Part shown: piece by piece, positions 1 to 33,574 of the stretch
How the letters are laid out: each line of letters begins with the position of its first letter
Numbering within the stretch: position 1 is the stretch's first letter
Source: a virus
Virus genome (UHGV): UHGV-0219389
Reading direction: 5' to 3' (one strand)
DNA length: 33,574 bases
The notes under the pieces: generated by a model
The model's input: only the letters and a program-made list of their open reading frames with translations
Told to the model about the DNA's origin: nothing
Databases searched by the model: none
Made by a program: the position numbers and the translations under genes

Positions 1-1479
1 GCCCCTCCCGTTCTGTTGCCCTACCAGCAGCGCTGGGTGGCAGATGCCTCTCCGCTTAAGGTGATAGAAAAGAGCCGTCGTACCGGTATTACATGGGCTG
101 AGGCATCCGATAACGTACTGACCGCCGCCTCTTCTGCGCCAGCAGGCGGGATGAATGTGTATTACATCGCTTATAACCAGGACATGACCGTCGAATACAT
201 TCAGGCGTGTGCGATGTGGGCACGGGCATTCAACTATGCGGCCAGTGAAATTGAAGAAGGATTCTGGGAAGAGGACGACGACGACAAACACATCAGGACT
301 TACACCATCAAATTTCCTGACTCCGGCTTTCGTATTGTTGCGCTCTCCAGCCGCCCGTCTAACCTGCGTGGCCGTCAGGGTATTATTGTTATCGACGAAG
401 CGGCGTTCCATGAGCAACTGGACGAACTGCTGAAAGCGGCGCTGGCGATGCTTATCTGGGGGGGAAAGGTACGCGTTATCTCCACCCATGACGGTGACGA
501 CAATCCGTTCAATACGCTTATCGGGGATATCCGTGCCGGACGTCAGGGCGGCAGCGTACATCGCATCACTTTCCGGGAAGCCGTATCTGAGGGGCTGTTC
601 CGGCGCGTTTGTCTGCGCACCGGGAAGGAATGGTCAGAGGCATCCGAGCAGGCCTGGATGGCGTCGGTGTACAAATTCTACGGTGCCGGCGCATCCGAAG
701 AGCTTGACTGTATTCCGGTCAACGGTGGCGGCGCCTGGCTGTCCCGTGCCCTGATAGAGTCCCGCATGTCCGCTGATACGCCGGTATTGCGTCTGACCTG
801 CAAGGAAGGTTATGAACTGCTGTCTGATGAGGTTCGCTTCCGCGAGACGCAGGACTGGCTTGATGAGTATCTGAAACCCTTGCTGGAGGCACTCCCCACT
901 GATGCCCGCTCTTTCCTGGGGCGCGACTTTGGCCGTAGCGGTGATTTGTCGGTGGACTATCCCCTGCTGCAGGAGAAGAACCTGGTACGACGCGTGCCAT
1001 TCGTACTGGAGCTGCGTAACGTGCCGTTCAGACAGCAGGAGCAAATCACCTGGTATCTGATGGATGGCCTGCCCGGTCTGCTGGGTGCAGCGTTTGATGC
1101 CCGTGGTAATGGTGCCTATCTGGCTGAATACGCCATGCAGCGCTACGGCTCCAGCCGGGTTCAGCAGGTTATGCCAACTGAAGGCTGGTACCGGGAGCAT
1201 ATGCCTCCGGTCAAAGCTGCACTGGAAGACGGTAACCTGGTGGACTTACCAAAGGATGAAGACACACTGGATGACCTGCGGGCCGTTCAGGTGGTGAACG
1301 GTGTCCCCCGCGTGCCGGAGCAACGCTCAAAAGCAAAGGCTGACGGTGGTAAACGCCACGGGGATTCAGCCATCGCACTGGCGCTGGCGTATTTCGCCAG
1401 CCGTGAAATTAACAAAGGGCCGGTGAAGGCAAGCTCACGCCGTCGTCGTCAGGCGGCCCGTATGCTGGAGGGATTCTGA
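1..1479 (+). CDS. phage terminase large subunit (Mu-like), probably 5'-partial
   Basis: ORF track 16..1479 begins at TTG, but the frame stays open back to base 1; Walker-B-like GIIVIDEAAF; stop overlaps the portal start (ATGA). Confidence 0.7.
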   Translation, partial: APPVLLPYQQRWVADASPLKVIEKSRRTGITWAEASDNVLTAASSAPAGGMNVYYIAYNQDMTVEYIQACAMWARAFNYAASEIEEGFWEEDDDDKHIRTYTIKFPDSGFRIVALSSRPSNLRGRQGIIVIDEAAFHEQLDELLKAALAMLIWGGKVRVISTHDGDDNPFNTLIGDIRAGRQGGSVHRITFREAVSEGLFRRVCLRTGKEWSEASEQAWMASVYKFYGAGASEELDCIPVNGGGAWLSRALIESRMSADTPVLRLTCKEGYELLSDEVRFRETQDWLDEYLKPLLEALPTDARSFLGRDFGRSGDLSVDYPLLQEKNLVRRVPFVLELRNVPFRQQEQITWYLMDGLPGLLGAAFDARGNGAYLAEYAMQRYGSSRVQQVMPTEGWYREHMPPVKAALEDGNLVDLPKDEDTLDDLRAVQVVNGVPRVPEQRSKAKADGGKRHGDSAIALALAYFASREINKGPVKASSRRRRQAARMLEGF

Positions 1480-2975
1480 TGGCGAGGGGTATCTGGGTTT
1501 CACCCGATGAATTTGTTGCTTTTTCTGAGCCTCAGAAATCACTGACCGCGCAGATTGCCTCCCGCAGCCGCGCGATCGACTTTTACGGACTGGGCATGTA
1601 TCTGCCCAATCCTGATCCCATTCTCAAGGCTCAGGGACGGGATATCCGTATCTACCGCGAACTGCGCACCGACCCGCTGGTCGGGGGCTGTATCCGCAGA
1701 CGTAAAGCAGCGCTCAAATCGCTGGAGCGTGGACTGGAGCGCGGTCACGCTTCTGCCCGGGTCTTCCGTTTCATCCGCGACATGCTCGACGATCTGGATC
1801 TGTCCCGCATCATCGGTGAGATGAGCGATGCCGTGCTCTACGGGTATCAGCCCTGTGAAATCATGTGGGGCCGTTCGGTCAGGGCGTGGGCGGTGACGGA
1901 TATTGTCGGCAAACCGCCTGAGTGGTTTCAGTTTGATACGGACAACTGCCTGCGCTTCCGGGCGCGTGATGCGGGTGTGGAGGGTGAGCTGCTGTCACCG
2001 TCAAAATTCGTGGTGCCGGCACAGGATGCCTCGTATGACAATCCTTACGGTTTCCCTGACCTGTCCATGTGCTTCTGGCCGGTCGCCTTCAAGAAAGGCG
2101 GGATGAAATTCTGGCTCCGCTTTGCCGAAAAGTTTGGCTCCCCATGGGTGATCGGTAAGCACCCGAGGGGGGCAAATGATGCGGAGATTGAAAAACTGCT
2201 GGACTCCATGGAGCAGATGGTGGAGGACGCGGTGGCCGCTATCCCTGATGACAGCAGCATCGAACTCAAAGCCGCGGATGGCAAGGCGGACAGCAGCGAG
2301 GTATTCCGCGAGCTGATCACACTGTCACGCAGTGAGATCTCCATTGCATTACTCGGTCAGAATCAGACCACGGAAGCGAACAGTAACAAGGCCTCTGCAC
2401 AGGCCGGGCTGGAGGTGACGGCTGATATCCGCGATGCGGATGCGGACATCATTCAGGCGGCAGTGAATCAGGTCATAAGAACGGTGGTCACCCTGAACTT
2501 CGGCGATGTGCCGTGTCCGGTCTGGGCCATGTGGGAACAGGAGGCCATTGATGACACCCGTGCCACCCGCGACGAAAAACTCACCCGGGCGGGTCTGCGT
2601 CTGACCCCGCAATACTTCAAGCGTGAGTACCAGCTGCAGGACGGCGATATTGACGAGACACCACCGTCAGAACGCGAGAAGAACATGCTGCCGCTGTCAT
2701 TTGCCGAGGCGATTGATGCCGATATTCAGGCTCAACAGCAGCTTGACGACGCGCTGGACATTCTGATGAACGGAGGTGTGTTAAATGGCACGCTGGAACC
2801 CGTCCTGGCACCTCTGTTTAAGCGGGTCGAAAACGGGGTTAACCCGTCTGAGCTGCTGGGCGAACTGGCGGAGCTCTACCCTCAGATGAACACGGACGAT
2901 CTGCAGGAACGGCTGGCCCGCATTCTCTTTGTGGCAAATATCTGGGGGCGTCTGCATGAGCGTGACAACGGCTGA
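1479..2975 (+). CDS. portal protein (Mu gp29 / DUF935-like)
   Basis: 498-aa ORF directly after terL, start overlapping the terL stop; size and position match Mu-type portal. Confidence 0.75.
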   Translation: MARGIWVSPDEFVAFSEPQKSLTAQIASRSRAIDFYGLGMYLPNPDPILKAQGRDIRIYRELRTDPLVGGCIRRRKAALKSLERGLERGHASARVFRFIRDMLDDLDLSRIIGEMSDAVLYGYQPCEIMWGRSVRAWAVTDIVGKPPEWFQFDTDNCLRFRARDAGVEGELLSPSKFVVPAQDASYDNPYGFPDLSMCFWPVAFKKGGMKFWLRFAEKFGSPWVIGKHPRGANDAEIEKLLDSMEQMVEDAVAAIPDDSSIELKAADGKADSSEVFRELITLSRSEISIALLGQNQTTEANSNKASAQAGLEVTADIRDADADIIQAAVNQVIRTVVTLNFGDVPCPVWAMWEQEAIDDTRATRDEKLTRAGLRLTPQYFKREYQLQDGDIDETPPSEREKNMLPLSFAEAIDADIQAQQQLDDALDILMNGGVLNGTLEPVLAPLFKRVENGVNPSELLGELAELYPQMNTDDLQERLARILFVANIWGRLHERDNG

Positions 2976-3777
2976 ACTGGCGTACTGCATGACGCTTCCC
3001 CCGAAGCGGGCAGTCAGTTACCTGAAGTCCAAAGGGTATCAGATTACCTGGGACTGGGAAGAAATGTGGCAGGAGGCCCATGCCCGCGCCTTTACCGTTG
3101 CTAAAGTGACCCGCCTGGATATCCTGGAAGATATTCGCGGGGCACTGCAGCAGGCTGTCGATGAAGGAAAAACCGATCGCTGGTTCCGGCAGGAGCTGGA
3201 GCCGGTGCTGAAGCGTAAGGGATGGTGGGGACCACGTGACACGACTGACCCGGTAACGGGTAAGCCAGTCACCATTCAGCAGGGCAGTCCGTGGCGGCTC
3301 GACACCATCTTTCGCACCAATATGTCCGTACTCTACAGCGCCGGTCGTTGGGCGGAACAGATGGAAAACGTCGACGACAGGCCGTACTGGATGTATACCG
3401 GCATCAACGACAGCCATACCCGCAGGAGCCATCTGGCGCTGCATGGTCTGGTGCTGCGCTGGGATGACCCGTTCTGGCAGGCATTTTACCCGCCGAACGG
3501 CTGGCGCTGCCGCTGTAGTGTGATTGCCCTGAGTGCGGCGGATGTACGTGCCCGTGGCCTGAAGGTTATCAGCTCCGGCTCTGCCATGGGCCAGGAACTG
3601 AAACTGGTCTCAGAGAAAACCGGCGAAATGCGGAACGTGGCCACCTTTAATACCGGCACCACGAAGGTGACCACCGACGTCGGCTGGTCTTATGCACCGG
3701 GGGCAGCATACCGTCCCGACCTGGCCCGCTATCAGGGTACGCTTCAGCCACTGGCACAACAGGAACTGAGAGGATAA
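2956..3777 (+). CDS. head morphogenesis protein (Mu F-like)
   Basis: ORF 2929..3777; ATG at 2956 preceded by GGGGG; position after portal as in Mu. Confidence 0.7.
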   Translation: MSVTTAELAYCMTLPPKRAVSYLKSKGYQITWDWEEMWQEAHARAFTVAKVTRLDILEDIRGALQQAVDEGKTDRWFRQELEPVLKRKGWWGPRDTTDPVTGKPVTIQQGSPWRLDTIFRTNMSVLYSAGRWAEQMENVDDRPYWMYTGINDSHTRRSHLALHGLVLRWDDPFWQAFYPPNGWRCRCSVIALSAADVRARGLKVISSGSAMGQELKLVSEKTGEMRNVATFNTGTTKVTTDVGWSYAPGAAYRPDLARYQGTLQPLAQQELRG

Positions 3778-3779
3778 CA

Positions 3780-4238
3780 ATGGCTTCCGATAACCTGGTC
3801 AGTATCACCATTAACGATAAATCCCTGCGCCGGAGCCTCCGTGCGCTGGATCTGGCTGCCACAGACATGGAGCCCGCGATGCGCAAAATCGCCGGAACCC
3901 TGCTGGCGGAAACACAGTTTAACTTTCTTGATGAGGGGCGTCCGGGGTGGATGCCCTCGCTGGCAGCGGAAGAACGTGACGGGCAGACACTGCAGGATAC
4001 CGGGCGTCTGATGGGGTCAGTATCAACCGACCATGACGACCGGCAGGCTGTTGTGGGGACCAACGTTGTTTACGGTGCCATTCACCAGTTCGGGGGTAAA
4101 ACGGGGCGTAATGAGTCTGTTGAACTTCCGGCCCGCCCGTTCCTGCCGGTGACGGGGGATGGAGAACTACAGCCTGAAGTGGTAATCCCCATCCTCGATA
4201 CCATTGTCCGCCATCTTGAATCAGCGGCCCGTCGCTGA
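3780..4238 (+). CDS. virion morphogenesis protein (Mu G-like)
   Basis: 152-aa ORF with GAGAGGA RBS, 2 bp after the F-like gene. Confidence 0.65.
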   Translation: MASDNLVSITINDKSLRRSLRALDLAATDMEPAMRKIAGTLLAETQFNFLDEGRPGWMPSLAAEERDGQTLQDTGRLMGSVSTDHDDRQAVVGTNVVYGAIHQFGGKTGRNESVELPARPFLPVTGDGELQPEVVIPILDTIVRHLESAARR

Positions 4239-4284
4239 GTTTTCTCTCTTCAGGCGGGTGATTTATCATTGCCAGCGAATGAGG

Positions 4285-4326
4285 GGCTGTATTACCTTTA
4301 TAAAGGCTTTACAGCCTCTGTTTTAT
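4285..4326 (+). terminator. nested hairpin (GGCTGTA..CCTTTAtaTAAAGG..TACAGCC) followed by a T-run; terminator or late-promoter regulatory dyad
   Basis: Perfect outer 7-bp and inner 6-bp inverted repeats in the 214-bp G/I intergenic gap, followed by tctgttttat. Confidence 0.35.
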
Positions 4327-4452
4327 AACCGCCTCCGGTTCACCGTATTGCTTTCCCTGTCCTTCTCCCCTGATGTTTTCTAAAGCAGATTAAAATCGCC
4401 GGGCCTGCATTTCTCACAAACTGTCTCCGACAACATAACGCGGGACAGCAAA

Positions 4453-5568
4453 ATGTCAGCCATTCACATTTTTAAAGCCGGTACTCATACCGATATGCAC
4501 GGCAAAAAACTGCCGTTCACGCCAGACGATCTTGCCGCCTGCGTGAAAGCCTATGACCCGTCCGTCCATGAAGCACCACTCGTGATTGGTCATCCCAGAA
4601 CGGAAGACCCGGCGTGGGGCTGGGTGAAAGCCCTGTCGCTCAGCGGCGTCGATCTGATGGCAGAGCCTGCCCAGCTGGACCCGCAGTTTGCTGAGATGGT
4701 CACCGACGGACGATTCAAAAAAGTGTCCGCCTCTTTCTACCTCCCGGATTCACCGTCCAATCCGAAGCCCGGCGTGCTCTACCTTCGCCATGTGGGCTTT
4801 CTCGGGGCACAGCCACCTTCCGTCAAGGGGCTGAAACAGGTGTCCTTCAGTGAGCAGGAAGAAGGTGTGGTGGAGTTCGCCGACTGGCAGGCCATCACGA
4901 ATGCCTCCCTGTGGGGAAAGCTGCGCGATTTTCTGATCGCCCGCTTCAGTCTGGACGAGGCAGAAAAAGTCCTGCCGGAATGGCAGCTCAACAGTCTGCG
5001 CGAAGAGGCGTACCGCGACACACTGTCGCAGGATGCAGCAGGTGCACAATTCAGTGAGACAGGCCCGGGGCCGTCTTCCGCAAGTAACGAGGAATCATCG
5101 ATGACAAAAGAAGAGATTGAAGCCCTTCAGGAGGAGAACCGCCGCCTGAAGCAGCAGGCTGCTGATCGCGATGCGCGTGATGCACAGGTCAGACAGGAGC
5201 AACTGCATAAGGACAATGTGGCCTTTGCAGAAAAACTGGTCGCAGAGGGCCGTCTGGCTCCCCGCGCCTCCTCCGTGGTGGTTGCCCTGCTGGATGCCGT
5301 CGCCGGTGGCGACAAGCCGGTGGAGTTTGCTGAGGGGGAAAGCCGCACACCGCTGGCCACCGCCTTCCGTTCATTGCTCTCCGACGGGGAGCCGGTGATG
5401 AATTTCGCCGAACAGGCCACAAAAGAGCGTGTCGGCGACACGGTGAAGGTGGATGTGGCAGAGTTTGCGGAAGCCGATCCTGAGCGTCTGGCCCTGCATC
5501 AGAAAGCAGTGGCCCTGTCCAAAAAAGAAGGCATCAGCTATGAGGCTGCTGTCGCACGCTGCCTGTAA
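4453..5568 (+). CDS. head maturation protease/scaffold (Mu I-like)
   Basis: 371-aa ORF between G-like and major capsid genes; Glu/Ala/Arg-rich coiled-coil-like C-terminal half typical of scaffold. Confidence 0.65.
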   Translation: MSAIHIFKAGTHTDMHGKKLPFTPDDLAACVKAYDPSVHEAPLVIGHPRTEDPAWGWVKALSLSGVDLMAEPAQLDPQFAEMVTDGRFKKVSASFYLPDSPSNPKPGVLYLRHVGFLGAQPPSVKGLKQVSFSEQEEGVVEFADWQAITNASLWGKLRDFLIARFSLDEAEKVLPEWQLNSLREEAYRDTLSQDAAGAQFSETGPGPSSASNEESSMTKEEIEALQEENRRLKQQAADRDARDAQVRQEQLHKDNVAFAEKLVAEGRLAPRASSVVVALLDAVAGGDKPVEFAEGESRTPLATAFRSLLSDGEPVMNFAEQATKERVGDTVKVDVAEFAEADPERLALHQKAVALSKKEGISYEAAVARCL

Positions 5569-5582
5569 TTTAAGGAGAGAGC

Positions 5583-6536
5583 ATGTCTGATTACTTAAAA
5601 GGTAAACGTGTCGTTGATCCGGTACTGACCAGTATCGCCCGTGGCTATAAAAATGCCGCATTCATCGGCGAACGTATTTTCCCCGTCGTGCTGACGGACA
5701 AGGAAGGCGTGCGTGTACCGACCTTCGGGAAAACCGCCTTTGTGGAATATGACACCGAGCGTGCCGTCGGGGCGGACAGCAATGTTCTGGTCCGTGAAAA
5801 AACAGGCACGCTGGACCTGGTGCTGGGTGAACACGATCTGGCTGCGCCGGTGGACTATCGCGAGCAGGCGGAGTCCATGTTTAACGAAGAGAGCAAGGCC
5901 ATCCGTCGCGCCACGAATGGCGTGAACCTGCGCCGTGAACTTATCGCTGCCCGTCTGGCTCAGGATGAAAAGGTCTACCGTACCGGGCACGTCAAAAAAC
6001 TGACAGCCAGTGATCGCTGGGCCGGTGGTAAGGGGGACCCCATCGGGGTGATTGAAGCCGGTATGGAAGCGGTCCGTACGGCCACGGGGCTGCGTCCTAA
6101 CCTGATGACCATGGGGGCCGGCGTGATGGCGCTGCTGAAGTTCCACCCGGCGATTCAGGCCGCCATCGGAGCCAACGAACGCAAGCGCATCACCACAGAA
6201 ATCCTGCAGGACCTCTTTCAGATCGAAGAGATCGTCATCGGTGCCCCGGTCTCCCTGCCGTCCATGAAAGCGGCAATGGATAAGAACAGCGTGCCGGCGG
6301 ATATCTGGGGAGACAATCTGATGCTGCACTATGTCGGCAAACCGCAGCCGGGGGCGGACAGCGCGGACGAGAACGAGCCGTCCTTCGGCTACACCCTGCG
6401 TCGTAAGGGGATGCCTGTTGCCGACAAATACGACGGAGCCGGTGGCAAGGTGAAGTACTGCCGTTATACCGATATCTACAAAGTCGCCGTGGTTGGTGGC
6501 GATGCCGGGTATCTCATTACCGGTATCAGTAAATAA
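5583..6536 (+). CDS. major capsid protein (Mu T-like)
   Basis: 317-aa ORF with GAGAGAG RBS, positioned after the protease/scaffold gene. Confidence 0.7.
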   Translation: MSDYLKGKRVVDPVLTSIARGYKNAAFIGERIFPVVLTDKEGVRVPTFGKTAFVEYDTERAVGADSNVLVREKTGTLDLVLGEHDLAAPVDYREQAESMFNEESKAIRRATNGVNLRRELIAARLAQDEKVYRTGHVKKLTASDRWAGGKGDPIGVIEAGMEAVRTATGLRPNLMTMGAGVMALLKFHPAIQAAIGANERKRITTEILQDLFQIEEIVIGAPVSLPSMKAAMDKNSVPADIWGDNLMLHYVGKPQPGADSADENEPSFGYTLRRKGMPVADKYDGAGGKVKYCRYTDIYKVAVVGGDAGYLITGISK

Positions 6537-6545
6537 GGAGGCGTT

Positions 6546-6884
6546 ATGGGAACCACTCAGCAGGTCATTCTGATCACAACCGTAACGGCAGGGGCAGCAC
6601 TGGCACAGCAGCGTTTTGTCGGGGCAGATAATACCCCCTGTAAAGCCGGTGCCGCAGCGCTCGGGGTTGCCGAAGTGGATGCTGTTACCGGCGACAGCAC
6701 GCCGGTGAGCGTTCTGGGCATTATTGCTGTCGAGGCCGGGGCCGCTGTCAGCCGTGGTGTGGCTGTTCAGTCAGATGCTCAGGCCAGAGCCGTGCCGCAG
6801 TCCGGCGACGGTAAATCCTGTGGTATTGCACTTGATGAAGCCGGGGGTGAAGGCGACGTCATTCGTATCCTGCGCGGGGTGTGA
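6546..6884 (+). CDS. small capsid-associated protein (DUF2190-like), hypothetical
   Basis: 112-aa Gly/Ala/Val-rich ORF with AGGAGG RBS immediately after the capsid gene. Confidence 0.45.
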   Translation: MGTTQQVILITTVTAGAALAQQRFVGADNTPCKAGAAALGVAEVDAVTGDSTPVSVLGIIAVEAGAAVSRGVAVQSDAQARAVPQSGDGKSCGIALDEAGGEGDVIRILRGV

Positions 6885-6885
6885 C

Positions 6886-7332
6886 ATGTACTGCACCCTG
6901 GAGGATTTGCTTGCGCAGGTGCCGGAGCGGACGCTTATCGAGCTCACCAGTGAAGAGATGGACTTCGACTCACCTGCAACAGTGAATACCCGTGTGGTGG
7001 ACAGCTGTATCCGCTATGCCGACGAGCTGATTGATGCCCATCTGCGCGGACGCTATATCCTGCCACTGGCAGAGATACCGACTGTTCTGCGGGACATTGC
7101 CATCACGCTGGTCCGTTACCGGCTCTACGCCCGCCGCCCGGAAGGTGACCTCCCGGATACGGTGAAGGATGACCACAAAGAAGCGCTGCGGCAACTCAGG
7201 GAGTTACGTGATAACAGGCTCACGCTGGGGCTGCCGTCCACTCAGAAAGATGTGCCTGAGCCTGGCGAGTTTCGTGTACGCAGTCGCCCGGCTACTTTCG
7301 GCGGTCGTGACGGTTTACTGGAGAAATACTGA
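6886..7332 (+). CDS. Mu gp36-like protein (DUF1320), head completion/neck
   Basis: In-frame ATG at 6886 just after the upstream stop (track ORF 6724..7332 starts earlier but overlaps the previous gene). Confidence 0.55.
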   Translation: MYCTLEDLLAQVPERTLIELTSEEMDFDSPATVNTRVVDSCIRYADELIDAHLRGRYILPLAEIPTVLRDIAITLVRYRLYARRPEGDLPDTVKDDHKEALRQLRELRDNRLTLGLPSTQKDVPEPGEFRVRSRPATFGGRDGLLEKY

Positions 7333-7796
7333 TGAACGTTCTGCCCGTCCTTGATGCGGTACTGGCCCGGTTACGCGAGAAGCTGCCGCAACTGCAGGTG
7401 GAGTACTTCCCGGAGAAACCGGCTGAATATCGCCTGAACCATCCGGTTGGCGCGTTGCTGTTGAGCTATGCCGGTTCGCGCTTTGACAGGCCGGATGATA
7501 CCGGTGCGGTGATCCAGTCTCAGACTATCCAGCTCTGCGTCACGGTGGTCTTCCGCCAGCTCAACGGTAAAAAAGGGGCGATTAATGTCCTGGATGCTGT
7601 CCGCCGCATTCTCGGTGGCCACACCCCGCCCGGCTGCCGCCGCCGTATCTGGCTGACCCGCGAGGTGTTTATCGGTGAAGTCAGGGGGCTGTGGCAGTAC
7701 GCCCTCGACTTCGCGACTGAAAGCGTCTTTATCGAAGACAGCGATTTACCGTCCGGCCCGCTGTTAACCGAAGTGAACTATGAGGAAAGCGAGTGA
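7332..7796 (+). CDS. Mu gp37-like protein (DUF1834)
   Basis: 154-aa ORF, start overlapping the upstream stop. Confidence 0.55.
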   Translation: MNVLPVLDAVLARLREKLPQLQVEYFPEKPAEYRLNHPVGALLLSYAGSRFDRPDDTGAVIQSQTIQLCVTVVFRQLNGKKGAINVLDAVRRILGGHTPPGCRRRIWLTREVFIGEVRGLWQYALDFATESVFIEDSDLPSGPLLTEVNYEESE

Positions 7797-8047
7797 TGAA
7801 AGAATACCGCTATTCCGGCCCGGCCAGCGGCGTCACGCTGTCGGACGGAACCGAAATCCTGCTCTGGCCGGGGAAGACGGTTTCCCTGCCGGAGGAGCAT
7901 GACTACGTGAAGGTACTGGTGGCGCTGAAACATCTGACGCCGGTACCTGAAGAGACTAAACCCGCCGGCACACCGGCTGTGCAGTCACCAAAGCGCAGAA
8001 GCAGCAGTGACAGCGAAGTGAAAACGGAGGACACCCATGGCAGCTAA
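7796..8047 (+). CDS. hypothetical protein
   Basis: Small ORF coupled between the gp37-like and sheath genes. Confidence 0.4.
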   Translation: MKEYRYSGPASGVTLSDGTEILLWPGKTVSLPEEHDYVKVLVALKHLTPVPEETKPAGTPAVQSPKRRSSSDSEVKTEDTHGS

Positions 8048-9464
8048 CTATCTGCATGGTCCCGAAACCATTGAGGTGGAAAACGGTGCCCGCCCGGTTA
8101 AAACGGTGAAATCTGCCGTTATTGGCCTGATTGGTACCGCCCCGATGGGGGATGTCAATACGCTGGTACAGTGCCTGTCTGAGAAAGACGCAGCGGCATT
8201 TGGCAGCCAGTTCACCGGCTTTACCATTCCGCAGGCGCTGGATGCGATTTATGACCATGGTGCAGGTACCGTTCTGGTCATTAACGTCCTCGACCCGGCG
8301 AAACATAAAACGGCGATCGAGGATGAGGTGGTTACCTTTGACAAATCGACAGGGCAGGCCAGACTGGCGCATCCGGTTGTCGCTAATGTGGTGGTGAAAA
8401 ACAGTGAAGGCAGCACCTCCCACACGGCGAACACGGACTACCGTGTTGATGCGCAGGCGGGTGTGCTCACGAACCTGGGCAAGGCTATTGAGGCCGGTGG
8501 CAGCGTGAAGGTGAGCTATGAGTACGCGGACCCGTCGAAGGTGACTGCGGCGGACATCATCGGCGGGGTGAACAGCGCCGGAAACCGAACCGGCATGAAG
8601 CTGCTTAACGACAGCTTCAACCTGTACGGCTATTTCGCCAAAATTCTGATTGCGCCGGTGTTCTGCACCCAGAAGAGTGTCGCAGTTGAGCTTATCGCCA
8701 TGGCAGAGAAGCTGGGCGCGGTAACCTACATTGATGCGCCTGTCGGTACCACCTTTGCACAGGCTCTGGCAGGTCGTGGCCCGGAAGGCACCATCAACTT
8801 CAATACCAGCTCCGACCGCGTCCGTCTGTGCTATCCGCATGTGAAGGTATATGACCCGGTGACAAACACAGAGCGTCTGGAGCCGCTCAGCCAGCGTGCA
8901 GCAGGTCTGCGTGCCAGAGTCGATCTGGACAAGGGCTACTGGTGGTCATCCTCCAATCAGGAGATTCTGGGGATCACCGGCGTGGAGCGCCAGCTGTCCG
9001 CGATGATTGATGACCCGCAGAGTGAGGTGAACCTGCTTAACGAACAGGGGATCACCACGGTATTCAGCAGTTACGGCAGCGGCCTTCGTCTGTGGGGTAA
9101 CCGGACGGCAGCATGGCCAACGGTCACCCATATGCGTAACTTTGAGAACGTTCGCCGCACCGGTGATGTGATCAACGAGTCCATTCGTTATTTCAGCCAG
9201 CAGTACATCGACATGCCGATTACTCAGGCGCTGATTGATGCACTGACGGAGTCGGTCAACGCCTACGGTCGCAAAATGACTGGTGATGGTGCGGTACTGG
9301 GCTTCCGTTGCTGGTTTGATCCGGCCCGCAATCCGGAGACGGAGCTGGCCGCCGGGCACCTGTTGCTGAGCTACAAATATACGCCACCACCGCCGCTGGA
9401 GCGACTGACGTTTGAGACTGAGATCACCTCGGAATACCTGTTAACCCTGAAAGGGGGCAACTGA
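8037..9464 (+). CDS. contractile tail sheath protein
   Basis: 475-aa ORF directly before the tube gene; size and position typical. Confidence 0.8.
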   Translation: MAANYLHGPETIEVENGARPVKTVKSAVIGLIGTAPMGDVNTLVQCLSEKDAAAFGSQFTGFTIPQALDAIYDHGAGTVLVINVLDPAKHKTAIEDEVVTFDKSTGQARLAHPVVANVVVKNSEGSTSHTANTDYRVDAQAGVLTNLGKAIEAGGSVKVSYEYADPSKVTAADIIGGVNSAGNRTGMKLLNDSFNLYGYFAKILIAPVFCTQKSVAVELIAMAEKLGAVTYIDAPVGTTFAQALAGRGPEGTINFNTSSDRVRLCYPHVKVYDPVTNTERLEPLSQRAAGLRARVDLDKGYWWSSSNQEILGITGVERQLSAMIDDPQSEVNLLNEQGITTVFSSYGSGLRLWGNRTAAWPTVTHMRNFENVRRTGDVINESIRYFSQQYIDMPITQALIDALTESVNAYGRKMTGDGAVLGFRCWFDPARNPETELAAGHLLLSYKYTPPPPLERLTFETEITSEYLLTLKGGN

Positions 9465-9985
9465 TGTCAAAGATTGAGATAAACCGCATCACGAATGCCA
9501 ACATCTATCTGGATGGTACTAACCTGCTGGGACGGGCTGAGGAAGTTAAACTCCCCGATGTCTCCATGATTATGCAGGAACACAAGGCGCTGGGGATGGT
9601 GGGTAAGGTGGAACTCCCGGCTGGTTTTGACAAACTGGAAGGCGAAATCAAATGGAACAGCTTTTACCGCGATGCGATGCTGTCTGCCGCGAACCCGTAC
9701 AGGTCGCTGGCACTGCAGTGTCGTTCCAGCGTCCAGCGCTACAGCTCGCAGGGGCTGATTGACGAAATCCCGCTGGTCACCTTCCTGACGATTATGTTCA
9801 AGAAGAACCCGCTGGGGACGTTCAAACAGCACGAGAACGCCGAGTTCTCCAGTAGCTTCACCTGCACGTATATCAGACAGGTACTGGATGGTGAAGAGCT
9901 GCTGCAACTGGACTATCTGGCCAACATCTTCCGGGTCGGCGGTGTTGATCAACTGACTGACTACCGTATCAATATCGGGGGCTGA
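9464..9985 (+). CDS. tail tube protein
   Basis: 173-aa ORF with start overlapping the sheath stop. Confidence 0.75.
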   Translation: MSKIEINRITNANIYLDGTNLLGRAEEVKLPDVSMIMQEHKALGMVGKVELPAGFDKLEGEIKWNSFYRDAMLSAANPYRSLALQCRSSVQRYSSQGLIDEIPLVTFLTIMFKKNPLGTFKQHENAEFSSSFTCTYIRQVLDGEELLQLDYLANIFRVGGVDQLTDYRINIGG

Positions 9986-9987
9986 CG

Positions 9988-10269
9988 GTGAGTGTTGAAC
10001 TGACGGATAAAGGAGGACGATGTGCGGCACTGGGCATGTCAAATGGTACGTGGTTTACCCTCCTTGATATTCCGGGGGTGGAAACCCTTTTTAATACCCG
10101 TAAAACCAATGACCCGATTGACTGCACACGTTCAAAGGCCCGCAAACTGGCGGATTTGATTGAAGCATGGGAGCCTCCCGACCACTGGTTCTCCGGCATC
10201 GGCAAATCTGAGGGAAAGACGCTTCTCATCGCTTTCCTGCGTAACTGCAAGGGGTTTCGCACTTGCTGA
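9988..10269 (+). CDS. hypothetical protein
   Basis: 93-aa ORF with non-ATG start; followed by a terminator-like hairpin. Confidence 0.3.
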   Translation: MSVELTDKGGRCAALGMSNGTWFTLLDIPGVETLFNTRKTNDPIDCTRSKARKLADLIEAWEPPDHWFSGIGKSEGKTLLIAFLRNCKGFRTC

Positions 10270-10275
10270 CATCAC

Positions 10276-10298
10276 AGGGGCTCCGGCCCCTTCTTCTT
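10276..10298 (+). terminator. intrinsic terminator-like hairpin (AGGGGC-tccg-GCCCCT + TTCTTCTT)
   Basis: GC stem with 4-nt loop followed by a T-rich run. Confidence 0.4.
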
Positions 10299-10366
10299 AA
10301 TCTCCTTTAATATCCGTCACGCGCTTCTCCCGACATACTGCCCTGAACTTACACAGGAGCACAATC

Positions 10367-10702
10367 ATGTCACAGACCCCATCCGATACTTTTAAATTGT
10401 CTTATCCCTTCACCACTGCTGCAGGTACCAGAATTGAGCTGGTTGAACTGAAACGCCTGACGGTAAAAGACCTGAAGCAGGTGCGCAAAATCAGCAAAAA
10501 CCCGGCAGACTGGGACGAACCGCTGATTGCCCGCAGTACTGGTCTTCTCCCGGAAGATCTCGACAATATGGATCTGGCTGATTACCTGCAGTTACAGAAA
10601 CGATTTCAGCTCATCACGGGGATGGGTGAGAGCAACCAGGGCGCTGACGCAGGCGCAGGGGCTGCTGGCGAGATGGTTCCGGTTTCAGCCGGGGGAGATT
10701 GA
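10367..10702 (+). CDS. tail assembly chaperone (E/G-like)
   Basis: 111-aa ORF between tube and tape measure; acidic Gly/Ala-rich C-terminus. Confidence 0.55.
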   Translation: MSQTPSDTFKLSYPFTTAAGTRIELVELKRLTVKDLKQVRKISKNPADWDEPLIARSTGLLPEDLDNMDLADYLQLQKRFQLITGMGESNQGADAGAGAAGEMVPVSAGGD

Positions 10703-10784
10703 TGCCCTCGATACTGACGATCTGGAGATGTGGCTGGAGCAGGCTGAAGAGCAAATAAAAAGCGAGTACGGCGACAAATCATAG
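10527..10784 (+). CDS. alternative-frame extension of the tail chaperone (E'/GT-like), reached by frameshift
   Basis: ORF overlapping the last 176 nt of the chaperone in the +1 (equivalently -2) frame and running 82 nt past its stop. Confidence 0.4.
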   Translation: MPAVLVFSRKISTIWIWLITCSYRNDFSSSRGWVRATRALTQAQGLLARWFRFQPGEIDALDTDDLEMWLEQAEEQIKSEYGDKS

Positions 10785-10859
10785 TACAGACAGCCGCCAG
10801 TAGCGGCTGTTCTGCGTTATTCCCTCACGTCTTTTCACCTTCCCCGGAGGTTAACCACT

Positions 10860-13811
10860 ATGTCGGGACAGTTTTCAGTCGGCGTTGTTATCGGCGGGAT
10901 GATTGGCAGCACATTCCGTTCTGCAATGAGCGGTACCCGCCGTGCGCTTGATTCCCTGAGCGATACCTCACGCCGCCTGCAGGAACGTCAGAACGCTTTA
11001 ACCCGTGCAACAGAACGTTATGGTCAACTGGGTTCTTCCCGGATGCAGCATCTCAACAGCGAGCTGCTGCGGGTAAGCCGCACCATGGAGCAAATTGAGC
11101 GCCAGCAGCGCCGTCTGTCAGCGGCATCCGCTACCAGTGATGCGCTGAAAGCTAACCGCATGGCGCTGTATGGTCAGGGGATTGAAGCGTATGGCATGGC
11201 ACAGACTGTTTATCATACGGTTTCCCCTGCCGTTCAGCAGTCCATGTCTTTTCAGGACAAAATGATTGATATGTCGATCACCGCAAAATATGACAATAAA
11301 ACGCGGGATGCACTTGCCGGACAGATAAAAGGCTGGGCGCTTAAATACAATCAGTATCAGGATGAGCTGCAGGAGGCGGTGGGTTCACTCATCAGCGACA
11401 ATATTGATAATGTGTCAGATATCGGTTTTCTGATGCCGGATATTGCCCGCGCGGCAACGGCAACACGCACGTCTGCTCAGGACTGGGCAAAAGTGGCCGC
11501 AGTCTGGCAAAACTCCCTGAAAGGTGCGGCCAGAGATTTTGGTGCCGTTCAGAATATTATGGCTTATGCCGGTGACCAGGGGTCATTTGAAATCCCGGAT
11601 CAGGTCAAGTGGATGCAGTCCCTGGCCCCAATGATGGCGGGTATTGCCAGTGGAAAAGAGGCTGTTGCTGAAATCGGGGCCAGTCTCCAGATAGCAAAAA
11701 TCGGTGCAGGTTCCACCGACGAAGCAGCCAATAATTTTAAAAACTTTCTTACCAAAATTTTTGCCCGCGATACTCAGAAACAGTTTGCTGATCTGGGTAT
11801 TGATTTGCAGGGATCTATTGCGAGTTATAAAGCTGCGGGGATCTCTCCGATTGAAGGGATGTTGAGTGTTATAGAACGTTACCTCAATGCCAAAAGCCCC
11901 GAAGCGCTGGCCGGCTTCAAATCAGCCATGAAAATAAAGAATGATACGGCAAGAGATGAGGCACTTCAGGCTCTGGCGAAAAACTTTGGTCTGGGCGATA
12001 TGTTCGCGGATATGCAGGTCATGGCATTTATCCGCCCGATGCTGGCCAACATGGACAGATATCGAGAGATCCGTGCCGGTGCTCTCAGGGCTGCGGATAA
12101 CGATTTGCTTGCCAGTGCTTATGATCAGCGGCTGAAATCTCCCCTTGAAGCCACTAAAACACTTATGGTCAGCAGTCGCGATCTGGCAATTACGCTGGGC
12201 GATCAATTAGCTCCATCTTTTATTTCTTTGACTCAGGAACTGCTTCCACTCATTCAGGGGGCAAAACACTGGGTAGCGACTCACCCGCAATTTGTCAGTG
12301 GGGCTTTTAAGCTCATCAGTGCGCTCCTTGCGATTAAGATAGCGACTGTTGGTCTCAAACTGGGGCTGAATCTCCTTATTTCCCCCTTTGTAAGTGTCTG
12401 GAAAAATGCTGTTTTACTTCGGGCCAACTGGCTTCGTCTGTCGCTCGCACTGGGGCAAGGCGGTAAGCTCCGCTGGCTGGTGACCGGATTTAGCGCCGTC
12501 GCCAGAGGAGCCAGAACACTGAGTGGCGTGCTCTCCGGGGGGCTGGTTCGCGGAATTATGCTCGCCGGACGTGCTGTTCTCTGGATTGGACGTGCGCTGA
12601 TGATGAATCCCATCGGTCTCGTTATCACCGCTGTCGCGGCAGCAGCTTACCTTATCTACCGCAACTGGGGGGCAGTCAGTGGCTGGTTTAAACAGCGCTG
12701 GGCAGACATTCAGGAAGCCTTTAACGGCGGCATTGTGGGAATTGGTAAGTTACTGATTAACTGGTCGCCGGCAGGCCTGCTCTATAAAGCCTTTGCGGCT
12801 GCGCTGAAATATTTCGGCGTTGCTCTGCCGGCAAAGTTCACCGACTTCGGTGGCCATCTTATCGACGGTCTGATTAACGGTATCAAAAACAAATGGGGGT
12901 CGCTCAAATCCAGTGTAACCGGAATGGGTGACAGCATCAGTAGCTGGTTTAAACAGTGCTGGGCTGACATTCAGGAAGCCTTTAACGGCGGTATCGCGGG
13001 AACTGGTAAGCTGCTGATTAACTGGTCGCCGGCAGGTCTGCTCTGTAAAGCCTTTGCAGCTGCGCTGAAATATCTTGGTGTTGATCTGCCGGCAAAGTTT
13101 ACCGACTTCGGTGGCCATCTTGTCGATGGTCTGATTAACGGTATCAAAAACAAATGGGAGTCGCTCAAATCCAGTGTAACCGGAATGGGTGACAGCATCA
13201 GTGGCTGGTTCAGCGAAAAGCTGGGCATTCATTCGCCGAGCCGCGTGTTTATGGGCTTTGGTGACAATATCGCGCAGGGGGCCGCCATTGGCCTGCAGCG
13301 GACCACTCCGCTTGCAGCTCTGGCCGGGCAGCGAATGGCCAGTGAACTGCTCCCCAGAATGCCCGTGAGCATTCAGGGGCCAGAAATACGGGATAACACT
13401 TCAGGTGTTCGCTTCAGTATGCCGTTGCCCGATATCAATGGGTTTATGTCGTCTGCTAAAAATGCGATCGGAGCCGTAATCAATAGTTTGTCTTCCATGC
13501 CCGCTATTCCGCTCTCCACCCGGGCATCGATTTTACCAGGGCAACGTCTGGCAAATGAGATGACACCGGATGTTCCCCGTATCCCCTCGCCTGAAATCCT
13601 GGCTGCCGGATATTCAGGCCGTGGTGCAACTGCAACCGGCGGTGGAACGTCTGGTGGTATCCAGGTCAGCTTTAATCCTCAGTTTTTCCTCAATGGCAGG
13701 GAAACCACAGCGCCTGCAGGACTGACTGGTGCCCTGAATATGAGTCTGCATGAGCTGGAAAAAATGCTGGAGCGTCTGCTGGCTCAGAAACAACGTAAGG
13801 AGTACCGCTGA
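10860..13811 (+). CDS. tail tape measure protein
   Basis: 983-aa ORF, coiled-coil-like N-terminus, hydrophobic central segments, internal tandem duplication. Confidence 0.85.
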   Translation: MSGQFSVGVVIGGMIGSTFRSAMSGTRRALDSLSDTSRRLQERQNALTRATERYGQLGSSRMQHLNSELLRVSRTMEQIERQQRRLSAASATSDALKANRMALYGQGIEAYGMAQTVYHTVSPAVQQSMSFQDKMIDMSITAKYDNKTRDALAGQIKGWALKYNQYQDELQEAVGSLISDNIDNVSDIGFLMPDIARAATATRTSAQDWAKVAAVWQNSLKGAARDFGAVQNIMAYAGDQGSFEIPDQVKWMQSLAPMMAGIASGKEAVAEIGASLQIAKIGAGSTDEAANNFKNFLTKIFARDTQKQFADLGIDLQGSIASYKAAGISPIEGMLSVIERYLNAKSPEALAGFKSAMKIKNDTARDEALQALAKNFGLGDMFADMQVMAFIRPMLANMDRYREIRAGALRAADNDLLASAYDQRLKSPLEATKTLMVSSRDLAITLGDQLAPSFISLTQELLPLIQGAKHWVATHPQFVSGAFKLISALLAIKIATVGLKLGLNLLISPFVSVWKNAVLLRANWLRLSLALGQGGKLRWLVTGFSAVARGARTLSGVLSGGLVRGIMLAGRAVLWIGRALMMNPIGLVITAVAAAAYLIYRNWGAVSGWFKQRWADIQEAFNGGIVGIGKLLINWSPAGLLYKAFAAALKYFGVALPAKFTDFGGHLIDGLINGIKNKWGSLKSSVTGMGDSISSWFKQCWADIQEAFNGGIAGTGKLLINWSPAGLLCKAFAAALKYLGVDLPAKFTDFGGHLVDGLINGIKNKWESLKSSVTGMGDSISGWFSEKLGIHSPSRVFMGFGDNIAQGAAIGLQRTTPLAALAGQRMASELLPRMPVSIQGPEIRDNTSGVRFSMPLPDINGFMSSAKNAIGAVINSLSSMPAIPLSTRASILPGQRLANEMTPDVPRIPSPEILAAGYSGRGATATGGGTSGGIQVSFNPQFFLNGRETTAPAGLTGALNMSLHELEKMLERLLAQKQRKEYR
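12682..13203. repeat. intragenic tandem duplication, 2 x 261 bp (87 aa), in the tape measure gene
   Basis: Near-identical protein units WFKQ(R/C)WADIQEAFNGG...VTGMGDSIS repeated head to tail. Confidence 0.85.
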
Positions 13812-14695
13812 TGTTTGCCGTACTGGGTGATATTGAGTTTGAGCTGATTACCTACTGGGACGGCTTCGAGGCCACGTTCGGCGTCGATTATGCGGAGCAT
13901 GCCCGCATCGGGGGTAAGCCTGGCCTGCAGTTCGTCGGCGACAGGCTGGACGAAATCCAGATAAGTCTGGTCTTCCATCAGCATTATTGTGTACCCGATG
14001 TGGAGCTGGCGAGACTGCGAACAACCATGAAAGCCCATCAGGCACTGGCGCTGGTCTTCGGCAACGGTGACTATCGTGGCTGGTTCGTGATTACCGATGT
14101 GACCGCAACCAGCGAGCAGACAGACAGCACCGGTAACGTGCTGGCTGTCAGTGCCACCGTGTCTCTCCGGGAATACACCGGTGATCCGAAAAATCCTCTG
14201 CAACCACCGGCAATACGCACGAAGCTCCCGGGTGTCGGGGCGGTCTCCGGTGCCATTCCTTCGCCTTCCGGGGTGGCGCAGTTCATCCGCAACGGCGTCA
14301 ACTATGCGAAACAGGCGCAGTCTGTACTCCAGACCACTATCAGCGCCGTTCGGGTGACACAGAAAATGAAGGATAACCCCGTTGTCGCACTGACCCGTGT
14401 GCCGGGGCTGATGAGCGGACTGGGTAATATCTCCGGGGCTCTGGGGAAAAGTGTTCCGGCGTTTAACGCACTCTCTGAATCCATGCCCGATGCCATCAGT
14501 CTGGCCAGAACAGCCAGCGAAGCAGCCACGTATGTACAGCAGGCACAGTCTGCGCTGAGTGGTGTGGACAAAAGAAATATTGCAGGTGCTCTGGATACCG
14601 TTTCCGGGCAGCTTAACGCCGCCGGCACAGCATTCAACCGCATGTCTCCGGGATTAAGTGCAATGGCCGCCAGAATACTGACGAGGAGTGTGTGA
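13811..14695 (+). CDS. DNA circularization protein N-like (Mu gp43 position)
   Basis: 294-aa ORF overlapping the tape measure stop. Confidence 0.5.
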   Translation: MFAVLGDIEFELITYWDGFEATFGVDYAEHARIGGKPGLQFVGDRLDEIQISLVFHQHYCVPDVELARLRTTMKAHQALALVFGNGDYRGWFVITDVTATSEQTDSTGNVLAVSATVSLREYTGDPKNPLQPPAIRTKLPGVGAVSGAIPSPSGVAQFIRNGVNYAKQAQSVLQTTISAVRVTQKMKDNPVVALTRVPGLMSGLGNISGALGKSVPAFNALSESMPDAISLARTASEAATYVQQAQSALSGVDKRNIAGALDTVSGQLNAAGTAFNRMSPGLSAMAARILTRSV

Positions 14696-14907
14696 TGTTT
14701 CTTGAACATGTTACCCGTGACGGAGAGCGCTGGGATTCGCTGGCATGGCAGTACTACGGTGACCCGCTGGGCTATCCCCGGATTATTGCCGCCAATCCGC
14801 ACGTGGCCATCACGCCGGTGCTGCCCTCCGGGCTGTTGTTACTGATCCCGGTGATTGAGGCTGAAGAAGCCCGTACAGAAGAGGATATTGCCCCATGGCT
14901 GAGATAA
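14692..14907 (+). CDS. tail protein X-like (LysM-like)
   Basis: 71-aa ORF with motif pattern W..L..YYG..........I..ANP typical of phage tail protein X. Confidence 0.55.
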   Translation: MMFLEHVTRDGERWDSLAWQYYGDPLGYPRIIAANPHVAITPVLPSGLLLLIPVIEAEEARTEEDIAPWLR

Positions 14908-16049
14908 ACAGCACTGCGCAAGTCACATCAGCGTTAACCGGCGTCAGCGATGTGCTGACACCGGTGTTCACTCTGTGGTATCTGCAGAAAAACATCACCT
15001 CTGATATCGCGCCTTATGTCACCCGTGTGACCTGGAGCGATAACATCAAAAATGAGTCCGATACCATTGAGGTGGAGCTGGACGACACCGATGGCCGCTG
15101 GCTGGATAAGTGGTATCCGGGCAAGGGTGACACGCTGACGCTGAAAATGGGCTATCAGGGCGAGAAGCTGCTGTCCTGCGGTACGTTCTCTATAGACGAG
15201 ATCGAAGTGAGTTCGCCCGCTTCCGTTGTTTCTATCCGTGGGGTGGCCACCTCGGTTAACAGTGCCCTGCGGACTAAAACCAGTCGTGGTTTTGAGAACA
15301 CCACGCTGGCAGCTGTTGCGGGGCGGATTGCCAGAAAGCACCGGCTGAAACTGGTGGGCAGCATTGAGTCCATCAGAATCGACCGGGTGACCCAGTATGC
15401 TGAAACCGACGTGGGTTTTCTGCGCCGGCTGGCCAGCGAGTATGGTTATGCAGTGAAAGTGGTCAGTGACCAGCTGATTTTTTCTCATCTGGCCACACTG
15501 CGCAGTCAGGAGCCGGTCAGGCAGTTAAAACCGCAGGATGTGGCCCGCTTTTCCCTGCGTGACACCATCAACCGGGTCTATAAATCTGCAAAGGTAAAAC
15601 ACCAGAAAAGCAGCAGTAAAAAACTGATCGTCTACGAAGCTGATGGTGGTACCCGTGAAAGCGACAAAAAGCTCAAAGGTGGTAAGGTTACCAGCGCTGA
15701 CTCACTTAAAGTTAACAGCCGCGTCAGCGACCCGGACAGTGCCCGGATTAAAGCGGATTCAGCACTGGCCAGACATAACGAATACCAGCAGAACGGCTCC
15801 CTGACGCTGACGGGAACACCTCAACTGACAGCAGGCAACAAAATTGAACTGGTGGGTTTTGGGCAGTTATCCGGGCCATGGCTCATAACCACTGCCCGCC
15901 ATGCGTTTGACCGTAACAGCGGCTACACCACAGAGCTGGAAGTGGCACGGGGGCCAGTCACAAGAGGGAAAAAACAAAAAACTCAGAAACTCACGGTTTA
16001 TCACCCGGATGGCAGTACATCGACGGTGATTAAGGAGAAGAAAAAATGA
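14895..16049 (+). CDS. baseplate hub / late control D-like protein (Mu P-like)
   Basis: 384-aa ORF in the expected position; size matches. Confidence 0.7.
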   Translation: MAEINSTAQVTSALTGVSDVLTPVFTLWYLQKNITSDIAPYVTRVTWSDNIKNESDTIEVELDDTDGRWLDKWYPGKGDTLTLKMGYQGEKLLSCGTFSIDEIEVSSPASVVSIRGVATSVNSALRTKTSRGFENTTLAAVAGRIARKHRLKLVGSIESIRIDRVTQYAETDVGFLRRLASEYGYAVKVVSDQLIFSHLATLRSQEPVRQLKPQDVARFSLRDTINRVYKSAKVKHQKSSSKKLIVYEADGGTRESDKKLKGGKVTSADSLKVNSRVSDPDSARIKADSALARHNEYQQNGSLTLTGTPQLTAGNKIELVGFGQLSGPWLITTARHAFDRNSGYTTELEVARGPVTRGKKQKTQKLTVYHPDGSTSTVIKEKKK

Positions 16050-16642
16050 CTGGTGTCACTCGTCAGGTCGGTACGGTCAGTGCCGTTGATGCCGACAGGG
16101 TTCAGGCCCGCGTTCGTCTGCCTGAATGCGATAACCTGCGCACAAACTGGCTTAACGTGCTGCAGCGCAATACCCAGGATAACAAAGATTACTGGCTCCC
16201 TGACGTGGGGGAGCAGGTTGAGGTGCTGCTCGATGCCAACGGCGAGGATGGTGTTATTCTGGGCGCGGTGTATTCAGACGTCGATAAACCACCGTTCAGT
16301 GACAAAAATATCCGGGGAACCCGGTTTGCTGATGGTGCAGAGTACAGCTACAACCGGAAGACGCACACTCTGATCATCCGGGGCGGCATTGAGCATATTG
16401 TCATTGAGTGTGGTGCTGATGTGGTATTGAAAACACAGAAAGCCACGATTGACGCACCGGAAACCGAACTTACCGGAGATCTGCGTGTCAGGGGTAAGCT
16501 GATTTACGAAGGAGGCATGGCGGGTTCTGGTGGTGAAGGTGTTACCGCGACCATCCATGGCAATATCGAGATTAAAGGGAATGCCCATGCCACGGGCAGT
16601 ATGTTGTCTGATGGCGAAAACTCCAGCCACCACTCCCACTGA
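16046..16642 (+). CDS. baseplate spike protein (gpV-like)
   Basis: 198-aa ORF with Gly-rich C-terminus, overlapping the upstream stop. Confidence 0.7.
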   Translation: MTGVTRQVGTVSAVDADRVQARVRLPECDNLRTNWLNVLQRNTQDNKDYWLPDVGEQVEVLLDANGEDGVILGAVYSDVDKPPFSDKNIRGTRFADGAEYSYNRKTHTLIIRGGIEHIVIECGADVVLKTQKATIDAPETELTGDLRVRGKLIYEGGMAGSGGEGVTATIHGNIEIKGNAHATGSMLSDGENSSHHSH

Positions 16643-16678
16643 GCTTTTTAAACGCCTTTAATATCAGCGTTCCCGCAC

Positions 16679-16696
16679 GGGGGCAATACTGCCCCC
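16679..16696 (+). promoter_or_regulatory. GC-rich hairpin (GGGGGCA-atac-TGCCCCC) ending 1 nt before the gpW-like start codon
   Basis: Perfect 7-bp inverted repeat abutting the ATG at 16697. Confidence 0.4.
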
Positions 16697-17044
16697 ATGA
16701 AAACAACCTCAGTATTCTGGCAACCAGCCCTGCAGGCTCCCGGCGAAATTGTCCGGGGGCTGGATGATATCCGGCAGGCGATTCAAATTATCCTGCGGAC
16801 TCCCCGCGGCAGCGACCCGCATCGCCCGGAGTTCGGCAGCAATCTGCATCTTTATATCGACTGGCCTGTAGACCGGGCCATTCCGCATGTGGTGCGCGAA
16901 TCCGTCGATGCCATCCGGCGCTGGGAGCCCCGCTGCCAGCTTATGTCAGTTAAACCCGCCGTCGACGGCGAACATCTTACGCTCCGGGTGAGCTGGAAAG
17001 GCTCAGACGGACAGACCCGGACTCAGGAGCTGCTATGGCGCTGA
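16697..17044 (+). CDS. baseplate wedge protein (GPW/gp25-like)
   Basis: 115-aa ORF in conserved position. Confidence 0.7.
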   Translation: MKTTSVFWQPALQAPGEIVRGLDDIRQAIQIILRTPRGSDPHRPEFGSNLHLYIDWPVDRAIPHVVRESVDAIRRWEPRCQLMSVKPAVDGEHLTLRVSWKGSDGQTRTQELLWR

Positions 17045-18138
17045 CAGAACCCGATTTTATTGAACGCGATGCCGACAAAATCACGGCAGAAATGATTGCG
17101 AAGTATGAAGCGGATACCGGCAAAACGCTGTACCCGGCACAGGCAGAACGTCTGCTGATTGATCTGTGGGCCTATCGCGAAATGCTGGTCAGGGTTGCGG
17201 TACAGGAGGCGGCGAAGCAGAATCTGGTCGCCTTTGCCCGTGAGCCGATGATTGATTACCTCGGTGAACTGGTTGGTGTATACCGTCTTGCCGCGCAGCC
17301 TGCCACCACCACGCTCCAGTTCTCCGTAGATGAGGCACTGGCCATTGATGTGCTGATCCCGGCAGGCACCCGCGTCAGCGCTTCCGACAGCGTTATTTTT
17401 GCCACCGATACAGATGTGGTACTGAAGGCCGGATTGCTGCTGGTCAATGTCACGTCCACCTGTACCGAACCCGGTACCGCTGGTAACGGCTGGCAACCTG
17501 CGCAGGTCAGTCAGTTACTCGATGAGATTGATAACGTCGACCTGCTGGTGAGCAATCTGACGGCCAGTTCCGGCGGTTCAGAACAGGAAGACGATGACAG
17601 GCTCCGGGAGCGTATCAGGCTGGCCCCGGAGTCATTCACCAATGCCGGAAGCCGTGGCGCATACCGCTTTCATGCCATGCAGGCCCATCCCAACATTGTC
17701 GATGTTGCTGTGCTTTCCCCGGTTCCCGGGACCGTAGATCTGTATCCGCTGCTCAGTACCGGTCTGCCGGACGGCGGTGTTCTCACGCTGGTAGAGAGTT
17801 TCTGCTCTGATGAGAAAGTCAGGCCACTCACTGATACAGTGCGGGCTAAAACACCAGTGAAGGTGGATTACACCATTGAAGCCAGGATTACGATCTATCG
17901 TGATCAGGATGCCAGGTCTGTAAAAGATGCCGCTAACAGCGCCATACAGAACTGGGTGGCATCACGTGCCGCCACGCTGGGGCGTGATATTGTCCCCAGC
18001 CAGATTATCAGTGCATTGTCCGTTTCCGGGGTGTACCAGGTTGAACTGGTGACACCGGCACTGAGGGTGGTGGCAGAAAACGAATGGGCAAACTGTACGG
18101 CGATCACACTTAACATGAGTGGAGTGTCTGATGGCTGA
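17035..18138 (+). CDS. baseplate J-like protein
   Basis: 367-aa ORF overlapping the gpW-like stop. Confidence 0.75.
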   Translation: MALTEPDFIERDADKITAEMIAKYEADTGKTLYPAQAERLLIDLWAYREMLVRVAVQEAAKQNLVAFAREPMIDYLGELVGVYRLAAQPATTTLQFSVDEALAIDVLIPAGTRVSASDSVIFATDTDVVLKAGLLLVNVTSTCTEPGTAGNGWQPAQVSQLLDEIDNVDLLVSNLTASSGGSEQEDDDRLRERIRLAPESFTNAGSRGAYRFHAMQAHPNIVDVAVLSPVPGTVDLYPLLSTGLPDGGVLTLVESFCSDEKVRPLTDTVRAKTPVKVDYTIEARITIYRDQDARSVKDAANSAIQNWVASRAATLGRDIVPSQIISALSVSGVYQVELVTPALRVVAENEWANCTAITLNMSGVSDG

Positions 18139-18709
18139 GCCATTACAACTCCCGCCACCGCTTGAGGGTGATACCAGTCTCAGGACGCTGGGAAGACTGG
18201 CAGGGCGGCTGGATAACATCGACCTGAGCGTACTGATGGTCTTTCTCGTCGATATCGTCGACAGTTCTGCGCTGCCATGGCTGTGCGAGCAGTTCTCACT
18301 GTCTGGCGATGGCTGGGAGCTGGCGGAATCGGACGATGTTCGCCGCATGCTTATAAAAGCAGCCATCGAACTGCACCGGTATAAAGGGACGCCGTGGTCA
18401 ATCCGGGAAGTTATCCGCCGTTTTGGCTTTGGTGAAGTGGATCTGATTGAAGGCACAGGTCGTCTCAGTTACGACGGCAATCGCAGCTATAACGGACTGT
18501 TTGTTCATGGAGATGCAGCCGCCTGGGCGGTTTATTGCGTTATTCTGAAACAGCCCATTACTAACGATCAGGCCGCGATGCTGCGTCAGACGCTCGCTGC
18601 ATTTGCACCGGCCCGCTGCCATCTGGCCAGCCTGGAGTATCAGTCTGTGGCCATTCGCTATAACAATACCGCCATCCATGATGGCAGTTATAACCACGGG
18701 AGCAGTTGA
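18131..18709 (+). CDS. tail protein (P2 gpI / Mu gp48-like)
   Basis: ATG at 18131 in frame with track ORF 18119..18709. Confidence 0.6.
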   Translation: MAEPLQLPPPLEGDTSLRTLGRLAGRLDNIDLSVLMVFLVDIVDSSALPWLCEQFSLSGDGWELAESDDVRRMLIKAAIELHRYKGTPWSIREVIRRFGFGEVDLIEGTGRLSYDGNRSYNGLFVHGDAAAWAVYCVILKQPITNDQAAMLRQTLAAFAPARCHLASLEYQSVAIRYNNTAIHDGSYNHGSS

Positions 18710-18711
18710 TT

Positions 18712-19875
18712 ATGGGAAACCTGAATGAAACAGAAAAGTGGGAAGAAAATATCTATCAACTGGAGACATCAGATCCGGTTCTGGGTGGTGCTGACGGGAT
18801 ATCAAATCGAGCCCCCCGGCAACTGGCAAACAGGACGAAATGGCTGAAGAAAAAAACGGAGGAAGCCGCACAGTCACTGGCTGAACACGTACGTTCCCGT
18901 AACCACCCGGACGCGACACTGACAGCTAAGGGGTTCACCCAACTGAGCAGTGCCACCAACAGCACCTCTGAAACGCTGGCCGCCACACCAAAAGCCGTCA
19001 AGGCTGCATACGACCTTGCAGCCGGCAAGGCGCCCGTCAGCCACACTCACCCGTGGAGTCAGATAACGGGAGTGCCTGCTGCCTCGCTGACGGCAAAAGG
19101 CACCGTACAACTGAGCAGCGCCATCAACAGCACGTCTGAAACGCTGGCCGCCACACCGAAAGCGGTCAAGGCTGCATACGATCTGGCAAACGGAAAACAA
19201 CCGGCAGATGCCACGCTCACTGCTCTGGCAGGACTTGCCACTGCAGCAGATCGGTTGCCTTATTTTACCGGAGCAGACCGCGCAGCGCTGGCAACCCTTA
19301 CAGCTATTGGTCGCGCTATTATCGCTAAGGGCAGTATAAAAGATGTCCTCAATTACCTTGGTTTGGGGGAAGGCTCTGCATTGCCTGTTGGTGTACCGGT
19401 TCCGTGGCCCACCGCCACACCGCCAGCAGGCTGGTTAAAGTGCGACGGGCGCGCCTTTACAAAAGAACAATATCCTGTTCTGGCCAGAGTCTACCCGACC
19501 CTCCGTCTTCCCGATTTACGCGGTGAGTTTATCCGTGGATGGGACGACGGGCGCAAAGTTGATACAGGACGTAAGTTGCTGTCCGCACAAGGGGCAACGC
19601 TGTTAAGAACAGCAATGCTGGATTATTATAACCAGGACACTACGGGAACCTCGGGGATAGTCGGCATGGGATTCAACAATGAAGATTCCATTACAGACCT
19701 TCGTGAGGGCAGCTTTAAAATGCCGGACGGGACAACATTCAGCGATCCTGTCATGGCAATGTCAGACAATGGTATGCAGGCTACTATTCTGACCTCTATC
19801 AGAAGCGGGTATGCGAAGGGTATCACTGTCAGACCCCGTAGCATTGCACTTAATTACATTGTGAGGGCAGTTTAA
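18712..19875 (+). CDS. tail fiber protein (constant N-part plus invertible C-terminal variant Sv)
   Basis: ATG at 18712; internal repeats TAKG(F/T)xQLSSA(T/I)NSTSETLAATPKAVKAAYDLA; C-terminal part from about 19360 lies in the invertible segment. Confidence 0.8.
   Translation: MGNLNETEKWEENIYQLETSDPVLGGADGISNRAPRQLANRTKWLKKKTEEAAQSLAEHVRSRNHPDATLTAKGFTQLSSATNSTSETLAATPKAVKAAYDLAAGKAPVSHTHPWSQITGVPAASLTAKGTVQLSSAINSTSETLAATPKAVKAAYDLANGKQPADATLTALAGLATAADRLPYFTGADRAALATLTAIGRAIIAKGSIKDVLNYLGLGEGSALPVGVPVPWPTATPPAGWLKCDGRAFTKEQYPVLARVYPTLRLPDLRGEFIRGWDDGRKVDTGRKLLSAQGATLLRTAMLDYYNQDTTGTSGIVGMGFNNEDSITDLREGSFKMPDGTTFSDPVMAMSDNGMQATILTSIRSGYAKGITVRPRSIALNYIVRAV
18921..19200. repeat. intragenic tail-fiber repeat, 2 copies about 168 bp apart
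   Basis: Duplicated 30-aa motif in the fiber shaft. Confidence 0.7.
19346..19371. other. gix-like crossover site, left (tcctcaattacc-TT-GGTTTGGGGGAA)
   Basis: 26-bp site with inner half-site matching the Hin/Gin/Cin half-site pattern GGTTTnnnnnAA; central TT. Confidence 0.55.
19358..19437. repeat. 80-bp perfect inverted repeat, left copy
   Basis: Reverse complement identical to 20883..20962; encodes the shared peptide GLGEGSALPVGVPVPWPTATPPAGWL. Confidence 0.9.
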
Positions 19876-20489
19876 TGAGTAACACTGCAGTTCTGGATGA
19901 AAACGGTATCGCCACTGTAGCGGGCGATATCACTGTATATCACTATGACGAGGAAACCCGGGAATACACCTCATCCTCTGTGGAGTATCTCGCCCTTGGG
20001 GTGGGTACTCCGGCACATTCGTGCGCCGATGCACCGCCGGAGGCAATTTCGGGTTACGTGGTTTGCCGGACTGCCACGCTGAACGGGTGGGAGCATGTGC
20101 CTGATCACCGCGGCGAGACGGTATACAGCACGGAGAACGGTAACCCCGTTCTGATTACCCAACCGGGTGATTACCCGGCGGACACCACCACAAAACAGCC
20201 TGCCACACCATGGGATACCTGGAACGGTGAAGCGTGGGTAACTGATACTGAACGGCATAGAGCCGCAGAGCTGGAGACTGCCAGACTGCAACGCCAGAAA
20301 CGGGTGGATCAGGCGATGAAGTCCATCGACCTCATCAACCTCAAACTGCGGGCAGGTCGCAGTCTGAAACCAGAAGAAACGGCAAAACTGAACGCCGTGC
20401 TGGATTATATCGACGAGCTGAACGCACTGGATATCAGCAAGGCACCTGAAATCAGCTGGCCGGAAGCGCCACTGGCGCTTGCCGGCTGA
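19875..20489 (+). CDS. tail fiber assembly protein (Tfa/U-like)
   Basis: 204-aa ORF, start overlapping the fiber stop. Confidence 0.75.
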   Translation: MSNTAVLDENGIATVAGDITVYHYDEETREYTSSSVEYLALGVGTPAHSCADAPPEAISGYVVCRTATLNGWEHVPDHRGETVYSTENGNPVLITQPGDYPADTTTKQPATPWDTWNGEAWVTDTERHRAAELETARLQRQKRVDQAMKSIDLINLKLRAGRSLKPEETAKLNAVLDYIDELNALDISKAPEISWPEAPLALAG

Positions 20490-20495
20490 ACGGTA

Positions 20496-20962
20496 TCACG
20501 CCGCCCTCACGATATAGTTAAATGCGATATTGCGGGGGCGAGCTGATACATAAGCCCACCAGTCATATCTTTGTGCACCTTTAGAGGATGCATCAAATAT
20601 CCACTTTTTGCCATTTATGACCCCCAGTTGATTAGAGGTTAAAGCGTCACCAAATCCGTATTGTGTAGAGCCGAGCGAACTGATATCTCCGGTATCATTA
20701 TCATCAAAACCGGATACGATAGTCCCTTCCTGAAATGAAAGTAGCGCACGCCCGGTATCAACCTTGCGACCACCGTCCCATCCACGGATAAACTCACCGC
20801 GCAAATCGGGAAGACGGAGGGTCGGGTAGACTCTGGCCAGAACAGGATATTGTTCTTTGGTGAACGTAGCTCCGTTGCACTGTAACCAGCCTGCTGGCGG
20901 TGTGGCGGTGGGCCACGGAACCGGTACACCAACAGGCAATGCAGAGCCTTCCCCCAAACCAA
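20496..20962 (-). CDS. alternative tail fiber C-terminal segment (Sv'), promoterless
   Basis: Minus-strand frame whose N-terminal 26 aa equal residues of the + strand fiber at the inverted repeat, then diverges; both variants end ...NYIVRA. Confidence 0.7.
20883..20962. repeat. 80-bp perfect inverted repeat, right copy
   Basis: Reverse complement identical to 19358..19437. Confidence 0.9.
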
Positions 20963-20974
20963 CGTTTATCTCTC
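20949..20974. other. gix-like crossover site, right (TTCCCCCAAACC-AA-cgtttatctctc)
   Basis: Inner half-site TTCCCCCAAACC matches the invertase half-site pattern; central AA is the reverse complement of the left-site TT. Confidence 0.55.
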
Positions 20975-21029
20975 AAATCCTCCCCACATTATCTCAGTAC
21001 TTTAACCACTCAAAAGGGAGTATTTTTAA

Positions 21030-21601
21030 TGCTGATTGGCTACATACGTGTGTCAACAAATGACCAAAACACAGATTTGCAACGCAAAGCATTAATGTGC
21101 GCAGGATGTGAACAGATTTTTGAGGACAAAATGAGCGGAACCAAGTCGGAACGTCCAGGCCTGAAACGCGCTTTAAAGTGCCTTAAAAGAGGGGATACAT
21201 TGGTGGTCTGGAAGCTGGATCGGTTGGGTAGAAGAATGAAACACCTCATTGCTCTCACAGAAGAGCTACGCGCAAAAGGTGTCAATTTTCGCAGTCTGAC
21301 GGATTCAATCGATACCAGCACTCCGATGGGAAGGTTCTTTTTTCATATGATGGGTGCACTGGCAGAAATGGAGCGTGAACTGATAGTTGAGCGCACGCTG
21401 GCAGGACTGGCTGCTGCGCGAGCACAAGGGAGAGTTGGAGGACGTCGCCCGAAACTGACGAAGGAGCAGCATGAGCAGATCGCAAGATTGCTCCAGAAAG
21501 GGTATGACAGAAAGCGGCTGGCAATTATCTATGATATTGGACTGTCAACGATCTACCGCTACCACCCTGTTGGGACTGTCATAACGCAACCTGAAATGTA
21601 A
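21030..21601 (+). CDS. gin: DNA invertase (Gin/Pin/Cin/Hin family serine recombinase)
   Basis: N-terminal MLIGYIRVSTNDQNTDLQ catalytic-serine motif and C-terminal HTH; start at ATG 21030 inside track ORF 20900..21601. Confidence 0.85.
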
Positions 21602-21679
21602 TTCTTTTTCAAATAATGAAACGCCGCGTGGATGCCATTTATCGCACAAGATAGAGTGCATTTATCGCGCGGCGCATCA
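21602..21679. repeat. putative Mu-type right end with repeated transposase-binding-like motifs
   Basis: Direct repeats CATTTATCGC at 21636 and 21659, GAAACGCC motif at 21618, sequence ending ...GCGCGGCGCATCA; resembles the Mu right end from memory. Confidence 0.45.
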
Positions 21680-21741
21680 TACAGCCCTTTAGCCTCCAGT
21701 TCTTCCGCTTTGCTGTCTTTAATCATGCTGTACCTCACTGC

Positions 21742-22167
21742 TTAAAACGGTATTCCGTCCCCGTACGGATCATCGTGCTGGCCTGTCTGTTGTTTTGCCC
21801 TGTTCAGTGCGTCAGTAGCCTGGCCCTGCTGGCCTTTTTTGCCGCCCGGTCGCGCCGTTCGCGCACTGATTACGCTGTCTGCGATGACCTGCCAGCCCTG
21901 CCGCGTTTCGCCGTTCTGGCCTGTCCACTGGCTTACCTGCATGTTACCCGCCACGCTCACCAGTTCGCCTTTCTGGTGTTTTGCCAGTGCGTCGGCCTGT
22001 CTGCCAAACGCCAGGACGGATAACCACATCGTCGCCGTTCCGTCATCTGCCTGGCTGCATGGCAGGGGAACCGCCATACTCGCCATCGCCATTTGTGTTC
22101 CCTTGCTGGTGGTCTTTAACTGCGGGTCAGCCACCAGCCGCCCGTAAGCCGCTATCTGTGCTGTCAT
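21742..22167 (-). CDS. SSB-like single-stranded DNA-binding protein
   Basis: 141 aa with Gly/Gln-rich linker and C-terminal acidic tail ending DGIPF, as in SSB (DDDIPF). Confidence 0.55.
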   Translation of the reverse strand: MTAQIAAYGRLVADPQLKTTSKGTQMAMASMAVPLPCSQADDGTATMWLSVLAFGRQADALAKHQKGELVSVAGNMQVSQWTGQNGETRQGWQVIADSVISARTARPGGKKGQQGQATDALNRAKQQTGQHDDPYGDGIPF

Positions 22168-22227
22168 GCTGTCTGTTCTCCGGTTTTAACGTTGATTGTT
22201 ACGCTTGTTTACACCCTTATGGTGAAA

Positions 22228-22376
22228 TTCTGCGGGTTATAATCGCACTTTTGCGGGTTATAACTGCCGTTTTGCGGGTTATTTTGGGTATTTTACGGGT
22301 TACGATTTTCCTGCCATTCCTTTAATAATCATATGGATACTGATTTATCCACAGAAATAACCCGCATAACCCGCAA
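22228..22376. repeat. iteron array (candidate replication origin)
   Basis: Four direct copies of (T)TTTGCGGGTTAT spaced exactly 21 bp (22231, 22252, 22273, 22294), an AT-rich spacer, then two inverted copies ATAACCCGCA (22357, 22366). Confidence 0.7.
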
Positions 22377-22403
22377 AATTTTCACCCTACACGCGAGAAA
22401 AAA

Positions 22404-24530
22404 TTAATCTTCTTCGCTTTCTGGCTGGAACATCAGCACGTAAAAAACATGCTGCTTCCCCCCAATTTTGCCGAGCGCCTTTTTCTTGTAACGGCGATCG
22501 TTACCCGCTTCCAGCATTCCGGCAGCACTCAACGCGCGGGCAAAGTGAGACGGATTAAATCCCTGTGCTATCTCACCCTCAAATACATGCGGGAACGTGT
22601 AAAAACGGAACTCGTCATCTTCGTTTCTGATACTCCCCTTTCTGTATCCGGCAAGCTCTTTAATCGGTAAATCACGCTCGTCAGAGTTGGGCCAGGGAAG
22701 GTATCTGCTGAATCCGAACGACGCTAAAAAAGCCTCTGCCTGTTCAACCATCTGTTTAAACTCCCTGTTACCCGTGCCGAACTCCTTCACCCAGGCATTA
22801 AAATTATGCTGTATGGCATCGCGGCATTCCTGCTCATCCCAGCCAGTAACATGACCTGAAAGCACAAGCGCGGCCTCCAGTATGGCAAATCGCTCCCCCA
22901 CACGGTGAACCTGTTCGCCGTAGCTCTCCGGTATCAGGTTGCGCCACCGCTCACGGCATGTCCTTACCGTGTCCTTTGCCTCCTGCTGGTGTTCTGCCAG
23001 CCATTTAACCCACTCACGACCCGCCGCCCCGTGATTTGCTGTCCAGGCATCCTTTAACGCGTCTGCGTGCGCCTTTCCGGTGCTGTATTCGTGAAATTGC
23101 GTGGCTTTTTCCATCGGAACGTTAAGCAGGCGGACAAGCTGCCCCGCTTTGACTTTTATCCCCTCCGTTTTGAGGAATGTCTCAACGTCCATTTCTCCGG
23201 TGCTGATTGCCACCGTTCGCCAGTGTTTTATCTCCCTGTTGCCGCCGTCCTTTGCCCCCTGTAATTTCCCGGAACCGTTAAACAGCGTATAGGCTGACGT
23301 GGACACCTCCCGCGCGTTTCCGGCCTGGCCTATTTCATCCAGGGGTAAAAGCCCGTCATTGTGTGCCTCTGCTTCGTTGGCGATACCTAACGCTGTGCCG
23401 TACCAGGTCAGCCGCTGCGCGTCCGGCTCTCCCCATAAACTTGATGCGATGTTCTGCGTTGTGGTCTTACCTGCCGATGACTGTTCGAAAAGATGTACCC
23501 CGAAGCCGTCAGCGCCCACCAGCCCGATTAATGGTGCGGATAACGATACCGCCACCCCCAGCATCATGGACGGATTACCACCAGCCAGTCGCGCCACGGT
23601 GTCGCGCCAGCCCTCCGCCGTTCCTGCCACGGAATAGCCATTAACAGCAGCAGTTTTTCCGGTAAACAGGACTGGCTTTTCGCAATCACCAATGACCGAA
23701 CCGTCCGGCATGATGTACGCGCCAAAATGCCAGCCCGTTGTTGTGCTTAACTGCCATTCCTCATGGCTTCCGCTTAACTGCATCCAGTCAGCCAGGATTG
23801 CCCTGTATTTACCGTTGGTTGTTACGTTCAGTCCGTGGTCTTTCAGCAGCCGCCAGCCGTCACGGTCGCCAATGCCACCGCACGGAACCGCCATTGTGAT
23901 GACTTCATGATTTGCTGGCTTTTTCCAGCGCATCACGCGGTAATGTTCTTTGCCGATTGTCCCCGTTCCCAGCAGTTCAAGCGGGGAACATAACCACGTC
24001 TCAGGCCGGATAATTTCGCCTGACTGCTTGTCCACTTTTGGCGTAACCCAGAAAACACCATCGGCGCGGCTTTCAACGCGGGGCTTTAATTCATCATCAC
24101 CCGGGCTTTCTGTGATTTTTTTCTTTAAGGGCAACACCAGACTTTCCCCGCGCTCGTATTCGTCTTTGAGGCGAGGCAACTGGTCGGATAAATCCGCCGG
24201 GCTGGTGTCAGTTATCCCCGCGTATTCGTATACGGTCTTCACGCCAGCCACAGCCAGCAACGTGACGATCTGTGTAAGGCTACGTTCAGTGATGTGCCCT
24301 GCGCGGTAAATACGCACACACTGACGGCTATCATCAATAATTTGATAACCGGTAATATCTTTCAGGTGTTCATCTGACAGAACGACAGGCGGCACATTGT
24401 CGGCGGCAATATGCTTACCTGCCCATTCCTGCCACTCTTTCGCATGGCTCCACGCATCACTACCCGCAAAGATGATAACCTCCGTCATTTTGTCGGCTGG
24501 CTGGTGCTTTAAGTTTGGTGCGCGCTTCAT
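22404..24530 (-). CDS. primase-helicase-like replication protein (P-loop NTPase)
   Basis: 708 aa with P-loop-like FEQSSAGKTT; placed beside the iterons as replication initiators are in P4-like and PICI-like elements. Confidence 0.55.
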   Translation of the reverse strand: MKRAPNLKHQPADKMTEVIIFAGSDAWSHAKEWQEWAGKHIAADNVPPVVLSDEHLKDITGYQIIDDSRQCVRIYRAGHITERSLTQIVTLLAVAGVKTVYEYAGITDTSPADLSDQLPRLKDEYERGESLVLPLKKKITESPGDDELKPRVESRADGVFWVTPKVDKQSGEIIRPETWLCSPLELLGTGTIGKEHYRVMRWKKPANHEVITMAVPCGGIGDRDGWRLLKDHGLNVTTNGKYRAILADWMQLSGSHEEWQLSTTTGWHFGAYIMPDGSVIGDCEKPVLFTGKTAAVNGYSVAGTAEGWRDTVARLAGGNPSMMLGVAVSLSAPLIGLVGADGFGVHLFEQSSAGKTTTQNIASSLWGEPDAQRLTWYGTALGIANEAEAHNDGLLPLDEIGQAGNAREVSTSAYTLFNGSGKLQGAKDGGNREIKHWRTVAISTGEMDVETFLKTEGIKVKAGQLVRLLNVPMEKATQFHEYSTGKAHADALKDAWTANHGAAGREWVKWLAEHQQEAKDTVRTCRERWRNLIPESYGEQVHRVGERFAILEAALVLSGHVTGWDEQECRDAIQHNFNAWVKEFGTGNREFKQMVEQAEAFLASFGFSRYLPWPNSDERDLPIKELAGYRKGSIRNEDDEFRFYTFPHVFEGEIAQGFNPSHFARALSAAGMLEAGNDRRYKKKALGKIGGKQHVFYVLMFQPESEED

Positions 24531-24841
24531 TTTGCCTTTCTCCGTTCACGAATAATTTCACGTACTGCCTTAATGCGTTCCATACCTGTAACGCGCATGA
24601 TTCTGTCGATGTCGCTTAAGTTCGCTGGTGGTGCTTTGCTTACCAGGGTGAATTCACTCTCAAAACGCATATGTGACGACACGCAGGGATGCGCATAACC
24701 TTCGCGGATATAGGTCACGCGAAAATCATCGACGGTTTTAATCGTTATCGTGCTGCCGTATTTATCCTGGAAAATATCGCCGGGGCGGATTTCAGGCCGA
24801 GCGGAGCCGCTGGCAGTAAAGCCAGAATTTTTCTTTTTCAT
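24527..24841 (-). CDS. hypothetical protein, coupled to the primase gene
   Basis: 104-aa ORF overlapping the primase start by 4 bp. Confidence 0.45.
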   Translation of the reverse strand: MKKKNSGFTASGSARPEIRPGDIFQDKYGSTITIKTVDDFRVTYIREGYAHPCVSSHMRFESEFTLVSKAPPANLSDIDRIMRVTGMERIKAVREIIRERRKAK

Positions 24842-24847
24842 GTTTTT

Positions 24848-25066
24848 TTACTCCAGAGGCCGCTTTTTAGCGAAGAGTTCAATATCAGATGTCAGAGAAA
24901 CCTGTGTATTTGCCAGGTCTAACAACAAAGAAATAAGAATTTCCTCTCTGCTATCTGATTTATCGGTGCTAAGGCTGTTCATCCACATATTGACGACTTC
25001 CCTGATTTTTTTCGCAGAGTGCATGGCTTCAAATGCCAGGTCTTCAATATCATGTTTATTTCGCAT
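24848..25066 (-). CDS. hypothetical small protein
   Basis: Internal ATG of track ORF 24848..25132, chosen to limit overlap with the upstream gene. Confidence 0.35.
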   Translation of the reverse strand: MRNKHDIEDLAFEAMHSAKKIREVVNMWMNSLSTDKSDSREEILISLLLDLANTQVSLTSDIELFAKKRPLE

Positions 25067-25268
25067 AATCGCCCCCGCGTAACTGGTCTGCACTAACACC
25101 CGATTTAGTGAGCATTTCAGAAAATCCCGCAAGAGTGCTGATAAATTCGTTTTCCATTAAACGGCACTGGCATTTAACCCGGCCTTTTTCCAGATACACC
25201 AGTACGCACCCCGTATAATCTGACGGCACATTCAGCACTACAGATAAGTGCGCTTCATTATTATTCAT
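25056..25268 (-). CDS. hypothetical small protein
   Basis: 70-aa ORF in the same operon. Confidence 0.35.
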   Translation of the reverse strand: MNNNEAHLSVVLNVPSDYTGCVLVYLEKGRVKCQCRLMENEFISTLAGFSEMLTKSGVSADQLRGGDYAK

Positions 25269-25497
25269 GGCTCACCACCTCCATATCAGCCATGATAATT
25301 TTGCTGGCCTCATTCAGTGCCATATCAGCACTAAGTTGCATTACAGCCAGTGAATGAGGAACGAAAGCCCCGGCATATTCTGTTTCGCTGGTGGCGTGCT
25401 TATGCGCCTTGTCTGCGATAACAGAAATATCAATCAGCGCGTGCATCAGCGTTTTGATGGCTTCGGCGGCTGCGTCCGGACGGGTGTTATTGCACAT
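25261..25497 (-). CDS. hypothetical small protein
   Basis: 78-aa ORF overlapping its neighbours at both ends. Confidence 0.35.
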   Translation of the reverse strand: MCNNTRPDAAAEAIKTLMHALIDISVIADKAHKHATSETEYAGAFVPHSLAVMQLSADMALNEASKIIMADMEVVSHE

Positions 25498-25693
25498 GGA
25501 GCACCCCCTGACGAATACGGGCGGCGAATACCATCACGCAGCCAGCCGGGGATTGCTGGCGTGCTTCCTGTTCGCTGGTGGCCACGATGTGAATCACGCG
25601 CGGTTGTGCGGTGCTCAGGGCGATAAAACGCCAGATGTATTTATTCAGGTTGTGCGAGTCCCGCCCTTGCGGGTGTGTGGTATGATTTCTCAT
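25487..25693 (-). CDS. hypothetical small protein, first gene of the leftward operon
   Basis: 68-aa ORF from ATG 25693 with GAGG RBS; this is the C-terminal part of the 301-aa track ORF, whose upstream part crosses operator palindromes. Confidence 0.4.
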   Translation of the reverse strand: MRNHTTHPQGRDSHNLNKYIWRFIALSTAQPRVIHIVATSEQEARQQSPAGCVMVFAARIRQGVLHVQ

Positions 25694-25770
25694 AGCTACC
25701 TCGATACTCTTGCTATCGTTGGTGGTTAGACGCCCTGCATGTGTTGCGAGCACTGCGGGGCGTTGCTTAA

Positions 25771-25826
25771 TTTGAGTGACAAAACTCAAACTGTGCGCAC
25801 AGATTAAAATCATGTGTGCGCACATG
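25771..25826. promoter_or_regulatory. divergent promoter/operator region with palindromes
   Basis: TTTGAGT-N6-ACTCAAA at 25771-25790; perfect palindrome TGTGCGCACA at 25792-25801 and again at 25815-25824; half-site TGTGCGC near 25862. Confidence 0.6.
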
Positions 25827-25898
25827 TCAATACTTAACATCTCATTTTTTTTGCTGTATTGTGTGCGCCCATAAAGTCCATTTAAGTGAGGTGCATCA

Positions 25899-26096
25899 AT
25901 GTCTAGCGGTAACACAAACAACAAATCAGCAAAGAAAAATATTCGATTCCCACATGAGCTTATAGATGGGATTGATGCCAGCGTTGAACAAGAAAAATTA
26001 ACTAATCCTAGTGCTAATTTTTCCGCATGGGTCTTAGATGCCTGTGGACGCAAATTAAAATATGAACAGCGCCGGAAGGCCAAAGAATCAGAATAA
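25899..26096 (+). CDS. ribbon-helix-helix (Arc/Mnt-like) putative repressor
   Basis: 65 aa; segment KNIRFPHELIDGIDASVEQEKLTNPSANFSAWVLDAC has the beta-strand/helix/helix pattern of Arc (RWPREVLDLVRKVAEENGRSVNSEIYQRV, from memory). Confidence 0.5.
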   Translation: MSSGNTNNKSAKKNIRFPHELIDGIDASVEQEKLTNPSANFSAWVLDACGRKLKYEQRRKAKESE

Positions 26097-26138
26097 TCAC
26101 TATCAGCGCCGTGGTGTGAGTAACTACGGCGCATTGCT

Positions 26139-26327
26139 ATGCAGGACAACACAATGACCGATAAAGAATTGACCAAAACATTATCACCGACACGGAAAAG
26201 ACGGCGCAGAAAGATAGAGCATGAATCAGAAAGATTCGCACCTTGTTCGTTTGCTCTTGAGAAATTCCTTAAAGAGCGCAGGAAAAAGCTCTCGTTGCAA
26301 ACCTTGGAACGAACCAAATCTGACTGA
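26139..26327 (+). CDS. hypothetical basic protein
   Basis: 62-aa Lys/Arg-rich ORF downstream of the RHH gene; weak RBS. Confidence 0.25.
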   Translation: MQDNTMTDKELTKTLSPTRKRRRRKIEHESERFAPCSFALEKFLKERRKKLSLQTLERTKSD

Positions 26328-26460
26328 TCACATTGCCCACCAGCCGCAAATGTGGCATTGTTGGTGATGCTTTTGTTTTCCCTTGTTCCCACTGGCTACC
26401 CTTTTGCGGTCGCCTTTGTTTTGCCTGTTATCCGGCAATAGTGGCGCTTCGTCACCTGTC

Positions 26461-26549
26461 TGATATAATTCCACTGCTTATATTCATTTTTTGCGCAGTA
26501 GGTTAATTGTTCGCAAGGGCGCTCCGGCAACGGGGCGCTTTTTGTTTTT
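26461..26549 (+). ncRNA. candidate small RNA (extended -10 promoter to intrinsic terminator, about 70 nt)
   Basis: TGaTATAAT at 26461-26469; stem-loop TTGCG..CGCAA; terminator GCGCTCCG-GCAA-CGGGGCGC + TTTTTGTTTTT at 26519-26549; no ORF with RBS between. Confidence 0.35.
26519..26549 (+). terminator. intrinsic terminator (8-bp stem, GCAA tetraloop, U-tract)
   Basis: GCGCTCCG / CGGGGCGC stem with one G-U pair, followed by TTTTTGTTTTT. Confidence 0.6.
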
Positions 26550-26707
26550 ACCCACCAGCACAATAAAAATCTTCATTTTCCATTTTTGTAAAATTTCATG
26601 CTTTCCGGACGACTGGTCATATGTCATTTTTTAGCAGAAGATTTTGCCTTGCTGGTGGGTAGCTTCCCGGTCAACACGATGTACCGTATAATCAACACCG
26701 CGTGTGG

Positions 26708-27292
26708 TTACTGAATACGCTCACCAAAGTAAAACTCAGGCTGGTATTCACGTATCAGCCTTTTTTCTTCTTCCTCCAGCTCACGCTTTTTGCGCTTACA
26801 TGCCTGTAGCTCCCTCCCCTTCTCGCTGGCACTTATCTGATATTGCTCTTTGCGGCGGGAAAAATCCTGTAATGCGCCCCACGGGATACCATAAGCCCCC
26901 GTTTTTCTGATACCCGGTATCACATTTCTGAATACCCAGTTACTGAAACGATGGGCGAACGTGCCAGGAGTAGCAGCTTTGCGACTTCTGGCAATCAGCT
27001 TGTAAAAGCCAGATTCAGAAACGACGCTATGATTTGGATTTCCGCGAATACCGTAAGTTAAAGTTACGGTATTACTTTCATCATCATCCAGAGCTTGCAA
27101 CGCCATGCGTGAATTGGATAATTCAAGCGCCGCACAAACATCCTTTGCAACAAACCACGGATCGCCGTTCAGATACACCACACGAACATCCACGCCATCA
27201 AAACGTAGAACGACCTGATCACGAATATCGCAGAATTTTTTCACTGGACGTGCATTCCCCTTGCCCATCATGGCAATATTTTTATTCATCAC
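26708..27292 (-). CDS. Bro-N domain antirepressor-like protein
   Basis: N-terminal motif DGDPWFVAKDVCAALEL characteristic of Bro-N; 194 aa; GAGG RBS. Confidence 0.65.
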   Translation of the reverse strand: MMNKNIAMMGKGNARPVKKFCDIRDQVVLRFDGVDVRVVYLNGDPWFVAKDVCAALELSNSRMALQALDDDESNTVTLTYGIRGNPNHSVVSESGFYKLIARSRKAATPGTFAHRFSNWVFRNVIPGIRKTGAYGIPWGALQDFSRRKEQYQISASEKGRELQACKRKKRELEEEEKRLIREYQPEFYFGERIQ

Positions 27293-27308
27293 TTTCTACC
27301 TCACATAC

Positions 27309-27336
27309 AAAAAACCCCGCATTGCGTGGTGCGGGG
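27309..27336 (-). terminator. intrinsic terminator after the AlpA-like gene
   Basis: Minus-strand stem CCCCGCA / TGCGGGG followed by TTTTTT. Confidence 0.55.
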
Positions 27337-27346
27337 TTGTCGGTAA

Positions 27347-27625
27347 TTACTTATTGGCGTTTTTGTATGGGCTGTTTACTTCCTTTACTCCTGGCGGATG
27401 CATAACCCACCAGAGCACATCAGAGAGCAACCAGGAAACAGACACTTTCCCTAAATGAGCACGAGCAGGAAATGCTCCCTCCTGTTCAAGTACCCAACGT
27501 CTGCTTCTTGAAAGCCCGGTACGATTGGCACACTCATGTTCGCGTATACGGCGATCATACGGTTCGCCATGCTCTTTCAGAATCTGAATGCGTTCTTCGG
27601 GTGTAGGATAAATAAATTTTTGCAT
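27347..27625 (-). CDS. AlpA-family HTH regulator
   Basis: Start at internal ATG 27625 (MQKF...) with AGGTGA RBS; TGLSRS..W HTH pattern. Confidence 0.55.
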   Translation of the reverse strand: MQKFIYPTPEERIQILKEHGEPYDRRIREHECANRTGLSRSRRWVLEQEGAFPARAHLGKVSVSWLLSDVLWWVMHPPGVKEVNSPYKNANK

Positions 27626-27637
27626 AAAAATATCACC

Positions 27638-27665
27638 TATAAAAAAACCCGCCAAAAGACGGGTT
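27638..27665 (-). terminator. intrinsic terminator-like hairpin between the two AlpA-like genes
   Basis: Minus-strand stem AACCCG / CGGGTT followed by a 7-nt U-run. Confidence 0.45.
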
Positions 27666-27688
27666 GATTATATCTCATTTAATTTAGC

Positions 27689-27910
27689 TCAGGGTTTCCA
27701 TTCACCCTTTACCCATTCCAGCACCTCAGATAAGCGCCAGACTTTTGTTTGTGGGCCAATACATATTTTTCGTGGAAATTTTCCTTCCTTTTCAAGTAAC
27801 GATCTGTGTCTCCTGCCAAGAGCGGTTAACCATGCACATTCATCTTCCTTAATCATCCTGTCGATTGTTTTATCATTTTCAAGTTCTTCACGCGTAACTA
27901 TTTGAATCAT
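27689..27910 (-). CDS. excisionase/AlpA-like HTH protein
   Basis: Small ORF overlapping the integrase 3' end; AlpA-like pattern (ECAWLTALGRRHRSLLEKEGKFP). Confidence 0.5.
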   Translation of the reverse strand: MIQIVTREELENDKTIDRMIKEDECAWLTALGRRHRSLLEKEGKFPRKICIGPQTKVWRLSEVLEWVKGEWKP

Positions 27911-29111
27911 TACCGTCACCACTAATTAGCTTATTCAGATAGTCATACCACCAATTCATAGCTTCTTTTTTTCTGTCCATATACTGGCTTCTGTTATAAA
28001 CCCCGGCAACACCGCCTAATGTGTGCCCAAGCAACTGTTCAACCACATTATGTTCAAAACCATGATCACTTAGCTTTGTGGCAAACACTCTTCGCATATC
28101 ATGCGCCGTCCATTTCTCCGAGTGTTTCATCCTTTTCCATGTCTTACCGATAGTTACGCTTGCCGTACACTGACGCATATCAAACCCAATCACATTTTCT
28201 TTGTTACCTGTTATTTTTTTTAACGTAACTAACCAGTTAAACATGCCATCAGGAATCGGTCTGATTATTTCCCTGCCATTTTTGCTATGATCAGCGGGAA
28301 CGCGCCATAATTTCTTATCAAAATCCCACTCTCCCCAGGAGGACAGTAATACTTCTGACAGTCGACAACCAAAAACTACCAGGAAACGTAAAATAATTCG
28401 GTTTTCATATGATAATTCGTGATTGTCATAATCAGTATTAATACTTCGCCATAAATCTCTGATTTCATCATCTGTTAAAACCCTGCTTCTTCGCGCAGAC
28501 TTTTTTCCCACATCACAGACCTCAAGATCATCAATTTCATGACTAATCGCGTATTTTCTTACCCGACAAAATTTAAGCGCCTGTTTTGATATACGCAACA
28601 AAGCTCCGGCCTGTACAGGTGCTACTTTTTTTATTTTGTCAAAACACTTGATCCACATAGATATAGAGCAATCACTAAGTGGTACATGACCAATCACCGG
28701 ATAAATATGTTTACCAAAGCACTGCCTGATATGTTCTGCTCCCCTACGCTTATCCATTGCATAATTATCAAGCCAGTATTCAAGTGCCTCACGAACGGTA
28801 ACAGGTTGCAAGGTGGCTTCCCGTTCAATTTTTATCTGAATCCGTGGATCTCTGCCCTCCGCAAGCCAGGTTCGACACTGATCGCGCATCTCTCTCGCTG
28901 ATTTGAGACTCAGATCAGGATATTTCCCAAGTGTCAGCCAGATGGGCGCGGTTCCCCTTCCCGCCAGTCTGTAAAAGAAAACAAAACTAACACATCCGTA
29001 TTTACTGACCCGTACCGAAAGCCCGTTACCATCAGCGATGGTTTCCTGCCTCTCACTCCTGCGCCCAAGCAGGGAACGAAGTTTTTTATCGCTCAGTTTG
29101 TTTAGCGCCAT
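27888..29111 (-). CDS. int: tyrosine integrase (P4-type)
   Basis: N-terminal MALNKLSDKK...GNGLSVRVSKYG resembles P4-family integrase; C-terminal HDMRR...LLGH...Y catalytic region; start taken at ATG 29111. Confidence 0.85.
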   Translation of the reverse strand: MALNKLSDKKLRSLLGRRSERQETIADGNGLSVRVSKYGCVSFVFFYRLAGRGTAPIWLTLGKYPDLSLKSAREMRDQCRTWLAEGRDPRIQIKIEREATLQPVTVREALEYWLDNYAMDKRRGAEHIRQCFGKHIYPVIGHVPLSDCSISMWIKCFDKIKKVAPVQAGALLRISKQALKFCRVRKYAISHEIDDLEVCDVGKKSARRSRVLTDDEIRDLWRSINTDYDNHELSYENRIILRFLVVFGCRLSEVLLSSWGEWDFDKKLWRVPADHSKNGREIIRPIPDGMFNWLVTLKKITGNKENVIGFDMRQCTASVTIGKTWKRMKHSEKWTAHDMRRVFATKLSDHGFEHNVVEQLLGHTLGGVAGVYNRSQYMDRKKEAMNWWYDYLNKLISGDGNDSNSYA

Positions 29112-29116
29112 GTGAT

Positions 29117-30310
29117 TTATAACCCGTTTTTGCAATACACAGTGCAATACACAAATGATGAAAACAGCCAGAACCTTCCAGAAAAAACAAAAACGACGAA
29201 CAAGAAAAAATCTTTTTCTTTCATTTGGTTACTAAAAAAATCAGGACAGGTCGCACTGTTGTTACGGCGTGATGTTACTTTCTTGGTAAAAAAATTCACC
29301 CGCGCAGAGACCTGCTCCTTCGCTTTTTTCGCCAGACGACGCAGATCATCCCAGCGTTTACAGATGCCCAGGCCAGGATTCGCTTTCTGCCAGACCGTTT
29401 CATCAAACGGATCATCTCCCTCATCAAGCGTGTAAATGATCGCAAAGTAAGAGTCGTCTTTTACAGCGCCCTCCACGTCGCTGTTATAGCCTCGCAATAC
29501 CTTGATGGCGTAATCACGCTGCTCGTAACAAATCCCTTCCTTGTTAAAGCCAGCCGTGGTGATACCAAATAACAGGGACTGCAGACGGGCACCGGTTGCC
29601 GTTTCCAGAACGTCCCACACGTCGCGGGTTTTATGTGCATGCAGCTCATCAATAATGGCGCAGTGGATGTTCAGACCGTCCAGGTTGTTTGCATCCGAGG
29701 AAAGCGGTTCAAATTTTGATGCGCTCTGCTCCTGGTAAATCGCCAGCTTGTTGAAATCAAACAACCGCCCGAGTGTCGACCGGGCTTTTCTGACCATATT
29801 TTTGGCGTCTTCAAACACGATTCTGGCCTGGTCAAGCGTGGTTGCGGCTGAATACACCTCAGCTCCGCCTTCACTATCTGCCCCCGTCATATACAGACCG
29901 ATACCCGATGACAGGGTTGATTTTGCGTTTTTACGGGCAACTTCGTTGTATGCTGTCCGGAACCGGCGCACCATCACCGGGCGTCCACTGCCATCGCTGC
30001 GCATGACAACTTCCCCGGTTTCTTCATTCACCAGCGGAATGACAAAACCAAAAATATTAATGAGGATAAACACATGCCAGTCCATCAACTCAATGGGCTG
30101 ACCTGCCAGCGCCCCTTTCACATGGGGTACAAATTTGTAGAAATTAAGGATGTGCTGTGCACGAGGTTCACTGAAATAAATCCCCCGCTCTTCGCCGTAC
30201 TTCAGATCATCAAGAAAACGCTGGCAGGCCAGACGGACAAATTCGCCAGCAACAATTTCTCCTGCAACAACACGTTCGGCGTAGCGGATCCCGTCAGCCA
30301 CTTTTGCCAT
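29117..30310 (-). pseudogene. terminase large subunit, 3'-truncated (ATPase domain only)
   Basis: terL-like sequence through about residue 340 (..WQKANPGLG..), then low-complexity tail from AT-rich DNA abutting the integrase start. Confidence 0.65.
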
Positions 30311-30792
30311 CAGTCTCTCGCTTTTAAAAGCTCTGCCAGCGGATCAACATCATCCGGTCCGGCGGTATTTACTTTCGCCCGGCTTGCCGGTGACATACCA
30401 AACTCTGCAAGCATCGCCCGAATCCGCTTCCAGGCATCAGCCTTCATCGCAGCAGCCGGGTGTGCCTTGATCAGCACATCGCCATTCTGCGTTTTCGTGC
30501 GGTAGGTATAACCCTCAACATCGAGTATTTCGCAGTGATGCCGGTATTCGGTGTAGGCTTCCACCAGTAACTCGAGCGCACGTGCATCGAGCTGAGAAAT
30601 GATCCCTTCCGCATTCAGCTCTTCCGCCATTCGCCTGAACCAGTACTTCCCCTGCGCCCCTAAATGTTGCGGAATTTTAGGGAGACCTTTTTCATCCTTT
30701 TTAGCGGTTTTTTTGAGGTCTTTAACTGGCCGCTTTGAGGGGTTGCCTCGTATCAAATGCAGGCGTGGCGGGATTTTCGGGGGTCCAGACAT
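30310..30792 (-). CDS. terminase small subunit (P27-family-like)
   Basis: 160-aa ORF with stop overlapping the terL start; position between HNH and terL. Confidence 0.65.
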   Translation of the reverse strand: MSGPPKIPPRLHLIRGNPSKRPVKDLKKTAKKDEKGLPKIPQHLGAQGKYWFRRMAEELNAEGIISQLDARALELLVEAYTEYRHHCEILDVEGYTYRTKTQNGDVLIKAHPAAAMKADAWKRIRAMLAEFGMSPASRAKVNTAGPDDVDPLAELLKARD

Positions 30793-30939
30793 AATCGGTT
30801 TTACCTATCAATCATTTAATCACATTCCAAAAAAAAGTTTTCGAACCTGCGGCGATGCGAGGAAAGGTCAGGCGGCGGTACTGAGCAGCCAGGGTTGCAG
30901 AGATTTGACCTGCCCCTCCCCTACAGATGGGAACTGTTA

Positions 30940-31290
30940 TCAATTGATGCGTTCGCGCGCTGTTTTTGCTTTATGACAGGGCCAGCACAGACTCTGCAGG
31001 TTACTGTCTGCATCCGTGCCACCATGAGCTTTCGGAATGATGTGGTCCACAGTTCTGGCTTCAACGGCTCTCCCATTGCGCAGGCAGTTCTGACACAGAT
31101 GATTATCACGCTTCAGTATGCGCGCACGTATGGCATCCCATTTCGAGCCATAGCCACGCTGGTGGCGGCTCAGTCCGCGTTGATGCTGTACCCATCCTTC
31201 GCCACGATGTTTATCGCAGTAACCAGAACTGTCTGTGGTTGTACCTGCACATCCACGCTTACGGCAGGCGCGTGGGATTCGTGGGGGCAT
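30940..31290 (-). CDS. HNH endonuclease
   Basis: Motif CQNCLRNGR...DHIIPKAHGG...NLQSLCWPCH; start at ATG 31290 (MPPRIP) with GGAG RBS. Confidence 0.8.
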   Translation of the reverse strand: MPPRIPRACRKRGCAGTTTDSSGYCDKHRGEGWVQHQRGLSRHQRGYGSKWDAIRARILKRDNHLCQNCLRNGRAVEARTVDHIIPKAHGGTDADSNLQSLCWPCHKAKTARERIN

Positions 31291-31410
31291 ATGTACTCCA
31301 ATGAAGAAGCCACCGACATAGCCTCCTCCATTCATAGTGAAACTATTTTCATCTACCCAGTAATGAATTCTTTGTAGAGTTGTGATCAATACAACTCACT
31401 AATGGAGAGG

Positions 31411-31445
31411 CTTGTCCAACACGTTGGACAAGTTTCCTGTTTGAT
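31411..31445 (+). terminator. 10-bp inverted repeat (CTTGTCCAAC-ac-GTTGGACAAG) followed by a T-rich run
   Basis: Perfect arms at 31411-31432, then tttcctgtttgattt. Confidence 0.35.
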
Positions 31446-31815
31446 TTACTGGACACTATAGAAGGACAGAATGCCTTCATCACTCGAATAACATCAATTA
31501 AGGAGGTTCAACATGTTTCATTCCACAAATCATCAGGCTGTAATTATGGCTGCATCAGCTTGTGCCACAGACCTTTTCCGCTTCACTTTGAGCCTGATTC
31601 ATTTCTACCTGACCGGCTCGCCTCTATCTTTTTAATCCCCGCTTTATCCAAATTGCATTGCCAGAATGCCGACAACAGACTGACATTCAAATCCTGACTA
31701 CCTCCAATAGGCTGAGCATCCACCTATATAGTTTTAATTTTCATCAATCCATTTAACTATCGTTTAATTGTTGTCACATAGGATTCTGCCATTTTTAACA
31801 ATGCAGGATAATAAG

Positions 31816-32109
31816 ATGAAAAAAATGTTGTTTTCTGCCGCTCTGGCAATGCTTATTACAGGATGTGCTCAACAGACGTTTACTGTTGGAAACAAACCGA
31901 CAGCAGTAACACCAAAGGAAACCATCACCCATCATTTCTTCGTTTCGGGAATTGGACAGGAGAAAACTGTTGATGCAGCCAAAATTTGTGGCGGCGCAGA
32001 AAATGTTGTTAAAACAGAAACCCAGCAAACATTCGTAAATGGATTTCTCGGTTTTATTACTTTAGGCATTTATACTCCACTGGAAGCGCGTGTGTATTGC
32101 TCACAATAA
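31816..32109 (+). CDS. bor: Bor outer-membrane lipoprotein
   Basis: 97 aa; MKKMLFSAALAMLITGCAQQTFTV... with lipobox ITGC, nearly identical to lambda Bor as remembered; opposite strand to Rz as in lambda. Confidence 0.85.
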   Translation: MKKMLFSAALAMLITGCAQQTFTVGNKPTAVTPKETITHHFFVSGIGQEKTVDAAKICGGAENVVKTETQQTFVNGFLGFITLGIYTPLEARVYCSQ

Positions 32110-32140
32110 TTGCATGAGTTGCCCATCGATATGGGCAGCT

Positions 32141-32602
32141 CTATCTGCACTGCTCATTAATATACTTCTGGGTTCCTTCCAGTTGTTTTTGCATAGTGAT
32201 CAGCCTCTCTCTGAGGGTGAAATAATCCCGTTCAGCGGTGTCTGCCAGTCGGGGGCTGGTTGCATTATCCACGCCGGAGGCGGTGGTGGCTTCACGCACT
32301 GACTGACAGACTGCTTTGATGTGCAACCGACGACGACCAGCGGCAACATCAGCGCGCAGAGTTTCATTTTCAGCTTTCGCATTGGCTAATTCTCTCGAGT
32401 ACTTTGCATCGAGTGCAGCAACATCACGCTGACGCTGCTGCATGTCAGCGATGGTGGCGATCGCCTGCTTCAGCTCACTGACTTTTTTATCACGCTGTTC
32501 TTTGTAGGCGATGGCGTTATCACGGTAATGATTGACCGCCCACGACAGGCAGACGATGATGCAGATAACCAAAGCATAAATAATCGCGGCGACTCTGCTC
32601 AC
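32141..32602 (-). CDS. Rz: i-spanin Rz
   Basis: N-terminal transmembrane segment and coiled-coil periplasmic domain, near-identical to lambda Rz as remembered; probable GTG start at 32602 overlapping the endolysin stop. Confidence 0.8.
32200..32382 (-). CDS. Rz1: o-spanin Rz1 lipoprotein, embedded in Rz in the +1 frame
   Basis: 60 aa, lipobox VVGC, proline-rich KPPPPPAW, ends ..SPSERG, lying entirely inside Rz. Confidence 0.85.
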
Positions 32603-33132
32603 TGCTCTATCCCCCAACAGGCTAATGCGCTTTCCTGGTCACGACGAATAACCTGTCCATAGCAGTTATTTGAACGTATGCGGCAATCGCGCCCACCATC
32701 TTTTATCCACCAGCGAATCGCCTCGCATGCGCCCTTACGATCACCGGCATTCAGCCGCTTATAAAACGTCGACGGGAAACACTTACCGGGGCCAATGTTA
32801 TAGGGACAGAATGACGCTATACCCGCTTTTTGTGGTTCGGTCAGTGGTACTTTAATATTGCGCTCCACCCATGCCAGCGCCTTATCACGCTCAATGGCGT
32901 TGACCTGGTCGCATTTTTCCTTCGACAGTTTCATACCGGGAAAAACGGGTTTTCCATCCACCATCGTGGCACCCCGACAGATGGTCCAGATGCCGGACCC
33001 ATCGCGGTATGCCGTTGTGTGGTTACCTTCTTTTTCATCCAGAAACTGGTCGAGAATATCAGGCGCGGGCGCACCGACGGCAATCAGTGCCAGAACGGCA
33101 GCCGACAGGCCGTATCTGATTTTTGCGTTCAT
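32599..33132 (-). CDS. endolysin (lysozyme), SAR-type
   Basis: 177 aa with N-terminal weakly hydrophobic segment [16 protein letters not shown]; resembles prophage RrrQ/RrrD-type lysozymes from memory. Confidence 0.8.
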
Positions 33133-33195
33133 GGATATTTATCAGGATTTATCGGTTTCTGCCCACGGACAGGTTTATCTGTTCCGGTCAGTGAC

Positions 33196-33546
33196 TTAAG
33201 GTTGTGATTCCGGAGGAGTCTTCAGAGAACCAGTAATTCTTCCCGGTAGCTTTCCTTTGTAGGTTATCCATACATTCTGCGCCTCTAAAATTACGGGGCG
33301 CTTTTCCGGCGACTGCTCATCCCCTTCACATAACCCGGCAGCAACATCCAGGAAGACCTGTCTGATGCTCATTCTGGCTGCTGCCTCATAAAACTCCAGC
33401 GCGGCACCTTCAACACGGTCCAGCGAGATGTCCAGGTCAAAAATTTCACCGTCAAAGCGTTTTTTGTCCCGTAACGCTAAAGTTACCGTAACTTTATTCT
33501 CAAAATTGCGGATCCCTTTCACAATCAGTTCATAGTTTTGAGTCAT
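33196..33546 (-). CDS. DUF1327 (YdfR-like) phage protein
   Basis: 116-aa ORF immediately upstream of the endolysin; placement between holin and lysozyme as in Qin-type cassettes (from memory). Confidence 0.4.
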   Translation of the reverse strand: MTQNYELIVKGIRNFENKVTVTLALRDKKRFDGEIFDLDISLDRVEGAALEFYEAAARMSIRQVFLDVAAGLCEGDEQSPEKRPVILEAQNVWITYKGKLPGRITGSLKTPPESQP

Positions 33547-33574
33547 TGAATTACTCTCCCCGTGCAGCCTTACG

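Follow-up and report, generated by a model that had tools for sequence, protein, structure and literature searches.

A probable programmed +1 frameshift at CGA_UUU_C in the gpE-like tail assembly chaperone gene of a BcepMu-like prophage

Comparative sequence analysis indicates that a BcepMu-like prophage's gene for the tail assembly chaperone probably encodes two products from one start, a short gpE-like chaperone and a gpE+E'-like fusion protein, the latter through a programmed +1 frameshift at the motif CGA_UUU_C (10601-07). The window, that is, the whole stretch of DNA that was analyzed (33,574 nucleotides of UHGV virus genome UHGV-0219389), represents the tail/morphogenesis module of a prophage of the Bcepmuvirus type.

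Loci and frame assignment

The collection of related loci comprised 79 from viral contigs searched with the window protein, 48 from contigs representing one genome per species, and 46 from viral contigs searched with the homologues of BcepMu, Pseudomonas, and Ralstonia, to which annotated records of BcepMu, P2, Mu, Pasteurella, Wolbachia WO, and Pseudomonas Bise were added; these loci are kin to each other and form only 4 single-linkage clusters at 60% amino acid identity and 13 at 70%. A scan of viral contigs with P2 gpE returned near-identical P2 copies only. Reading frames were assigned with HMMs of the chaperone core and of the E' domain, applied to stop-to-stop pieces in the three forward frames, while synonymous and non-synonymous differences were tallied pairwise over 77 ungapped sequences.

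Genomic context and the chaperone gene

Between 9400 and 11400, the window shares 99.8% identity with Escherichia phage PhiKM (genus Bcepmuvirus) and ~86% with a Klebsiella phage KP12 clone. The chaperone gene is located between the tube and tape measure genes, with one small DUF7739 ORF intervening. The features of the region are:

8037-9464: tail sheath gene, assigned from the sheath annotation in PhiKM and KP12
9464-9985, plus strand: tail tube gene (Pfam Phage_tube, 2.9e-53), in the canonical place upstream of the chaperone
9988-10269: small DUF7739 ORF, matched weakly by Pfam at 24.7 bits (cut-off 27 bits)
10367-10702, plus strand: tail assembly chaperone, gpE-like, 111 aa (Pfam PF10109, Phage_TAC_7, 5.5e-21)
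10601-10607, plus strand: proposed +1 shift site CGA_UUU_C, comprising Arg79 CGA, Phe80 UUU (10604-06), and the following C
10608-10784, plus strand: +1 segment, 58 codons followed by TAG (10782-84), for the E'-like C-terminal extension
10623-10625, plus strand: TGG (Trp), invariant in the +1 frame and, in the window, 5 codons past the proposed shift site
10689-10697, plus strand: G-rich run CCGGGGGAG, read in the +1 frame as the Pro-Gly-Glu of a conserved QP(G/S)E motif
10860-13811, plus strand: tape measure gene (Pfam PhageMin_Tail, 2e-20; tape measure in PhiKM and RefSeq), in the canonical place downstream
from 13811: gpU-like gene (Pfam Phage_P2_GpU, 1.1e-38)

The frame-0 ORF is preceded by GGAG, 8 nt 5' of its ATG, and belongs to the TAC_7 family, with PF10109 aligning to residues 8-81 at 74.8 bits against a cut-off of 25 (E 5.5e-21); it also matches phrog_166, a tail protein. 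Residues 1 to ~82 correspond to the conserved TAC_7 core, and residues ~85-111 form a tail without constraint in frame 0. The position of the frame-0 stop varies among homologues, yielding proteins of 90, 104, 106, 111, or 113 aa. Many of them terminate at GTT TAG, at the equivalent of 10679-81 and thus 7 codons earlier than in the window, while in a common E. coli allele of 90 aa, found on 914 contigs, a C-to-T change that is silent in the +1 frame creates the stop at 10637-39. The earliest frame-0 stop among the relatives lies +33 nt after the TTT of the proposed site.

The second frame and its E'-like extension

An open stretch in the +1 frame reaches from 10527 to 10784, and the two ORF starts differ by 160 nt (10527-10367), which equals 1 modulo 3. 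It overlaps the chaperone by 176 nt and runs 82 nt beyond the TGA at 10700-02, so that the overlap geometry described in the earlier note, including the +1 relation of 10527-10784 to 10367-10702, is exact. Downstream, in contrast to P2, the ORF ends without overlapping the tape measure start, from which it is separated by a 75-nt gap containing a hairpin.

Chance does not account for the second frame. It matches phrog_8286 (7.9e-34), and its C-terminal half resembles Pfam Phage_P2_GpE (PF06528), though weakly, both when the ORF is searched alone (E 0.022) and within the predicted fusion (E 0.0015). In the predicted fusion, TAC_7 occupies residues 8-82 (79.2 bits) and Phage_P2_GpE residues 100-132 (18.4 bits, below the 23-bit cut-off). 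An hhalign comparison of a 19-sequence extension profile with P2 E' aligned 33 columns with an E-value of 3.7e-5 and a probability of 71%. The extension is thus likely to be homologous to P2 E', though the match falls under Pfam's own threshold. A PDB sequence search with the predicted fusion gave no match, and no NCBIfam model matched.

In 172 of the 182 related loci, which span gamma- and beta-proteobacterial phages from E. coli to Burkholderia phage BcepMu, Pseudomonas, and Ralstonia, the E'-like domain is encoded +1 relative to the chaperone. It lies in the -1 frame in four (P2, Pasteurella, and two relatives), a relation also found in Wolbachia phage WO, which was examined separately; P2, the Pasteurella-type phages, and WO carry T_TTT_TTG. 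In six loci (L076, L098, L115, L132, L081, and L182) it shares the chaperone's own frame, each time via indels. The earlier note had likened the gene pair to lambda G/GT and P2 E/E' and had named conservation of the second frame among homologues as a check; the frame is kept, and the frame relation, its conservation, and the likely E' homology all agree with a pair of this type. Two of the in-frame loci provide single observations that put the join close to UUU_C: in L115, a 1-nt deletion 17 nt upstream of the TTT connects the frames, and in L132 the in-frame protein matches the +1 sequence of its relatives from within ~5 codons after the TTT.

The presence of both parts in one frame in six of the 182 loci, through indels, could be taken to mean that the +1 frame is a remnant in decay, or that it is expressed via slippage at the DNA or RNA level (indels, transcriptional) rather than on the ribosome. 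We consider this extremely unlikely: the +1 frame is under strong purifying selection across distant hosts, 641 of 5426 complete E. coli genomes carry the locus with its frames intact, and the longest homopolymer at the junction, T3, is too short for RNA polymerase to slip on. Relatives of the locus also occur in Salmonella, Pectobacterium, Burkholderia, Pseudomonas, and Ralstonia.

At the beginning of the extension, the +1 peptide encoded by 10608-10622 is poorly conserved (SSSRG, RKSLG, SNLPG). The Trp that follows it (W6) is invariant across 19 diverse +1 extensions sharing 25-83% identity; it is found 3-6 codons after the Phe overall and only 3 codons after it in the Pseudomonas, Burkholderia, and Iodobacter clades. 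This residue bears on whether the +1 ORF could be a separate small gene with its own start, for instance GTG 10626, and with no frameshift. The phrog_8286 alignment does begin at ORF residue 34, which is GTG 10626, and the annotations list BcepMu gp42 and Komp_PAO1_1 CDS0016 each as an ORF of its own. However, the invariant Trp is encoded upstream of GTG 10626, and this codon, the start chosen by gene callers, is GCA, GTA, CTG, or CTA in relatives. No start is conserved: 14 of 131 loci lack any ATG, GTG, or TTG ahead of the E' domain, none occurs between the upstream +1 stop and the Trp in the Ralstonia and Pseudomonas clades, and an SD-like motif precedes a start in only 20 of 131. A separate gene would also leave the invariant UUU_C unexplained, and we regard it as highly improbable.

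Position of the shift

Near the end of the overlap, the earlier note had pointed to a G-rich run, and such a run is present (CAGCCGGGGGAG at 10686-10697, with G5 at 10691-95). A shift at 10689-97, either +1 on GGG_G or -2 on GG_GGA_GAU beside the UGA, would resemble lambda and P2 in placing the site near the stop: the run lies two codons before the TGA, G_GGG_GAG_AU permits re-pairing of both tRNA-Gly and tRNA-Asp, and several database ORFs are fused exactly there (P0004, P0006-9, P0011, L076, and L098). Several results speak against it. In a substantial fraction of homologues, frame 0 stops 21 or 63 nt before the run, and the run itself erodes in relatives, to CCT/CCA GGGG or CCGAGTGAG, by substitutions silent in the +1 frame. 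Purifying selection in the +1 frame, moreover, extends for 70 nt upstream of the run. The fused ORFs differ by single-base homopolymer indels, and the indels of other assemblies are scattered in a manner typical of sequencing errors; the G-run length variants that create fused ORFs in some assemblies look like homopolymer errors or mutations. When a set of 5.8 billion proteins was searched with the predicted fusion, no hard-wired natural fusion at UUU_C was found, only scattered indel chimeras, and these (P0023, P0060, and the G-run group) are most likely assembly errors. A shift at the G-run is thus extremely unlikely, and as a shift site the run would be ~95 nt from the position favored here.

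This position, CGA_UUU_C, is supported by the distribution of coding constraint along the overlap. Up to 10603, the synonymous fraction is 0.5-0.9 in frame 0 (0.75 in the last window of the tally) and 0.06-0.3 in the +1 frame; between 10604 and 10618 the values are 0.51 and 0.30, respectively, and from 10619 to the +1 stop they are 0.01-0.30 in frame 0 and 0.50-1.00 in the +1 frame. Both frames are consequently conserved, each over its own part, and the coding signal passes from frame 0 to the +1 frame at 10604-10619. Because the synonymous signal already belongs to the +1 frame from 10619 onward, translation in this frame would extend over no less than 70 nt ahead of the G-run, while nothing constrains the evolution of the tail in frame 0.

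The nucleotide sequence at the junction is conserved beyond what the protein requires. The Phe80 codon is TTT and the next base is C in 131 of 131 non-redundant +1 loci, and TTTC forms a 4-nt island of 2.0 bits with variable flanks (93 of 93 distinct 63-nt contexts). The codon after TTT varies among CAG, CTG, CGC, CGG, CAA, CAT, CGT, and CTT, encoding Gln, Leu, Arg, or His. As a control, all other columns conserved at 90% or more contain mixed synonymous codons, for example GAA in 114 and GAG in 17 for Glu, and GAC in 81 and GAT in 50 for Asp. In GC-rich loci, TTT is the minority Phe codon, and TTT_C accounts for only 9-13% of the Phe codons in flanking long ORFs. The Arg codon before Phe80 is likewise constrained, being the rare CGA in 102 of 103 cases, compared with 6 of 128 at another conserved Arg column. 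CGATTTC occurs in a single copy on the plus strand of the window.

The boundaries of the permissible shift window lead to the same site. The enterobacterial clade by itself places the frame switch no more finely than 10604-10622, and the tighter bound comes from other clades: in Ralstonia, Pandoraea, and Pseudomonas, an upstream +1 stop means that the +1 frame opens only 8 nt before the TTT. Within these bounds, no slippery motif other than UUU_C is present throughout. A +1 shift a few codons downstream of UUU_C, for instance on ACG_GGG_A (10616-22) before the Trp, with UUU_C kept for another reason, would accommodate the enterobacterial frame-0 motif Q-x-I-T-G, which is conserved to ~10621 over a stretch where the +1 peptide is variable, and GGG_N permits two-of-three re-pairing. 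Nevertheless, this GGG is not conserved (GGC in L079) and no equivalent motif exists in Burkholderia, Pseudomonas, or Ralstonia, clades in which only 2-3 codons separate the UUU from the Trp and UUU_C is the sole slippery motif. Since such a shift would also leave the 131 of 131 TTT_C and the CGA bias unexplained, we assign it a low probability. Because of the earlier frame-0 stops, the decay of the G-run, the +1 selection from ~10619, and the invariant Trp, we instead place the shift at UUU_C (10604-07), ~95 nt upstream of the stop.

Proposed mechanism and products

Most ribosomes would remain in frame 0 and synthesize the short chaperone, consisting of the ~82-residue gpE-like core and a dispensable tail, while a minority would shift +1 at CGA_UUU_C. 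In the simplest scheme, the peptidyl-tRNA-Phe (anticodon GAA), paired with UUU through a G.U wobble, would re-pair on the overlapping UUC with a G:C pair. Alternatively, the incoming Phe-tRNA could take UUC directly, next to a tRNA-Arg(ICG) held on CGA by a weak I:A wobble. Either route would yield the same protein, with reading resuming at AGC (10608) in the +1 frame and continuing to the TAG at 10782-84. The predicted fusion comprises 80 + 58 = 138 aa (MSQ...LQLQKRF followed by SSSRGWVRATRALTQAQGLLARWFRFQPGEIDALDTDDLEMWLEQAEEQIKSEYGDKS); its junction would read ...LQKRF/SSSRGWVRATRALTQAQGLLARWFRFQPGEIDAL..., and a trans-frame peptide would be ...YLQLQKRFSSSRGW....

By analogy with lambda G/GT, the N-terminal part shared by both products would bind the tape measure protein, and the extension would bring tube protein to the complex with the tape measure (PMC5009743). 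The efficiency of the shift would then set the ratio of the two products.

Other schemes for the same junction were tried and rejected. The earlier note had called for a +1 or a -2 shift rather than -1; the +1 part of this statement stands, while for -2 no plausible re-pairing is available at the conserved junction. A -2 shift of the Mu type on (A)AA_CGA_UUU_C would put tRNA-Phe on GAU, and the only G-run (10691-95) lies outside the conserved shift interval. A +1 slip at AAA_CGA with CGA as a hungry codon was discarded as well, the Lys codon not being conserved.

Candidate stimulatory elements

The search for stimulators around the site left the rare CGA codon 5' of the Phe as the one conserved candidate, and it may contribute to the shift. 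No conserved RNA structure was detected among 56-65 homologues, where the alifold energy is ~-1 kcal/mol, compared with ~-45 for single sequences. In the window, a hairpin can form at 10609-33 (z = -2.3 relative to shuffles for 10598-10700), but it is not kept in homologues, and a downstream stimulatory RNA structure was dropped as a candidate. Upstream of the site, no SD-like element was found in the enterobacterial clade; the Pseudomonas clade carries the upstream context GAGGUG_UUU_CGG. The next frame-0 codon in the window, CAG, is common rather than rare.

As a tentative and more general proposal, CGA_UUU_C could be a minimal +1 signal that operates without RNA structure or a stop codon, in which CGA, in the E or P site, promotes slippage of tRNA-Phe or out-of-frame binding. 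The -2 site of Mu (GG_GGG_CGA) depends on CGA as well. It is possible in this scheme that tRNA-Arg(ICG) on CGA is a recurring stimulator in phage tail chaperones, and that one family has arrived at its two products through three shifts (-1, -2, and +1).

Annotation and significance

RefSeq describes the locus only as a 'phage tail assembly protein', leaving the long product unannotated, and a joined CDS is absent from the records of PhiKM, KP12, phiE255, Komp_PAO1_1, and Bise. In our literature search, no +1 site of the UUU_C kind turned up for this group; a +1 case in the family may be mentioned by Xu et al. 2004 or by Baranov et al. 2006. Textbook chaperone recoding is almost always -1 and close to the stop, whereas in a large and widespread branch of the P2 E/Mu 41 family the shift appears to be +1, on four bases at a long distance from the stop, with no obvious stimulator beyond the rare CGA. 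Annotation pipelines and frameshift finders that seek heptamers near the stop would overlook such a site.

Comparison with known systems

Frameshifted chaperone pairs are conserved in tailed phages, usually with a -1 shift, although -1, -2, and +1 have all been reported, and a +1 shift has been proposed for the chaperone of a haloarchaeal myovirus. The closest parallel to the present locus is P2 gpE/gpE+E', which has the same Pfam families in the same order and with similar spacing (residues 8-82 and 100-132 here, 7-85 and 104-139 in P2), the same place between the tube and tape measure genes, and a fusion of 142 aa compared with the predicted 138 aa. In the family alignment, the P2 site even falls within ~3 codons of the shift point proposed here: P2 and Wolbachia WO carry GGT_TTT_TTG ~3 codons downstream of the Phe80 column. 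Because the extension is in the +1 frame and the T_TTT_TTG heptamer is missing, the locus would work like P2 E/E+E' but differ in the type of recoding, P2 shifting -1 at T_TTT_TTG, an X_XXY_YYZ heptamer absent here, and the present locus +1 at UUU_C within CGA_UUU_C. The two also differ in what follows the site, namely 6 frame-0 codons in P2 and 24-36 unconstrained ones here.

In the case of lambda, the shift is -1 at G_GGA_AAG, with an efficiency of ~3-4% for GT; a yield of a few percent would be expected here if the locus behaves alike. The logic of lambda gpG/gpGT is presumably the same as here, with two products made from one start in a fixed ratio by genes located between the major tail and tape measure genes (PMC5009743); lambda, however, is a siphovirus with no detectable sequence similarity to the locus.

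For Mu gp41/gp42, a tandem -2 shift has been verified at GG_GGG_CGA, with CGA in the A site and the G-run in the P site (PMC3458567), and the Pfam description of TAC_7 lists both P2 E and protein 41. The Mu extension is likewise in the +1 frame relative to the chaperone, and the rare CGA is part of the conserved signal in both systems. In Mu, though, CGA follows the slippery G-run and the site lies ~8 codons before the stop, while here CGA precedes the slippery Phe codon, 32 codons before the stop, and +1 is the simplest reading.

The pairing scheme proposed here has precedents in E. coli argI and in prfB (CUU_UGA_C), where the P-site tRNA slips +1 onto an overlapping codon that is cognate or better paired. 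The argI site, UUU_UAU, is a +1-prone UUU_Y that requires neither a hungry nor a stop codon (cited in PMC2790909), but its shift is regarded as an error and not as a conserved programmed event. By contrast, prfB needs an upstream SD and an A-site stop, both absent from the enterobacterial clade of the present family.

BcepMu, the type phage of the genus (AY539836), has the arrangement described here, with gp41 as the chaperone, gp42 as the +1 E' part, and the site present as TCC_TTT_CGC. Its record treats gp42 as the G-equivalent, followed by a -1 slip into gp43, while our reading joins gp41 and gp42 by a +1 shift. The gp43 frame has no counterpart in the window and lies outside the conserved two-domain architecture, and the frameshift annotation of BcepMu is probably wrong.

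Taken with P2 E and Mu 41, the TAC_7 family appears to hold three recoding solutions, -1, -2, and +1. The locus is a small natural model in which the setting of low-level +1 slippage can be studied, and the three solutions form a comparative series.

Frameshift annotation and probable sequencing artifacts in related records

Public assemblies repeatedly carry indels at the G5 run at 10691-10695, either shortening it to G4 or deleting the adjoining C, and these generate apparent single-ORF fusions of 138-194 aa. The cases, among the related database proteins (P) and loci (L) collected for comparison, are as follows.

Indels at the G5 run (10691-10695): proteins P0004, P0006-P0009 and P0011; loci L076, L098 and L081

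These fusions are most likely homopolymer sequencing errors, and they could misdirect annotation of the frameshift site. The published frameshift annotation of gp42 and gp43 in the type phage BcepMu appears to be wrong. GenBank record AY539836 (L082, 4859-5364) treats gp42 as the counterpart of lambda G, with gp43 arising from it by -1 slippage. In alignment, gp42 matches the +1-frame E' extension of the chaperone gp41, and nothing conserved corresponds to the gp43 frame.

A separate database anomaly is locus L089 (NZ_PJIO01000028.1), an 8.2-kb contig assigned to 'Arthrobacter sp. GMC3', which holds a copy of the enterobacterial prophage segment at 99% identity. The host record is an actinobacterial draft assembly, and the copy is probably contamination of that assembly.

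A truncated chaperone allele

A C to T change at 10637 converts CAG to TAG and cuts the frame-0 chaperone to 90 aa, while remaining silent in the +1 frame (ACC to ACT). The allele is common in E. coli, occurring in 914 contigs, and is represented here by loci L020 and L021 and protein P0026. Provided that the prophages carrying it are functional, this allele shows that the final 21 residues of the frame-0 chaperone are dispensable.

Hairpins and the tape measure gene

Two hairpins flank the chaperone region. The first, terminator-like (10276-10291; AGGGGC-TCCG-GCCCCT, followed by TCTTCTTAAT), separates the chaperone gene from the small DUF7739 ORF at 9988-10269, within what would be expected to form a single late operon. 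The second is a strong intergenic hairpin at 10791-10811 (ACAGCCGC-CAGUA-GCGGCUGU), downstream of the E' stop codon and ahead of the tape measure gene. The surrounding region, 10780-10862, folds at -26.9 kcal/mol (z = -4.5 against shuffles), and the stem ACAGCCGCC is found again at the same position in many homologues. This hairpin might act as a partial terminator, or as an element for mRNA stability or processing, and in that way fix how strongly the tape measure gene is expressed compared with the chaperones.

The tape measure gene itself (10860-13811) contains a tandem duplication of a 261-nt unit at 12676-13210 (2.0 copies, 92% match), repeating 87 aa of the protein; the gene spans 2952 nt in the window versus 2466 nt in the Klebsiella phage relative KP12. 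The record of the Bcepmuvirus Escherichia phage PhiKM has a sequencing gap where the window carries this duplication. Since tape measure length sets tail length, a longer tail would be predicted for the duplicated allele.

The proposed shift site in the Pseudomonas clade

In loci of the Pseudomonas clade (e.g., L086, 1720-1745), the site reads GAG_GUG_UUU_CGG, with an SD-like GAGG two bases 5' of UUU and CGG as the A-site codon. The stimulators around the same UUU_C may differ between clades. The Pseudomonas-clade sequence bears a closer likeness to the prfB +1 signal than does the enterobacterial CGA_UUU_CAG.

Follow-up and report, generated by a model that had tools for sequence, protein, structure and literature searches.

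The tape measure gene of the E. coli prophage studied here carries a head-to-tail array of two 87-aa units, and among its closest homologs the protein comes in three allelic lengths, 896, 983, and 1070 aa, with one, two, or three such units; reciprocal chimeric units with multiple breakpoints recur in different clades of this series. This allelic series is new in this analysis. The window, that is, the whole stretch of DNA analysed, is 33,574 nucleotides of viral DNA (UHGV virus genome UHGV-0219389). As a whole, the locus is likely to be an established two-unit, copy-number-variable array that would have arisen by an old duplication, been reshaped later by unequal crossover, and served as one step of a molecular ruler. 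Tape measure repeats and the rule linking tape measure length to tail length are textbook phage biology, and the array is a real, ordinary feature that provides a new example of a known phenomenon, unequal recombination being an established route to variation in phage tail length.

A two-unit array in the tape measure gene

The identity of the 983-aa ORF was assessed by using the ORF list, Pfam, PHROG families, and the names of RefSeq homologs. PF10145 (PhageMin_Tail / TP901-family core) matched aa 159-340 with 74 bits against a cut-off of 33.2 (E 2e-20). The ORF also matched phrog_28 (E 6.5e-135), phrog_794, and more than 15 other tape-measure PHROGs, and its RefSeq homologs carry the name 'phage tail tape measure protein'. 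The position of the gene is that expected for the family: it lies 3' of the sheath and tube genes, between a gpE-like chaperone pair and gpU/X/D, and RefSeq entries at the position equivalent to the chaperone pair are named 'phage tail assembly protein' and 'GpE family phage tail protein'. The array is part of a P2-type contractile tail's tape measure protein, and the length of the sheath/tube polymer is expected to be set by this protein. The tail genes in the window are as follows.

8037-9464, plus strand: tail sheath gene (PF04984/PF17482)
9464-9985, plus strand: tail tube gene (PF04985)
10367-10702, plus strand: gpE-like tail assembly chaperone gene (PF10109 Phage_TAC_7, E 5.5e-21)
ending at 10784, plus strand: E'-frame ORF overlapping the chaperone gene
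10860-13811, plus strand: tape measure protein gene, 983 aa
13811-14695: gpU
14895-16049: gpD

Within the tape measure gene, the following features were delimited.

12285-12662, plus strand: hydrophobic, membrane-segment-like region (about aa 476-601), directly 5' of the array, read from the translation
12678-12938, plus strand: unit A, first of the two 87-aa copies (codon-aligned, aa 607-693), with the A-type states G2, R7, V20, I22, Y36, F46, A49, I62, and G74
12939-13199, plus strand: unit B, last of the two 87-aa copies (codon-aligned, aa 694-780), with the B-type states S2, C7, A20, T22, L46, D49, V62, and E74
13198-13210, plus strand: first 13 nt of a third unit, TCAGTGGCTGGTT, a sequence that likewise occurs at 12676-12688 and at 12937-12949
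13215-13316, plus strand: old, diverged partial unit copy (aa 786-819), EKLGIHSPSRVFMGFGDNIAQGAAIGLQRTTPLA, matching unit positions 44-76
12750-13232, minus strand: repeat-derived ORF of 160 aa, spanning both units
12971-13228, minus strand: repeat-derived ORF of 85 aa
12782-12970, minus strand: repeat-derived ORF of 62 aa

Tandem Repeats Finder reported a 261-bp period with 2.0 copies, 92% matches, and 0 indels (score 930) over 12676-13210, an interval that holds 2.05 units. When the DNA was compared base by base at an offset of 261, 12676-12949 matched 12937-13210, and only noise was seen beyond these limits. Both 87-aa units are read in the frame of the 983-aa ORF, with no stop and no frameshift. 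Tandem Repeats Finder, the codon alignment, and the PF10145/PHROG matches bear out the initial annotation, which had described an in-frame, head-to-tail 87-aa duplication in a tape measure gene, and the interval that it gave, 12682-13203, is a valid in-phase unit pair. Its wording 'near-perfect', with only a 'handful of substitutions', was too strong; 20 of the 261 nt (7.7%) and 9 of the 87 aa separate unit A from unit B. Both copies are under purifying selection (dN/dS 0.22, dS 0.21). Nearly every 2- or 3-copy allele has the B-type states in its last unit, and an additional state of unit B, C36, is specific to a subset of alleles to which the window belongs.

The 13-nt TCAGTGGCTGGTT microhomology bounds the 87-aa unit. 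The partial copy that follows the last full unit was found with a profile built from distant homologs (domain i-E 1.9e-07), and a half-unit at the same place is also seen in most distant tape measure proteins. The mirror-image minus-strand ORFs noted initially do exist; the 85-aa and 62-aa ORFs mirror one another at an offset of about one repeat period. All three lie wholly within the tape measure gene and are by-products of the repeat; they are not considered genes.

Relatives carry one, two, or three units

When copy number was compared with that in related prophages, a check that the initial annotation had proposed, the best 120 homologs included 27 clusters of 896 aa with one unit, 43 clusters of 983 aa with two, and 17 clusters of 1070 aa with three. 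An 821-aa tape measure represents a sister lineage of this series. Among 5426 complete E. coli genomes, 572 contain one or more internal unit junctions (780 in total), and an A-type first unit together with a B-type last unit recurs in about 570 of the 5426. Single genomes hold up to 6 junctions, and several prophages of this type can share one genome. The largest array seen has three units, the number present in E. coli strain NCTC9022; the numbers of 3-unit genomes are extrapolations from evenly spaced samples. Three units are also carried by A1.S1.65, Eco889, and SK1144, two by AH20I049, and one by E30 (GCF_055283095.1) and IPCEC48. Arrays of more than three units were considered, as some genomes have 3, 4, or 6 internal junctions, and rejected: the three genomes inspected each hold a 3-unit gene, and the extra junctions must stem from additional prophages.

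The origin of individual units was examined by scoring the DNA as A or B at the 20 positions where unit A differs from unit B. Allele L011 (Ecol_448) was left unscored; its gene is frameshifted in the record, with the first stop at aa 631. Patterns from 1- and 3-copy alleles are given below.

1-copy allele L002: AAAAAAAAAAABBBBBBBBB
1-copy allele L010: AABBBBBBBBABBBBBBBBB
middle unit of 3-copy alleles L003, L005, and L015: BBBBBBBABAAAAAAAAAAA
middle unit of 3-copy allele L012: BABAAABABAAAAAAAAAAA

These patterns show four distinct DNA breakpoints. In most 1-copy alleles the unit is an A-left/B-right chimera; 3-copy alleles have the converse chimera, B-left/A-right, as their middle unit. These chimeras recur in five or more clades. 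Alleles thus differ by whole units and contain reciprocal chimeric units, as is characteristic of a copy-number-variable repeat kept by unequal homologous recombination. Moreover, when clades were defined by the 809 aa outside the array, copy numbers were mixed within each clade, and all three states occurred within single clades. In each clade, the middle unit joins a left part matching the last unit of that same clade to a right part matching its first unit, and this clade-specific make-up implies at least five independent expansions. The combination of chimeric units, differing breakpoints, and mixed clades points to recurrent unequal homologous crossover, for which the 261-bp unit is long enough. 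Some 1-copy alleles (6 clusters) have an AABBBBAA pattern that a single canonical A x B crossover is insufficient to produce; these alleles need double events, gene conversion, or a retained ancestral-like unit.

A search of the array for inverted repeats or recombinase sites found none, and the breakpoints are spread along the unit. Programmed variation of the tape measure gene by a diversity-generating retroelement, site-specific inversion, or a shufflon was rejected, as no cognate sites were present. The only site-specific system seen in the window was the tail-fibre invertase 7 kb 3' of the array. An Rfam scan of the window gave no match.

A proposed history and ruler function

We propose that the first duplication occurred, probably, between the 13-nt microhomologies at the unit borders of single-copy alleles, and that the two copies then drifted apart under purifying selection. 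RecA-type unequal crossover between the 92%-identical units would subsequently have converted the 2-unit allele (983 aa) into 3-unit (1070 aa) and 1-unit (896 aa) alleles, repeatedly and also in the reverse direction. In the virion, the tape measure would line the tail tube and halt tube and sheath polymerisation. Each unit would add about 13 nm, or about three hexameric tube and sheath rings, which is a reasonable inference from the lambda, T4, and TP901-1 precedents; phages with one, two, or three units would then form a stepwise tail-length series. The value of roughly 13 nm had been given in the initial annotation, and as arithmetic it holds: 87 aa x 0.15 nm is about 13 nm under the literature rule (PMC9928086; PMC5099701). 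For this particular module, 1.5 A per residue is an assumption, given that the structural model was uninformative and that the full-length protein, searched against PDB sequences, gave no match at E <= 0.01. The AlphaFold2 model of the full protein, made from a 23-sequence alignment, had a mean pLDDT of 31.8 and a pTM of 0.21, values at which its mostly helical assignment is unreliable.

The unit was found as a module in 577 representatives of 50%-identity tape measure clusters, with 1-6 stretches per protein. Across the family, its hydrophobic periodicity of 95-100 degrees resembles that of an amphipathic helix, and the unit is probably a conserved, amphipathic-helical module. Two motifs in it, NWSPxGLxYKAF and FGGxxxDGLxNGI, are strongly conserved, which suggests a role beyond that of a spacer. 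The module might be mainly a functional domain, binding the chaperone, docking in the tube lumen, or acting on the membrane at DNA injection, in which case copy number would alter dosage or activity with little or no proportional effect on tail length. The retention of the motifs across hundreds of distant tape measure clusters fits this alternative, as do conserved Gly/Pro positions, which break helices, and the location of the unit next to the hydrophobic region, a part tied to membrane passage in TP901-1 and HK97 (PMC5099701; Cumby 2015, as cited). We nevertheless consider it unlikely, given that in TP901-1 the tail became proportionally shorter with deletions in the repeats as well as with deletions in the neighbouring hydrophobic region, that residues inside the tube lumen must take up length, and that the unit has helical amphipathic periodicity.

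The ruler reading of the array can be extended to a naturally tunable ruler that is kept as a polymorphism. Crossover would continually supply 1-, 2-, and 3-unit variants in lysogen populations, and hosts that differ in surface depth, such as that of capsule or O-antigen, would select differently among the resulting tails, stepped by about 13 nm (3 rings). Only a small probability is attached to this extension. If it is true, this contractile-tailed prophage would have in its tail length a host-range trait that can evolve rapidly.

Comparison with known tape measure repeats

In the siphovirus TP901-1, the tape measure repeats directly follow a hydrophobic region, and deletions shorten the tail linearly by about 0.146 nm per residue, the 810 length-determining residues corresponding to 118 nm (Mahony et al. 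2016, PMC5099701). The two proteins share the order of putatively helical N-terminal part, hydrophobic region, repeat region, and C-terminal part. However, the TP901-1 repeats are 11- and 18-aa aromatic-marked units (29 in number) and the length variants were engineered, whereas the window has a contractile P2-type tail, an 87-aa unit, and natural 1-, 2-, and 3-copy alleles. Belcaid, Bergeron & Poisson 2011 (PMC3271669) described related phages with variable numbers of repeat units and reconstructed their history from substitutions shared among paralogous and orthologous units, the same logic that was applied here to the 20 diagnostic sites. Their arrays are long and have an 11-aa unit; the present array has an 87-aa (261-bp) unit and shows its chimeric recombination products directly. 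The 11-aa aromatic periodicity was absent, as the aromatic autocorrelation of the family profile was 0.09 at lag 11 and at best 0.16 (lag 21). Membership of the array in the 11- or 11/18-aa aromatic repeat class of Belcaid and TP901-1 was rejected on its 87-aa period; by analogy, the array would work like those repeats, as an expandable ruler segment outside that class.

In-frame deletions and duplications in the tape measures of lambda (gpH; Katsura & Hendrix 1984) and T4 (gp29; Abuladze et al. 1994) change tail length proportionally, as cited in two later papers (PMC13585406, PMC9928086); T4 gp29 extends the proportional rule to a contractile tail, and the rule of 0.15 nm per residue is traced to the gpH and gp29 work. 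Those variants are laboratory constructs in tape measures unrelated to that of the window, for which the ruler step is a prediction. A recent survey found myovirus tape measures to be mostly without detectable tandem repeats (PMC13585406), and this scarcity makes the 1/2/3 series useful for the group. In practical terms, it is a clean natural allelic series in nearly identical contractile-tail modules of sequenced, obtainable E. coli strains, and it is suited to asking, without engineering, how an 87-residue ruler increment becomes an integer number of rings.

Age and origin of the duplication

Four single-copy outgroup alleles were used to polarise the differences between the units. Each outgroup is equidistant from A and B (28-35 differences each), its diagnostic states are about evenly A-like and B-like and interleaved, and about 10 of the 20 differences fall on each copy. 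Also, the A-B dS of 0.21 is about half of the dS to the outgroup alleles (0.41-0.59). In these outgroup alleles, TCAGTAGCTGGTT stands at the unit start and TCAGTGACTGGTT just past the unit, 261 bp apart and identical at 11 of 13 positions; this pair is a plausible substrate of the first duplication. The A/B arrangement also occurs in alleles with 20%-diverged adjacent sequence, and allele L004 differs at 62 sites in the upstream 300 nt and at 3 in the units, which marks the gene as a mosaic. The array may have spread partly through recombination between prophages, and such spread would weaken the dating of the duplication. Judged by these comparisons, the duplication is genuine yet old, and the locus is an established one that varies in copy number.

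It is also conceivable, though quite unlikely, that the array was joined from two pre-diverged single-copy alleles by illegitimate recombination, for example between co-resident prophages, so that the 7.7% divergence would be allelic and would not give the age of the array. Genomes with several prophages do exist (no more than 6 junctions per genome), the gene is strongly mosaic, and single-copy alleles persist in the population. Nonetheless, none of the 27 single-copy clusters has a pure-A or pure-B allele, most being A-left/B-right chimeras or mosaics, and the symmetry of A and B to all four outgroup alleles, while not decisive, fits divergence after duplication.

The initial annotation had taken the duplication to be recent, one that would lengthen the tail. 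The 92% identity of the units and their head-to-tail arrangement without a spacer agree with a recent event private to the window's prophage, yet we regard this as very unlikely: the A-B dS is about half that to the outgroups, the differences fall about equally on the two copies as polarised by those outgroups and are not private to the window, and the order A first, B last is found in 572 of the 5426 complete genomes and in several flank-defined clades. An old duplication followed by repeated unequal crossover is the reading retained here.

Related phages, assembly, and annotation

The closest phage is Escherichia phage PhiKM (PQ738613), which matches 89% of window 1-22000 at 98.7% identity, has its tail genes in the same order, and carries the same array in the tape measure gene, the record being gapped inside the array. 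A literature search found no paper on PhiKM, returning phiKMV-type and other unrelated phages only, and no measured tail length for PhiKM or its relatives. PhiKM is filed under Bcepmuvirus, which is the submitter's label. The window carries genes for a tyrosine integrase (27888-29147) and for a DUF927 protein; a Mu-type transposase was not identified in it. Related prophages are present in E. coli ST131 and other lineages, and extraintestinal pathogenic E. coli, ST131 among them, commonly carry this prophage type. Identity with the LF82 prophage 'Cartapus', a P2/Fels2-like myovirus, was rejected, as neither published primer matches the window at <=3 mismatches.

The concern raised initially that the array is an assembly artefact, one unit expanded to two or a longer array collapsed to two, does not hold and describes an extremely improbable error. 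Repeats of 261 bp do disrupt assemblies from short reads, PhiKM's GenBank entry contains a gap of 100 N within its array, and variable copy number in relatives makes a 3-to-2 collapse formally conceivable. Against an artefact, the 20 differing positions mean that the two units are not one unit read twice, 43 clusters of exactly 983 aa share the A|B order, the window lacks the chimeric middle-unit signature, and the 1201-bp region is found ungapped and in one piece at 99.3-99.8% in independent complete genomes. The repeat does cause problems of annotation: intact 3-unit genes are tagged as pseudogene fragments in RefSeq, and the one phage record is gapped at the array, its tape measure CDS being annotated as 'disrupted by sequencing gap'.

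The tandem array lies in frame within a tape measure gene

Repeats in the window were located with Tandem Repeats Finder and by base comparison at an offset of 261. A single strong array was found at 12676-13210 (period 261, 2.0 copies, 92% matches, no indels, score 930), and in the offset comparison identity was near-continuous over 12676-12949 and at background level elsewhere. Given that 261 is a multiple of 3 and that the array falls within the 983-aa ORF 10860-13811, the duplication is in frame. The initial annotation had reported a near-perfect duplication inside the tape measure gene. Both analyses found the duplication to be real and far beyond chance, but the copies are 92% identical rather than near-perfect: 20 of 261 nt differ, with transitions in the majority, as do 9 of 87 residues. 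The codon-aligned units are as follows.

12678-12938, unit A (first unit), aa 607-693
12939-13199, unit B (last unit), aa 694-780

The repeat-derived minus-strand ORFs noted earlier were also present (12750-13232, and 12971-13228 with its shifted twin 12782-12970); they are simply images of the repeat within the coding region.

ORF 10860-13811 matched PF10145 (PhageMin_Tail) with 74 bits against a cut-off of 33.2, as well as many tape-measure PHROGs. The order of the tail genes in the window is that of a P2-type contractile tail.

8037-9464, sheath
9464-9985, tube
10367-10702, gpE-like chaperone, with an overlapping E' frame to 10784
10860-13811, tape measure
13811-14695, gpU
3' of gpU, X, then gpD at 14895-16049
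beyond gpD, baseplate V, W, J and I, then tail fibre

A long hydrophobic stretch (about aa 476-601) precedes the array; similarly, the TP901-1 tape measure carries a hydrophobic region directly before its repeat region (PMC5099701).

Related tape measures carry one, two or three units

Comparison of copy number with related tape measure genes, as the initial annotation had proposed, yielded alleles of 1, 2 and 3 units. Among the best 120 protein homologs, full-length proteins fell into classes of 896 aa (27 clusters), 983 aa (43) and 1070 aa (17), in which a unit profile detected exactly 1, 2 and 3 units, respectively. Nearly all arrays began with an A-type unit and ended with a B-type unit.

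For a census of complete E. coli genomes, an 80-nt query spanning the internal unit junction was used, a full-length match requiring at least two adjacent units. Matches were obtained in 572 of 5426 genomes, with 780 junctions in total. Of 60 genomes sampled at even spacing, 43 had a single junction and 14 had two, while three, four and six junctions occurred in one genome each. Those genomes with 3-6 junctions that were opened each contained a three-unit gene plus further prophages, and no array of more than three units was seen in them. A wider 1201-nt query matched 634 genomes. Together with the sampled junction counts, the two queries give estimates of about 60 genomes with single-unit forms alone, about 400 with two-unit forms, and of the order of 150 with a three-unit form; these extrapolations are inexact, and clonally related isolates of ST131 make up many of the genomes. 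E. coli H74, H82 and H90 (L013-L015) harbor several prophages of this family per chromosome (3, 4 or 6 internal junctions), which gives opportunities for within-cell recombination between tape measure alleles.

Chimeric units point to unequal crossover

In three-unit alleles the middle unit joined a B-type left part to an A-type right part, whereas in most one-unit alleles the single unit joined an A-type left part to a B-type right part. If unit B on one molecule crosses over unequally with unit A on a second, these two chimeras are the reciprocal products to be expected. At the DNA level, individual units were scored at the 20 sites that separate A from B in the window.

Table. States (A or B) at the 20 diagnostic sites in chimeric units.
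L002 (strain E30), single unit: AAAAAAAAAAABBBBBBBBB
L010 (IPCEC48), single unit: AABBBBBBBBABBBBBBBBB
L003, L005 and L015, middle unit: BBBBBBBABAAAAAAAAAAA
L012, middle unit: BABAAABABAAAAAAAAAAA
L013 and L014, middle unit: BABAAAAABAAAAAAAAAAA

The middle units of L012, L013 and L014 share a switch point after diagnostic site 1, so that the patterns imply four different breakpoints. Alleles were also clustered on the 809 residues that lie outside the array. The clade of the window itself (≤8 differences) contained 1-, 2- and 3-unit alleles together, and mixed copy numbers were found in four further clades. In each clade the chimeric middle unit combined parts of the first and last units of that same clade, which implies that expansion occurred independently at least five times and contraction several times. 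The two-unit allele P0076 appears to have arisen by contraction of the three-unit form in its clade.

The duplication is old, and the gene around it is mosaic

The two copies differ with dS 0.21, dN 0.046 and dN/dS 0.22 (Nei-Gojobori), so both are under purifying selection. Because dS to outgroups was 0.41-0.59, the duplication is old relative to diversification of the prophage family, and its description as recent was not upheld. A single unit, equidistant from A and B (28-35 differences to each), is present in a sister lineage whose tape measure has 821 aa (E. coli GABEEC10 and M-17, phage Phi06_2974 B and Klebsiella phage KP12). At the 20 diagnostic sites this unit has about half A and half B states, interleaved with no single switch, the pattern expected of a pre-duplication state; about 10 substitutions per copy would have followed.

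In single-copy alleles the unit starts with TCAGTAGCTGGTT, and TCAGTGACTGGTT lies just after it; the two are 261 bp apart, identical at 11 of 13 positions, and encode the protein motif S-x-W-F. This microhomology is a plausible site of the first, illegitimate duplication. It is also conceivable that the array was formed by the joining of two previously diverged alleles. Compared with L004, L006 and L007, the tape measure gene shows strong mosaicism; the ST131-type allele L004 differs from the window at 62 sites in the 300 nt upstream of the array and at 3 in the units, so recombination may transfer arrays from one prophage to another. The tape measure of the 821-aa lineage closely resembles that of the window over its first ~100 aa and its last ~500 aa, and only distantly over aa ~100-470.

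Towards its 3' end the gene has another length polymorphism, where a 213-bp (71-aa) segment at 13332-13544 (aa ~825-895) is missing from the 821-aa lineage. Its ends form an imperfect direct repeat, GGGCAGCGAATGGCCAGTGA versus GGGCAACGTCTGGCAAATGA (GQRMASE versus GQRLANE in the protein).

The 87-aa unit and tail length

When the unit was searched against 1.84 billion cluster representatives, 577 proteins matched at E ≤ 0.001, most of them 700-1500 aa long; profile iteration found 1-6 matched stretches per protein, most commonly 2. The widespread 'LGIHSPSRVF' motif region (aa 786-819 of the window's tape measure) is a diverged copy of unit positions 44-76 (domain i-E 1.9e-07), and such a copy follows the last full unit in most of the 577 proteins too. 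The C-terminal third of this tape measure family therefore consists of nested generations of one repeat, the A/B pair of the window being the most recent. In the family consensus, SgFF.glW.eIK.AFsGGIgGI.aLIlNWSPLGLFYkAFAgVLswFGveLPakFTeFGgmiidGLvnGI..., Gly/Pro breaks are conserved and hydrophobic residues recur with a periodicity of 95-100 degrees, as they do in amphipathic helices. The 11-aa aromatic periodicity described for the repeats of Belcaid et al. and TP901-1 is absent. An AlphaFold2 model of the window's tape measure was unusable (mean pLDDT 31.8), and a PDB sequence search with the whole protein gave no solved homolog (E ≤ 0.01).

Held by the chaperone pair, the tape measure lines the growing tube, and polymerisation ends where the tape measure ends. 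In lambda, TP901-1 and T4, the last with a contractile tail, deleting or duplicating parts of the tape measure in frame alters the length of the tail in proportion (as cited in a 2026 survey, PMC13585406). TP901-1 has 118 nm per 810 residues (PMC5099701), and a rule of 0.15 nm per residue has been given (PMC9928086). Each 87-residue unit would add about 13 nm of tail, and the alleles of 896, 983 and 1070 aa would have nominal rulers of about 134, 147 and 160 nm. With a rise per ring of about 3.8-4.2 nm in contractile tails, each unit would account for ~3 additional hexameric rings of tube and sheath. Given how strongly its motifs are conserved, the unit may have a second role, for example in docking to the chaperone or tube or in inserting into the membrane, which we consider unlikely.

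Expandable tape measure repeats were already known, as were the histories of their duplication and loss and the rule relating protein length to tail length (PMC3271669, PMC5099701), and the 2026 survey describes contractile-tail tape measures as mostly without detectable tandem repeats (PMC13585406). Specific to the present case are the long unit (261 bp) in a contractile-tail tape measure and a natural 1/2/3-unit series with reciprocal crossover products visible.

Annotation of the array in public records

In RefSeq (PGAP), intact 1070-aa three-unit ORFs are labelled as pseudogenes.

L003, 1061-4273
L005, 1061-4273
L015, 2462-5674
L012, 1061-4273

In L003, L005 and L015 the ORF is annotated as two 'incomplete; partial in the middle of a contig' fragments, and in L012 as one truncated 'incomplete' CDS. 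Upon translation, the ORFs of L003, L005 and L012 read through with no internal stop, and the identical three-unit allele is annotated as intact in other genomes. The nearest sequenced phage, and only closely related phage record, is Escherichia phage PhiKM (PQ738613; 98.7% over 89% of window 1-22000), in which a 100-N gap (4915-5014 of locus L001) lies inside the 261-bp array and the tape measure CDS is split.

Other features of the window

Further features were noted elsewhere in the window.

18706-19875 (+), 19875-20489 (+), 20496-20957 (-) and 20900-21601 (+), ORFs at the tail-fibre segment
19355-19583 and 20737-20965, 229-nt inverted repeats, 90% complementary
21742-22167 (-), SSB-like gene
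22231-22282, 21-bp tandem repeat (TGCGGGTTATAACCGCACTTT), 2.5 copies, 87% matches
22404-24530 (-), gene for a 708-aa DUF927 protein
27888-29147, tyrosine integrase
29117-30310 (-), large terminase fragment
30310-30792 (-), small terminase
32141-32617 (-), Rz
32599-33132 (-), lysozyme

The inverted repeats flank a tail-fibre assembly gene and an opposite-strand alternative tail-fibre C-terminus, and a serine recombinase/invertase (PF00239 + HTH_7) lies directly downstream. The arrangement resembles the invertible tail-fibre segments of Mu (G) and P1 (C) and is probably a host-range switch. After the integrase, a second phage gene set on the minus strand (within 27888-33574) suggests an adjacent or remnant second prophage. 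The 21-bp repeat sits between the SSB-like and DUF927 genes and could represent iterons or operator-like sites at a replication module.

Follow-up and report, generated by a model that had tools for sequence, protein, structure and literature searches.

Does the tail-fibre locus of virus genome UHGV-0219389 carry a DNA switch that still flips, and what would flipping change for the phage? Invertible fibre switches are a textbook means by which temperate phages hedge between hosts, and an initial annotation of this locus had proposed a switch of the Gin type. We analyzed the whole stretch of 33,574 nucleotides (hereafter the window) together with related prophages in E. coli genomes. The locus is very probably a programmed inversion switch of the Mu G-segment type at the right end of a Mu-like transposable E. 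coli prophage, and it is almost certainly a genuine, working DNA flip-switch that swaps the tip of the prophage tail fibre.

The fibre locus and its prophage

The features on which the analysis draws are, in order along the window:

18712..19359, + strand: Sc, constant N-terminal part of the fibre (Phage_fiber_2, E 2e-39)
19346-19371: left crossover site, TCCTCAATTACC-TT-GGTTTGGGGGAA, its outer half-site within the Sc coding sequence
19355..19583: left inverted-repeat arm, encoding the shared collar-domain start of Sv
19360..19875, + strand: Sv, variable fibre C-terminus now fused to Sc (171 aa; collar PF07484, E 5e-15)
19360..20960: invertible segment of 1,601 bp, bounded by the two central dinucleotides
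19875..20489, + strand: tail-fibre assembly (chaperone) gene (Caudo_TAP PF02413, E 2e-26)
20496..20960, - strand: Sv', alternative fibre C-terminus (154 aa; collar PF07484, E 9e-16)
20737..20965: right inverted-repeat arm
20949-20974: right crossover site, TTCCCCCAAACC-AA-CGTTTATCTCTC, identical in the relatives whose crossover was mapped to the core
21029..21601, + strand: serine DNA invertase of the Gin/Cin/Hin/Pin family (190 aa; Resolvase and HTH_7 domains)
21047..21118: putative recombinational (Fis) enhancer within the start of the invertase coding sequence, proposed from homology with the enhancer annotated in cin
21602..21679: right terminus of the Mu-like prophage, ending ...GCGCGGCGCATCA and holding two CATTTATCGC motifs

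Only the late half of the phage and its right end fall within the window. DNA from position 21680 onward is that of the insertion target: homology to all relatives stops at 21679, and different host DNA follows in each genome. For this reason, the genes for an SSB and a DUF927 protein that lie beyond the invertase were rejected as parts of the same phage. The same right end adjoins aroA, dgcQ and ybjC in relatives and a PerC-family gene in the window, where this copy of the prophage sits in the PerC-family gene of another mobile element. The relative in E. coli SCU-172 encodes a DDE transposase, an ExeA-type ATPase, Mor, Gam and gp16, and it splits dgcQ, with TG..CA ends and an ACTGG(T) duplication. 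The characters of a Mu-like transposable phage (a transposase, an ATPase, varied insertion sites, a target duplication and TG...CA ends) were thus all found, in the relatives.

Sc and Sv are read from a single ORF (18706/18712-19875), in which Sc contributes two 56-aa Phage_fiber_2 repeats and the codon boundary between 19359 and 19360 coincides with the crossover. Both possible fusions are open and in frame: counted from the TTG at 18706, Sc-Sv has 389 aa and Sc-Sv', obtained by in-silico inversion, has 372 aa. The initial proposal of two different fibre C-termini, Sv on the + strand and Sv' on the - strand, was borne out, both being in frame with Sc and both being collar-domain tips. The collar domain with which both tips begin is related to the T4 gp37/gp12 fibre tips. 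Sv consists of the collar domain and a distal tip and resembles the T4 gp37 tip (2XGF) and a short tail fibre (9CUY); Sv', which is silent in the present orientation, matches PDB 9CUY as well (E 3e-17). The two have in common the first ~70 residues of the variable part, which make up the collar domain, and the last ~12, and they differ in the distal region. A C-terminal motif, RPR(N/S)IA(F/L)NYIVRA, is common to Sv, Sv' and SvA, a third cassette present in a sister prophage, and tips homologous to Sv and Sv' end the fibres of HK97, HK106 and P2-like phages. The distal region of related fibres contacts the receptor. Judging from where the variable region lies and from its resemblance to fibre tips that bind receptors, the swap would alter host range.

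One point of this layout is unusual and had been overlooked in the initial annotation, namely that the segment has a single fibre-assembly gene. This gene is co-oriented with Sv, and its stop codon and that of Sv', which converge, are 6 bp apart; no tfa-like ORF was found after Sv' in the flipped orientation. Phage 500465-1, Mu and P1 each have two assembly genes, one per tip, and homologous tips in other phages normally have tfa next in order. A co-oriented assembly gene for each tip (S-U / S'-U'), which we take as typical of such switches and not strictly defining, is absent here. After inversion the gene would be antisense to late transcription, which counts against the main reading: Sc-Sv' might not fold well unless it needs no chaperone or receives one in trans. 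A search for a solved-structure relative of the assembly protein gave none below E=0.38.

Crossover sites, invertase and putative enhancer

Two 26-bp sites in inverted orientation are present at 19346-19371 and 20949-20974, as had been proposed. Each has a 2-bp crossover flanked by 12-bp half-sites, and on alignment of the sites the central dinucleotides agree, TT in the left one corresponding to the reverse complement of AA in the right one. The suggested likeness to hix, gix and cix sites holds for the central TT/AA and for the inner half-sites, which are identical to each other and match the Mu/P1 half-site consensus at 9/12 positions; it is weak in the outer half-sites, which match at only 6/12 and 5/12, although they keep the ACC/ACG core. 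The weakness of the outer half-sites counts against the main reading. When the core pattern AAACCNNGGTTT was scanned across the window with up to two mismatches, 17 matches were found against 14.9 expected, which is not significant; the sites are therefore defined by their context and not by the motif. The scan gave no hint of a multi-site shufflon in the window, as only the two known sites among the 17 pattern matches have the right context.

The inverted-repeat arms that accompany the sites are 229 nt long and 90% complementary, and their longest perfect run is 80 nt (19358-19437). A perfect inverted repeat of 80 nt cannot arise by chance in 33.6 kb. The initial annotation had placed this repeat just inside the sites; in fact it starts at the central dinucleotide and takes in the inner half-sites. 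Its claim that the repeat encodes the same 26 residues in both tips was correct: 78 coding nucleotides of the perfect repeat give GLGEGSALPVGVPVPWPTATPPAGWL in Sv and in Sv'.

The presence of a serine invertase gene with the YIRVSTNDQ motif downstream of the segment was confirmed, and both domain and structure matches place its product in the Gin family. The protein contains Resolvase (PF00239, E 6e-51) and HTH_7 (PF02796, E 1e-12) domains and matches the Gin structures 4M6F/3UJ3 over residues 1-181 with E 1e-92, compared with 7e-33 for gamma-delta resolvase. It is identical to Mu Gin at 138/181 residues (76%) and to Cin at 132/181 (73%). Its distance from the segment, initially given as 70 bp, is approximately right: the ATG at 21029 lies 54 bp past the right site and 67 bp past the crossover centre. 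A mutated catalytic serine, which had been named as a sign of an inactive enzyme, was looked for; Ser9 is intact in YIRVSTNDQ, and R7, R42 and the DRLGR motif are also present. It has been reported that Hin residues K47, K/R48 and K/R51, together with Q151, R154 and L155, are uniquely conserved in Fis/enhancer-dependent invertases (PMC3798978). The enzyme of the window has all of these subclass-specific residues, as K46/R47/K50 in helix B and as Q150-x-x-R153-L154 of the EQIARLL stretch in helix 1 of the DNA-binding domain (Gin numbering, equal to Hin minus 1), and we infer that it depends on Fis. At position 20 it has K in place of the N shared by Gin, Cin and the enzyme of a prophage in the ST131 clone. 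A simple consensus scan, itself uninformative, found no sigma-70-like promoter upstream of the invertase gene, which counts against the main reading, and an equally uninformative scan of this kind found no terminators around it.

A search for an enhancer in the first 200 bp of the invertase gene had been suggested, and we carried one out in silico. The P1 record annotates an enhancer at coding nt 19-90 of cin, and over the homologous stretch the window is 75-76% identical, with the invariant blocks ATCAACAAATGA and GCAGGATGTGA lying at coding nt 24-35 and 73-83, ~49 bp apart. In addition, synonymous conservation is in excess in the putative enhancer (6/18 versus 5/77, p=0.005), the unusually conserved synonymous sites falling in the two blocks. 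The search thus gave a homologous span and codon conservation, but exact Fis cores could not be assigned: the window's gene and gin both have G-N13-C candidates centred at coding nt 29 and 78, and the first is missing in cin. These observations point, indirectly, to a putative enhancer within the initial ~90 nt of the coding sequence, on which inversion may depend.

According to the mechanism that we propose, invertase dimers would bind the two 26-bp sites, Ser9 would cleave at the central TT/AA, and strand exchange by subunit rotation followed by religation would leave the 1,601-bp segment flipped. In the present orientation the late operon would yield Sc-Sv and the fibre-assembly protein; after inversion, Sc-Sv' would be made in place of Sc-Sv.

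The segment occurs in both orientations in natural genomes

Comparison with complete genomes provided evidence of inversion. In E. coli SCU-172, the region corresponding to window positions 19358-20965 is inverted at 99.88% identity between collinear flanks (99.2% and 98.3%), with a 100% identical invertase, including K20, and identical crossover sites. Three complete genomes contain the flipped junction of the window, built in silico, at 100% identity, and many more contain it at 99.5%. No complete E. coli genome was found to share the insertion junction of the window itself, all matches beginning at window position 21680, and orientation at a single locus was instead examined in a sister prophage inserted at aroA. 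The invertase of the sister prophage differs only at K20N, and its left and right sites are those of the window. Both orientations were found at this one chromosomal locus, with 293 records flipped and 265 native.

The sister prophage also allowed the crossover to be placed. The sibling isolates U13A and U14A differ solely by a 1,615-bp inversion of a segment that is 100% identical; the outer half-sites stay and the inner half-sites swap, which puts the crossover inside the 12-bp core AAACG-TT-GGTTT. An in-silico product of the sister prophage with the crossover at the central dinucleotide matched at 100.0% over 2,062 nt in the 15 matches listed. Furthermore, the record PV468777.1 shows a product in which the right site has recombined with a Sc-proximal site that has the sequence of the left site of the window, and this exchange is also joined exactly at the core. 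PCR-confirmed reversible switching within one isolate has been described for a prophage called 'Entero_P88' (preprint bioRxiv 10.1101/2022.05.07.487787); PV468777.1 bears the same name, and the prophage of the preprint appears to be the aroA-site sister prophage. Taken together, these results demonstrated that, in nature, both orientations of this segment exist alongside the same enzyme, as seen between SCU-172 and the window and at the sister locus, with the crossover at the site core. The proposal that the segment inverts was upheld in this way, and, to judge from these relatives, the window's own lineage probably switches too.

Could the locus nevertheless be a frozen relic, descended from an active switch and no longer flipping in this genome, perhaps for want of invertase expression? 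The poor outer half-sites, the K20 of the invertase, the lack of a promoter-like site in the simple consensus scan, and the fact that no complete E. coli genome has the same insertion for comparison would all fit such a history. However, the opposite orientation of SCU-172, at 99.88% identity and with the identical K20 enzyme and sites, implies a recent flip by exactly this enzyme and site set; moreover, the window's left site has recombined in PV468777.1, and the catalytic and regulatory hallmark residues are all intact, making a relic very unlikely. We give almost no credence to inversion by RecA-dependent homologous recombination between the 229-bp repeats instead of by the invertase at its sites, even though repeats of 90% identity with an 80-nt perfect stretch are possible substrates in principle. 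Crossovers of that kind would be scattered along the arms, which in the sister prophage differ at many positions (~88% identity), yet the segment of U14A and U13A is 100% identical up to the site and exchange fell within the 12-bp core. The exact match of the central-dinucleotide product and the joining of the second event type, Sc-proximal by right site, precisely at the core also argue against RecA.

A further question is whether the switch, though real, has a main effect other than swapping two working host ranges. We consider this unlikely, and likewise, taken jointly, its two variants, in which the flipped state would be a fibre-defective, low-infectivity OFF state or would place fusions on the lysogen surface that block other phages. 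The single tfa, antisense once inverted, speaks for such an effect when set against the one gene per tip of Mu, P1 and phage 500465-1, as does the usual position of tfa next to homologous tips. There is also a precedent for an adsorption block, as inversion of the e14 P segment by PinQ yields a chimeric fibre protein (StfE2) that blocks T2 adsorption (PMC12529663), and the ST131 sister prophage still flips despite a fibre gene annotated by RefSeq as a pseudogene. On the other hand, every relative examined has an intact Sv' ORF, and in phage 503046 Sv' has diversified (64% identity) without a tfa, as would be expected of a functional receptor-binding tip and not of a decaying one. The shared C-terminal motif of Sv, Sv' and SvA suggests that one chaperone, possibly from another prophage, might serve all tips, and expression of late fibre genes in lysogens has no supporting evidence. 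There is a small chance that the locus is asymmetric by design, with Sv and Tfa forming a chaperone-assisted state and Sv' (SvA in relatives) lacking a dedicated chaperone. Inversion would then toggle two modes and not two equivalent host ranges, and Sv' could be a self-folding collar-type tip, that is, a chaperone-independent fibre class; the alternatives are a low-infectivity flipped state or a receptor blocker in the lysogen like StfE2 under PinQ.

Significance and relation to known systems

A programmed inversion switch swapping two fibre tips, the reading we prefer, is a textbook mechanism in a new example; it adds no new mechanism or principle. Its interest lies in part in its distribution: the prophage family occurs widely in E. 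coli, with the pandemic ST131 clone among its hosts, and is marked here as bearing an active recombinase. This recombinase makes assemblies of otherwise identical strains differ, which matters for SNP and structural-variant calling. It also bears on annotation, as the orphan cassettes are routinely labelled as 'phage tail protein' genes or as pseudogenes. In addition, natural polymorphism in the half-sites provides a base-level map of the crossover from public genomes, and the single assembly gene raises the small question of whether collar-type fibre tips need a chaperone.

Of the known systems, the G segment of Mu with its invertase Gin, its gixL/gixR sites, the sis enhancer and Fis offers many parallels. 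Both switches occupy the right end of a transposable phage; in both, baseplate genes J-I are followed by Sc and the invertible Sv, and the downstream invertase reads away from the segment. Both have 26-bp sites with a 2-bp crossover, a distance of 67 bp from crossover centre to invertase start (gixR-gin in Mu) and invertases that are 76% identical over 181 aa; where the invertase gene begins, the window has a putative counterpart of the enhancer. Unlike Mu, in which the segment is 3 kb and has two assembly genes (U, U'), the window has a 1.6-kb segment with one, and its collar-domain tips are unrelated to Mu S/S'. At their centre its sites have the TT/AA of cix, where Mu has TC/GA, and the outer half-sites are far weaker than those of Mu. 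Furthermore, com/mom are absent after the invertase, the phage ending 78 bp past the stop codon, and the early region of the SCU-172 relative is on the opposite strand to its late genes. The C segment of P1 has an invertase of the same family (Cin, 73% identity), a central TT dinucleotide (cixL is CAATCCTAAACC-TT-GGTTTAAGAGAA) and an enhancer annotated within the invertase gene at coding nt 19-90. However, cin lies upstream and reads toward the segment, cixL overlaps the 3' end of cin, and the P1 segment is 4.2 kb with U and U'.

The ST131 prophage at the aroA site (PV468777.1) belongs to the same phage lineage, with ~97-98% DNA identity, an invertase one residue apart, and the same left and right sites, Sv, tfa and Sv'. 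It differs in having the third cassette, SvA, and a third site between Sc and Sv, with three cassette orders observed, which points to multiple-inversion behavior; its fibre gene carries the RefSeq pseudogene label, and its chromosomal site is aroA and not a PerC-family gene. In the e14 P segment with Pin, and in the PinQ and PinR systems of E. coli K-12, a Gin-family invertase likewise flips alternative side-tail-fibre C-termini in a prophage, but these are lambdoid cryptic prophages with other fibre families; for systems of the e14/PinQ type, a chimeric fibre protein is reported to act in defence (PMC12529663). Finally, Hin of Salmonella, acting at hix sites, is an enzyme of the same subclass and mechanism whose Fis/enhancer-contact residues are conserved here; Hin flips a promoter, whereas the segment described here carries coding cassettes.

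Anatomy of the invertible segment and its invertase

Window positions 17800-22400 were read directly, and ORFs and repeats were listed mechanically. The repeat finder returned a single outstanding inverted repeat, with arms of 229 nt (19355-19583 and 20737-20965) that are 90% complementary and, compared position by position, contain a perfect run of 80 nt at 19358-19437. The two inverted 26-bp sites claimed in the initial annotation are present at its outer edges, and the segment and its surroundings contain the following features:

18706 (TTG) or 18712 (ATG) to 19875, + strand: fibre ORF (ORF listing)
19346-19371: left crossover site, TCCTCAATTACC-TT-GGTTTGGGGGAA, outer edge of the inverted repeat
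19875-20489, + strand: fibre-assembly protein, Caudo_TAP (Pfam)
20949-20974: right crossover site, TTCCCCCAAACC-AA-CGTTTATCTCTC, outer edge of the inverted repeat
21029-21601, + strand: serine invertase, Resolvase and HTH_7 (Pfam)
21047-21118: putative recombinational enhancer, 5' end of the invertase gene (homology to the annotated Cin enhancer)

The 80-bp perfect repeat had been placed just inside the sites; it exists, but the inner half-sites belong to it. Its translation confirmed that the same 26 residues open both alternative fibre C-termini, Sv (+) and Sv' (-). Because a codon boundary of the fibre ORF falls exactly at 19359|19360, in-silico inversion of 19360-20960 swaps Sv (171 aa) for Sv' (154 aa) in frame behind the constant N-terminus Sc, giving fusions from the TTG of 389 aa (Sc-Sv) and 372 aa (Sc-Sv').

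The downstream gene does encode a serine invertase: it matched solved structures of the phage Mu invertase Gin at E 1e-92 over residues 1-181, far better than resolvases, with identities of 138/181 to Gin and 132/181 to Cin of phage P1, and it retains Ser9 and R42. It has been reported that Fis/enhancer-dependent invertases uniquely conserve basic residues in helix B and Q, R and L residues in DBD helix 1 (McLean et al., PMC3798978); the window enzyme keeps K46, R47 and K50, and Q150, R153 and L154. Its ATG at 21029 lies 67 bp from the crossover centre, rather than the 70 bp first given, and in Mu the gin start is likewise 67 bp from the centre of gixR. The gix sites in the Mu record read TTATCCAAAACC-TC-GGTTTACAGGAA and its inverted partner, and P1 cixL (CAATCCTAAACC-TT-GGTTTAAGAGAA) has its TT centre in common with the window site. 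Against a consensus built from six Mu/P1 half-sites, the inner half-sites scored 9/12 and the outer ones, which are weak, 6/12 and 5/12. Apart from the extent of the perfect repeat, the spacing to the invertase and these weak outer half-sites, the initial annotation describes the sequence correctly.

The Cin enhancer is annotated in the P1 record at cin coding nt 19-90. The corresponding window stretch, 21047-21118, shares 75-76% identity with gin and cin, and two blocks within it, ATCAACAAATGA and GCAGGATGTGA, are invariant in all three genes. When four diverged invertase genes were compared at codons with a conserved amino acid only, the identical codon was used in all four at 6/18 positions inside the stretch vs 5/77 outside (Fisher p=0.005). 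These invariant codons cluster in two groups ~49 bp apart, which is what two predicted Fis sites overlaid on the coding sequence would produce. The enhancer search suggested in the initial annotation, run in silico, yielded indirect evidence for a putative Cin-type element, and we infer that the window switch depends on Fis and an enhancer. Codon 20 (21086-21088), which lies within the putative enhancer between its two conserved blocks, encodes Lys (AAA) in the window and in SCU-172, an E. coli genome with a close relative of this prophage, and Asn in Gin, Cin, phage 500465-1 and the ST131 enzyme.

Natural recombinants and the point of crossover

A query for the flipped right junction, assembled in silico from the reverse-complemented Sv, the site and the invertase in that order, was run against complete E. 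coli genomes. Three genomes matched all 856 nt at 100% identity, and many others matched at 99.5%. SCU-172 is one genome carrying this junction: its flanks are collinear with the window (1114-19188 at 99.2%, 20748-21679 at 98.3%), window 19358-20965 is matched in reverse orientation at 99.88% identity, and the invertase is 100% identical. One enzyme and one set of sites are thus found with both orientations.

A sister prophage next to aroA is common in E. coli ST131. The left and right sites are the same as in the window, and its invertase departs from the window enzyme at residue 20 alone; in addition, a third cassette (SvA) and a third site, GGCATAGAAACG-TT-GGTTTAGGAGAA, are present between Sc and Sv (comparison stretches L001 2315-4382; L005; L008/L009; L013). 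Composite queries differing only by the orientation of the Sv-tfa-Sv' block (tfa, the fibre-assembly gene) beside the invertase, phage end and aroA matched 293 records in the flipped and 265 in the native form at coverage of at least 80%; the matches listed were 100.0% identical and positioned over aroA. Public genomes of sister prophages display three cassette orders, as in multiple-inversion systems, and removing the DNA between the two directly repeated sites from the three-cassette form gives the two-cassette form of the window. The fibre gene of the ST131 prophage is a RefSeq pseudogene without its N-terminus (L001 1711-2760; L002; L008; L009) and the cassettes are still inverted, so that the invertase appears to have persisted beyond the phage function that it served.

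At the switch, the sibling urine isolates U13A and U14A (chromosomes of 5,061,273 and 5,061,272 bp) carry 100% identical segments of 1,615 bp in opposite orientations. The inner half-sites, which are polymorphic (GGTTTAGGAGAA and GGTTTGGGGGAA), were exchanged and the outer half-sites unmoved, which places the exchange inside AAACG-TT-GGTTT. RecA-type exchange between the repeat arms would instead scatter crossovers along arms that are only ~88% identical in the sister prophage, and confinement to the site core argues strongly against it. In PV468777.1, SvA is inverted beside the invertase with the junction TTCCCCCAAACC-AA-CGTTTATCTCTC, an arrangement produced by recombination of the right site with the Sc-proximal one, which is identical to the window left site. 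This record is named 'Entero_P88', and a preprint on ST131 wound isolates described reversible fibre-segment inversions in an 'Entero_P88' prophage, with PCR and restriction digestion confirming them in a single isolate (bioRxiv 10.1101/2022.05.07.487787); the shared name and ST131 host suggest that the two are the same prophage. That the switch is a mere relic is excluded for the prophage family by the natural recombinants and by the PCR-reported switching in what is probably the sister prophage. Taken together, and in support of the initial interpretation, the anatomy, the enzyme family and the natural recombinants demonstrate Gin-type inversion, which would be expected to change host range.

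The prophage right end and its insertion target

The relatives are Mu-type transposable prophages. The SCU-172 prophage carries genes for Mor, gp16, Gam, a MuB-like ATPase and a DDE transposase, and interrupts dgcQ; it has TG...CA ends and a target duplication, ACTGG(T). The right end (...GCGCGGCGCATCA) recurs beside aroA, dgcQ or ybjC in different genomes; in the window it falls at 21679, right after the switch, so that the switch occupies the position of the Mu G segment. Mu has com/mom beyond this segment, whereas the window lacks com/mom after the switch. Two copies of CATTTATCGC (21636-21645, 21659-21668) lie just inside the right end and the left end of the SCU-172 relative also has GATAAATG-type motifs; such end motifs are probably transposase-binding repeats.

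The DNA from 21680 on corresponds to an unrelated island (94-98% identity). The Mu-like prophage interrupts a PerC-family regulator gene (window 21559-21738, - strand, and 21680 onward): a minus-strand ORF opens with MIKDSKAEELEAKGLY, which in E. coli O177:H21 is the N-terminus of PerC, before it enters the phage end at 21679. This insertion was absent from all complete E. coli genomes searched. The island (within 21680-30310) encodes an integrase, Bro-N, DUF4222, a DUF927 replication protein, SSB and PerC, and its integrase gene (27888-29147, -) adjoins a truncated terminase large-subunit gene (29117-30310, -). The same island in O177:H21 (L011, NZ_CP016546.1, 4576-21781) is flanked by the 5' part of a prophage terL and by a 3' fragment of it ('TerL endonuclease'), and has capsid, portal, protease and terminase genes of its own. 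It looks like a satellite-like element integrated in the terL of another prophage, in which case the window would hold three nested mobile elements. An iteron-like array of direct and inverted TTTTGCGGGTTAT(A) copies at 21-bp spacing (22228-22381), between the SSB and DUF927 genes, is probably the island's replication origin.

Fibre tips, their assembly gene and known switches

The fibre protein contains Phage_fiber_2 repeats and a Collar domain, and Sv' a Collar domain (Pfam). Sv and Sv' are each similar to the collar region in the T4 fibre tips gp37 and gp12 and in 9CUY (554-aa short tail fibre), and Sv' homologues form fibre ends in HK97, HK106 and P2-like phages. The Phage_fiber_2 unit in the constant part spans 168 nt (56 aa; window 18919-19196, L004 17992-18576, L005 3298-4050). 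The window has two copies, and both SCU-172 and AR_0015 have more, so that fibre length is polymorphic among relatives (387 aa in the window vs 594 and 664 aa).

The segment's one fibre-assembly gene has the orientation of Sv and a stop codon 6 bp from that of Sv'; the ORF listing of the segment gave no tfa-like gene 3' of Sv' after in-silico inversion. This asymmetry is common to all examined relatives of the prophage lineage. In one of them, phage 503046, Sv' has diverged (64% identity); this divergence points to a functional rather than a decaying Sv'. The C-terminal motif RPR(N/S)IA(F/L)NYIVRA is common to all three tips (Sv, Sv' and SvA), and it is therefore conceivable that one chaperone, shared or acting in trans, could serve several tips.

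Fibre-swapping inversions are a recognised class, widely predicted in systematic surveys (PMC9881135), and the window switch is a further example of this well-known type. Its interest lies chiefly in the clean population-level record of switching and in the single-chaperone asymmetry: each tip has its own fibre-assembly gene in Mu, P1 and the P2-like phage 500465-1, whereas the window segment has a single gene for two.

Follow-up and report, generated by a model that had tools for sequence, protein, structure and literature searches.

How can a phage alternate between two fibre tips when only one of them is followed by a chaperone gene? The question is raised by a stretch of 33,574 nucleotides from the virus genome UHGV-0219389 (hereafter the window), in which an invertible segment of 1.6 kb, bordered by inverted crossover sites at 19346-19371 and 20949-20974, contains one fibre tip on the plus strand (tip B), a single tail-fibre assembly gene (tfa) on the plus strand and a second tip (tip C) on the minus strand, with the gene of a serine invertase alongside. 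The layout resembles the G segment of Mu and the C segment of P1, in which a serine invertase likewise acts on 12-2-12 crossover sites (core AAACC..GGTTT) and a constant fibre gene receives alternative 3' ends in frame. Mu and P1, however, carry one tfa for each orientation (U and U'), whereas the window has one in total and tips of the collar class; the paired arrangement Sv-U and U'-Sv' is not found in the window.

A preliminary description of this DNA had pointed out the asymmetry and proposed either that the second tip folds without Tfa or that the segment is a decayed or novel variant of the switch. Here, we present a comparative analysis of the segment and its relatives. The window carries an ordinary and widespread prophage inversion switch that swaps the receptor-binding fibre tip, not a product of decay, and the segment represents the enterobacterial tail-fibre switch of the Min/Pin type in a minimal form, with two tips.

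Organization of the invertible segment

Positions 1-21600 of the window form a late region that combines Mu-like head genes with P2-like tail genes. It is found beside aroA in ST131-type E. coli as well, with the similarity stopping just past the invertase. From 21.7 kb the window belongs to another element, which lies on the minus strand and carries SSB, a DUF927 protein, Bro-N and an integrase; a lambdoid remnant comes after it.

The fibre gene S (18706-19875, +) encodes two Phage_fiber_2 repeats and a Collar domain. Its constant 5' part, Sc (18706..19354, +), has a TTG start that overlaps the P2-I-like gene and contains both repeats. Joined to Sc in the window orientation is tip B (Sv; 19355..19875, +), in which the collar is followed by a variable insert of 80 aa and by RPRSIALNYIVRAV, the closing strand. 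Tip C (Sv'; 20496..20965, -) is unfused in this orientation and encodes 155 aa, again a collar, with a variable insert that here measures 63 aa and with RPRNIAFNYIVRAA as its closing strand. The lone tfa gene (19875..20489, +; 204 aa) begins with an ATG that overlaps the stop codon of tip B, and hence of S (TAATG), and is preceded by a Shine-Dalgarno sequence, GAGGG, at 19863-19867, 7 nt upstream. Only 6 bp (20490-20495) separate the stop codons of tfa and tip C, and the last tfa codons, between the convergent genes, form a GC-rich hairpin (20452..20489; centroid -26.9 kcal/mol, z = -2.0) with no T-run. The coordinates in the preliminary description, including those of tfa and its 6-bp distance from the end of Sv', are all correct.

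The inverted repeat consists of two arms of 229 nt with 90% identity, and the inverted-repeat DNA is the collar-coding DNA: the left arm (19355..19583, +) codes for the conserved collar part of tip B and the right arm (20737..20965, -) for that of tip C. Inversion in silico joins Sc in frame to the minus-strand tip, giving an Sc-C fibre of 372 aa.

Crossover sites and invertase

The left crossover site (19346..19371, +) has the 12-2-12 layout TCCTCAATTACC TT GGTTTGGGGGAA, with the central TT at 19358-19359. The right site (20949..20974, -) reads TTCCCCCAAACC AA CGTTTATCTCTC on the plus strand, with the central AA at 20961-20962. The cores are TTACC TT GGTTTGGGGGAA on the left (19353-19371, +) and AAACG TT GGTTTGGGGGAA on the right (20949-20967, -). 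The two sites thus form an inverted pair with the 12-2-12 spacing, the AAACC-NN-GGTTT core and the asymmetric central dinucleotide that characterize the substrates of Hin, Gin, Cin, Pin and Min (the Din family). In all 33.6 kb of the window the site motif has just two occurrences, one at the outer end of each arm, against a chance expectation of 0.1. The left site matches the inverted-repeat sequences of e14, Mu and EPEC printed by Goldberg et al. 2014, who give the e14 and Mu site as AAACCTTGGTTTGGGAGAA (PMC4272514).

Adjoining the segment is the gene of a 190-aa serine DNA invertase of the Hin/Gin/Cin/Pin/Min type (21029..21601, +), a small serine recombinase with an N-terminal Resolvase domain (PF00239, 6e-51) and a C-terminal HTH_7 domain (PF02796, 1e-12), matched over the full length, as in other Din proteins; it also matches the DNA invertase family phrog_125 (3e-94). 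With only two sites in the window, tfa cannot flip on its own. A third crossover site that would invert tfa alone was considered and ruled out, the only further candidate being a weak 34-nt repeat (I2) that lacks the site motif. As read from the sequence, the invertase would recombine only the two sites centred at 19358/59 and 20961/62, flipping 1.6 kb and exchanging B for C in frame.

Collar tips of the T4 gp37 kind

Each of the two tips is built on a T4 gp37-like collar domain, closed by the invariant strand RPRNIAFNYIVRA. An alignment of 13 cassettes shows a near-invariant N-terminal part of 78 aa, a hypervariable insert of about 50-85 aa and this same invariant end. The collar domain (PF07484) is recognized in both window tips (5e-15 and 9e-16), and the tip profile matches the T4 gp37 tip (2xgf; E 2e-20), its C-terminal NIAFNYIVR strand included, as well as the phiTE short tail fibre (9cuy; E 1e-22) and T4 gp12. 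Both window tips terminate in RPR(S/N)IA(L/F)NYIVRA, which had been suspected to mark a shared C-terminal module; it does so, being the invariant closing strand of the collar domain. The hypervariable insert is presumably the receptor binder. T4 gp37 has in common with the window tips the collar domain, the NIAFNYIVR strand and a variable part between them, but its insert is a long intertwined needle, in contrast to the 50-85 aa of the inserts found here.

Known collar proteins differ in what they need for assembly. T4 gp37 requires gp38 and gp57A, whereas the collar tip of T4 gp12 is not known to require a gp38-type chaperone, so there is precedent for both behaviours. A scan of one genome per species yielded 79 loci that carry tips like those of the window, spanning Pantoea, Erwinia, Xenorhabdus, Photorhabdus, Yersinia and other genera.

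Both orientations occur in nature

Of 5426 complete E. coli genomes, up to 202 contain the Sc-C junction as a single, uninterrupted 99% match (coverage of at least 80% of the synthetic junction), and up to 327 contain the Sc-B junction as a single 99% match; both figures are maxima, since same-strand BLAST pieces were joined. Near-identical modules thus occur in hundreds of sequenced E. coli, in both orientations. Two inverted loci could be read directly (L006 and L007; strain 131 and the P2-like prophage of PCN033), and in both of them the fibre gene continues into tip C, with tfa and tip B antisense, the fate that had been foreseen for tfa after inversion. Along with the junctions and the inversions measured in EPEC cultures (see below), these loci establish from relatives that both orientations occur, as in other Din systems.

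None of the relatives examined has a shortened tip C, which gives no support to the idea that Sv' might be a frame-disrupted remnant. Compared with the 77%-identical tip of Rahnella laticis, it has a dN/dS of 0.06 overall and of 0.135 within the variable insert. These values show that tip C is under purifying selection and argue that it is functional, and the label "decayed" finds no support in the combination of intact relatives, in-frame fusions and low dN/dS.

A single tfa gene under selection

The product of tfa has the features of the Caudo_TAP family, namely the C-terminal domain (PF02413, residues 79-199, E 2e-26; phrog_105, 1e-86) and a gene directly 3' of a fibre gene. A search of the PDB with Tfa gave no match. 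Searched with a Tfa C-domain profile that had been iterated over 89 sequences, the whole window yields exactly one tfa, in agreement with the initial count of one tfa for two tips. A U' gene hidden antisense to tfa would have restored the symmetry, and the minus strand of 19875..20495 had been singled out as the place to look for it. The profile scan detects no second tfa on that strand. The window does have a stop-free run of 172 aa opposite tfa, but homologues have 38-80 aa: the longest antisense run has a median of 80 aa in 73 homologous tfa genes and measures 38 aa in the p15B-like copy. Nothing conserved, therefore, is encoded opposite tfa. The gene itself has a dN/dS of 0.2-0.34, and this purifying selection implies that tfa is not dispensable in every state.

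Does this single Tfa recognize a particular tip? The usual rule is that Tfa N-domains are tip-specific, and the N-domain of Mu Tfa is reportedly its fibre-binding part, in work attributed to North et al. (2019). Among 73 adjacent tip-Tfa pairs from many genera, the median identity is 43% for the N-domain and 37% for the more variable C-domain. The N-domains of other genera are 50-63% identical to that of the window's Tfa, and the neighbouring tip inserts are mostly unrelated. Co-variation of the N-domain with the insert is absent (Spearman 0.08, 73 pairs). If the N-domain binds the fibre as in Mu, then the lack of co-variation implies that Tfa would recognize a conserved feature, the collar or the closing strand, rather than the insert. 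We infer that Tfa is probably generic in this sense, which would explain how one gene suffices for 2, 3 or 10 cassettes.

One tfa is the norm among relatives

The arrangement of a tip, a tfa downstream of it and a second tip converging on the pair is a conserved building block of this family. The module is common to P1-like phage-plasmids, P2-like prophages and the ST131 prophage beside aroA, the last combining a single tfa with three tips. Units with one tfa but varying pairs of tips are found in E. coli, Klebsiella plasmids, Xenorhabdus and Enterobacter. One tfa between convergent tips is standard in the p15B-Min-like, EPEC P2-like and ST131 loci, and the suggestion that the window holds a novel variant can be set aside.

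The closest experimental parallel comes from the P2-like prophage of EPEC E2348/69, where Goldberg et al. 2014 (PMC4272514) used sequencing and PCR on cultures and measured two overlapping inversions, of 1891695-1893703 and of 1892127-1893703. The 215-bp repeat of that locus, as printed, begins ACCTTGGTTTGGGGGAAGG (PMC4272514), which is the window's site, and the repeat is likewise collar-coding. The chaperone is not discussed in this paper on the EPEC shufflon (PMC4272514). In the EPEC locus (NC_011601.1, 1891695-1893703) the order is H-tip1, tip2 (+), tfa (-), tip3 (-) and invertase. It shares with the window the tip, tfa and convergent tip, the 6-bp gap between the convergent stop codons, a Tfa that is 59% identical and an invertase in the matching downstream position. 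It differs in having a third tip and a third site, which generate four isomers, and in its other insert types.

A more elaborate version is the Min multiple-inversion region of plasmid p15B, reportedly described by Sandmeier et al. in 1990-1992. Plasmid pMCR_SCKP-LL83 carries an inversion region with 99% identity to the p15B min region, according to its authors (PMC5786510), and this copy (our locus L009) contains 10 collar-tip cassettes, one tfa and an invertase. Like the window, it combines invariant cassette ends with one tfa inside the invertible DNA, and its invertase and Tfa are 84% and 56% identical to those of the window. It differs in its 10 cassettes, its many sites and its location on a P1-like plasmid. 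The window thus has the collar-type cassettes with conserved ends and the single invertible tfa of a Min region; more than two sites and more than two cassettes, the other mark of such a region, are not found in it, the counts being two sites and two tips. Given that the parts are homologous, the window is a minimal relative of the Min-like region and not itself a multiple-inversion region.

Collar tips with and without tfa

Most collar tips in the 79 loci have a tfa directly after them. Symmetric segments with two tfa genes also exist, in pro483, L074 and the Cedecea locus L097, and C-like tips with an adjacent tfa occur in Enterobacter and Cedecea. The latter led us to reject a need for Tfa that depends on tip type, which a first sample had suggested, since none of its nine C-type tips (0/9) was next to a tfa. 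The 900-nt rule for tip-tfa adjacency applied to that sample also mislabelled some cassettes in multi-cassette loci. In one tailocin-like locus, Cedecea has two tfa genes and Enterobacter sp. Ap-916 has one, so loss of tfa does occur. The usual presence of tfa after tips, its presence next to C-like tips and the symmetric two-tfa segments all suggest that a co-oriented Tfa has value.

There are also clusters that have none. Four P2-type clusters checked with Pfam (an Enterobacterales MAG, Pluralibacter, Rahnella laticis and Rahnella contaminans) have the gene order I, H, sheath, with 160-210 nt from H to the sheath gene; in a fifth, L079 from another Enterobacterales MAG, the same order was read from the ORF listing alone. 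The tips in these tfa-free clusters are C-like (Rahnella, 77% identical), B-like or of other collar types. The clusters were viewed over about 7 kb on each side, and a tfa elsewhere in those genomes could serve them.

A further case is a P2-type cluster of Ewingella americana (L098), in which H, fused to a B-like tip (55% identical), is followed by a 98-nt spacer with a terminator and then by a convergent C-like tip (71%), with 215-nt repeats of 94% identity; the invertase and the sheath gene come next. No tfa was found within the roughly 7 kb viewed on each side. This locus is the window's segment minus the chaperone, the 98-nt terminator spacer replacing tfa. Carotovoricin Er, in a study attributed to Nguyen et al. 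(2001), is likewise said to have a tfa-free tip switch. Every tip type has been seen both with and without tfa.

How might the second tip assemble?

In the mechanism that we favour, tip B and Tfa would be co-produced from the late transcript in the window orientation, by way of translational coupling. After inversion, C would be produced with tfa antisense and silent, and would assemble without a phage-encoded Tfa; Tfa itself would be generic and helpful but not obligatory. As a whole, this reading of a two-tip Min/Pin-type switch, with a generic, facultative Tfa and a tip C that assembles without it, has in our judgement a probability of roughly 55%. Assembly of tip C without co-expressed Tfa is the most likely course within it. 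The preliminary suggestion that Sv' folds without a Tfa is in this respect favoured by the tfa-free clusters and by Ewingella, and it is from such comparative evidence that we infer it.

Perhaps, instead, both tips need Tfa and receive it whatever the orientation, either from a promoter inside the unit or from the Tfa of other resident prophages. The similarity of N-domains between genera, independent of the insert, makes cross-complementation plausible; lambda Tfa can replace T4 gp38, E. coli genomes have a median of 3-4 places matching the module, and tfa has a Shine-Dalgarno sequence of its own. On the other hand, a consensus scan of 18600-21800 revealed no sigma-70-like promoter on either strand, although the scan is insensitive, having also missed the invertase's own promoter. 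Since the variable insert in which the DNA upstream of tfa lies is unrelated from one relative to the next, conservation of a promoter there is unlikely, and the invertase and downstream genes are co-directional with the fibre gene wherever the module occurs, which leaves nothing to read back into the segment. Tfa from uninduced prophages would be an unreliable dependence. We consider orientation-independent supply improbable, though it fares best among the alternatives.

It could also be argued that the C orientation is a costly dead end, in which the C fibre assembles poorly and the layout persists through neutrality in the lysogen and the spreading of the module as a unit. Tips of the gp37 type are classically chaperone-dependent, the symmetric relatives retain two tfa genes, and orientation in lysogen assemblies is uninformative on virion fitness. 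What speaks against such a cost is the conservation of tip C under purifying selection across genera, the recurrence of the one-tfa unit with varied tip pairs from E. coli to Xenorhabdus, and the existence of tfa-free switches and clusters; moreover, about half of the isomers would be dead in a 10-tip shufflon. This explanation seems to us distinctly unlikely.

Slightly less probable again is that Tfa acts mainly as a bound cap or adhesin and not as a folding chaperone, such that the switch alternates between B plus Tfa and bare C. Mu Tfa is reported to stay bound to the tip, and such a role would fit the translational coupling of tfa to B, the occurrence of collar tips with and without tfa and the greater variability of the Tfa C-domain. 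The same type of Tfa, however, is found beside inserts that are unrelated to one another, and this speaks against a receptor-specific role linked to B. Finally, a decayed remnant of a Mu G or P1 C-type segment that lost U' and no longer uses tip C is very improbable: symmetric relatives exist and the Cedecea and Ap-916 loci differ by one tfa, but tip C is intact, is conserved under purifying selection and forms in-frame fusions in many genomes, and the two sites and the invertase show no damage.

Implications

In the literature that we searched, we found no discussion of how collar tips cope without a co-oriented Tfa, and the question concerns the whole family and not the window alone. RefSeq labels several tip fragments of this kind as incomplete. 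For annotation, a solitary tfa and "orphan" tip fragments that adjoin an invertase gene should be read as a working switch and not as pseudogenes. Engineering of host range in phages and tailocins usually moves a tip together with its chaperone; if collar tips accept a generic Tfa or none, tip cassettes alone would be swappable between P2-like, P1-like and tailocin scaffolds.

The favoured mechanism can be taken a step further, tentatively and with less confidence than the mechanism itself. Tfa may read the invariant collar or closing strand and hence serve any cassette while being needed by none, in which event inversion would switch not only the insert but also the presence of the chaperone or cap. 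If so, one locus would give rise to two kinds of fibre, one assisted or capped by Tfa and the other bare, and the rule that Tfa N-domains are tip-specific would be overturned.

Fibre genes, tips and the assembly protein

In the RefSeq annotation of the loci L004, L005, L006 and L008, PGAP labels both the fibre gene and those tips that are not fused to it as pseudogenes, described as 'incomplete; missing N-terminus'. Because the fibre gene starts with TTG and the tips are cassettes, these labels are annotation artefacts rather than signs of decay. The fibre shaft itself contains a 168-bp tandem duplication (83% identity; window 18919-19028 and 19087-19196) that spans Phage_fiber_2 repeats. Matches in some relatives are about 168 bp longer, probably reflecting a difference in the copy number of this shaft repeat.

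One tailocin-like locus is found with two tfa genes in Cedecea neteri (L097) but with only one in Enterobacter sp. Ap-916 (L094), and at this locus the tip facing the C-like tip comes from another fold family, Gp53-like_C. One switch can therefore hold both collar and non-collar tips. Among 73 tip-Tfa pairs (L001-L088), the N-domain of Tfa is the better conserved part, with a median identity of 43% versus 37% for the Caudo_TAP C-domain, which is the opposite of how Tfa is usually described. The Tfa proteins of this set are matched by a Pfam model, Caudo_TAP_N (PF28596).

The boundary between tfa and tip C

The final codons of tfa (window 20452-20489) can form a strong, GC-rich hairpin of 16 pairs, interrupted by a bulge and lacking a T-run. 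Its position is exactly where tfa and tip C converge, between the two genes. The corresponding place differs in two other switches: the copy in the P2-like prophage of EPEC strain E2348/69 has only a small hairpin, while the tfa-free switch of Ewingella americana has a classical terminator.

The region past the invertase

The genes immediately past the invertase, encoding an SSB, a DUF927 protein (708 aa), a Bro-N protein and a tyrosine integrase, constitute a separate integrative element (window 21742-29147, -). Iteron-like repeated copies of TTTTGCGGGTTAT motifs occur at 22228-22380. The similarity of the ST131 prophage to the window ends at about 21680. Next comes a lambdoid remnant (window 29117-33546, -), in which a cut large terminase gene is followed by genes for small terminase, HNH, Rz, lysozyme and DUF1327 proteins. 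The large terminase is broken off inside the nuclease domain, the match covering only positions 2-68 of 286. The terminase ORF and the end of the integrase ORF overlap by about 30 nt, which looks as if terL had been the insertion site of the island.

The invertase in other settings

In the P1-like phage vB_EcoM-673R5 (L092, ON470615.2 3859-4430), which has five collar tips, the invertase is annotated in two pieces, Hin1 and Hin2, and the tfa profile match is likewise in two parts; the switch may be disrupted, or the splits may be sequencing errors. A 115-kb plasmid, NZ_OP290546.1, matches the 3' two-thirds of the window invertase gene with 99% identity (108356-109034). This match is annotated as a recombinase and adjoins 'prepilin, shufflon protein A'. 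A pilV shufflon may be another target of the same invertase.

Follow-up and report, generated by a model that had tools for sequence, protein, structure and literature searches.

Where does the phage sequence in UHGV-0219389 stop, to what kind of element does it belong, and what does it adjoin? The stretch of DNA analysed here (the window) comprises 33,574 nucleotides of this virus genome, and the question arises at positions 21602 to 21741, where a phage invertase gene gives way to a short minus-strand reading frame. The sequence-only reading had proposed a Mu-type transposon end that cuts a gene. The reading preferred here, to which we assign a probability of about 0.93, is that 21602–21679 is the right end of a BcepMu/B3-type transposable prophage, inserted by DDE transposition at codon 16/17 of a perC-family gene of a capsid-forming PICI satellite.

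The breakpoint at 21679/21680

The right end (attR, 21602..21679, plus strand) is non-coding and extends from the invertase stop codon to a terminal CA. The stop codon ends at 21601, so that it is separated from the tip at 21679 by 78 bp, the distance that had been noticed beforehand. The terminal sequence at 21679 is GCGCGGCGCATCA, and a further motif, GAAACGCC, lies at 21618–21625.

When a 901-bp query across the site was used in megablast searches, no one partner spanned the whole of it, and the partner genomes changed exactly at 21679/21680, from those that match the phage side to those that match the target side. Among the 5426 complete E. coli genomes, all of the top matches begin at query base 381 (window 21680) and take in the SSB gene together with one that carries the annotation ‘PerC family transcriptional regulator’. 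Matches in the phage collection stop at query base 380 or 381 (window 21679 or 21680). This switch of partners places the end of the element at the A of 21679 and makes the gene to its right a perC homologue that is cut after codon 16.

One and the same end abuts eight unrelated sequences: perC in the window, a site next to aroA in PV468777 (L002) and six genes in complete genomes. The identical end sequence meets unrelated DNA in L002–L006, L018 and L020, PV468777 for example reading ...GCGCGGCGCATCA and then continuing into unrelated DNA that adjoins aroA. These eight flanks, together with the intact state of the target gene elsewhere, support the earlier suggestion of a random transpositional insertion into a gene.

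A junction formed by site-specific integration through a serine recombinase, or by illegitimate recombination or deletion, is highly improbable; in that case 21679 would not be a transposon tip. Such an origin is suggested by the serine recombinase gene 78 bp from the junction and by the presence of only one junction of the insertion in the window. However, the same terminal nucleotide is joined to all eight unrelated sequences, no att-like sequence is common to the targets, and in six cases the flanks rebuild one gene with 6 bp duplicated, the hallmark of transposition. The recombinase, moreover, is a 190-aa Gin-type invertase, and a fibre segment seen in both orientations explains its role.

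Full-length relatives and the target duplication

The right-hand 21.7 kb of the BcepMu-type transposable prophage occupies 1..21679 (plus strand) of the window, as judged from its identity to a prophage of E. coli AF3 and from its BcepMu gene order. Terminase and portal genes are followed by head genes, a P2-like tail and baseplate, tail fibres and the invertase, and the P2 GpU, GpD, X, V, W, J and I families are present. Over 19.2 kb this part shows 99.2% identity with the 37,491-bp prophage in dgcQ of AF3 (L003), while three other copies fetched whole are about 38 kb long; from these relatives it is predicted that the left ~16 kb, including the transposase gene, lie outside the window. The last 1.8 kb before 21679 are 98–100% identical to prophages in 298 of the 5426 complete E. 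coli genomes (~5%).

Six full-length copies were analysed, all in complete genomes, and each splits another gene (dgcQ, emrA, kefF, yeiB, a ptsP-type PTS gene and flgJ). At the left they have an inverted end that matches the right one, they encode a DDE transposase with an AAA+ partner, and all six have TGAT...ATCA termini. All six are also flanked by a 6-bp direct duplication (ACTGGT, ATGCGT, TCCTGT, ATAAAG, GCTGGC and ACAGGC), and the yeiB copy excludes a 5-bp reading. The target duplication of Mu is 5 bp, and the 5-bp duplication that the sequence-only reading had forecast is thus contradicted by the relatives. The uninterrupted target of the window's insertion reads CTCTCCGG-TACAGC-CCTTTAG; by analogy with the six relatives, TACAGC at 21680..21685 (plus strand) is predicted to be the right copy of a 6-bp duplication.

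The terminal CA dinucleotide (21678..21679, plus strand) corresponds to the end of the TGAT...ATCA termini of the six relatives, and is where 3'-end cleavage and strand transfer would take place. BcepMu-related prophages whose transposase has an rve core are characterised by TG...CA termini (PMC2628397).

Transposition genes and the class of the phage

In the full-length relatives, which are 99–100% identical to the phage part of the window, there are genes for a 589-aa rve DDE transposase, whose rve domain scores above the gathering threshold in Pfam (E = 9.7e-9), and an AAA_22 ATPase, also recognised by Pfam. Identity to this transposase is 99% for that of Escherichia phage PhiKM (PQ738613), 68% for BcepMu gp09 (over 98% of the protein) and 56% for the B3 transposase A; a comparison with solved structures gave one marginal match only (E = 0.005). 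The early operon is directed leftward and encodes Mor, gp16, Gam, the AAA+ protein and the rve transposase; it is followed by lysis, Mu-like head and P2-like tail genes. This gene order, taken from L003–L006, is that of BcepMu, with the early operon inverted relative to Mu. B3-like phages likewise have an inverted early operon and transposition proteins that differ from those of Mu (PMC5977238).

Resemblance to Mu is nevertheless real, and a true Mu/D108-type end (Muvirus), with MuA/MuB and a 5-bp duplication, has to be weighed. The terminal CA fits such an end, as do 17 of 22 matching positions in a comparison with Mu R1 (see below) and a Gin-like invertase, 76% identical to Mu Gin, that adjoins an invertible fibre segment. 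Remote homology of the transposition proteins is also detectable: MuA, BcepMu gp09 and the relatives' transposase all match PHROG 310, and MuB and the AAA+ partner both match PHROG 296. Pairwise similarity, on the other hand, was not found, the best BLASTP results of the relatives' transposase and ATPase against MuA and MuB being E = 0.48 and E = 2.4. In Pfam the transposase matches rve and none of the Mu-specific transposase domains, and among its 69 tblastn hits in 50,697 phage records BcepMu, B3 and their relatives are present whereas Mu and D108 are absent. Neither com nor mom was found, and the invertase directly precedes the phage end; with the inverted early operon and the 6-bp duplication in six of six relatives, this leaves a Mu/D108 origin extremely improbable, and at the level of family membership it is already refuted. 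Of the earlier proposal of a Mu right end, the Mu-like transposable end therefore stands and the identity with Mu/D108 does not: as judged from sequence comparison, the phage is of the BcepMu/B3 type.

BcepMu (Bcepmuvirus) has in common with the E. coli phage its gene order, TG...CA termini and, in each end, a pair of G[A/C]GATAWWT sites at nucleotides 12 and 35. The two differ at the right end, where BcepMu has an acyltransferase gene and the E. coli phage a Gin-type invertase and invertible fibre segment, and their DNA is unrelated apart from the conserved end motifs. With B3 (Beetrevirus) the likeness lies in the transposase, the inverted early operon and end motifs in the same register; however, the B3 transposase is more distant than that of BcepMu (56% against 68%), and B3 is a Pseudomonas phage of another genus. 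Mu and D108 resemble the E. coli phage in DDE transposition at near-random sites, as it appears to occur here, in TG...CA ends with repeated end sites, in a MuB-type AAA+ partner, in the Gin invertase with its flip-flop fibre segment, and in the PHROG families and R1 matches already given. They differ from it in the transposition proteins, where Pfam rve replaces the Mu-specific domains and pairwise similarity to MuA/MuB is lacking, and in the length of the duplication (5 bp, against 6 bp in the E. coli relatives). Mu also carries c-ner-A-B at its left end, transcribed rightward, and com/mom before its right end, an arrangement that the E. coli phage does not have.

The phage type is already known, since public E. 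coli genomes contain many near-identical prophages and one such prophage is on deposit as a named phage. A literature search on PhiKM and BcepMu-like E. coli prophages returned phiKMV papers only.

Conserved sites at the phage end

The direct repeats, the additional motif and the terminal CA that had first drawn attention to this end are all present. The repeat CATTTATCGC occurs exactly twice in the 33.6-kb window, at 21636–21645 and 21659–21668, 23 bp apart from start to start. The same 500 bp hold other chance repeats of 9 nt, and a 10-nt repeat by itself is unremarkable. The present one is lifted above chance by the exact change of similarity partner at 21679/21680. What argues for a role as binding sites is that matching motifs are found at both ends of the E. 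coli phage, of BcepMu and of B3. The repeat motif of the two putative sites is GCGATAAAT. Putative site R1 (21657..21668, minus strand) reads GCGATAAATGCA and occupies nucleotides 12–23 from the tip, and putative site R2 (21634..21645, minus strand), 23 bp from R1, reads GCGATAAATGGC and occupies nucleotides 35–46. From the tip inwards, the right end of the window is TGATGCGCCGC GCGATAAATGCA CTCTATCTTGT GCGATAAATGGC and the left end of the AF3 copy is TGATCAGACAT GAGATAAATGAA GGGGGATCCGT GAGATAAATAAC. TGAT and, at nucleotides 12 and 35, G[A/C]GATAAAT are common to the left end and the reverse complement of the right end, and G[A/C]GA[A/T]A[A/T][A/T] is found at the same two positions at both ends of BcepMu and B3. 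(The phiE255 record is not trimmed to the phage ends and was left out of this comparison.) The two repeats are thus conserved paired end sites and likely binding sites for the transposase, a role suggested by their conserved position.

The likeness to the Mu right end that had been proposed is borne out in the sequence: over the terminal 22 nt, TGATGCGCCGCGCGATAAATGC and Mu R1 TGAAGCGGCGCACGAAAAACGC match at 17 of 22 positions, as counted by hand. A candidate third site, GCGTTTCAT, lies at about nucleotide 56 from the tip, includes GAAACGC and fits 6 of the 9 consensus positions of the sites. It might be a weak third site to which the GAAACGCC motif belongs, but nothing corresponds to it at this distance from the left tip. 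There is also a 13-nt inverted repeat, 21616–21628 and 21668–21680, which may be due to chance.

The interrupted perC gene

On the other side of the breakpoint, a minus-strand ATG at 21726 lies 15 bp past the stop codon of the SSB gene and has GAGG 7 nt upstream. The native 5' remainder of the perC-family gene (21680..21726, minus strand) comprises 47 nt, or 15.7 codons, encoding MIKDSKAEELEAKGLY; the good ribosome-binding site and the approximately 16 native codons described earlier are thereby confirmed. The residues MIKDSKAEELEAKGLY are identical to the N-terminus of intact PerC proteins of 93–98 aa, and the fragment matches PHROG 994 at residues 1–16 only. The open reading frame that continues across the breakpoint (21559..21726, minus strand) is a chimera of 55 aa, made up of 16 perC codons and 39 codons that come from the phage end and from the 3' part of the invertase gene; no function is expected of it.

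In E. coli CEA106S and strain 361, the 93-aa PerC gene runs uninterrupted across the site, reading CTCTCCGGTACAGCCCTTTAG. CEA106S has ...GCTGCTCTCCGG-TACAGCCCTTTAGCC... through the 93-aa gene, and a different sequence to the left of the breakpoint. The intact PerC protein matches PF06069 with E = 2.6e-35 (121 bits) over profile positions 1–89 of 90. The sequence-only reading would have been challenged by a gene at 21726 that continues intact in related genomes with this same sequence. The gene is indeed intact there, but the left-hand sequence differs, and the insertion reading stands.

The satellite and the prophage around it

The DNA to the right of the breakpoint (21680..29200, minus strand) is most probably the integrase-proximal half of a capsid-forming satellite of the PICI type (cf-PICI), to judge from its gene content and from the gene order of strain 361. 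Its genes in the window are int (27903–29111), an alpA-type HTH gene, Bro-N, DUF4222, DUF927, SSB and the start of perC. The replication module (21742..24530, minus strand) consists of the SSB gene, at 21742–22167, and a DUF927 primase-type gene at 22404–24530; both are identified by Pfam and stand in the same order as in strain 361. The gene that had earlier been called SSB-like is accordingly a Pfam SSB.

Between the SSB and DUF927 genes, at ~22230–22390, there are iteron-like TTGCGGGTTA repeats, two direct copies and one inverted; degenerate copies of TTGCGGGTTA are also visible by eye over the same interval. The repeats probably mark the satellite replication origin. In a lower-G+C accessory region of the satellite there is a 301-aa reading frame with a GTG start (25487–26392, minus strand); it gave no Pfam or PADLOC match, and was called as a gene in one metagenome contig and not in the other.

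An uninterrupted homologous island of ~15 kb is present in strain 361 (L010 9236–26319). Its first part carries int, two alpA-type HTH genes, Bro-N, an Icd-like gene, DUF4222, the DUF927 primase, SSB and perC, and perC is followed by genes for the major capsid protein, protease, portal, connector, HNH, TerS and TerL. This layout fits the description of cf-PICIs, of which EcCIEDL933 is the prototype (bioRxiv 10.1101/2022.09.08.507074). The island in the window differs from these in being interrupted in perC and in showing the int-to-perC half only; by comparison with strain 361, the genes for capsid and packaging are expected on the far side of the phage, past its left end. The right boundary of the satellite falls somewhere within 29112–29281. 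An att core was not found, a comparison of the boundaries in strain 361 having given an 11-nt shared string that was unconvincing.

On either side of the island is one half of the terL gene of a lambdoid prophage. This arrangement is seen in the window, in strain 361 and in at least 21 complete E. coli genomes. In the window, a reading frame at 29117–30310 contains the 5' fragment of terL (29282–30310), which matches only positions 2–68 of the 286-position nuclease-domain profile. The window is therefore a set of three nested elements, a lambdoid prophage that contains a probable cf-PICI that contains a BcepMu-type phage. The recurrence of the island in terL in at least 21 complete genomes makes terL a possible regular attachment site for satellites; that there is a satellite lineage which regularly uses prophage terL in this way, and which disables prophage packaging while it is resident, we consider rather unlikely. 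Satellites resident in terL were not found described in the cf-PICI preprint (bioRxiv 10.1101/2022.09.08.507074). The phage insertion might make a 50-kb composite too big for the small capsids of the satellite, which would be a natural knockout of a satellite by a phage. The lambdoid prophage also carries, adjoining its lysis genes, a gene for a lipoprotein of the Bor/Iss family (31768–32109, plus strand; Lambda_Bor, E = 5.7e-30), which is annotated as iss in strain 361.

The invertase and the tail fibres

The last gene before the phage end encodes the serine invertase (Gin-like; 21029..21601, plus strand), with Pfam Resolvase and HTH_7 domains. The invertible tail-fibre segment occupies 19355..20965 and has a core of approximately 19573–20747, which holds a fibre-assembly gene and an alternative fibre C-terminus. 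On either side of the core, at 19355–19572 and 20748–20965, is an inverted repeat of ~216 bp, the two copies being 92% identical. The segment has the opposite orientation in a second locus, L007, that has the same junction, which shows that the Gin-like invertase has been active since the insertion. The tail-fibre gene encodes 389 aa in the window (18706–19875) and 611 aa in AF3 (L003 38915–40750), the difference in length being one in copy number of a 168-bp (56-aa) tandem repeat.

Reality of the junction and the search for its left counterpart

A rival reading is that the junction is a chimera formed in metagenome assembly from a prophage contig and a satellite contig. The junction is absent from the 5426 complete E. 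coli genomes and the viral contig collection, and from the representative genomes of 185,579 bacterial and archaeal species (one per species), and the contigs that bear it break off within the prophage, the window and the longest junction contig both doing so ~21.6 kb into it. These points favour a chimera. Yet gene callers recognised the chimeric 55-aa frame on three metagenome contigs, which come from at least two independent ENA samples (one is from human gut), and the break falls exactly at the terminal CA of the phage, as that of a random chimera would not. The 20-kb locus of L007 is 99.75–99.94% identical to the window and has the fibre segment in the opposite orientation, from which it follows that the two are independent assemblies of the same insertion. 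Three contigs, at least two samples and one inverted fibre segment together argue that the junction is not an assembly artefact, and a chimera is very unlikely. The junction is instead read as that of a BcepMu/B3-type prophage with perC, and the copy of the prophage in the window could be truncated.

The left junction predicted for this insertion is ...CTCTCCGGTACAGC joined directly to TGATCAGAC..., and the expected tip of the left end is TGATCAGACATGAGATAAATG. Exact-pattern scans of viral, genome and metagenome contigs found no such junction, and a homology search with the predicted left-junction chimera gave intact PerC clusters only. When seven predicted truncated or chimeric proteins were looked up exactly, one was found, a 67-aa protein with an internal Met start on a single JGI contig; pattern scans of the JGI data argue against this protein as a sign of the left junction.

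If the left junction is as predicted, an in-frame ATG (ATG TCT GAT CAG, on the basis of L003 5064–5090) would be provided by the left end of the phage and joined to the 77 codons of perC that remain. An N-terminally altered PerC (MSDQLYRR...) could thus be made from the other side of the insertion; it is absent from a collection of 15 billion sequences.

A model for the insertion

Since there is no pairwise similarity to MuA/MuB, the details taken from Mu in what follows are analogy. As in Mu and BcepMu, the rve-type DDE transposase would bind two sites at each end, here R1 and R2, 23 bp apart. It would then pair the ends, R1/R2 with L1/L2, and expose a 3' OH at the terminal CA (21679). An AAA+ partner resembling MuB would pick and present the target, to which both ends would be joined with a 6-bp stagger, and repair of the stagger would produce the 6-bp duplication, predicted to be TACAGC. 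The insertion would leave perC with 16 native codons followed by 39 phage-derived codons, and would split the satellite replication module from the capsid and packaging module by a prophage that measures ~37–38 kb in the relatives.

Consequences for annotation

The phage end is an unremarkable example of a type already known, and its value lies mainly in correct annotation. The exact right boundary is set for a prophage that is widespread in E. coli, its end region being present in ~5% of complete genomes. The reading frame at 21559–21726 is an artefact of insertion and not a gene, and the island to the right of 21679 is a satellite with an inactivated perC. The three-level nesting illustrates how transposable phages can disable other mobile elements, as an anecdote that brings no new principle.

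For the phage lineage as a whole, 6-bp duplications and two conserved sites per end are features that may be useful for the automatic delimitation of prophages. Prediction tools often misplace the ends of such prophages, as in PV468777, which runs into aroA and serC. This record (PV468777.1, ‘Escherichia phage Entero_P88_NC_026014(23)’) is a predicted prophage deposited as a ‘complete phage genome’; it spans the chromosomal genes ycaO, serC and aroA and clips the last ~1.7 kb of a BcepMu-type prophage, so that its boundaries are wrong.

Follow-up and report, generated by a model that had tools for sequence, protein, structure and literature searches.

Two successive and mechanistically different insertions into a lambdoid prophage of the HK97-head type in Escherichia coli very probably account for the arrangement described here: a PICI of the helper-embedded kind (HE-PICI) would have entered the prophage first, and a Mu-like phage would then have entered the satellite. 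The analysed DNA (hereafter the window) is a stretch of 33,574 nucleotides from the virus genome UHGV-0219389, apparently a metagenome assembly, and its features are collected in Table 1. A first-pass annotation had proposed the same three layers, a Mu-like phage in a PICI-type satellite in a lambdoid terL, and all three boundaries were located no more than a few bases from the places it had given.

Table 1. Features of the window, with strand and the evidence for each assignment
Feature	Position	Strand	Evidence or remark
Mu-like (BcepMu-type) transposable prophage, right arm	1-21679	+	PhiKM identity, Pfam, shared terminus
Gin/Pin-type serine DNA invertase of the Mu-like prophage	21029-21601	+	Pfam Resolvase and HTH_7; 190-aa gene call in relatives
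perC-family regulator, 5' stub (codons 1-16, MIKDSKAEELEAKGLY)	21680-21726	-	Alignment with intact 98-aa PerC of NRZ96606
SSB, single-strand DNA-binding protein, complete (replication zone)	21742-22167	-	Pfam SSB; equal length in NRZ96606 and 042
Primase/replicase, DUF927 protein, 708 aa	22404-24530	-	Pfam DUF927, E = 5e-46
DUF4222 protein (replication zone)	24527-24841	-	Pfam DUF4222
Small satellite genes: hypothetical proteins, Icd-like gene, pseudogene remnant	24848-26700	-	Gene calls/annotation in relatives
DUF3950/YlcI gene, divergent	25899-26096	+	Pfam DUF3950
Bro-N domain protein (Bro zone)	26708-27292	-	Pfam Bro-N
Two AlpA-family HTH genes, putative excisionase/regulators	27347-27625 and 27689-27922	-	Pfam Phage_AlpA, both
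Tyrosine integrase, 408 aa from ATG at 29114	27888-29114	-	Pfam Arm-DNA-bind_3 and Phage_integrase
Doubled TGTATTGC motif, int-proximal copy (window + strand GCAATACAcagtGCAATACA)	29131-29154	-	Spacing to core
Crossover/identity core TTGGTAA (ttaccaa on gene strand)	29283-29289		terL codons F341-T342-K343
Large-terminase gene terL, 5' part, codons 1-343 of about 584	29283-30310	-	Pfam TerL_ATPase complete
Rest of the lambdoid prophage in the window	30310-33574	-	Pfam; annotation of colinear prophages in NRZ96606 and 042
terS, P27 family	30310-30792	-	Pfam Terminase_4
HNH endonuclease	30940-31389	-	Pfam HNH
bor/iss lipoprotein	31768-32109	+	
Rz-type lysis protein, lysozyme, YdfR-family gene	within 30310-33574		Lambdoid prophage

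The outermost layer is the lambdoid prophage, and its colinear counterparts in E. coli NRZ96606 and 042 continue to a holin, a Q antiterminator, cI/cro-type regulators and an HK97-type head module. Its terL gene had been described as cut at about 29290; homology to intact terL starts exactly at 29283 (base 198 of the query 29086-29486), which places the cut at the 7-bp core. The 397-codon ORF at 29117-30310 is composed of terL codons 1-343 and 54 unrelated read-through codons from satellite DNA, and it retains the whole TerL_ATPase domain and only positions 2-68 of the 286 of TerL_nuclease (Pfam). The occupied terL/int junction is present in 36 complete E. coli genomes. RefSeq pipelines annotate terL/int fusions or over-long integrases at this place.

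Three checks proposed in the first-pass annotation, namely a comparison with strains lacking the insertion, a search for the terL 3' remainder beyond the element and a search for direct repeats at the junctions, all gave, in relatives, the outcome expected of an insertion. The two refuting conditions it had named, a terL remainder missing from the genome and an integrase module native to the lambdoid prophage, likewise turned out in favour of the reading wherever they could be assessed. In 905 complete E. coli genomes terL runs uninterrupted across the core (at least 95% identity) with no integrase nearby. Moreover, E. coli NRZ96606 and 042 possess the satellite intact (15,280 bp in NRZ96606), with the 3' part of terL directly past its far end and, in NRZ96606, the TTGGTAA direct repeat at both element junctions. 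When the two halves of terL are joined in silico at the core, they form a single ORF of 584 codons reading ...RVNFFTKHMNVWVTAESAW.... The attR end is seen in these two relatives, and the capsid-forming module, late zone and second att site of the present genome would lie beyond the window. For the present genome, whose own distal half falls outside the window, insertion and not deletion is supported only through comparison with relatives.

The interrupted site corresponds to one already catalogued, the HE-PICI site group A:Terminase_1:246 with the att identity block ttaccaa and a 141-nt attL (Tommasini, Mageeney & Williams 2023, NAR Genom Bioinform 5:lqad036, PMC10111431). The satellite agrees with this group in target gene and codon, in the ttaccaa block, in the 141-nt attL (29184-29324 is an exact match to the published attL of A_Terminase_1_246 HE-PICIs) and in the spacing of the doubled motif. 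In HE-PICI attP sites this motif, tgTGTATTGCantgTGTATTGCa, occurs twice, 81 +/- 2 and 132 +/- 2 nt away from the attP centre (PMC10111431). In the window, 132-134 nt separate the core centre (29286) from the nearer edge of the int-proximal copy; in NRZ96606 a second copy (7178-7198) is found some 79-81 nt away from the other core.

The gene order of the satellite fits the same group. In HE-PICIs, int, alpA and primase point the same way as the late gene that is split, and the zones follow the order integration, Bro, replication and late (PMC10111431). In the integrase-proximal half of the satellite (21680-29282), int, both alpA genes, Bro-N, DUF4222, the DUF927 primase and SSB are all on the minus strand in that order, with int, alpA and primase sharing the orientation of the interrupted terL, so that the integration, Bro and replication zones have the HE-PICI order. 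The integrase belongs to the same family as that of 11capE, the prototype HE-PICI in E. coli NRG857c, and shares 50% identity with it along its entire length (396 aligned residues, E = 3e-144). Judged by its sequence features, that is the split late gene, the att block, the motif, the orientation and the zone order, the satellite is a helper-embedded PICI, and its integrase can be placed in the HE-PICI clade, a placement that follows from the identity of its att site with those of catalogued members. The un-split relatives are also of the same size class, with 15,280 bp in NRZ96606 against elements listed as '15' and '16'. The satellite of the window differs from HE-PICIs in that a Mu-like prophage interrupts its perC-family gene, and no A_Terminase_1_246 element of 50-54 kb is present in the tables of the HE-PICI paper (PMC10111431).

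The integrase-primase region had also been called visibly more AT-rich than the Mu-like arm. This applies to the int/Bro half (G+C of 0.446 in 24531-29282, from the small genes to int, versus 0.558 in 1-21679); the ssb-primase part has a G+C of 0.536 and the lambdoid part one of 0.494.

The late zones of the NRZ96606 and 042 satellites encode a major capsid protein, a prohead protease, a portal, a head-tail connector, an HNH protein, TerS and TerL (RefSeq annotation), and these satellites are about 15 kb long and without tail or lysis genes. The satellite TerL has only 32% identity to the helper TerL. With int, alpA and pri-rep besides this late set of their own, the un-split relatives share the composition of the cf-PICIs (prototype EcCIEDL933; Alqurainy et al., bioRxiv 10.1101/2022.09.08.507074), and hence look like capsid-forming PICIs that would need only helper tails. 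The satellite nevertheless differs from cf-PICIs in sitting within a prophage gene: chromosomal attB sites are described for cf-PICIs, and 'attachment sites never occupied by prophages' was a search criterion in that study (bioRxiv 10.1101/2022.09.08.507074).

Some features are also shared with phage P4, such as an integrase of the broad P4/PICI tyrosine group, a large primase-type replication protein, an Icd-like gene and Bro-network genes. In contrast to P4, the helper is lambdoid and not P2-like, and the site is a prophage gene and not a tRNA gene. None of sid, psu and delta occurs in the annotated late zone of NRZ96606 and 042, which contains HK97-type head genes instead, and an Rfam scan of 21000-33574 (E <= 0.1) gave no match to a C4/isrK-type immunity RNA. 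A P4-like identity was rejected on the grounds of the helper, the missing genes and the RNA; hence, of the earlier label 'P4/PICI-like', the PICI part stands, in the form of a helper-embedded element whose relatives have a capsid-forming late zone, and the P4 part does not.

The innermost layer is a Mu-like prophage, of which the window holds the right arm. The arm encodes terL (its 5' end is lost at the window edge), a Mu portal, Mu F- and G-like genes, head, sheath, tube, tape measure, a P2-type baseplate, a tail fibre, an invertible segment and a Gin-type invertase, and both Portal_Mu and Phage_Mu_F are detected by Pfam. Escherichia phage PhiKM (Bcepmuvirus) is 98.7% identical to it at the nucleotide level over 90% of the arm length. 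PhiKM, whose record is a partial genome of at least 34.7 kb, has transposase, Gam, GemA and Mor/C genes; the early region of the present element lies beyond the window, and transposase, Gam, GemA and Mor genes are seen only in the relatives PhiKM and AF3. Homology to the element ends at base 21679 in about 1,900 complete E. coli genomes, among which this end adjoins unrelated host genes (such as flgJ, yeiB, dgcQ and a fimbrial usher). The end sequence of the right arm is ...GCGCATCA at 21679, the terminus in the homology comparison (query base 1680 = 21679) is ...CGCGCGGCGCATCA, and the left end would read TGATCAGACATGAG.... In strain AF3 the element splits dgcQ and sits between copies of a 5/6-bp duplication, ACTGG(T). 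With many unrelated sites, TG...CA termini, a short target duplication (AF3) and Mu-type head genes, this is a Mu-like transposable phage. It resembles BcepMu-type phages such as PhiKM in late-region identity, in the Mu-type portal and F protein, in the Gin-type invertase with an invertible fibre segment, and in its termini, its many insertion loci and its short target duplication; only its target is unusual, namely a satellite lodged in turn within a prophage.

From 21680 onwards the DNA is colinear with uninterrupted satellites, beginning inside a perC-family gene. The earlier reading that a distal satellite gene is cut by the Mu-like end at 21679 is thus borne out, with the cut falling after codon 16: the product departs from intact PerC after MIKDSKAEELEAKGLY and runs into Mu-like DNA. 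The gene cut is perC and not SSB, because the adjacent SSB gene is complete. The same Mu/satellite junction was found in four metagenome contigs, OBZP01000067.1 and three ENA contigs located via the 55-aa perC'-Mu fusion ORF, and at least two ENA samples, as well as OBZP01000067.1, yielded it in independent assemblies. In one of the junction-bearing contigs the invertible segment is flipped, and hence the contigs are not copies of one assembly. The Mu/satellite and terL/int junctions are neither chance nor assembly artefacts, because the former recurs in these four further contigs and the latter in the 36 complete genomes.

Replicative transposition can cause adjacent deletion or inversion. 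The satellite may therefore have inserted as described and then suffered such a Mu-caused event, in which the late zone and the 3' part of terL were lost or displaced and terL became permanently dead. We regard this as unlikely, although it is the likeliest of the alternatives. It would agree with the failure to find the distal half: an exact scan of genome contigs for the right (Mu/satellite) junction gave 0 matches, as did a scan of metagenome contigs for the predicted left junction, CCGGTACAG[N]TGATCAGACATGAGATAAATG. The Mu-like terL is also broken off at the identical base in contig k119_5968 and in the window, and none of the four contigs extends to the Mu-like left end. Many HE-PICI helpers, moreover, look truncated (Tommasini et al., PMC10111431). 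However, the visible junction is clean and colinear with NRZ96606 from the first base past the Mu end, with no loss, simple insertions of the same element with target duplication are known elsewhere (AF3), and a repeat is a simpler explanation of the shared assembly break.

A further alternative is that the integrase-to-primase module is native to the lambdoid prophage, or that terL was truncated by deletion or rearrangement and not by site-specific insertion. Only one junction is visible in the window, terL simply stops there, and the fused or over-long RefSeq gene calls would accord with a resident module. Nevertheless, this seems very improbable and is refuted as the origin of the junction, whose sequence is the published attL: the elements of NRZ96606 and 042 have two ends that bear an identical 7-bp core, the 3' part of terL comes directly after, and the integrase module is not the lambdoid prophage's own, because the same terL is uninterrupted in the 905 genomes. 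Least probable of all is a chimeric metagenome assembly of a separately located prophage and satellite, since the junction falls exactly at the terminal CA of the element, outside shared sequence, and recurs in the independent assemblies noted above (one with the flipped segment), even though the closest sources are short-read metagenome assemblies and no isolate genome has the junction, with neither it nor the nest occurring among complete E. coli genomes.

Under the preferred reading of two successive insertions, a HE-PICI of about 15 kb would have entered terL at codons 341-343, at TTACCAA, by means of its own tyrosine integrase; the satellite lies oriented as the late operon. The published regulatory model is based on experiments with 11capE, which sits in a capsid gene, and in which no virions were recovered (PMC10111431). 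By analogy with that model, a full helper TerL would be impossible before satellite excision, since the split removes the nuclease domain; replication of the helper and its late transcription would be expected to pass passively into the satellite, and excision at the core, driven by Int and AlpA, would then restore terL exactly. The packaging gene had earlier been called inactivated; terL is indeed split, but 'reversibly split' would be the fitting description according to the HE-PICI model.

In the second event, the Mu-like phage appears to have transposed into the perC-family gene, between the replication and late zones and in the opposite orientation, destroying perC. A whole prophage would now separate the packaging genes of the satellite from its int-to-ssb half, and the att-bounded unit would be enlarged to roughly 50 kb or more, exceeding a satellite-sized capsid; the satellite was therefore probably immobilised. 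Excision that repairs terL is still formally possible, because int and alpA look intact. Two more far-reaching outcomes, which we consider improbable, are that the Mu-like insertion made a stable lock of what had been a reversible 'regulated gene integrity' switch, the enlarged satellite being no longer able to depart productively, keeping terL split and fixing the lambdoid prophage as a defective resident, or that the integrase still excises the satellite and Mu together as a unit of about 50 kb. If the lock were real, persistence or selection of the triple nest would explain why it recurs in several independent human-gut datasets; if the unit were still excised by the satellite integrase, the Mu-like phage would have a second, site-specific route of movement.

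The nest is composed wholly of already described parts and implies no new mechanism, because this type of satellite, with its site, att sequence and proposed regulation, was described in 2023 (PMC10111431) and the Mu-like insertion is ordinary transposition. It provides an independent confirmation, at the sequence level, of the published HE-PICI site in terL. It is also relevant for annotation, as prophage and satellite finders and RefSeq gene calls mishandle such nests, for instance as terL/int fusions and over-long integrases. It represents a clean natural case of hyper-parasitism, with a transposable phage in a satellite in a helper prophage.

By its ORFs, base composition and Pfam domains, the 33.6-kb window falls into three blocks, and the G+C content of the satellite block is itself uneven (0.446 over its int/Bro half, 0.536 over the part with primase and ssb). 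The first-pass annotation had read this region as a Mu-like prophage inside a satellite inside the large terminase gene (terL) of a lambdoid prophage, and this three-layer nest is borne out: both junctions are exact, and uninterrupted counterparts were found for the satellite and for terL.

Features of the window, arranged by block
Feature	Position	Strand	Basis or composition
Block A, assigned to the right arm of a Mu-like prophage	1-21679	genes +	G+C 0.558
Terminase gene, 5' end beyond window edge	block A	+	
Mu-type portal (PF06074), Mu F-like protein, G-like morphogenesis protein	block A	+	Pfam
Head genes, sheath, tube, 983-aa tape measure	block A	+	
261-nt unit, two tandem copies 92% matching, inside tape-measure gene	12676-13210		
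P2-type baseplate, tail fibres, Gin-type serine invertase	block A	+	
Gin-type invertible tail-fibre segment; flanking inverted repeats of 229 nt, 90% complementary	19355-20965		
Block B, satellite	21680-29282	all main genes -	ORFs, Pfam, G+C
16-codon gene stub, SSB	block B, Mu-proximal	-	Pfam/ORFs
DUF927 primase/replicase, 708 aa	block B	-	Pfam
Variable stretch between Bro and replication zones	25487-26700		
301-codon GTG ORF	25487-26392		
DUF4222, small genes, Bro-N	block B	-	Pfam/ORFs
Two AlpA genes	block B	-	Pfam
Tyrosine integrase, 408 aa, with arm-binding domain	block B	-	Pfam
Integrase side of the junction prone to gene-caller artefacts	27888-29147		
397-codon terL' ORF	29117-30310		
Core heptamer TTGGTAA	29283-29289		
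Block C, lambdoid prophage	29283-33574	-	G+C 0.494
Large terminase, first 343 codons	block C	-	Pfam
P27-family small terminase, HNH endonuclease	block C	-	Pfam
Rz-type, lysozyme, YdfR-family genes	block C	-	
bor/iss-type serum-resistance lipoprotein gene	31768-32109	+	

A 2.4-kb query across the edge of blocks A and B was compared with complete E. coli genomes. About 1,900 of them match only through query base 1680, window position 21679 (...GCGCATCA), and the genes adjoining the element there are unrelated (flgJ, yeiB, dgcQ and a fimbrial usher, among others). For instance, dgcQ is split in strain AF3 by the same element with a 100% identical right end, and this copy has ACTGG(T) on either side and the termini TGAT...ATCA. 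Moreover, Escherichia phage PhiKM (Bcepmuvirus), whose gene content includes transposase, Gam, GemA and Mor/C, matches block A with 98.7% identity. The fixed end at varied loci, the AF3 flanking repeat and the PhiKM identity show that block A belongs to a Mu-like transposable prophage and forms its right arm, and this layer is ordinary transposition. The tail-fibre segment is flipped in a metagenome contig from ERZ27239686 relative to the window, with colinear flanks (99.8% identical); hence the adjacent invertase appears to be active in this lineage.

From 21680 on, the window is colinear with uninterrupted elements of other E. coli and enters them within a perC-family regulator gene, of which a 16-codon stub (MIKDSKAEELEAKGLY) precedes the Mu-like DNA; the adjoining SSB gene is intact. 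The closest sources are the metagenome contigs ERZ27239686 k119_5968 (99.85% identical), ERZ918653 and OBZP01000067.1. By calculation, the 41.9-kb contig ena:ERZ27239686:k119_5968 ends at the same Mu-like base as window base 1, 21,679 nt from the right end and inside the Mu-like terL. This shared assembly break could stem from strain variation there or from another, related copy of the Mu-like element.

Loss of the distal half of the satellite and terL by a Mu-associated deletion seems unlikely. The window begins inside the Mu-like prophage, so that the left end, target duplication, late zone, second att and terL 3' part lie outside it; a scan of metagenome contigs for the predicted Mu left junction gave no match, and the nest was found neither among complete E. 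coli genomes nor in a genome-contig scan, all of which would be in line with such a loss. That the assembly is a chimera is very unlikely, since the junction coincides with the CA at the end of the element and several independent assemblies contain it.

At the other edge, a 401-nt query centred on the boundary of blocks B and C matches 36 complete genomes in full length, while about 900 others match only from base 198 (window 29283), in genes annotated 'terminase large subunit'. The boundary lies within the core heptamer, codons F341-T342-K343 of terL. By Pfam, the split gene still encodes a full ATPase domain, but its match to the nuclease domain is confined to positions 2-68 of 286. An 800-nt empty-site sequence, taken from the in-silico join described below, occurs in one piece (at least 95% identity) in 905 complete genomes of E. 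coli, EC958, JJ1886 and APEC O1 among them. The complete, un-split satellite was found in E. coli NRZ96606 (L001) and 042 (L007), in the order terS, terL 5' part, int, two alpA, Bro-N, small genes, DUF4222, DUF927, SSB and PerC, followed by 2-3 small genes, major capsid protein, prohead protease, portal, connector, HNH, terS and a complete terL. In these strains the remainder of terL sought by the first-pass annotation lies directly beyond it (annotated 'endonuclease subunit, missing N-terminus'), and next come the portal, protease, capsid, connector and tail genes that belong to the prophage. The expected direct repeats are likewise present, since the 15,280-bp element of L001 is bounded by two TTGGTAA cores. 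When the distal flank from L001 and the proximal flank from the window are fused in silico at the core, an uninterrupted 584-codon ORF results (...RVNFFTKHMNVWVTAESAWMD...). Un-split relatives, restored ORF and empty sites together show that terL is broken by site-specific integration at this junction. That the integrase module is part of the lambdoid prophage is ruled out by the 905 uninterrupted terL genomes and the two-ended element in relatives.

The terL' ORF carries a 54-codon read-through tail, a gene-caller artefact. RefSeq has an artefact at the same junction, a 470-aa 'integrase' overlapping the terL pseudogene (L001 20980-22392), and published tables mark this kind of problem as 'reannotate terminase/int fusion' (PMC10111431). 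The bor/iss-type gene lies between HNH and the lysis genes; its L001 counterpart is annotated Iss and adjoins an IS2 that is absent from the window.

Helper-embedded PICIs (HE-PICIs), to which the literature leads via de Sousa et al., point the same way as the late operon and consist of four zones, for integration, Bro, replication and late genes (PMC10111431). Its tables hold many E. coli elements of the type Eco...15/16.A_Terminase_1_246 with att identity 'ttaccaa' (PMC10111431), the reverse complement of the window core, and their aligned 141-nt attL matches window 29184-29324 (- strand) exactly. The HE-PICI-specific doubled motif tgTGTATTGCantgTGTATTGCa, reported 132 +/- 2 and 81 +/- 2 nt from the attP centre (PMC10111431), has copies at window 29131-29154 (about 132-134 nt from the core centre) and L001 7178-7198 (about 79-81 nt from the distal core). 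Moreover, the integrase of the prototype 11capE (NRG857c) is 50% identical to that of the window over its full length (E = 3e-144). The satellite shows every HE-PICI feature open to sequence comparison, and, down to an identical attL, it is one of the catalogued elements of a kind described in 2023. The HE-PICI tables (PMC10111431) do not contain the triple nest, which is hence a new instance, though not a new kind. The P4 side of the earlier 'P4/PICI-like' label is rejected: an Rfam scan of 21000-33574 (E <= 0.1) gave no C4/isrK RNA, the annotated late zones of the relatives hold no sid, psu or delta genes, and the helper is lambdoid. By RefSeq annotation, the un-split relatives resemble capsid-forming PICIs (cf-PICIs): they encode a capsid, protease, portal, connector, HNH, terS and terL of their own, without tails or lysis genes. 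Their TerL is a homologue of the helper TerL, at only 32% identity (E = 1e-90; L001 7619-9280 against rebuilt helper terL). At the att-core position the satellite TerL reads ...LTKRFNIW... and the helper TerL ...FTKHMNVW..., so that self-integration into the satellite's own terL looks unlikely. The 301-codon GTG ORF is unlikely to be a true gene; in relatives the annotation of this stretch shows no more than a fragment of a pseudogene and a divergent DUF3950/YlcI gene.

The satellite leaves terL without its nuclease domain and brings no sequence that would replace it; terL would be made whole again by an exact crossover at the core, as in the in-silico join. The published HE-PICI model rests on att-site kinetics in a different HE-PICI at a capsid-gene site (PMC10111431). 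Under this model, the helper-satellite composite would excise and replicate upon induction, late transcription would run from terS and terL' into int and the remaining satellite, and the satellite would excise next; only afterwards could the helper express its restored late gene. In this subgroup, where the satellite has head and packaging genes of its own, it would need only tails and would delay the helper's packaging enzyme. The Mu-like insertion, which lies in the opposite orientation, would be a later event at no particular target sequence. It destroys perC; a whole prophage would then stand between int-to-ssb and the late zone, and the unit between the att sites would measure roughly 50 kb or more. 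We infer that the Mu-split satellite is no longer packageable as such. Excision with repair of terL stays a formal possibility, given that int and the two alpA genes are intact.

Follow-up and report, generated by a model that had tools for sequence, protein, structure and literature searches.

SaPI origins lie directly downstream of rep. Their 6–12 iterons form two oppositely oriented groups of at least two, one on each side of an AT-rich centre, and are recognised by a winged-helix C-terminal domain (PMC9371898). The SCCmec helicase Cch contains DUF927 and is related to SaPIbov1 Rep (PMC7581432). In PICIs of E. coli, the described origin is an iteron/AT-rich region 3′ of rep; a rep-ori segment of one of these islands, EcCICFT073, maintained a thermosensitive plasmid, and deletion of either rep or ori impaired maintenance (PMC6092414). 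EcCICFT073 carries the only experimentally tested Gram-negative PICI origin, and its helicase belongs to another family than the Rep protein described here. The iteron sequence described here does not occur in the supplementary text that accompanies the 2018 PICI paper.

Here we describe an array of short repeats in a 33,574-nucleotide stretch of the virus genome UHGV-0219389 (this whole 33.5-kb stretch is referred to as the window). The array is very probably the Rep-binding origin module of a cfPICI-type PICI replicon, which is truncated in the window. On sequence comparison, the precise family to which it belongs is that of the SaPI/PICI Rep-ori replicons, in their DUF927 branch. As origins of this kind have already been published, the array adds a member and is not new in kind. 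The spacing code, the 19 repeat specificities, the mapped recognition segment, the natural swaps and the split modules described below are computational results that appear to go somewhat beyond the descriptions that we found.

Geometry and conservation of the repeat array

Six copies of the iteron TGCGGGTTAT lie within 22231–22375. They are arranged in the layout of SaPI/PICI origins, i.e. four direct copies, a 53-bp spacer of 30% GC and two inverted copies, as follows:

22231..22240, + strand: distal iteron 1, farthest from rep (TGCGGGTTAT; exact 9-mer; repeat family D1)
22252..22261, + strand: distal iteron 2 (TGCGGGTTAT; exact search, repeat finder and Tandem Repeats Finder)
22273..22282, + strand: distal iteron 3 (TGCGGGTTAT; exact search, repeat finder and Tandem Repeats Finder)
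22294..22303, + strand: distal iteron 4, degenerate (TACGGGTTAC; one-mismatch match)
22304..22356, no strand: AT-rich spacer, 53 bp, presumed DNA-unwinding element (GC 0.30)
22319..22332, − strand: central spacer motif, semi-conserved (ATGATTATTAAAGG on the rep strand; 73-locus spacer alignment)
22345..22353, + strand: perfect DnaA-box consensus (TTATCCACA; pattern scan)
22357..22366, − strand: proximal iteron 5, inverted relative to iterons 1–4 (TGCGGGTTAT on the − strand)
22366..22375, − strand: proximal iteron 6, 9 bp from iteron 5 and nearest the rep stop (22404–22406)

On the + strand, the core 9-mer TGCGGGTTA is exact at 22231, 22252 and 22273, both as read and by exact search. The fourth direct copy, at 22294, reads TACGGGTTA, with one mismatch to the core, and the phasing is exactly 21 bp. 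The inverted copies of the 9-mer, at 22358–22366 and 22367–22375 on the − strand, are 9 bp apart, and the + strand from 22357 through the inverted pair (22357–22375) reads ATAACCCGCATAACCCGCA. An earlier note, made from the letters of the window alone, had described four direct copies at 21-bp phasing, the last of them degenerate, and two inverted copies beyond an AT-rich spacer. Exact search recovers the direct copies at 22231, 22252, 22273 and 22294, and the inverted ones are present at 22357–22375. The spacer is AT-rich as described, but its length is 53 bp (22304–22356) and not 50 bp, and the 12-mer flank given for the first copy was wrong, the sequence being TCTGCGGGTTAT, not TTTGCGGGTTAT. 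The counterpart of the degenerate distal iteron 4 in a 98%-identical island of E. coli O177:H21 (L001) is the exact TGCGGGTTAC.

The array is real and far above chance. Exact copies of the 9-mer number five in the 33.5-kb window, all of them within the 145-bp array, against an expectation of about 0.26 per window. With up to one mismatch, the whole window holds 18 copies including the six of the array (expected 7.5 ± 2.8), and those outside the array are at chance level. Tandem Repeats Finder independently returned a period-21 array at 22231–22282 and a period-9 array at 22357–22375, and the repeat finder gave the same repeat families and inverted pairs, with the 21-bp-spaced family as D1. GC content is 0.30 at 22300–22359, compared with about 0.6 in the flanking genes. 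A one-mismatch iteron, TGCGGGTCA, lies at 22121–22129 inside the ssb coding sequence, 110 bp from the first distal iteron; this iteron-like copy is kept in the close relatives L001, L002 and L004 and is probably a chance match.

The array occupies most of the 236-bp minus-strand gap between the rep stop and the ssb start, and the first iteron is reached 29 nt past the stop of the 708-aa DUF927 protein encoded by rep. Its placement downstream of a replication helicase gene and upstream of ssb had thus been read correctly in the earlier note.

Relatives of the locus were sought by scanning one genome per species, which gave 80 loci with a Rep relative from many enterobacterial genera. An 8-mer is repeated at least four times within 450 bp past the rep stop in 74 of 81 DUF927 loci; in control regions (inside rep, 1.4 kb further on, and shuffled) the 8-mer count almost never exceeds three. 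The first copy stands 22–31 nt past the rep stop in 70 of these 74 loci, a regularity that could serve for the automatic annotation of putative origins 22–31 nt past any DUF927 rep gene. On the rep side there are two or three copies 9 bp apart, and on the far side three or four copies in the opposite orientation with a spacing of 11, 21 and (21) bp. The 21-21-21 spacing of the window is shared with only two other loci. Copy numbers per locus cluster at 6 and 12. Spacers in the 74 loci measure 43–65 bp and average 79% A+T, in loci of about 50% GC overall. The iterons fall into 19 types that have one 10-bp register in common, the commonest being TGAACCAACA and that of the window ATAACCCGCA. It is rep and not ssb that the array accompanies: only 26 of 79 loci have ssb after the array, the next gene being variable.

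Register alignment of 73 spacers gives the spacer motif a consensus of approximately TGATTTATAAGG, whose end is some 16 nt short of the first distal iteron. The spacer of E. coli 042 has diverged, with the iterons kept on both sides. The DnaA box at 22345–22353 is part of the AT-rich spacer, at a distance of 4 nt from the proximal iterons; such a box is found only in origins of the window's iteron type and is absent from the other types (background 0.018 per 460 bp), and the spacers of L002–L004 and of the diverged 042 type keep it as TTATACACA at the same place. Being restricted to the TAACCCGC iteron type, the DnaA box was rejected as a feature of the family. IHF sites and GATC were rejected as features too, the IHF consensus occurring in 2 of 73 spacers and GATC likewise in 2 of 73.

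The Rep protein and repeat specificity

The gene that precedes the array and the segment of it that is discussed below are:

22404..24530, − strand: Rep initiator-helicase, 708 aa, with DUF927 at residues 168–435 (Pfam DUF927, E = 5.4e-46)
22443..22511, − strand: Rep codons 674–696, basic segment, candidate DNA-recognition element (EAGNDRRYKKKALGKIGGKQHVF)

Rep residues 214–601 align to the SaPIbov1 replication initiator-helicase (PDB 8tch_A, phmmer E = 1.9e-14), and Rep has a weaker match to the SCCmec Cch helicase (PDB 5dgk_A, phmmer E = 1e-3). The same two structures, 8tch and 5dgk, are the only significant Foldseek matches of the AlphaFold2 model of whole Rep, which is a model of low confidence (pLDDT 50). 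Judged from these alignments, Rep is homologous to the self-loading helicases SaPIbov1 Rep and SCCmec Cch. The gene at 22404–24530 had previously been called primase-helicase-like; the helicase half of that description holds, with DUF927, and the primase half is not supported, since no primase domain was detected in the 708-aa Rep (no D5_N, Toprim or Zn-ribbon by Pfam). Rep relatives of about 900 aa in other genera do carry Zn_Ribbon_Prim and Toprim_3 on the DUF927 helicase, at the N-terminal position. Given the lack of a recognisable primase in Rep, priming would require a host or helper enzyme. No initiator domain of the RepA/pi/TrfA type (Rep_3/RepA winged-helix) was found in the neighbouring ORFs.

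Rep residues 1–150 have no Pfam match. Residues 1–145 (24096–24530) are common to Rep and the otherwise unrelated D5_N-type Pri-Rep of EcCICFT073; the two proteins are 28% identical, with the similarity confined to the N-terminal ~145 residues and rising to about 60% over the first 100. This N-terminal part has a confident alpha/beta fold in the model (pLDDT 75–87). It resembles a portable module, perhaps one that recruits a primase or a host factor.

At the other end of the protein, the C-terminal domain is a candidate helix-turn-helix and may set iteron specificity. For predicting a common repeat type of two loci, identity over residues 630–708 of Rep reaches an AUC of 0.95, compared with 0.785 for the core (residues 150–600). 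The partial Mantel correlation between iteron and C-terminal domain given the core is 0.74 (p = 2e-4), and that of the reverse comparison is −0.19. In an alignment of 560 residues, 13 of the 25 most type-discriminating columns fall within Rep residues 674–696. Pfam HTH_56 (“Cch helix turn helix”) matches Rep 632–702 with E = 6e-4 and 20.3 bits, which is below the gathering score of 26.2, and is matched by 19 of 63 C-terminal domains of the family. A profile of the 63 C-terminal domains had no match among PDB sequences, and only fragments were obtained when the C-terminal domain by itself was searched against a database. The AlphaFold2 pLDDT is 50 for whole Rep and 47 for residues 560–708; the models are of no use for claims on the C-terminal fold, and that of whole Rep was used for the one Foldseek search.

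Comparisons between islands indicate that natural swaps exchange the Rep C-terminus and the repeats together. Relative to L005, an E. albertii / E. coli island, the Rep core of the window is 94.7% identical but the C-terminal domain only 27.5%, and the iterons are ATAACCCGCA in the window and TGGGACAAG in L005. The DNA of these two islands is 90–96% identical on either side of a replaced, unalignable block of about 500 bp, which corresponds to the last ~100 rep codons plus the origin region. Against the Budvicia locus L064, identity is 54% in the core and 78% in the C-terminal domain, with a 1-nt difference in the iteron. The covariation is partly confounded by physical linkage, as the C-terminal coding region is only 30 bp from the iterons. 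Linkage alone is countered by distant modules (see below), which lie 2–8 kb off across unrelated cargo and match the rep-adjacent repeat in four iteron types. The table of specificities, in which each of the 19 iteron types is paired with a variant of the ~20-residue basic Rep segment, could be used for predicting the compatibility of co-resident satellites and for designing orthogonal Rep/ori pairs.

The island, its boundaries and the second module of its relatives

The genes of the island that flank rep and the array, and those at its integrase end, are:

21742..22167, − strand: ssb, 141 aa, directly downstream of the putative origin (Pfam SSB, E = 3.8e-16; phrog_44)
24527..24841, − strand: DUF4222 gene, directly upstream of rep, a conserved partner position in E. 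coli PICIs including EcCICFT073
27347–27655: AlpA-like xis (excisionase)
27888–29147: integrase, tyrosine type

Upstream of rep, the same strand encodes DUF4222, small ORFs, a Bro-N anti-repressor, the AlpA-like excisionase and the tyrosine integrase. The block 21680–29147 is 96–97% identical to islands in complete E. coli genomes, which have the order int-HTH-Bro-Icd-like-DUF4222-DUF927-SSB-PerC-capsid-protease-portal-connector-HNH-TerS-TerL. By this gene content and order, the island has the organisation of a capsid-forming PICI (cfPICI). The island of the window holds int, AlpA-like xis, Bro-N, DUF4222, rep, ssb and a truncated perC, and lacks the capsid and packaging module; cfPICI homology starts at 21680 inside perC, which is cut after about 15 codons. 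Positions 1–21679 of the window are a P88-like myophage late region, with an invertible tail-fibre segment and a DNA invertase at its end, and positions 29117–33546 are part of a lambdoid prophage (lysis - HNH - TerS - TerL′). Megablast of 21700–24600 against the phage collection gave no match, and distant blastn found only the neighbouring invertase gene and weak primase-like stretches.

The junction at 21679/21680 is sharp. P88-like homology stops here, and in an annotated P88-like prophage record the prophage ends here too, just past the invertase gene, with host aroA/serC coming next. The arrangement suggests a nesting of three levels, i.e. a prophage inside a satellite inside a prophage. 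The invertible tail-fibre cassette of the P88-like phage extends over 19875–21601 and consists of:

19875–20489, + strand: tail-fibre assembly gene
20496–20957, − strand: alternative fibre C-terminus, in opposite orientation
20900–21601, + strand: Hin/Cin-type DNA invertase

At the opposite boundary (27888–30310 in the window), int abuts a truncated prophage TerL, of which the N-terminal part is present (29117–30310). In the intact E. coli L004 (366–17403), the cfPICI is found inside a prophage terL, in the order TerL-N′ / int...island TerL / TerL-C′, followed by the portal gene. In Salmonella L092 (5534–7935), which has a related Rep, a truncated GpA ATPase-domain (terminase) gene is followed by int, with the prophage portal further downstream. 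For satellites of this lineage, insertion into a resident prophage's terminase gene thus appears to be a recurrent event; a search of the literature for satellites at such a site found nothing. Integrase residues 287–418 match the end of PHROG 9, “terminase large subunit”. It is likely that chimeric TerL′-integrase gene calls from such insertion sites have entered this family, and annotations that rest on PHROG 9 should be read with caution.

Loci with 12 copies consist of two mirror-image modules side by side, in the order 9-bp set, AT-rich spacer, 21-bp set; 21-bp set, AT-rich spacer, 9-bp set. Of the 74 loci, 38 have both modules next to each other within about 330 bp. All seven of the six-copy relatives with flanks of at least 10 kb (the E. 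coli cfPICIs L004, L089 and L090; L091, L094 and L095; and the Plesiomonas cfPICI L099) have a mirror-image six-copy module 2.2–8.2 kb away. In the three E. coli cfPICIs, this second module is found about 80 bp past the island terL, 8 kb from rep, and in the Plesiomonas cfPICI, which has GTGGGTTA repeats, about 70 bp past terL and 7.6 kb away. In three E. coli islands with two other repeat types it lies 2.2–4.5 kb off, beyond ssb-proQ-perC cargo. An E. coli island with the repeat type of the window and 21-21-21 spacing has its second module contiguous with the first. The distant second modules, each a mirror image, were located at:

L004, 1385–1540: second mirror-image module
L089, 2277–2430: second mirror-image module
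L090, 3501–3655: second mirror-image module
L091, 16630–16770: second mirror-image module
L094, 16664–16770: second mirror-image module
L099, about 19680–19820: second mirror-image module

Exact and one-mismatch searches found no second iteron cluster in the 33.5-kb window, a lack that follows from the island being cut at 21680. Since intact six-copy relatives have a second module and the window has none, the array may be only half an origin, and since the module missing here is present in all seven examined relatives, the element of the window may not self-replicate. What the window retains of the origin is probably the rep-proximal half alone; that its module would be insufficient alone seems to us rather doubtful.

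It is quite possible, if somewhat short of probable, that the bipartite arrangement is a functional design and not an insertion accident. We would propose only tentatively that the origin consists of two mirror-image six-iteron modules, one per Rep hexamer and not necessarily adjacent, with the window's array as an orphaned half. In the cfPICIs of E. coli and Plesiomonas, the whole ssb-capsid-portal-terminase block (~8 kb) separates the modules, and in other islands 2–4.5 kb of cargo does so; in such a two-module origin, this cargo would have been inserted at the symmetry centre. The origin could then be a bipartite one in the manner of P4 ori/crr, conceivably acting by Rep-mediated looping, and the half in the window may have been cut off from its partner by the nested prophage. 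Should the split arrangement turn out to be functional, PICI replication would have a mechanistic link to the ori/crr requirement of P4, which has long been known yet is little understood.

A motif, TTTTGTATATATATACGAAAAATTGCATTCAGG(G)n, is seen at the outer edge of the second module (L004 1345–1382; L003 5785–5810; L091 about 16775–16815). It is conserved across E. coli islands that differ in iteron type and cargo, and might serve as a signal for packaging or as an additional unwinding element.

Proposed function of the array and comparison with known systems

In the mechanism that we propose, the 708-aa DUF927 Rep would assemble as a hexamer. The six 10-bp iterons would be bound by its six putative C-terminal helix-turn-helix domains; two of these iterons stand close together, with a 9-bp spacing, on the rep side, and the other four, on the far side, have two-helical-turn phasing and point towards them. 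Binding of Rep would distort and melt the 53-bp AT-rich spacer, the helicase would load itself at the melted spacer, and the adjoining ssb gene would supply single-strand binding protein. Binding, melting and the start of replication at the array are modelled here on what has been demonstrated for SaPI Rep and ori; replication driven by a rep-ori segment, with binding and melting of the origin by Rep, is published for SaPIs and EcCICFT073 only. The reading as an iteron origin, put forward in the earlier note, is supported by the homology to SaPIbov1 Rep, the PICI gene order, the conserved geometry and the covariation of repeats and Rep C-terminus. On this reading, the array marks the place at which enterobacterial phage satellites of a widespread family begin to copy themselves.

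An alternative is that the array serves mainly as an operator or promoter for ssb and the genes downstream, with Rep or an island regulator timing late expression. The array does lie in the 236-bp gap directly upstream of ssb and on its strand, rep is not followed by an intrinsic terminator, the spacer contains a semi-conserved TATAAG-like motif, and a weak sigma-70-like site with 9/12 matches overlaps iteron 4 (−35 at 22317–22312 and −10 at 22295–22290, − strand); the number of such promoters, however, equals that of shuffled sequence (1 found, 0.9 expected). As the distance to the rep stop is fixed (22–31 nt in 70 of 74 loci) and the downstream gene varies (ssb in 26 of 79), regulation is improbable as the main role. 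Moreover, a mirror-image module occurs at the end of the island, past terL, a location with no gene for it to regulate, and the partner protein is homologous to a replication initiator. A side role in the regulation of ssb is possible. Far less credible again is a site for packaging (cos/pac), partition or recombination that has no role in replication. Centromere-like and pac sites, too, typically contain repeats to which proteins bind, and the island family encodes its own TerS, TerL and HNH, but ParA/ParB genes are absent nearby, the array is present in islands without packaging genes (L091), the repeat type tracks the C-terminus of the helicase and not the terminase or integrase, and the integrase end of the element is about 7 kb away, at the int/TerL′ junction. 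No Rfam RNA families were found in 21600–22900.

The array could also be an accessory cis element comparable to P4 crr, with initiation taking place at a second, distant module and the copy in the window non-functional by itself. The annotated P4 record places crr immediately 3′ of alpha and the true ori at a distance of 4.5 kb, and both contain the same 8-bp repeats; every examined six-copy relative with long flanks likewise has a second module 2.2–8.2 kb off, and the window has no second cluster. However, the modules are mirror images of equivalent composition (9-bp set, AT-rich spacer, 21-bp set), and, contiguous within ~330 bp in 38 of 74 loci, they resemble the symmetric halves of an origin and not an ori plus an enhancer. 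The rep-adjacent module alone also fits the published description of PICI and SaPI origins (PMC9371898, PMC6092414). On balance we consider a crr-like role somewhat unlikely, and prefer to read the array as a Rep-binding origin module.

Read in this way, the array shares with iteron plasmids (pSC101, R6K, RK2, P1 and F) direct initiator sites about two helical turns apart beside an AT-rich region and, in the window, a perfect DnaA box, which within the family is restricted to this iteron type. Unlike in those plasmids, the predicted initiator is a helicase and not a winged-helix dimer of the RepA/pi/TrfA type, and only a 10-bp core is conserved in each 21-bp period. P4 is similar in having an iterated element directly downstream of the helicase gene, including 9-bp-spaced pairs and inverted copies, and a second element with the same repeats kilobases away, as in intact relatives of the island; the window itself has a single cluster. 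The P4 alpha protein, in contrast, is a Zn-ribbon/Toprim primase fused to a D5-type (D5_N SF3) helicase, the P4 type 1 repeats are TGTTCACC versus TGCGGGTTAT here, and P4 crr is a direct duplication of 2 × 120 bp. The likeness to P4 drawn in the earlier note consequently extends to position, with crr directly 3′ of alpha, but not to helicase family, repeat sequence or primase. As the Rep of the window is of the DUF927 and not the D5_N/SF3 type, has other repeats and has no Zn-ribbon/Toprim primase, P4 is an analogue and not the family of this replicon.

Gram-negative PICIs, as exemplified by EcCICFT073 (Fillol-Salom et al. 2018, ISME J), are of the same island type and share with the island the gene order int, alpA, icd-like, DUF4222, rep, ori, ssb and perC. 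Read directly, the EcCICFT073 sequence has the order DUF4222 - rep - 289-bp gap - (hyp) - ssb - perC, and 9-bp pairs of TGTCTACC repeats surround an AT-rich stretch within the gap. Its Pri-Rep, unlike the DUF927 protein of the window with its TGCGGGTTAT iterons, is a 584-aa helicase of the D5_N/SF3 type with TGTCTACC iterons. As this Rep is D5_N-type and has only the N-terminal ~145 residues in common with that of the window, the tested EcCICFT073 origin is a positional and architectural analogue, not the same replicon.

SaPIbov1/SaPI1 ori and Rep, as they are presented in later papers that cite Ubeda 2007 (PMC9371898, PMC7581432), resemble the locus in their helicase, which is homologous and carries DUF927 (PDB 8tch), and in an origin directly 3′ of rep with 6–12 short iterons in two opposed sets around an AT-rich centre. 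Specificity residing in the Rep C-terminal domain and self-loading of the helicase would be further points in common, which here are predicted from sequence comparison. On the same accounts, the iterons of SaPIs are 5–6 bp long, unlike the 10-bp iterons found here, which follow a fixed 9 / 11 / 21-bp spacing code. The present replicon further differs from SaPIs in its enterobacterial host and in the ability of its relatives to hold six-iteron halves kilobases apart.

What the first reader, a model, noticed from the sequence alone, without database searches (positions are those of the whole stretch)
24527..25693. Operon of five tightly coupled small ORFs upstream of the primase gene
Five ORFs of 68, 78, 70, 72 and 104 aa overlap each other at start and stop (overlaps of 8 to 11 bp, and 4 bp with the primase gene) and are read from the operator-controlled promoter. 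None has a recognisable catalytic domain. In satellites such compact cassettes often encode helper-interference or derepression functions.
Basis: partly seen in the sequence, partly recalled or inferred. Interest (0 to 1): 0.4.

Follow-up and report, generated by a model that had tools for sequence, protein, structure and literature searches.

The report
Five-gene leader of satellite replication operon
The five small genes are real and conserved: they open the replication operon of a phage satellite island common in E. coli, beginning with a cell-division-inhibitor-like gene and ending with a small regulator-like gene fused by overlap to the replicase, so the finding is a genuine but largely ordinary member of a known kind of element whose three middle genes still have no known function.

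Summary
The five ORFs exist as described, on the minus strand: 25487-25693, 25261-25497, 25056-25268, 24848-25066 and 24527-24841. Their junctions are 11, 8 and 11 nt overlaps, then a 6-nt gap (not an overlap), then ATGA with the DUF927 replicase. All are conserved, with dN/dS of 0.2-0.45 and no broken homologue.

ORF68 is Icd-like. It is homologous to phage P1 Icd and to the C-terminal Kil/Eta domain of satellite P4. ORF104 is DUF4222, the RgdR family, and is modelled as an SH3/Tudor-like barrel. ORF78, ORF70 and ORF72 belong to three families that recur in shuffled combinations between Icd-like and DUF4222 in 88 related loci.

The island is a Gram-negative PICI embedded in a prophage terminase gene (HE-PICI). 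The promoter carries three palindromic operators. Twelve variants of the divergent YlcI/YnfO-like gene each pair with their own operator repeat.

I read the cassette as the P4-left-operon equivalent: a repressor-gated, translationally coupled early operon. None of the five resembles known derepression or capsid-redirection proteins. A same-architecture locus in ECOR61 causes phage-triggered growth arrest. This is a new member of a known kind, of modest interest.

The parts
25487..25693 (-). ORF68, an Icd-like / Kil-like small protein and the first gene of the operon
   Evidence: It matches NF033153 phage_ICD_like at 5.5e-20 and phrog_6196 and phrog_1743. It is 37% identical to P1 Icd over 43 aa, E 4e-7. 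The P4 Eta/Kil C-terminal domain hits the same NF033153 and phrog_1743 models. dN/dS is 0.32 over 52 comparisons.
25261..25497 (-). ORF78, a helical small protein of cassette family F1
   Evidence: It matches phrog_5146 at 2.4e-38 and phrog_2512. Family F1 is present in 65 of 88 loci and is sometimes duplicated. dN/dS is 0.33. It has no Pfam, PDB or PADLOC match.
25056..25268 (-). ORF70, a beta-hairpin plus helix small protein of cassette family F3
24848..25066 (-). ORF72, a helical small protein of cassette family F2; in the 66 loci that carry F2 it is the last middle gene before DUF4222
   Evidence: Close homologues (at least 93% identical) occur in 27 loci. BLASTP to other F2 subtypes gives 3e-6 to 3e-4. 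Only 8 representatives were found among 1.84 billion proteins. dN/dS is 0.44, but on few substitutions. It matches phrog_2196 only weakly.
24527..24841 (-). ORF104, a DUF4222 (RgdR-family) protein whose stop overlaps the replicase start (ATGA)
22404..24530 (-). Replicase (DUF927 'primase' of PICI nomenclature), the last large gene of the unit
   Evidence: It matches PF06048 at 5.4e-46 and phrog_1139 DNA primase at 7e-174. Its N-terminal ~100-160 aa are shared with the RepA-type (AAA_25) and D5-type replicases of related islands.
25803..25830 (-). Sigma-70-like promoter of the operon: -35 TTGACA (25825-25830), 16-nt spacer, -10 TTTAAT (25803-25808)
   Evidence: Read directly from the sequence. 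A TTGAC(A/G)- or TTGAA-type -35 next to the first operator copy recurs in all but one (L086) of the 13 promoter types shown. The consensus scan did not call it, because the scan requires A at position 2 of the -10.
25790..25872 (.). Three operator copies of the TGTGCGCACA palindrome: between -35 and -10 (25811-25826), over the predicted start site (25790-25802), and at the divergent ylcI-like promoter (25860-25872)
   Evidence: Found by the repeat finder as family D1 and pairs I1, I2 and I4. Each of 12 YlcI-like variants carries a different repeat at the same positions.
25730..25763 (-). Covarying leader hairpin
   Evidence: It is present in the MFE fold of the leader (z = -3.95). Seven of its 12 pairs show changes on both sides. 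For the two leader helices together (19 pairs), 92% of cells are paired, against 26-41% when the partner is slid; helix 1 alone is 87.4% paired. No shuffle out of 500 reached the observed value.
25699..25722 (-). Invariant hairpin CC-AA-CGAUA-N7-UAUCG-A-GG whose 3' arm contains the ORF68 Shine-Dalgarno GAGG
   Evidence: The stem is identical in 33 of 33 distinct leaders while the loop varies. It is part of the MFE fold. Sequestration of the SD is an inference.
25899..26096 (+). Divergent YlcI/YnfO-family gene, the candidate repressor of the operon
   Evidence: It matches NF041551 at 3.5e-16, DUF3950 and phrog_949. Its variants co-vary with the operators. DNA binding was not tested.
26139..26327 (+). 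A 62-aa basic ORF downstream of the ylcI-like gene
   Evidence: It matches phrog_21027 at 2e-13. PGAP annotates a gene at this position in L008 and L011.
25487..26392 (-). Long open frame in phase with ORF68. It runs through the leader, the promoter and the antisense of the ylcI-like gene, and in this window it is cut by TAG at 26396-26398.
   Evidence: Shown. In the ylcI-icd spacer, frame 0 has 0 stops in 12 of 13 promoter types, against 71 and 80 stops in the other two frames, and 0 of 2000 shuffles matched this. Every relative matched here that spans this position has TCG where the window has TAG. The amino-acid sequence matches no protein family.
26708..29147 (-). Upstream part of the island: Bro-N antirepressor-like gene (26708-27292), two AlpA genes (27347-27655 and 27689-27922) and a tyrosine integrase (27888-29147)
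   Evidence: Shown.
21742..22167 (-). SSB gene, the last island gene before the island is interrupted
   Evidence: It matches PF00436 at 3.8e-16. Homology to the intact island L001 ends at window position 21680.

Best explanation
The five ORFs are the promoter-proximal part of the early (replication) operon of a Gram-negative phage-inducible chromosomal island. They are the counterpart of the left operon of satellite P4 (eta/kil - epsilon - orf151 - orf106 - alpha).

Transcription starts at a sigma-70 promoter that is covered by palindromic operators. These are probably bound by the divergently encoded YlcI/YnfO-like protein. Transcription can presumably also enter from the upstream int-alpA-bro genes.

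Once the promoter is open, one mRNA is translated by termination-reinitiation across 8- and 11-nt overlaps. The replicase is therefore made only after ribosomes have passed the five small genes.

The first product is an Icd/Kil-like protein, which most likely arrests host cell division while the island replicates. Its ribosome-binding site sits in a conserved hairpin, which should keep basal expression low.

The last product is a DUF4222/RgdR-type SH3/Tudor-like protein with a basic tail. It is probably a low-specificity nucleic-acid- or polymerase-binding accessory factor that acts with the replicase or on transcription.

The three middle genes are interchangeable accessory modules drawn from a small pool of families. 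Their targets are unknown.

What is shown: gene reality, the homologies, operon architecture, operator/repressor co-variation and the leader structure. What is inferred: division arrest, repression by the YlcI-like protein, coupling as a gate on replicase synthesis, and any role for the middle ORFs.
For: - Gene reality: the ORFs, their Shine-Dalgarno motifs and their overlaps are present. dN/dS is 0.2-0.45 and no homologue is broken.
- Conserved architecture: Icd-like, then 1-5 small ORFs, then DUF4222, then a replicase. At least partial matches occur in 1950 of 5426 complete E. coli genomes. The full pattern holds in 88 of 96 fetched loci, with only 6 middle families and stereotyped 8- and 11-nt overlaps. 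The DUF4222/replicase ATGA junction is present in 87 of 87 loci, whichever of three replicase types follows.
- ORF68 homology: it is related to P1 Icd and to the P4 Eta/Kil C-terminal domain through NF033153 and phrog_1743. The P1 record annotates icd as an inhibitor of cell division apparently required for expression of ant. The P4 left operon has the same 8-nt overlaps.
- Regulation: promoter and operators; 12 YlcI-like variants each with a matching operator; the leader fold and its covariation.
- Satellite context.
- Experimental analogue: in ECOR61, growth arrest needed the Icd-like gene. Suppressor insertions fell in it and in the two small ORFs after it, and all six linked genes including the primase were needed for reconstitution.
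Against: - There is no transcript, protein or phenotype data for this element.
- ORF68 shares only 37% identity over 43 aa with P1 Icd, and the mechanism of Icd itself is unknown.
- Co-variation between DUF4222 and the replicase N-terminus is weak (rho 0.2), so a specific partnership is not supported.
- The three middle ORFs have no informative homologue or fold match. They are unrelated to the ECOR61 middle ORFs.
- ORF72 has little sequence diversity, so purifying selection on it is weakly documented.
- The island in this window is interrupted by another prophage just after SSB, and the long upstream frame is broken. This copy may therefore be partly defective.
Confidence: 0.7

Rival explanations
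1. The cassette is a helper-manipulation module. One or more of the small proteins would derepress the helper prophage, as P4 epsilon does, or interfere with helper packaging or capsid size.
For: P4 epsilon, which derepresses the helper, lies at the equivalent position between kil/eta and alpha. Some related islands carry Ash-domain and C4/isrK modules just upstream of the Icd-like gene. The middle ORFs are mosaic and fairly fast-evolving, as expected for genes in conflict with phages.
Against: None of the five ORFs matches the Derepression family (PF25738), Phage_ASH, Sid, Psu or the terminase-redirecting proteins, even at E of 1 or below. BLASTP and phmmer against P4 epsilon, ORF151 and ORF106 gave nothing significant. 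In Gram-negative PICIs the capsid and packaging genes lie in the late zone downstream of the replication genes (PMC10111431). This island is embedded in its presumed helper, so helper derepression in trans is not obviously needed.
Confidence: 0.15
2. The cassette is primarily an abortive-infection or superinfection-exclusion device. A phage protein would trigger its expression or activity, and the Icd-like protein would act as the toxic effector that stops the infected cell.
For: In ECOR61 a locus with the same architecture (an Icd-like gene, small ORFs and a primase; six linked genes) arrested growth on expression of phage accessory gene orf24. The Icd-like gene was required. P4 prophage likewise killed cells on Abc1 expression, and the authors suggest kil as a possible cause.
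Against: There is no PADLOC hit for any gene of the unit. The ECOR61 effect was muted when reconstituted and needed all six genes including the primase. That fits plain induction of the satellite's early operon as well as it fits a dedicated defence system. The ECOR61 middle ORFs belong to other families than the window's. Conserved coupling to the replicase in 87 of 87 loci argues for a primary role in the island's own life cycle.
Confidence: 0.25
3. The biologically relevant role is host regulation as a moron. ORF104, like RgdR, would chiefly reprogramme host virulence and motility genes, and the other ORFs would be incidental.
For: RgdR (DUF4222, O157 OI-51) activates LEE1 and type III secretion and represses motility. 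Deleting the island reduced colonisation (PMC3378721; PMC10877973). PerC-family regulators sit in the same islands.
Against: DUF4222 is present in LEE-negative strains and in other genera. It is always translationally coupled to the replicase. The window variant lacks R20 of the RGD motif, a residue whose substitution changes RgdR activity. RgdR bound DNA non-specifically, so the LEE effects may be side effects of a general activity.
Confidence: 0.15
4. Some of the five ORFs, in particular ORF72, are not genes but chance open frames.
For: ORF72 has only 8 representatives among 1.84 billion proteins. Its close homologues are all at least 93% identical, so dN/dS rests on about 5 non-synonymous and 3 synonymous changes. 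Its PHROG match is weak.
Against: ORF72 is intact in all 27 loci that carry it. It has an SD and a coupled start. It belongs to a positional family found directly upstream of DUF4222 in 66 of 88 loci, with BLASTP E of 3e-6 to 3e-4 between subtypes and a shared W-L/helix pattern. RefSeq annotates it.
Confidence: 0.05

Closest known systems
Left (early) operon of satellite phage P4: eta/kil - epsilon - orf151 - orf106 - alpha
   Same: The position is the same: after int and the alpA/vis homologue, and ending in the replicase. The first gene product carries the same Icd-like domain (NF033153, phrog_1743). Successive small ORFs overlap by 8 nt. In relatives of the window a long frame in phase with the short kil-like ORF spans an internal promoter, as described for the nested eta and kil genes.
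   Different: The window has no C4/CI or isrK-like immunity RNA. These are found in P4 and in L010. It has a divergent YlcI/YnfO-like protein gene with operators instead. ORF78, ORF70, ORF72 and ORF104 have no detectable homologue in P4. The replicase is DUF927-type, not P4 alpha. The element has no sid, delta or psu.
immI operon of phage P1: c4 RNA - icd - ant1/ant2
   Same: ORF68 is homologous to Icd. In both, icd is a short first cistron overlapping the next gene, and its ribosome-binding region is under RNA-level control. In P1 the C4 target b2 lies just upstream of icd. In the window a local hairpin contains the SD.
   Different: The downstream genes are unrelated: an antirepressor in P1, small ORFs plus a replicase here. 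The window has no C4 RNA.
ECOR61 prophage-encoded growth-arrest locus (Silas et al., bioRxiv 10.1101/2023.04.06.535777)
   Same: It comprises an Icd-like gene followed by tightly packed small ORFs, within a set of six linked genes that includes a DNA primase. Gene sizes and junctions match the L005/L009 type of the same cassette family.
   Different: Its two transposon-hit middle ORFs correspond by size to families F5 and F4. These show no relationship to the window's F1 and F3. The ECOR61 sequence itself could not be fetched, so the correspondence is inferred from annotation, gene sizes and order.
RgdR (ECs1581) region of O-island 51 / CP-933C in E. coli O157:H7
   Same: The cassette type is the same: Icd-like - three small ORFs (F3-F1-F2) - DUF4222 - replicase - SSB - PerC. 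ORF104 aligns with RgdR along its full length at 39% identity.
   Different: The O157 island has a RepA/AAA_25 replicase, is integrated in the chromosome and orders the middle genes differently. The window protein has PGD rather than RGD and a different C-terminal tail.
Helper-embedded PICIs (Tommasini, Mageeney and Williams 2023, PMC10111431)
   Same: The island lies inside, and co-oriented with, a lambdoid prophage terminase large-subunit gene. It shows the four-zone order integration - Bro - replication, then late.
   Different: That study placed the small ORFs among the hypothetical families and did not analyse them. In this window the late zone is cut off by a Mu-like prophage.

Membership tests
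Icd-like / P4 Kil-Eta C-terminal domain (NCBIfam NF033153) | Sequence match to the family model above its curated cut-off | tested here: met
   ORF68 scores 71.2 bits against a cut-off of 25, E 5.5e-20. The P4 Eta/Kil ORF scores 73.9 bits on the same model. P1 Icd aligns at 37% over 43 aa, E 4e-7.
Icd-like / P4 Kil-Eta C-terminal domain (NCBIfam NF033153) | Short first cistron of an immunity-controlled operon that overlaps the next gene | tested here: met
   There is an 11-nt overlap with ORF78 and an operator-covered promoter upstream. P1 icd overlaps ant1 by 4 nt.
Icd-like / P4 Kil-Eta C-terminal domain (NCBIfam NF033153) | Inhibits host cell division or kills the cell when expressed | not testable with these tools
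   This is known for P1 Icd from the record annotation and was reported for the ECOR61 homologue. It requires expression of ORF68 in cells.
DUF4222 / RgdR family (Pfam PF13973) | Match to PF13973 above the gathering score | tested here: met
   ORF104 scores 66 bits against a cut-off of 27, E 2.2e-18. It aligns with ECs1581 along its full length.
DUF4222 / RgdR family (Pfam PF13973) | RGD tripeptide at residues 20-22, which gave RgdR its name and affects its activity | tested here: not met
   The window has P20-G21-D22. G21 and D22 are invariant in the 10-sequence alignment A1. In the 49-sequence alignment A3, D22 is invariant and G21 is nearly invariant. R20 is not conserved, and P20 is the majority residue in this subfamily. 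The protein is therefore a family member, but the RgdR-specific activity cannot be assumed.
DUF4222 / RgdR family (Pfam PF13973) | Activates LEE1 / type III secretion and represses motility | not testable with these tools
   This needs reporter assays. PMC3378721 shows that natural variants differ in this activity.
Gram-negative PICI | Unidirectional int - alpA - replicase (pri) core of satellite size, without a full set of virion and lysis genes | tested here: met
   The integrase, two AlpA genes, Bro-N, the DUF927 replicase and SSB all lie on the minus strand. The RefSeq annotation of the 97.8% identical island is.
Gram-negative PICI | Induction and packaging by a helper phage | not testable with these tools
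   This needs induction and transduction experiments.
Helper-embedded PICI (HE-PICI) | [quoted passage not shown] | tested here: met
   A TerL fragment (ATPase domain plus the first 68 positions of the nuclease domain) ends at the int gene. TerS, HNH, Rz, lysozyme and Bor lie beyond it. All but Bor (+ strand) are on the same strand as the island. This is consistent with site A:Terminase_1:245 of PMC10111431. The exact site number was not verified.
Helper-embedded PICI (HE-PICI) | Both att sites and the other half of the interrupted late gene are present, so that excision restores the gene | tested here: not met
   Island homology stops at 21680, inside a perC-like gene, where a Mu-like prophage begins. 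The distal part of the island and the TerL C-terminus are not in the window, so completeness of this copy cannot be shown.
P4-like satellite | [quoted passage not shown] | tested here: not met
   There is no such gene in the window part of the island. The replicase has no significant similarity to P4 alpha.
P4 epsilon / Ash helper-derepression proteins | Match to Derepression (PF25738) or Phage_ASH (PF10554) | tested here: not met
   None of the five ORFs hits either family at E of 1 or below. P4 epsilon and the P4 Eta N-terminus hit them strongly as positive controls.
C4/CI antisense-RNA immunity (Rfam RF01695, RF01394) | A C4 and/or isrK-like RNA just upstream of the Icd-like coding region | tested here: not met
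   There is no hit in the window at the gathering threshold, nor at E of 10 or below in 24300-27500. Both RNAs were found at the expected place in P4 and in L010.
Known anti-phage defence systems (PADLOC-DB) | Match of any component to a defence-system model | tested here: not met
   There were no hits for the five ORFs, the replicase, the YlcI-like gene, the 62-aa ORF, Bro-N or SSB.

The most novel reading that the evidence does not exclude
The Icd-like ... DUF4222 cassette would be a modular, phage-sensing growth-arrest switch carried by a large fraction of enterobacterial satellites. The interchangeable small ORF families (F1, F3, F2 and others) would set which phage or helper signal releases the Icd-like toxin and the replicase. 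Control would be exerted by a previously undescribed protein-based immunity system: YlcI/YnfO-type repressors in at least 12 specificities that replace the P4/P1 C4 RNA. This would be combined with a translation-dependent read-through frame spanning the promoter and a conserved leader RNA hairpin.
Probability: 0.15. Interest if true: 0.7.

Novelty: new member of a known kind. Interest (0 to 1): 0.38.

Why it matters
About a third of complete E. coli genomes carry at least part of this cassette type, with up to seven places per genome. It also occurs in Salmonella, Citrobacter, Enterobacter, Kosakonia, Serratia and Rouxiella. Yet three of its five gene families have no assigned function.

Its two bracketing genes have been linked experimentally to cell-division arrest or phage-triggered growth arrest (Icd-like) and to virulence and motility regulation in EHEC (RgdR). 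Knowing what the cassette does in the satellite life cycle would show whether those phenotypes are side effects of satellite induction.

The regulatory region also offers a compact and testable system. It contains many repressor/operator specificities, a frame kept open across a promoter, and a covarying leader hairpin.

For this particular window, however, nothing departs from the common pattern.

Tried and rejected
- Rfam search for C4, CI or isrK RNAs in the window found none, although P4 and L010 were positive.
- PADLOC gave no hit.
- Sequence searches of the PDB with ORF104, ORF68 and ORF78, and with profiles of the ORF70 and DUF4222 families, gave nothing significant.
- I suspected from a shared PGE/DIY..F.REF pattern that P4 ORF151 is a distant DUF4222. 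hhalign gave a probability of 0.9%, so this is rejected.
- I tested whether the window's middle ORFs are related to each other or to the ECOR61-type families F4 and F5. hhalign probabilities were all below 1%, so this is rejected.
- I tested whether DUF4222 co-evolves with the shared replicase N-terminal domain. Spearman rho was only 0.2, no better than expected from linkage, so this is not supported.
- The genome-contig scan with the DUF4222 alignment returned only 4 loci. The IMG/VR scan was the productive one.
- A single-sequence search for ORF70 homologues gave only 6 proteins. A family alignment was needed.
- My first ORF-chaining heuristic mis-assembled the cassettes and was replaced.
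- The amino-acid sequence of the long frame upstream of ORF68 matches no protein family beyond a Bro-N fragment, or an Ash domain in some relatives. I therefore do not claim a functional long protein, only that the frame is kept open.

Full report
**Observation.** The region 24527-25693 holds five consecutive minus-strand ORFs of 68, 78, 70, 72 and 104 codons, followed by a 708-codon gene.
- Each ORF starts with ATG and is preceded by a Shine-Dalgarno-like motif.
- Three junctions overlap, by 11, 8 and 11 nt. ORF104 and the large gene share ATGA.
- RefSeq annotates the same genes in near-identical islands.

**Are the ORFs genes?** I collected 96 related loci: 11 from complete E. coli genomes, 4 from other genera, 80 from IMG/VR, and the window itself.
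- No homologue of any of the five ORFs carries an internal stop.
- Median dN/dS against the window copy is 0.32 (ORF68), 0.33 (ORF78), 0.22 (ORF70), 0.44 (ORF72) and 0.27 (ORF104).
- ORF72 is the weakest case, with only nine distinct sequences, all at least 93% identical. It does belong to a family (F2) of about 72-77-aa helical proteins. These sit directly upstream of DUF4222 in 66 of 88 loci, and BLASTP E-values between subtypes are 3e-6 to 3e-4.
- A full scan of 1.84 billion representative proteins found only eight relatives of ORF72, so its family is narrow.

**What the ORFs are.**
- ORF68 matches the NCBIfam Icd-like model (5.5e-20). It aligns with phage P1 Icd at 37% identity over 43 residues (E 4e-7). 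The P1 record describes icd as an inhibitor of cell division apparently required for expression of ant.
- The same NCBIfam and PHROG models match residues 85-132 of the old 'cI ORF' of satellite P4, which is the C-terminal part of Eta/Kil. ORF68 is therefore the counterpart of P4 kil. This also explains the misleading PHROG label 'transcriptional repressor'.
- ORF104 is a DUF4222 protein (2.2e-18). The characterised member is RgdR (ECs1581) of O157 O-island 51. RgdR activates LEE1, represses motility and binds DNA non-specifically (PMC3378721; PMC10877973).
- ORF104 aligns with RgdR end to end at 39% identity. G21 and D22 are conserved, but it has proline instead of the functionally important R20.
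- ORF78 (phrog_5146), ORF70 (phrog_340) and ORF72 have no Pfam, NCBIfam, PADLOC or PDB relatives.
- The ORF70 model is a beta-hairpin plus helix (pLDDT 73.5) and has no fold match.

**Architecture across relatives.**
- Between Icd-like and DUF4222, related islands carry one to five small ORFs drawn from only six families. Three families dominate: F1 (ORF78-like, 65 loci), F3 (ORF70-like, 47 loci) and F2 (ORF72-like, 66 loci, always the last middle gene).
- The window's order F1-F3-F2 occurs in 12 loci, and F1-F2 is the commonest order.
- Junctions are stereotyped, with 105 eight-nt and 79 eleven-nt overlaps.
- DUF4222 overlaps the replicase by ATGA in 87 of 87 loci.
- This holds although the replicase may be DUF927-type, RepA/AAA_25-type or D5/SF3-type. 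All three types share an N-terminal domain of about 100-160 residues.
- The families are unrelated to one another by profile comparison.
- At least partial matches to the region occur in 1950 of 5426 complete E. coli genomes. The near-complete five-ORF version occurs in 40.

**Context.**
- The island runs int, AlpA, AlpA, Bro-N, a remnant ORF, then a divergent YlcI/YnfO-like gene plus a 62-aa ORF, then the five ORFs, the DUF927 replicase and SSB.
- It is inserted in, and co-oriented with, the terminase large-subunit gene of a lambdoid prophage. That prophage's TerS, HNH and lysis genes follow.
- This is the helper-embedded PICI configuration described by Tommasini et al. (PMC10111431).
- On the other side the island is cut 47 nt into a perC-like gene by the end of a Mu-like myovirus prophage.

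**Regulation.**
- Upstream of ORF68 lies TTGACA-16 nt-TTTAAT. There is one copy of a TGTGCGCACA palindrome between the hexamers, one over the predicted start site, and a third at the divergent promoter.
- In relatives the YlcI-like protein falls into 12 sequence groups. Each group is associated with its own repeated operator sequence at the same positions. This is the classic signature of repressor/operator immunity types.
- P4 and one relative (L010) instead carry C4 and isrK-like RNAs at this place. The window has none.
- The roughly 100-nt leader folds into three hairpins (z = -3.95).
- The middle hairpin (25730-25763) is supported by compensatory changes in 7 of 12 pairs, and no shuffle out of 500 matched it.
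- The last hairpin (25699-25722) is invariant in its stem, variable in its loop, and includes the ORF68 Shine-Dalgarno sequence.

**An unexpected feature of the control region.**
- The ORF68 reading frame stays open far upstream of its ATG. In the ~200-nt spacer between the ylcI-like start and the ORF68 start, frame 0 has no stop in 12 of 13 promoter types that are less than 80% similar. The other two frames hold 71 and 80 stops, and 0 of 2000 shuffles matched this.
- In annotated relatives the open frame begins at or near the end of the upstream alpA or Bro/Ant gene.
- This mirrors the nested eta/kil genes of P4. In P4, translation from the upstream gene through an internal promoter prevents premature termination (summary in PMC10111431).
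- The encoded sequence matches no protein family. Ribosome transit, rather than the peptide, may be what is selected.
- In this window the frame is broken by a TCG-to-TAG change at 26396-26398 that none of the matched relatives spanning this position shares.

**Mechanism.**
- I conclude that the five ORFs are the promoter-proximal cistrons of the island's early/replication operon. The operon is gated by a YlcI-type repressor and translated by coupling, so that the replicase follows the small proteins.
- ORF68 most likely arrests division. ORF104 is a small nucleic-acid- or polymerase-binding accessory factor. The middle three are interchangeable accessory modules of unknown target.
- The nearest experimental evidence is the ECOR61 locus of Silas et al. 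It has an Icd-like gene, small ORFs and a primase, six linked genes in all. It arrests growth when a phage accessory protein is expressed, and suppressor insertions fell in the Icd-like gene and the two ORFs after it.
- By gene sizes and order, ECOR61 corresponds to the L005/L009 type of the cassette. Its middle ORFs belong to other families.
The broader idea that the cassette acts in phage-satellite conflict remains open.

**Verdict.** This is a real, conserved operon of a known kind of element. Two of its five genes are assignable to named families and three are still unexplained. The interesting material lies mostly in the control region and in the cassette's abundance, not in anything peculiar to this copy.

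Noticed in passing
window 27888-30310 (island end at about 29112-29150): The satellite island is inserted inside, and co-oriented with, the terminase large-subunit gene of a lambdoid prophage. TerS is at 30310-30792, HNH at 30940-31389, Rz at 32141-32617 and lysozyme at 32599-33132. This makes it a helper-embedded PICI of the kind described in PMC10111431.
   Followed up: partly
window 16-21679, junction at 21679/21680: A Mu-like myovirus prophage occupies this stretch, with a Mu-type portal at 1479-2975, sheath, baseplate J, tail fibre and a Gin-like invertase at 20900-21601. It ends with ...GCGCATCA exactly where homology to the intact island begins, 47 nt into a perC-like gene. This suggests three nested mobile elements: prophage, satellite, then a transposable phage. 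The other end lies outside the window.
   Followed up: partly
window 25694-26392 and related loci: The ORF68 reading frame is kept free of stop codons through the promoter/operator region in 12 of 13 unrelated promoter types. It continues antisense through the ylcI-like gene, as with the nested eta/kil genes of P4. The peptide itself matches no protein family.
   Followed up: partly
window 26396-26398: A TAG codon interrupts that long frame. All matched relatives that span this position have TCG here. The same base lies in a GC-rich hairpin (GGCGACC...GGTCGCC followed by a T-run on the + strand) that looks like the terminator of the ylcI-like operon.
   Followed up: partly
window 25730-25763: The ORF68 leader contains a hairpin with compensatory substitutions in 7 of 12 pairs across 33 distinct sequences. 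Its function is unknown and it has no Rfam family.
   Followed up: yes
window 25699-25722: A hairpin with an invariant stem and a variable loop includes the ORF68 Shine-Dalgarno sequence. It may limit translation of the Icd-like gene.
   Followed up: partly
window 25790-26096 and 48 related loci: Twelve sequence variants of the YlcI/YnfO-like protein each pair with a different repeated operator sequence at the same promoter positions. This suggests a protein-based immunity system with many specificities, occupying the place where P4 and P1 use the C4 RNA.
   Followed up: yes
window about 24050-24530 (replicase N-terminus); L002:10453-10760; L003:3714-4130: Three different replicase types (DUF927, RepA/AAA_25 and D5/SF3) share a homologous N-terminal domain of about 100-160 residues. 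The domain has no Pfam family and always follows DUF4222 with an ATGA overlap.
   Followed up: partly
window 26139-26327 (+): A 62-aa highly basic ORF lies downstream of the ylcI-like gene. It matches phrog_21027 and is annotated in some relatives. Its function is unknown.
   Followed up: no
window 27347-27655 and 27689-27922: Two AlpA-family genes lie in tandem next to the integrase. Typical E. coli PICIs have one (PMC11773190 notes a second, differently placed copy in EcCIMP1).
   Followed up: no
L004:3206-3571, L011:2985-3350 and similar: The ORF70 family domain occurs as a tandem two-domain protein of about 120 aa in some islands, and twice per cassette in others.
   Followed up: no
protein P0206 (1253 aa): A long protein with seven stretches resembling ORF72 residues 7-55 (E 2.5e-4) and no Pfam domain. 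This may be only helical-repeat similarity.
   Followed up: partly
L001:1-1943 (NZ_OZ501612.1): In the near-identical island, the genes after PerC are major capsid, prohead protease and portal, in that order on the island strand. This is the reverse of the usual portal-protease-capsid order.
   Followed up: no
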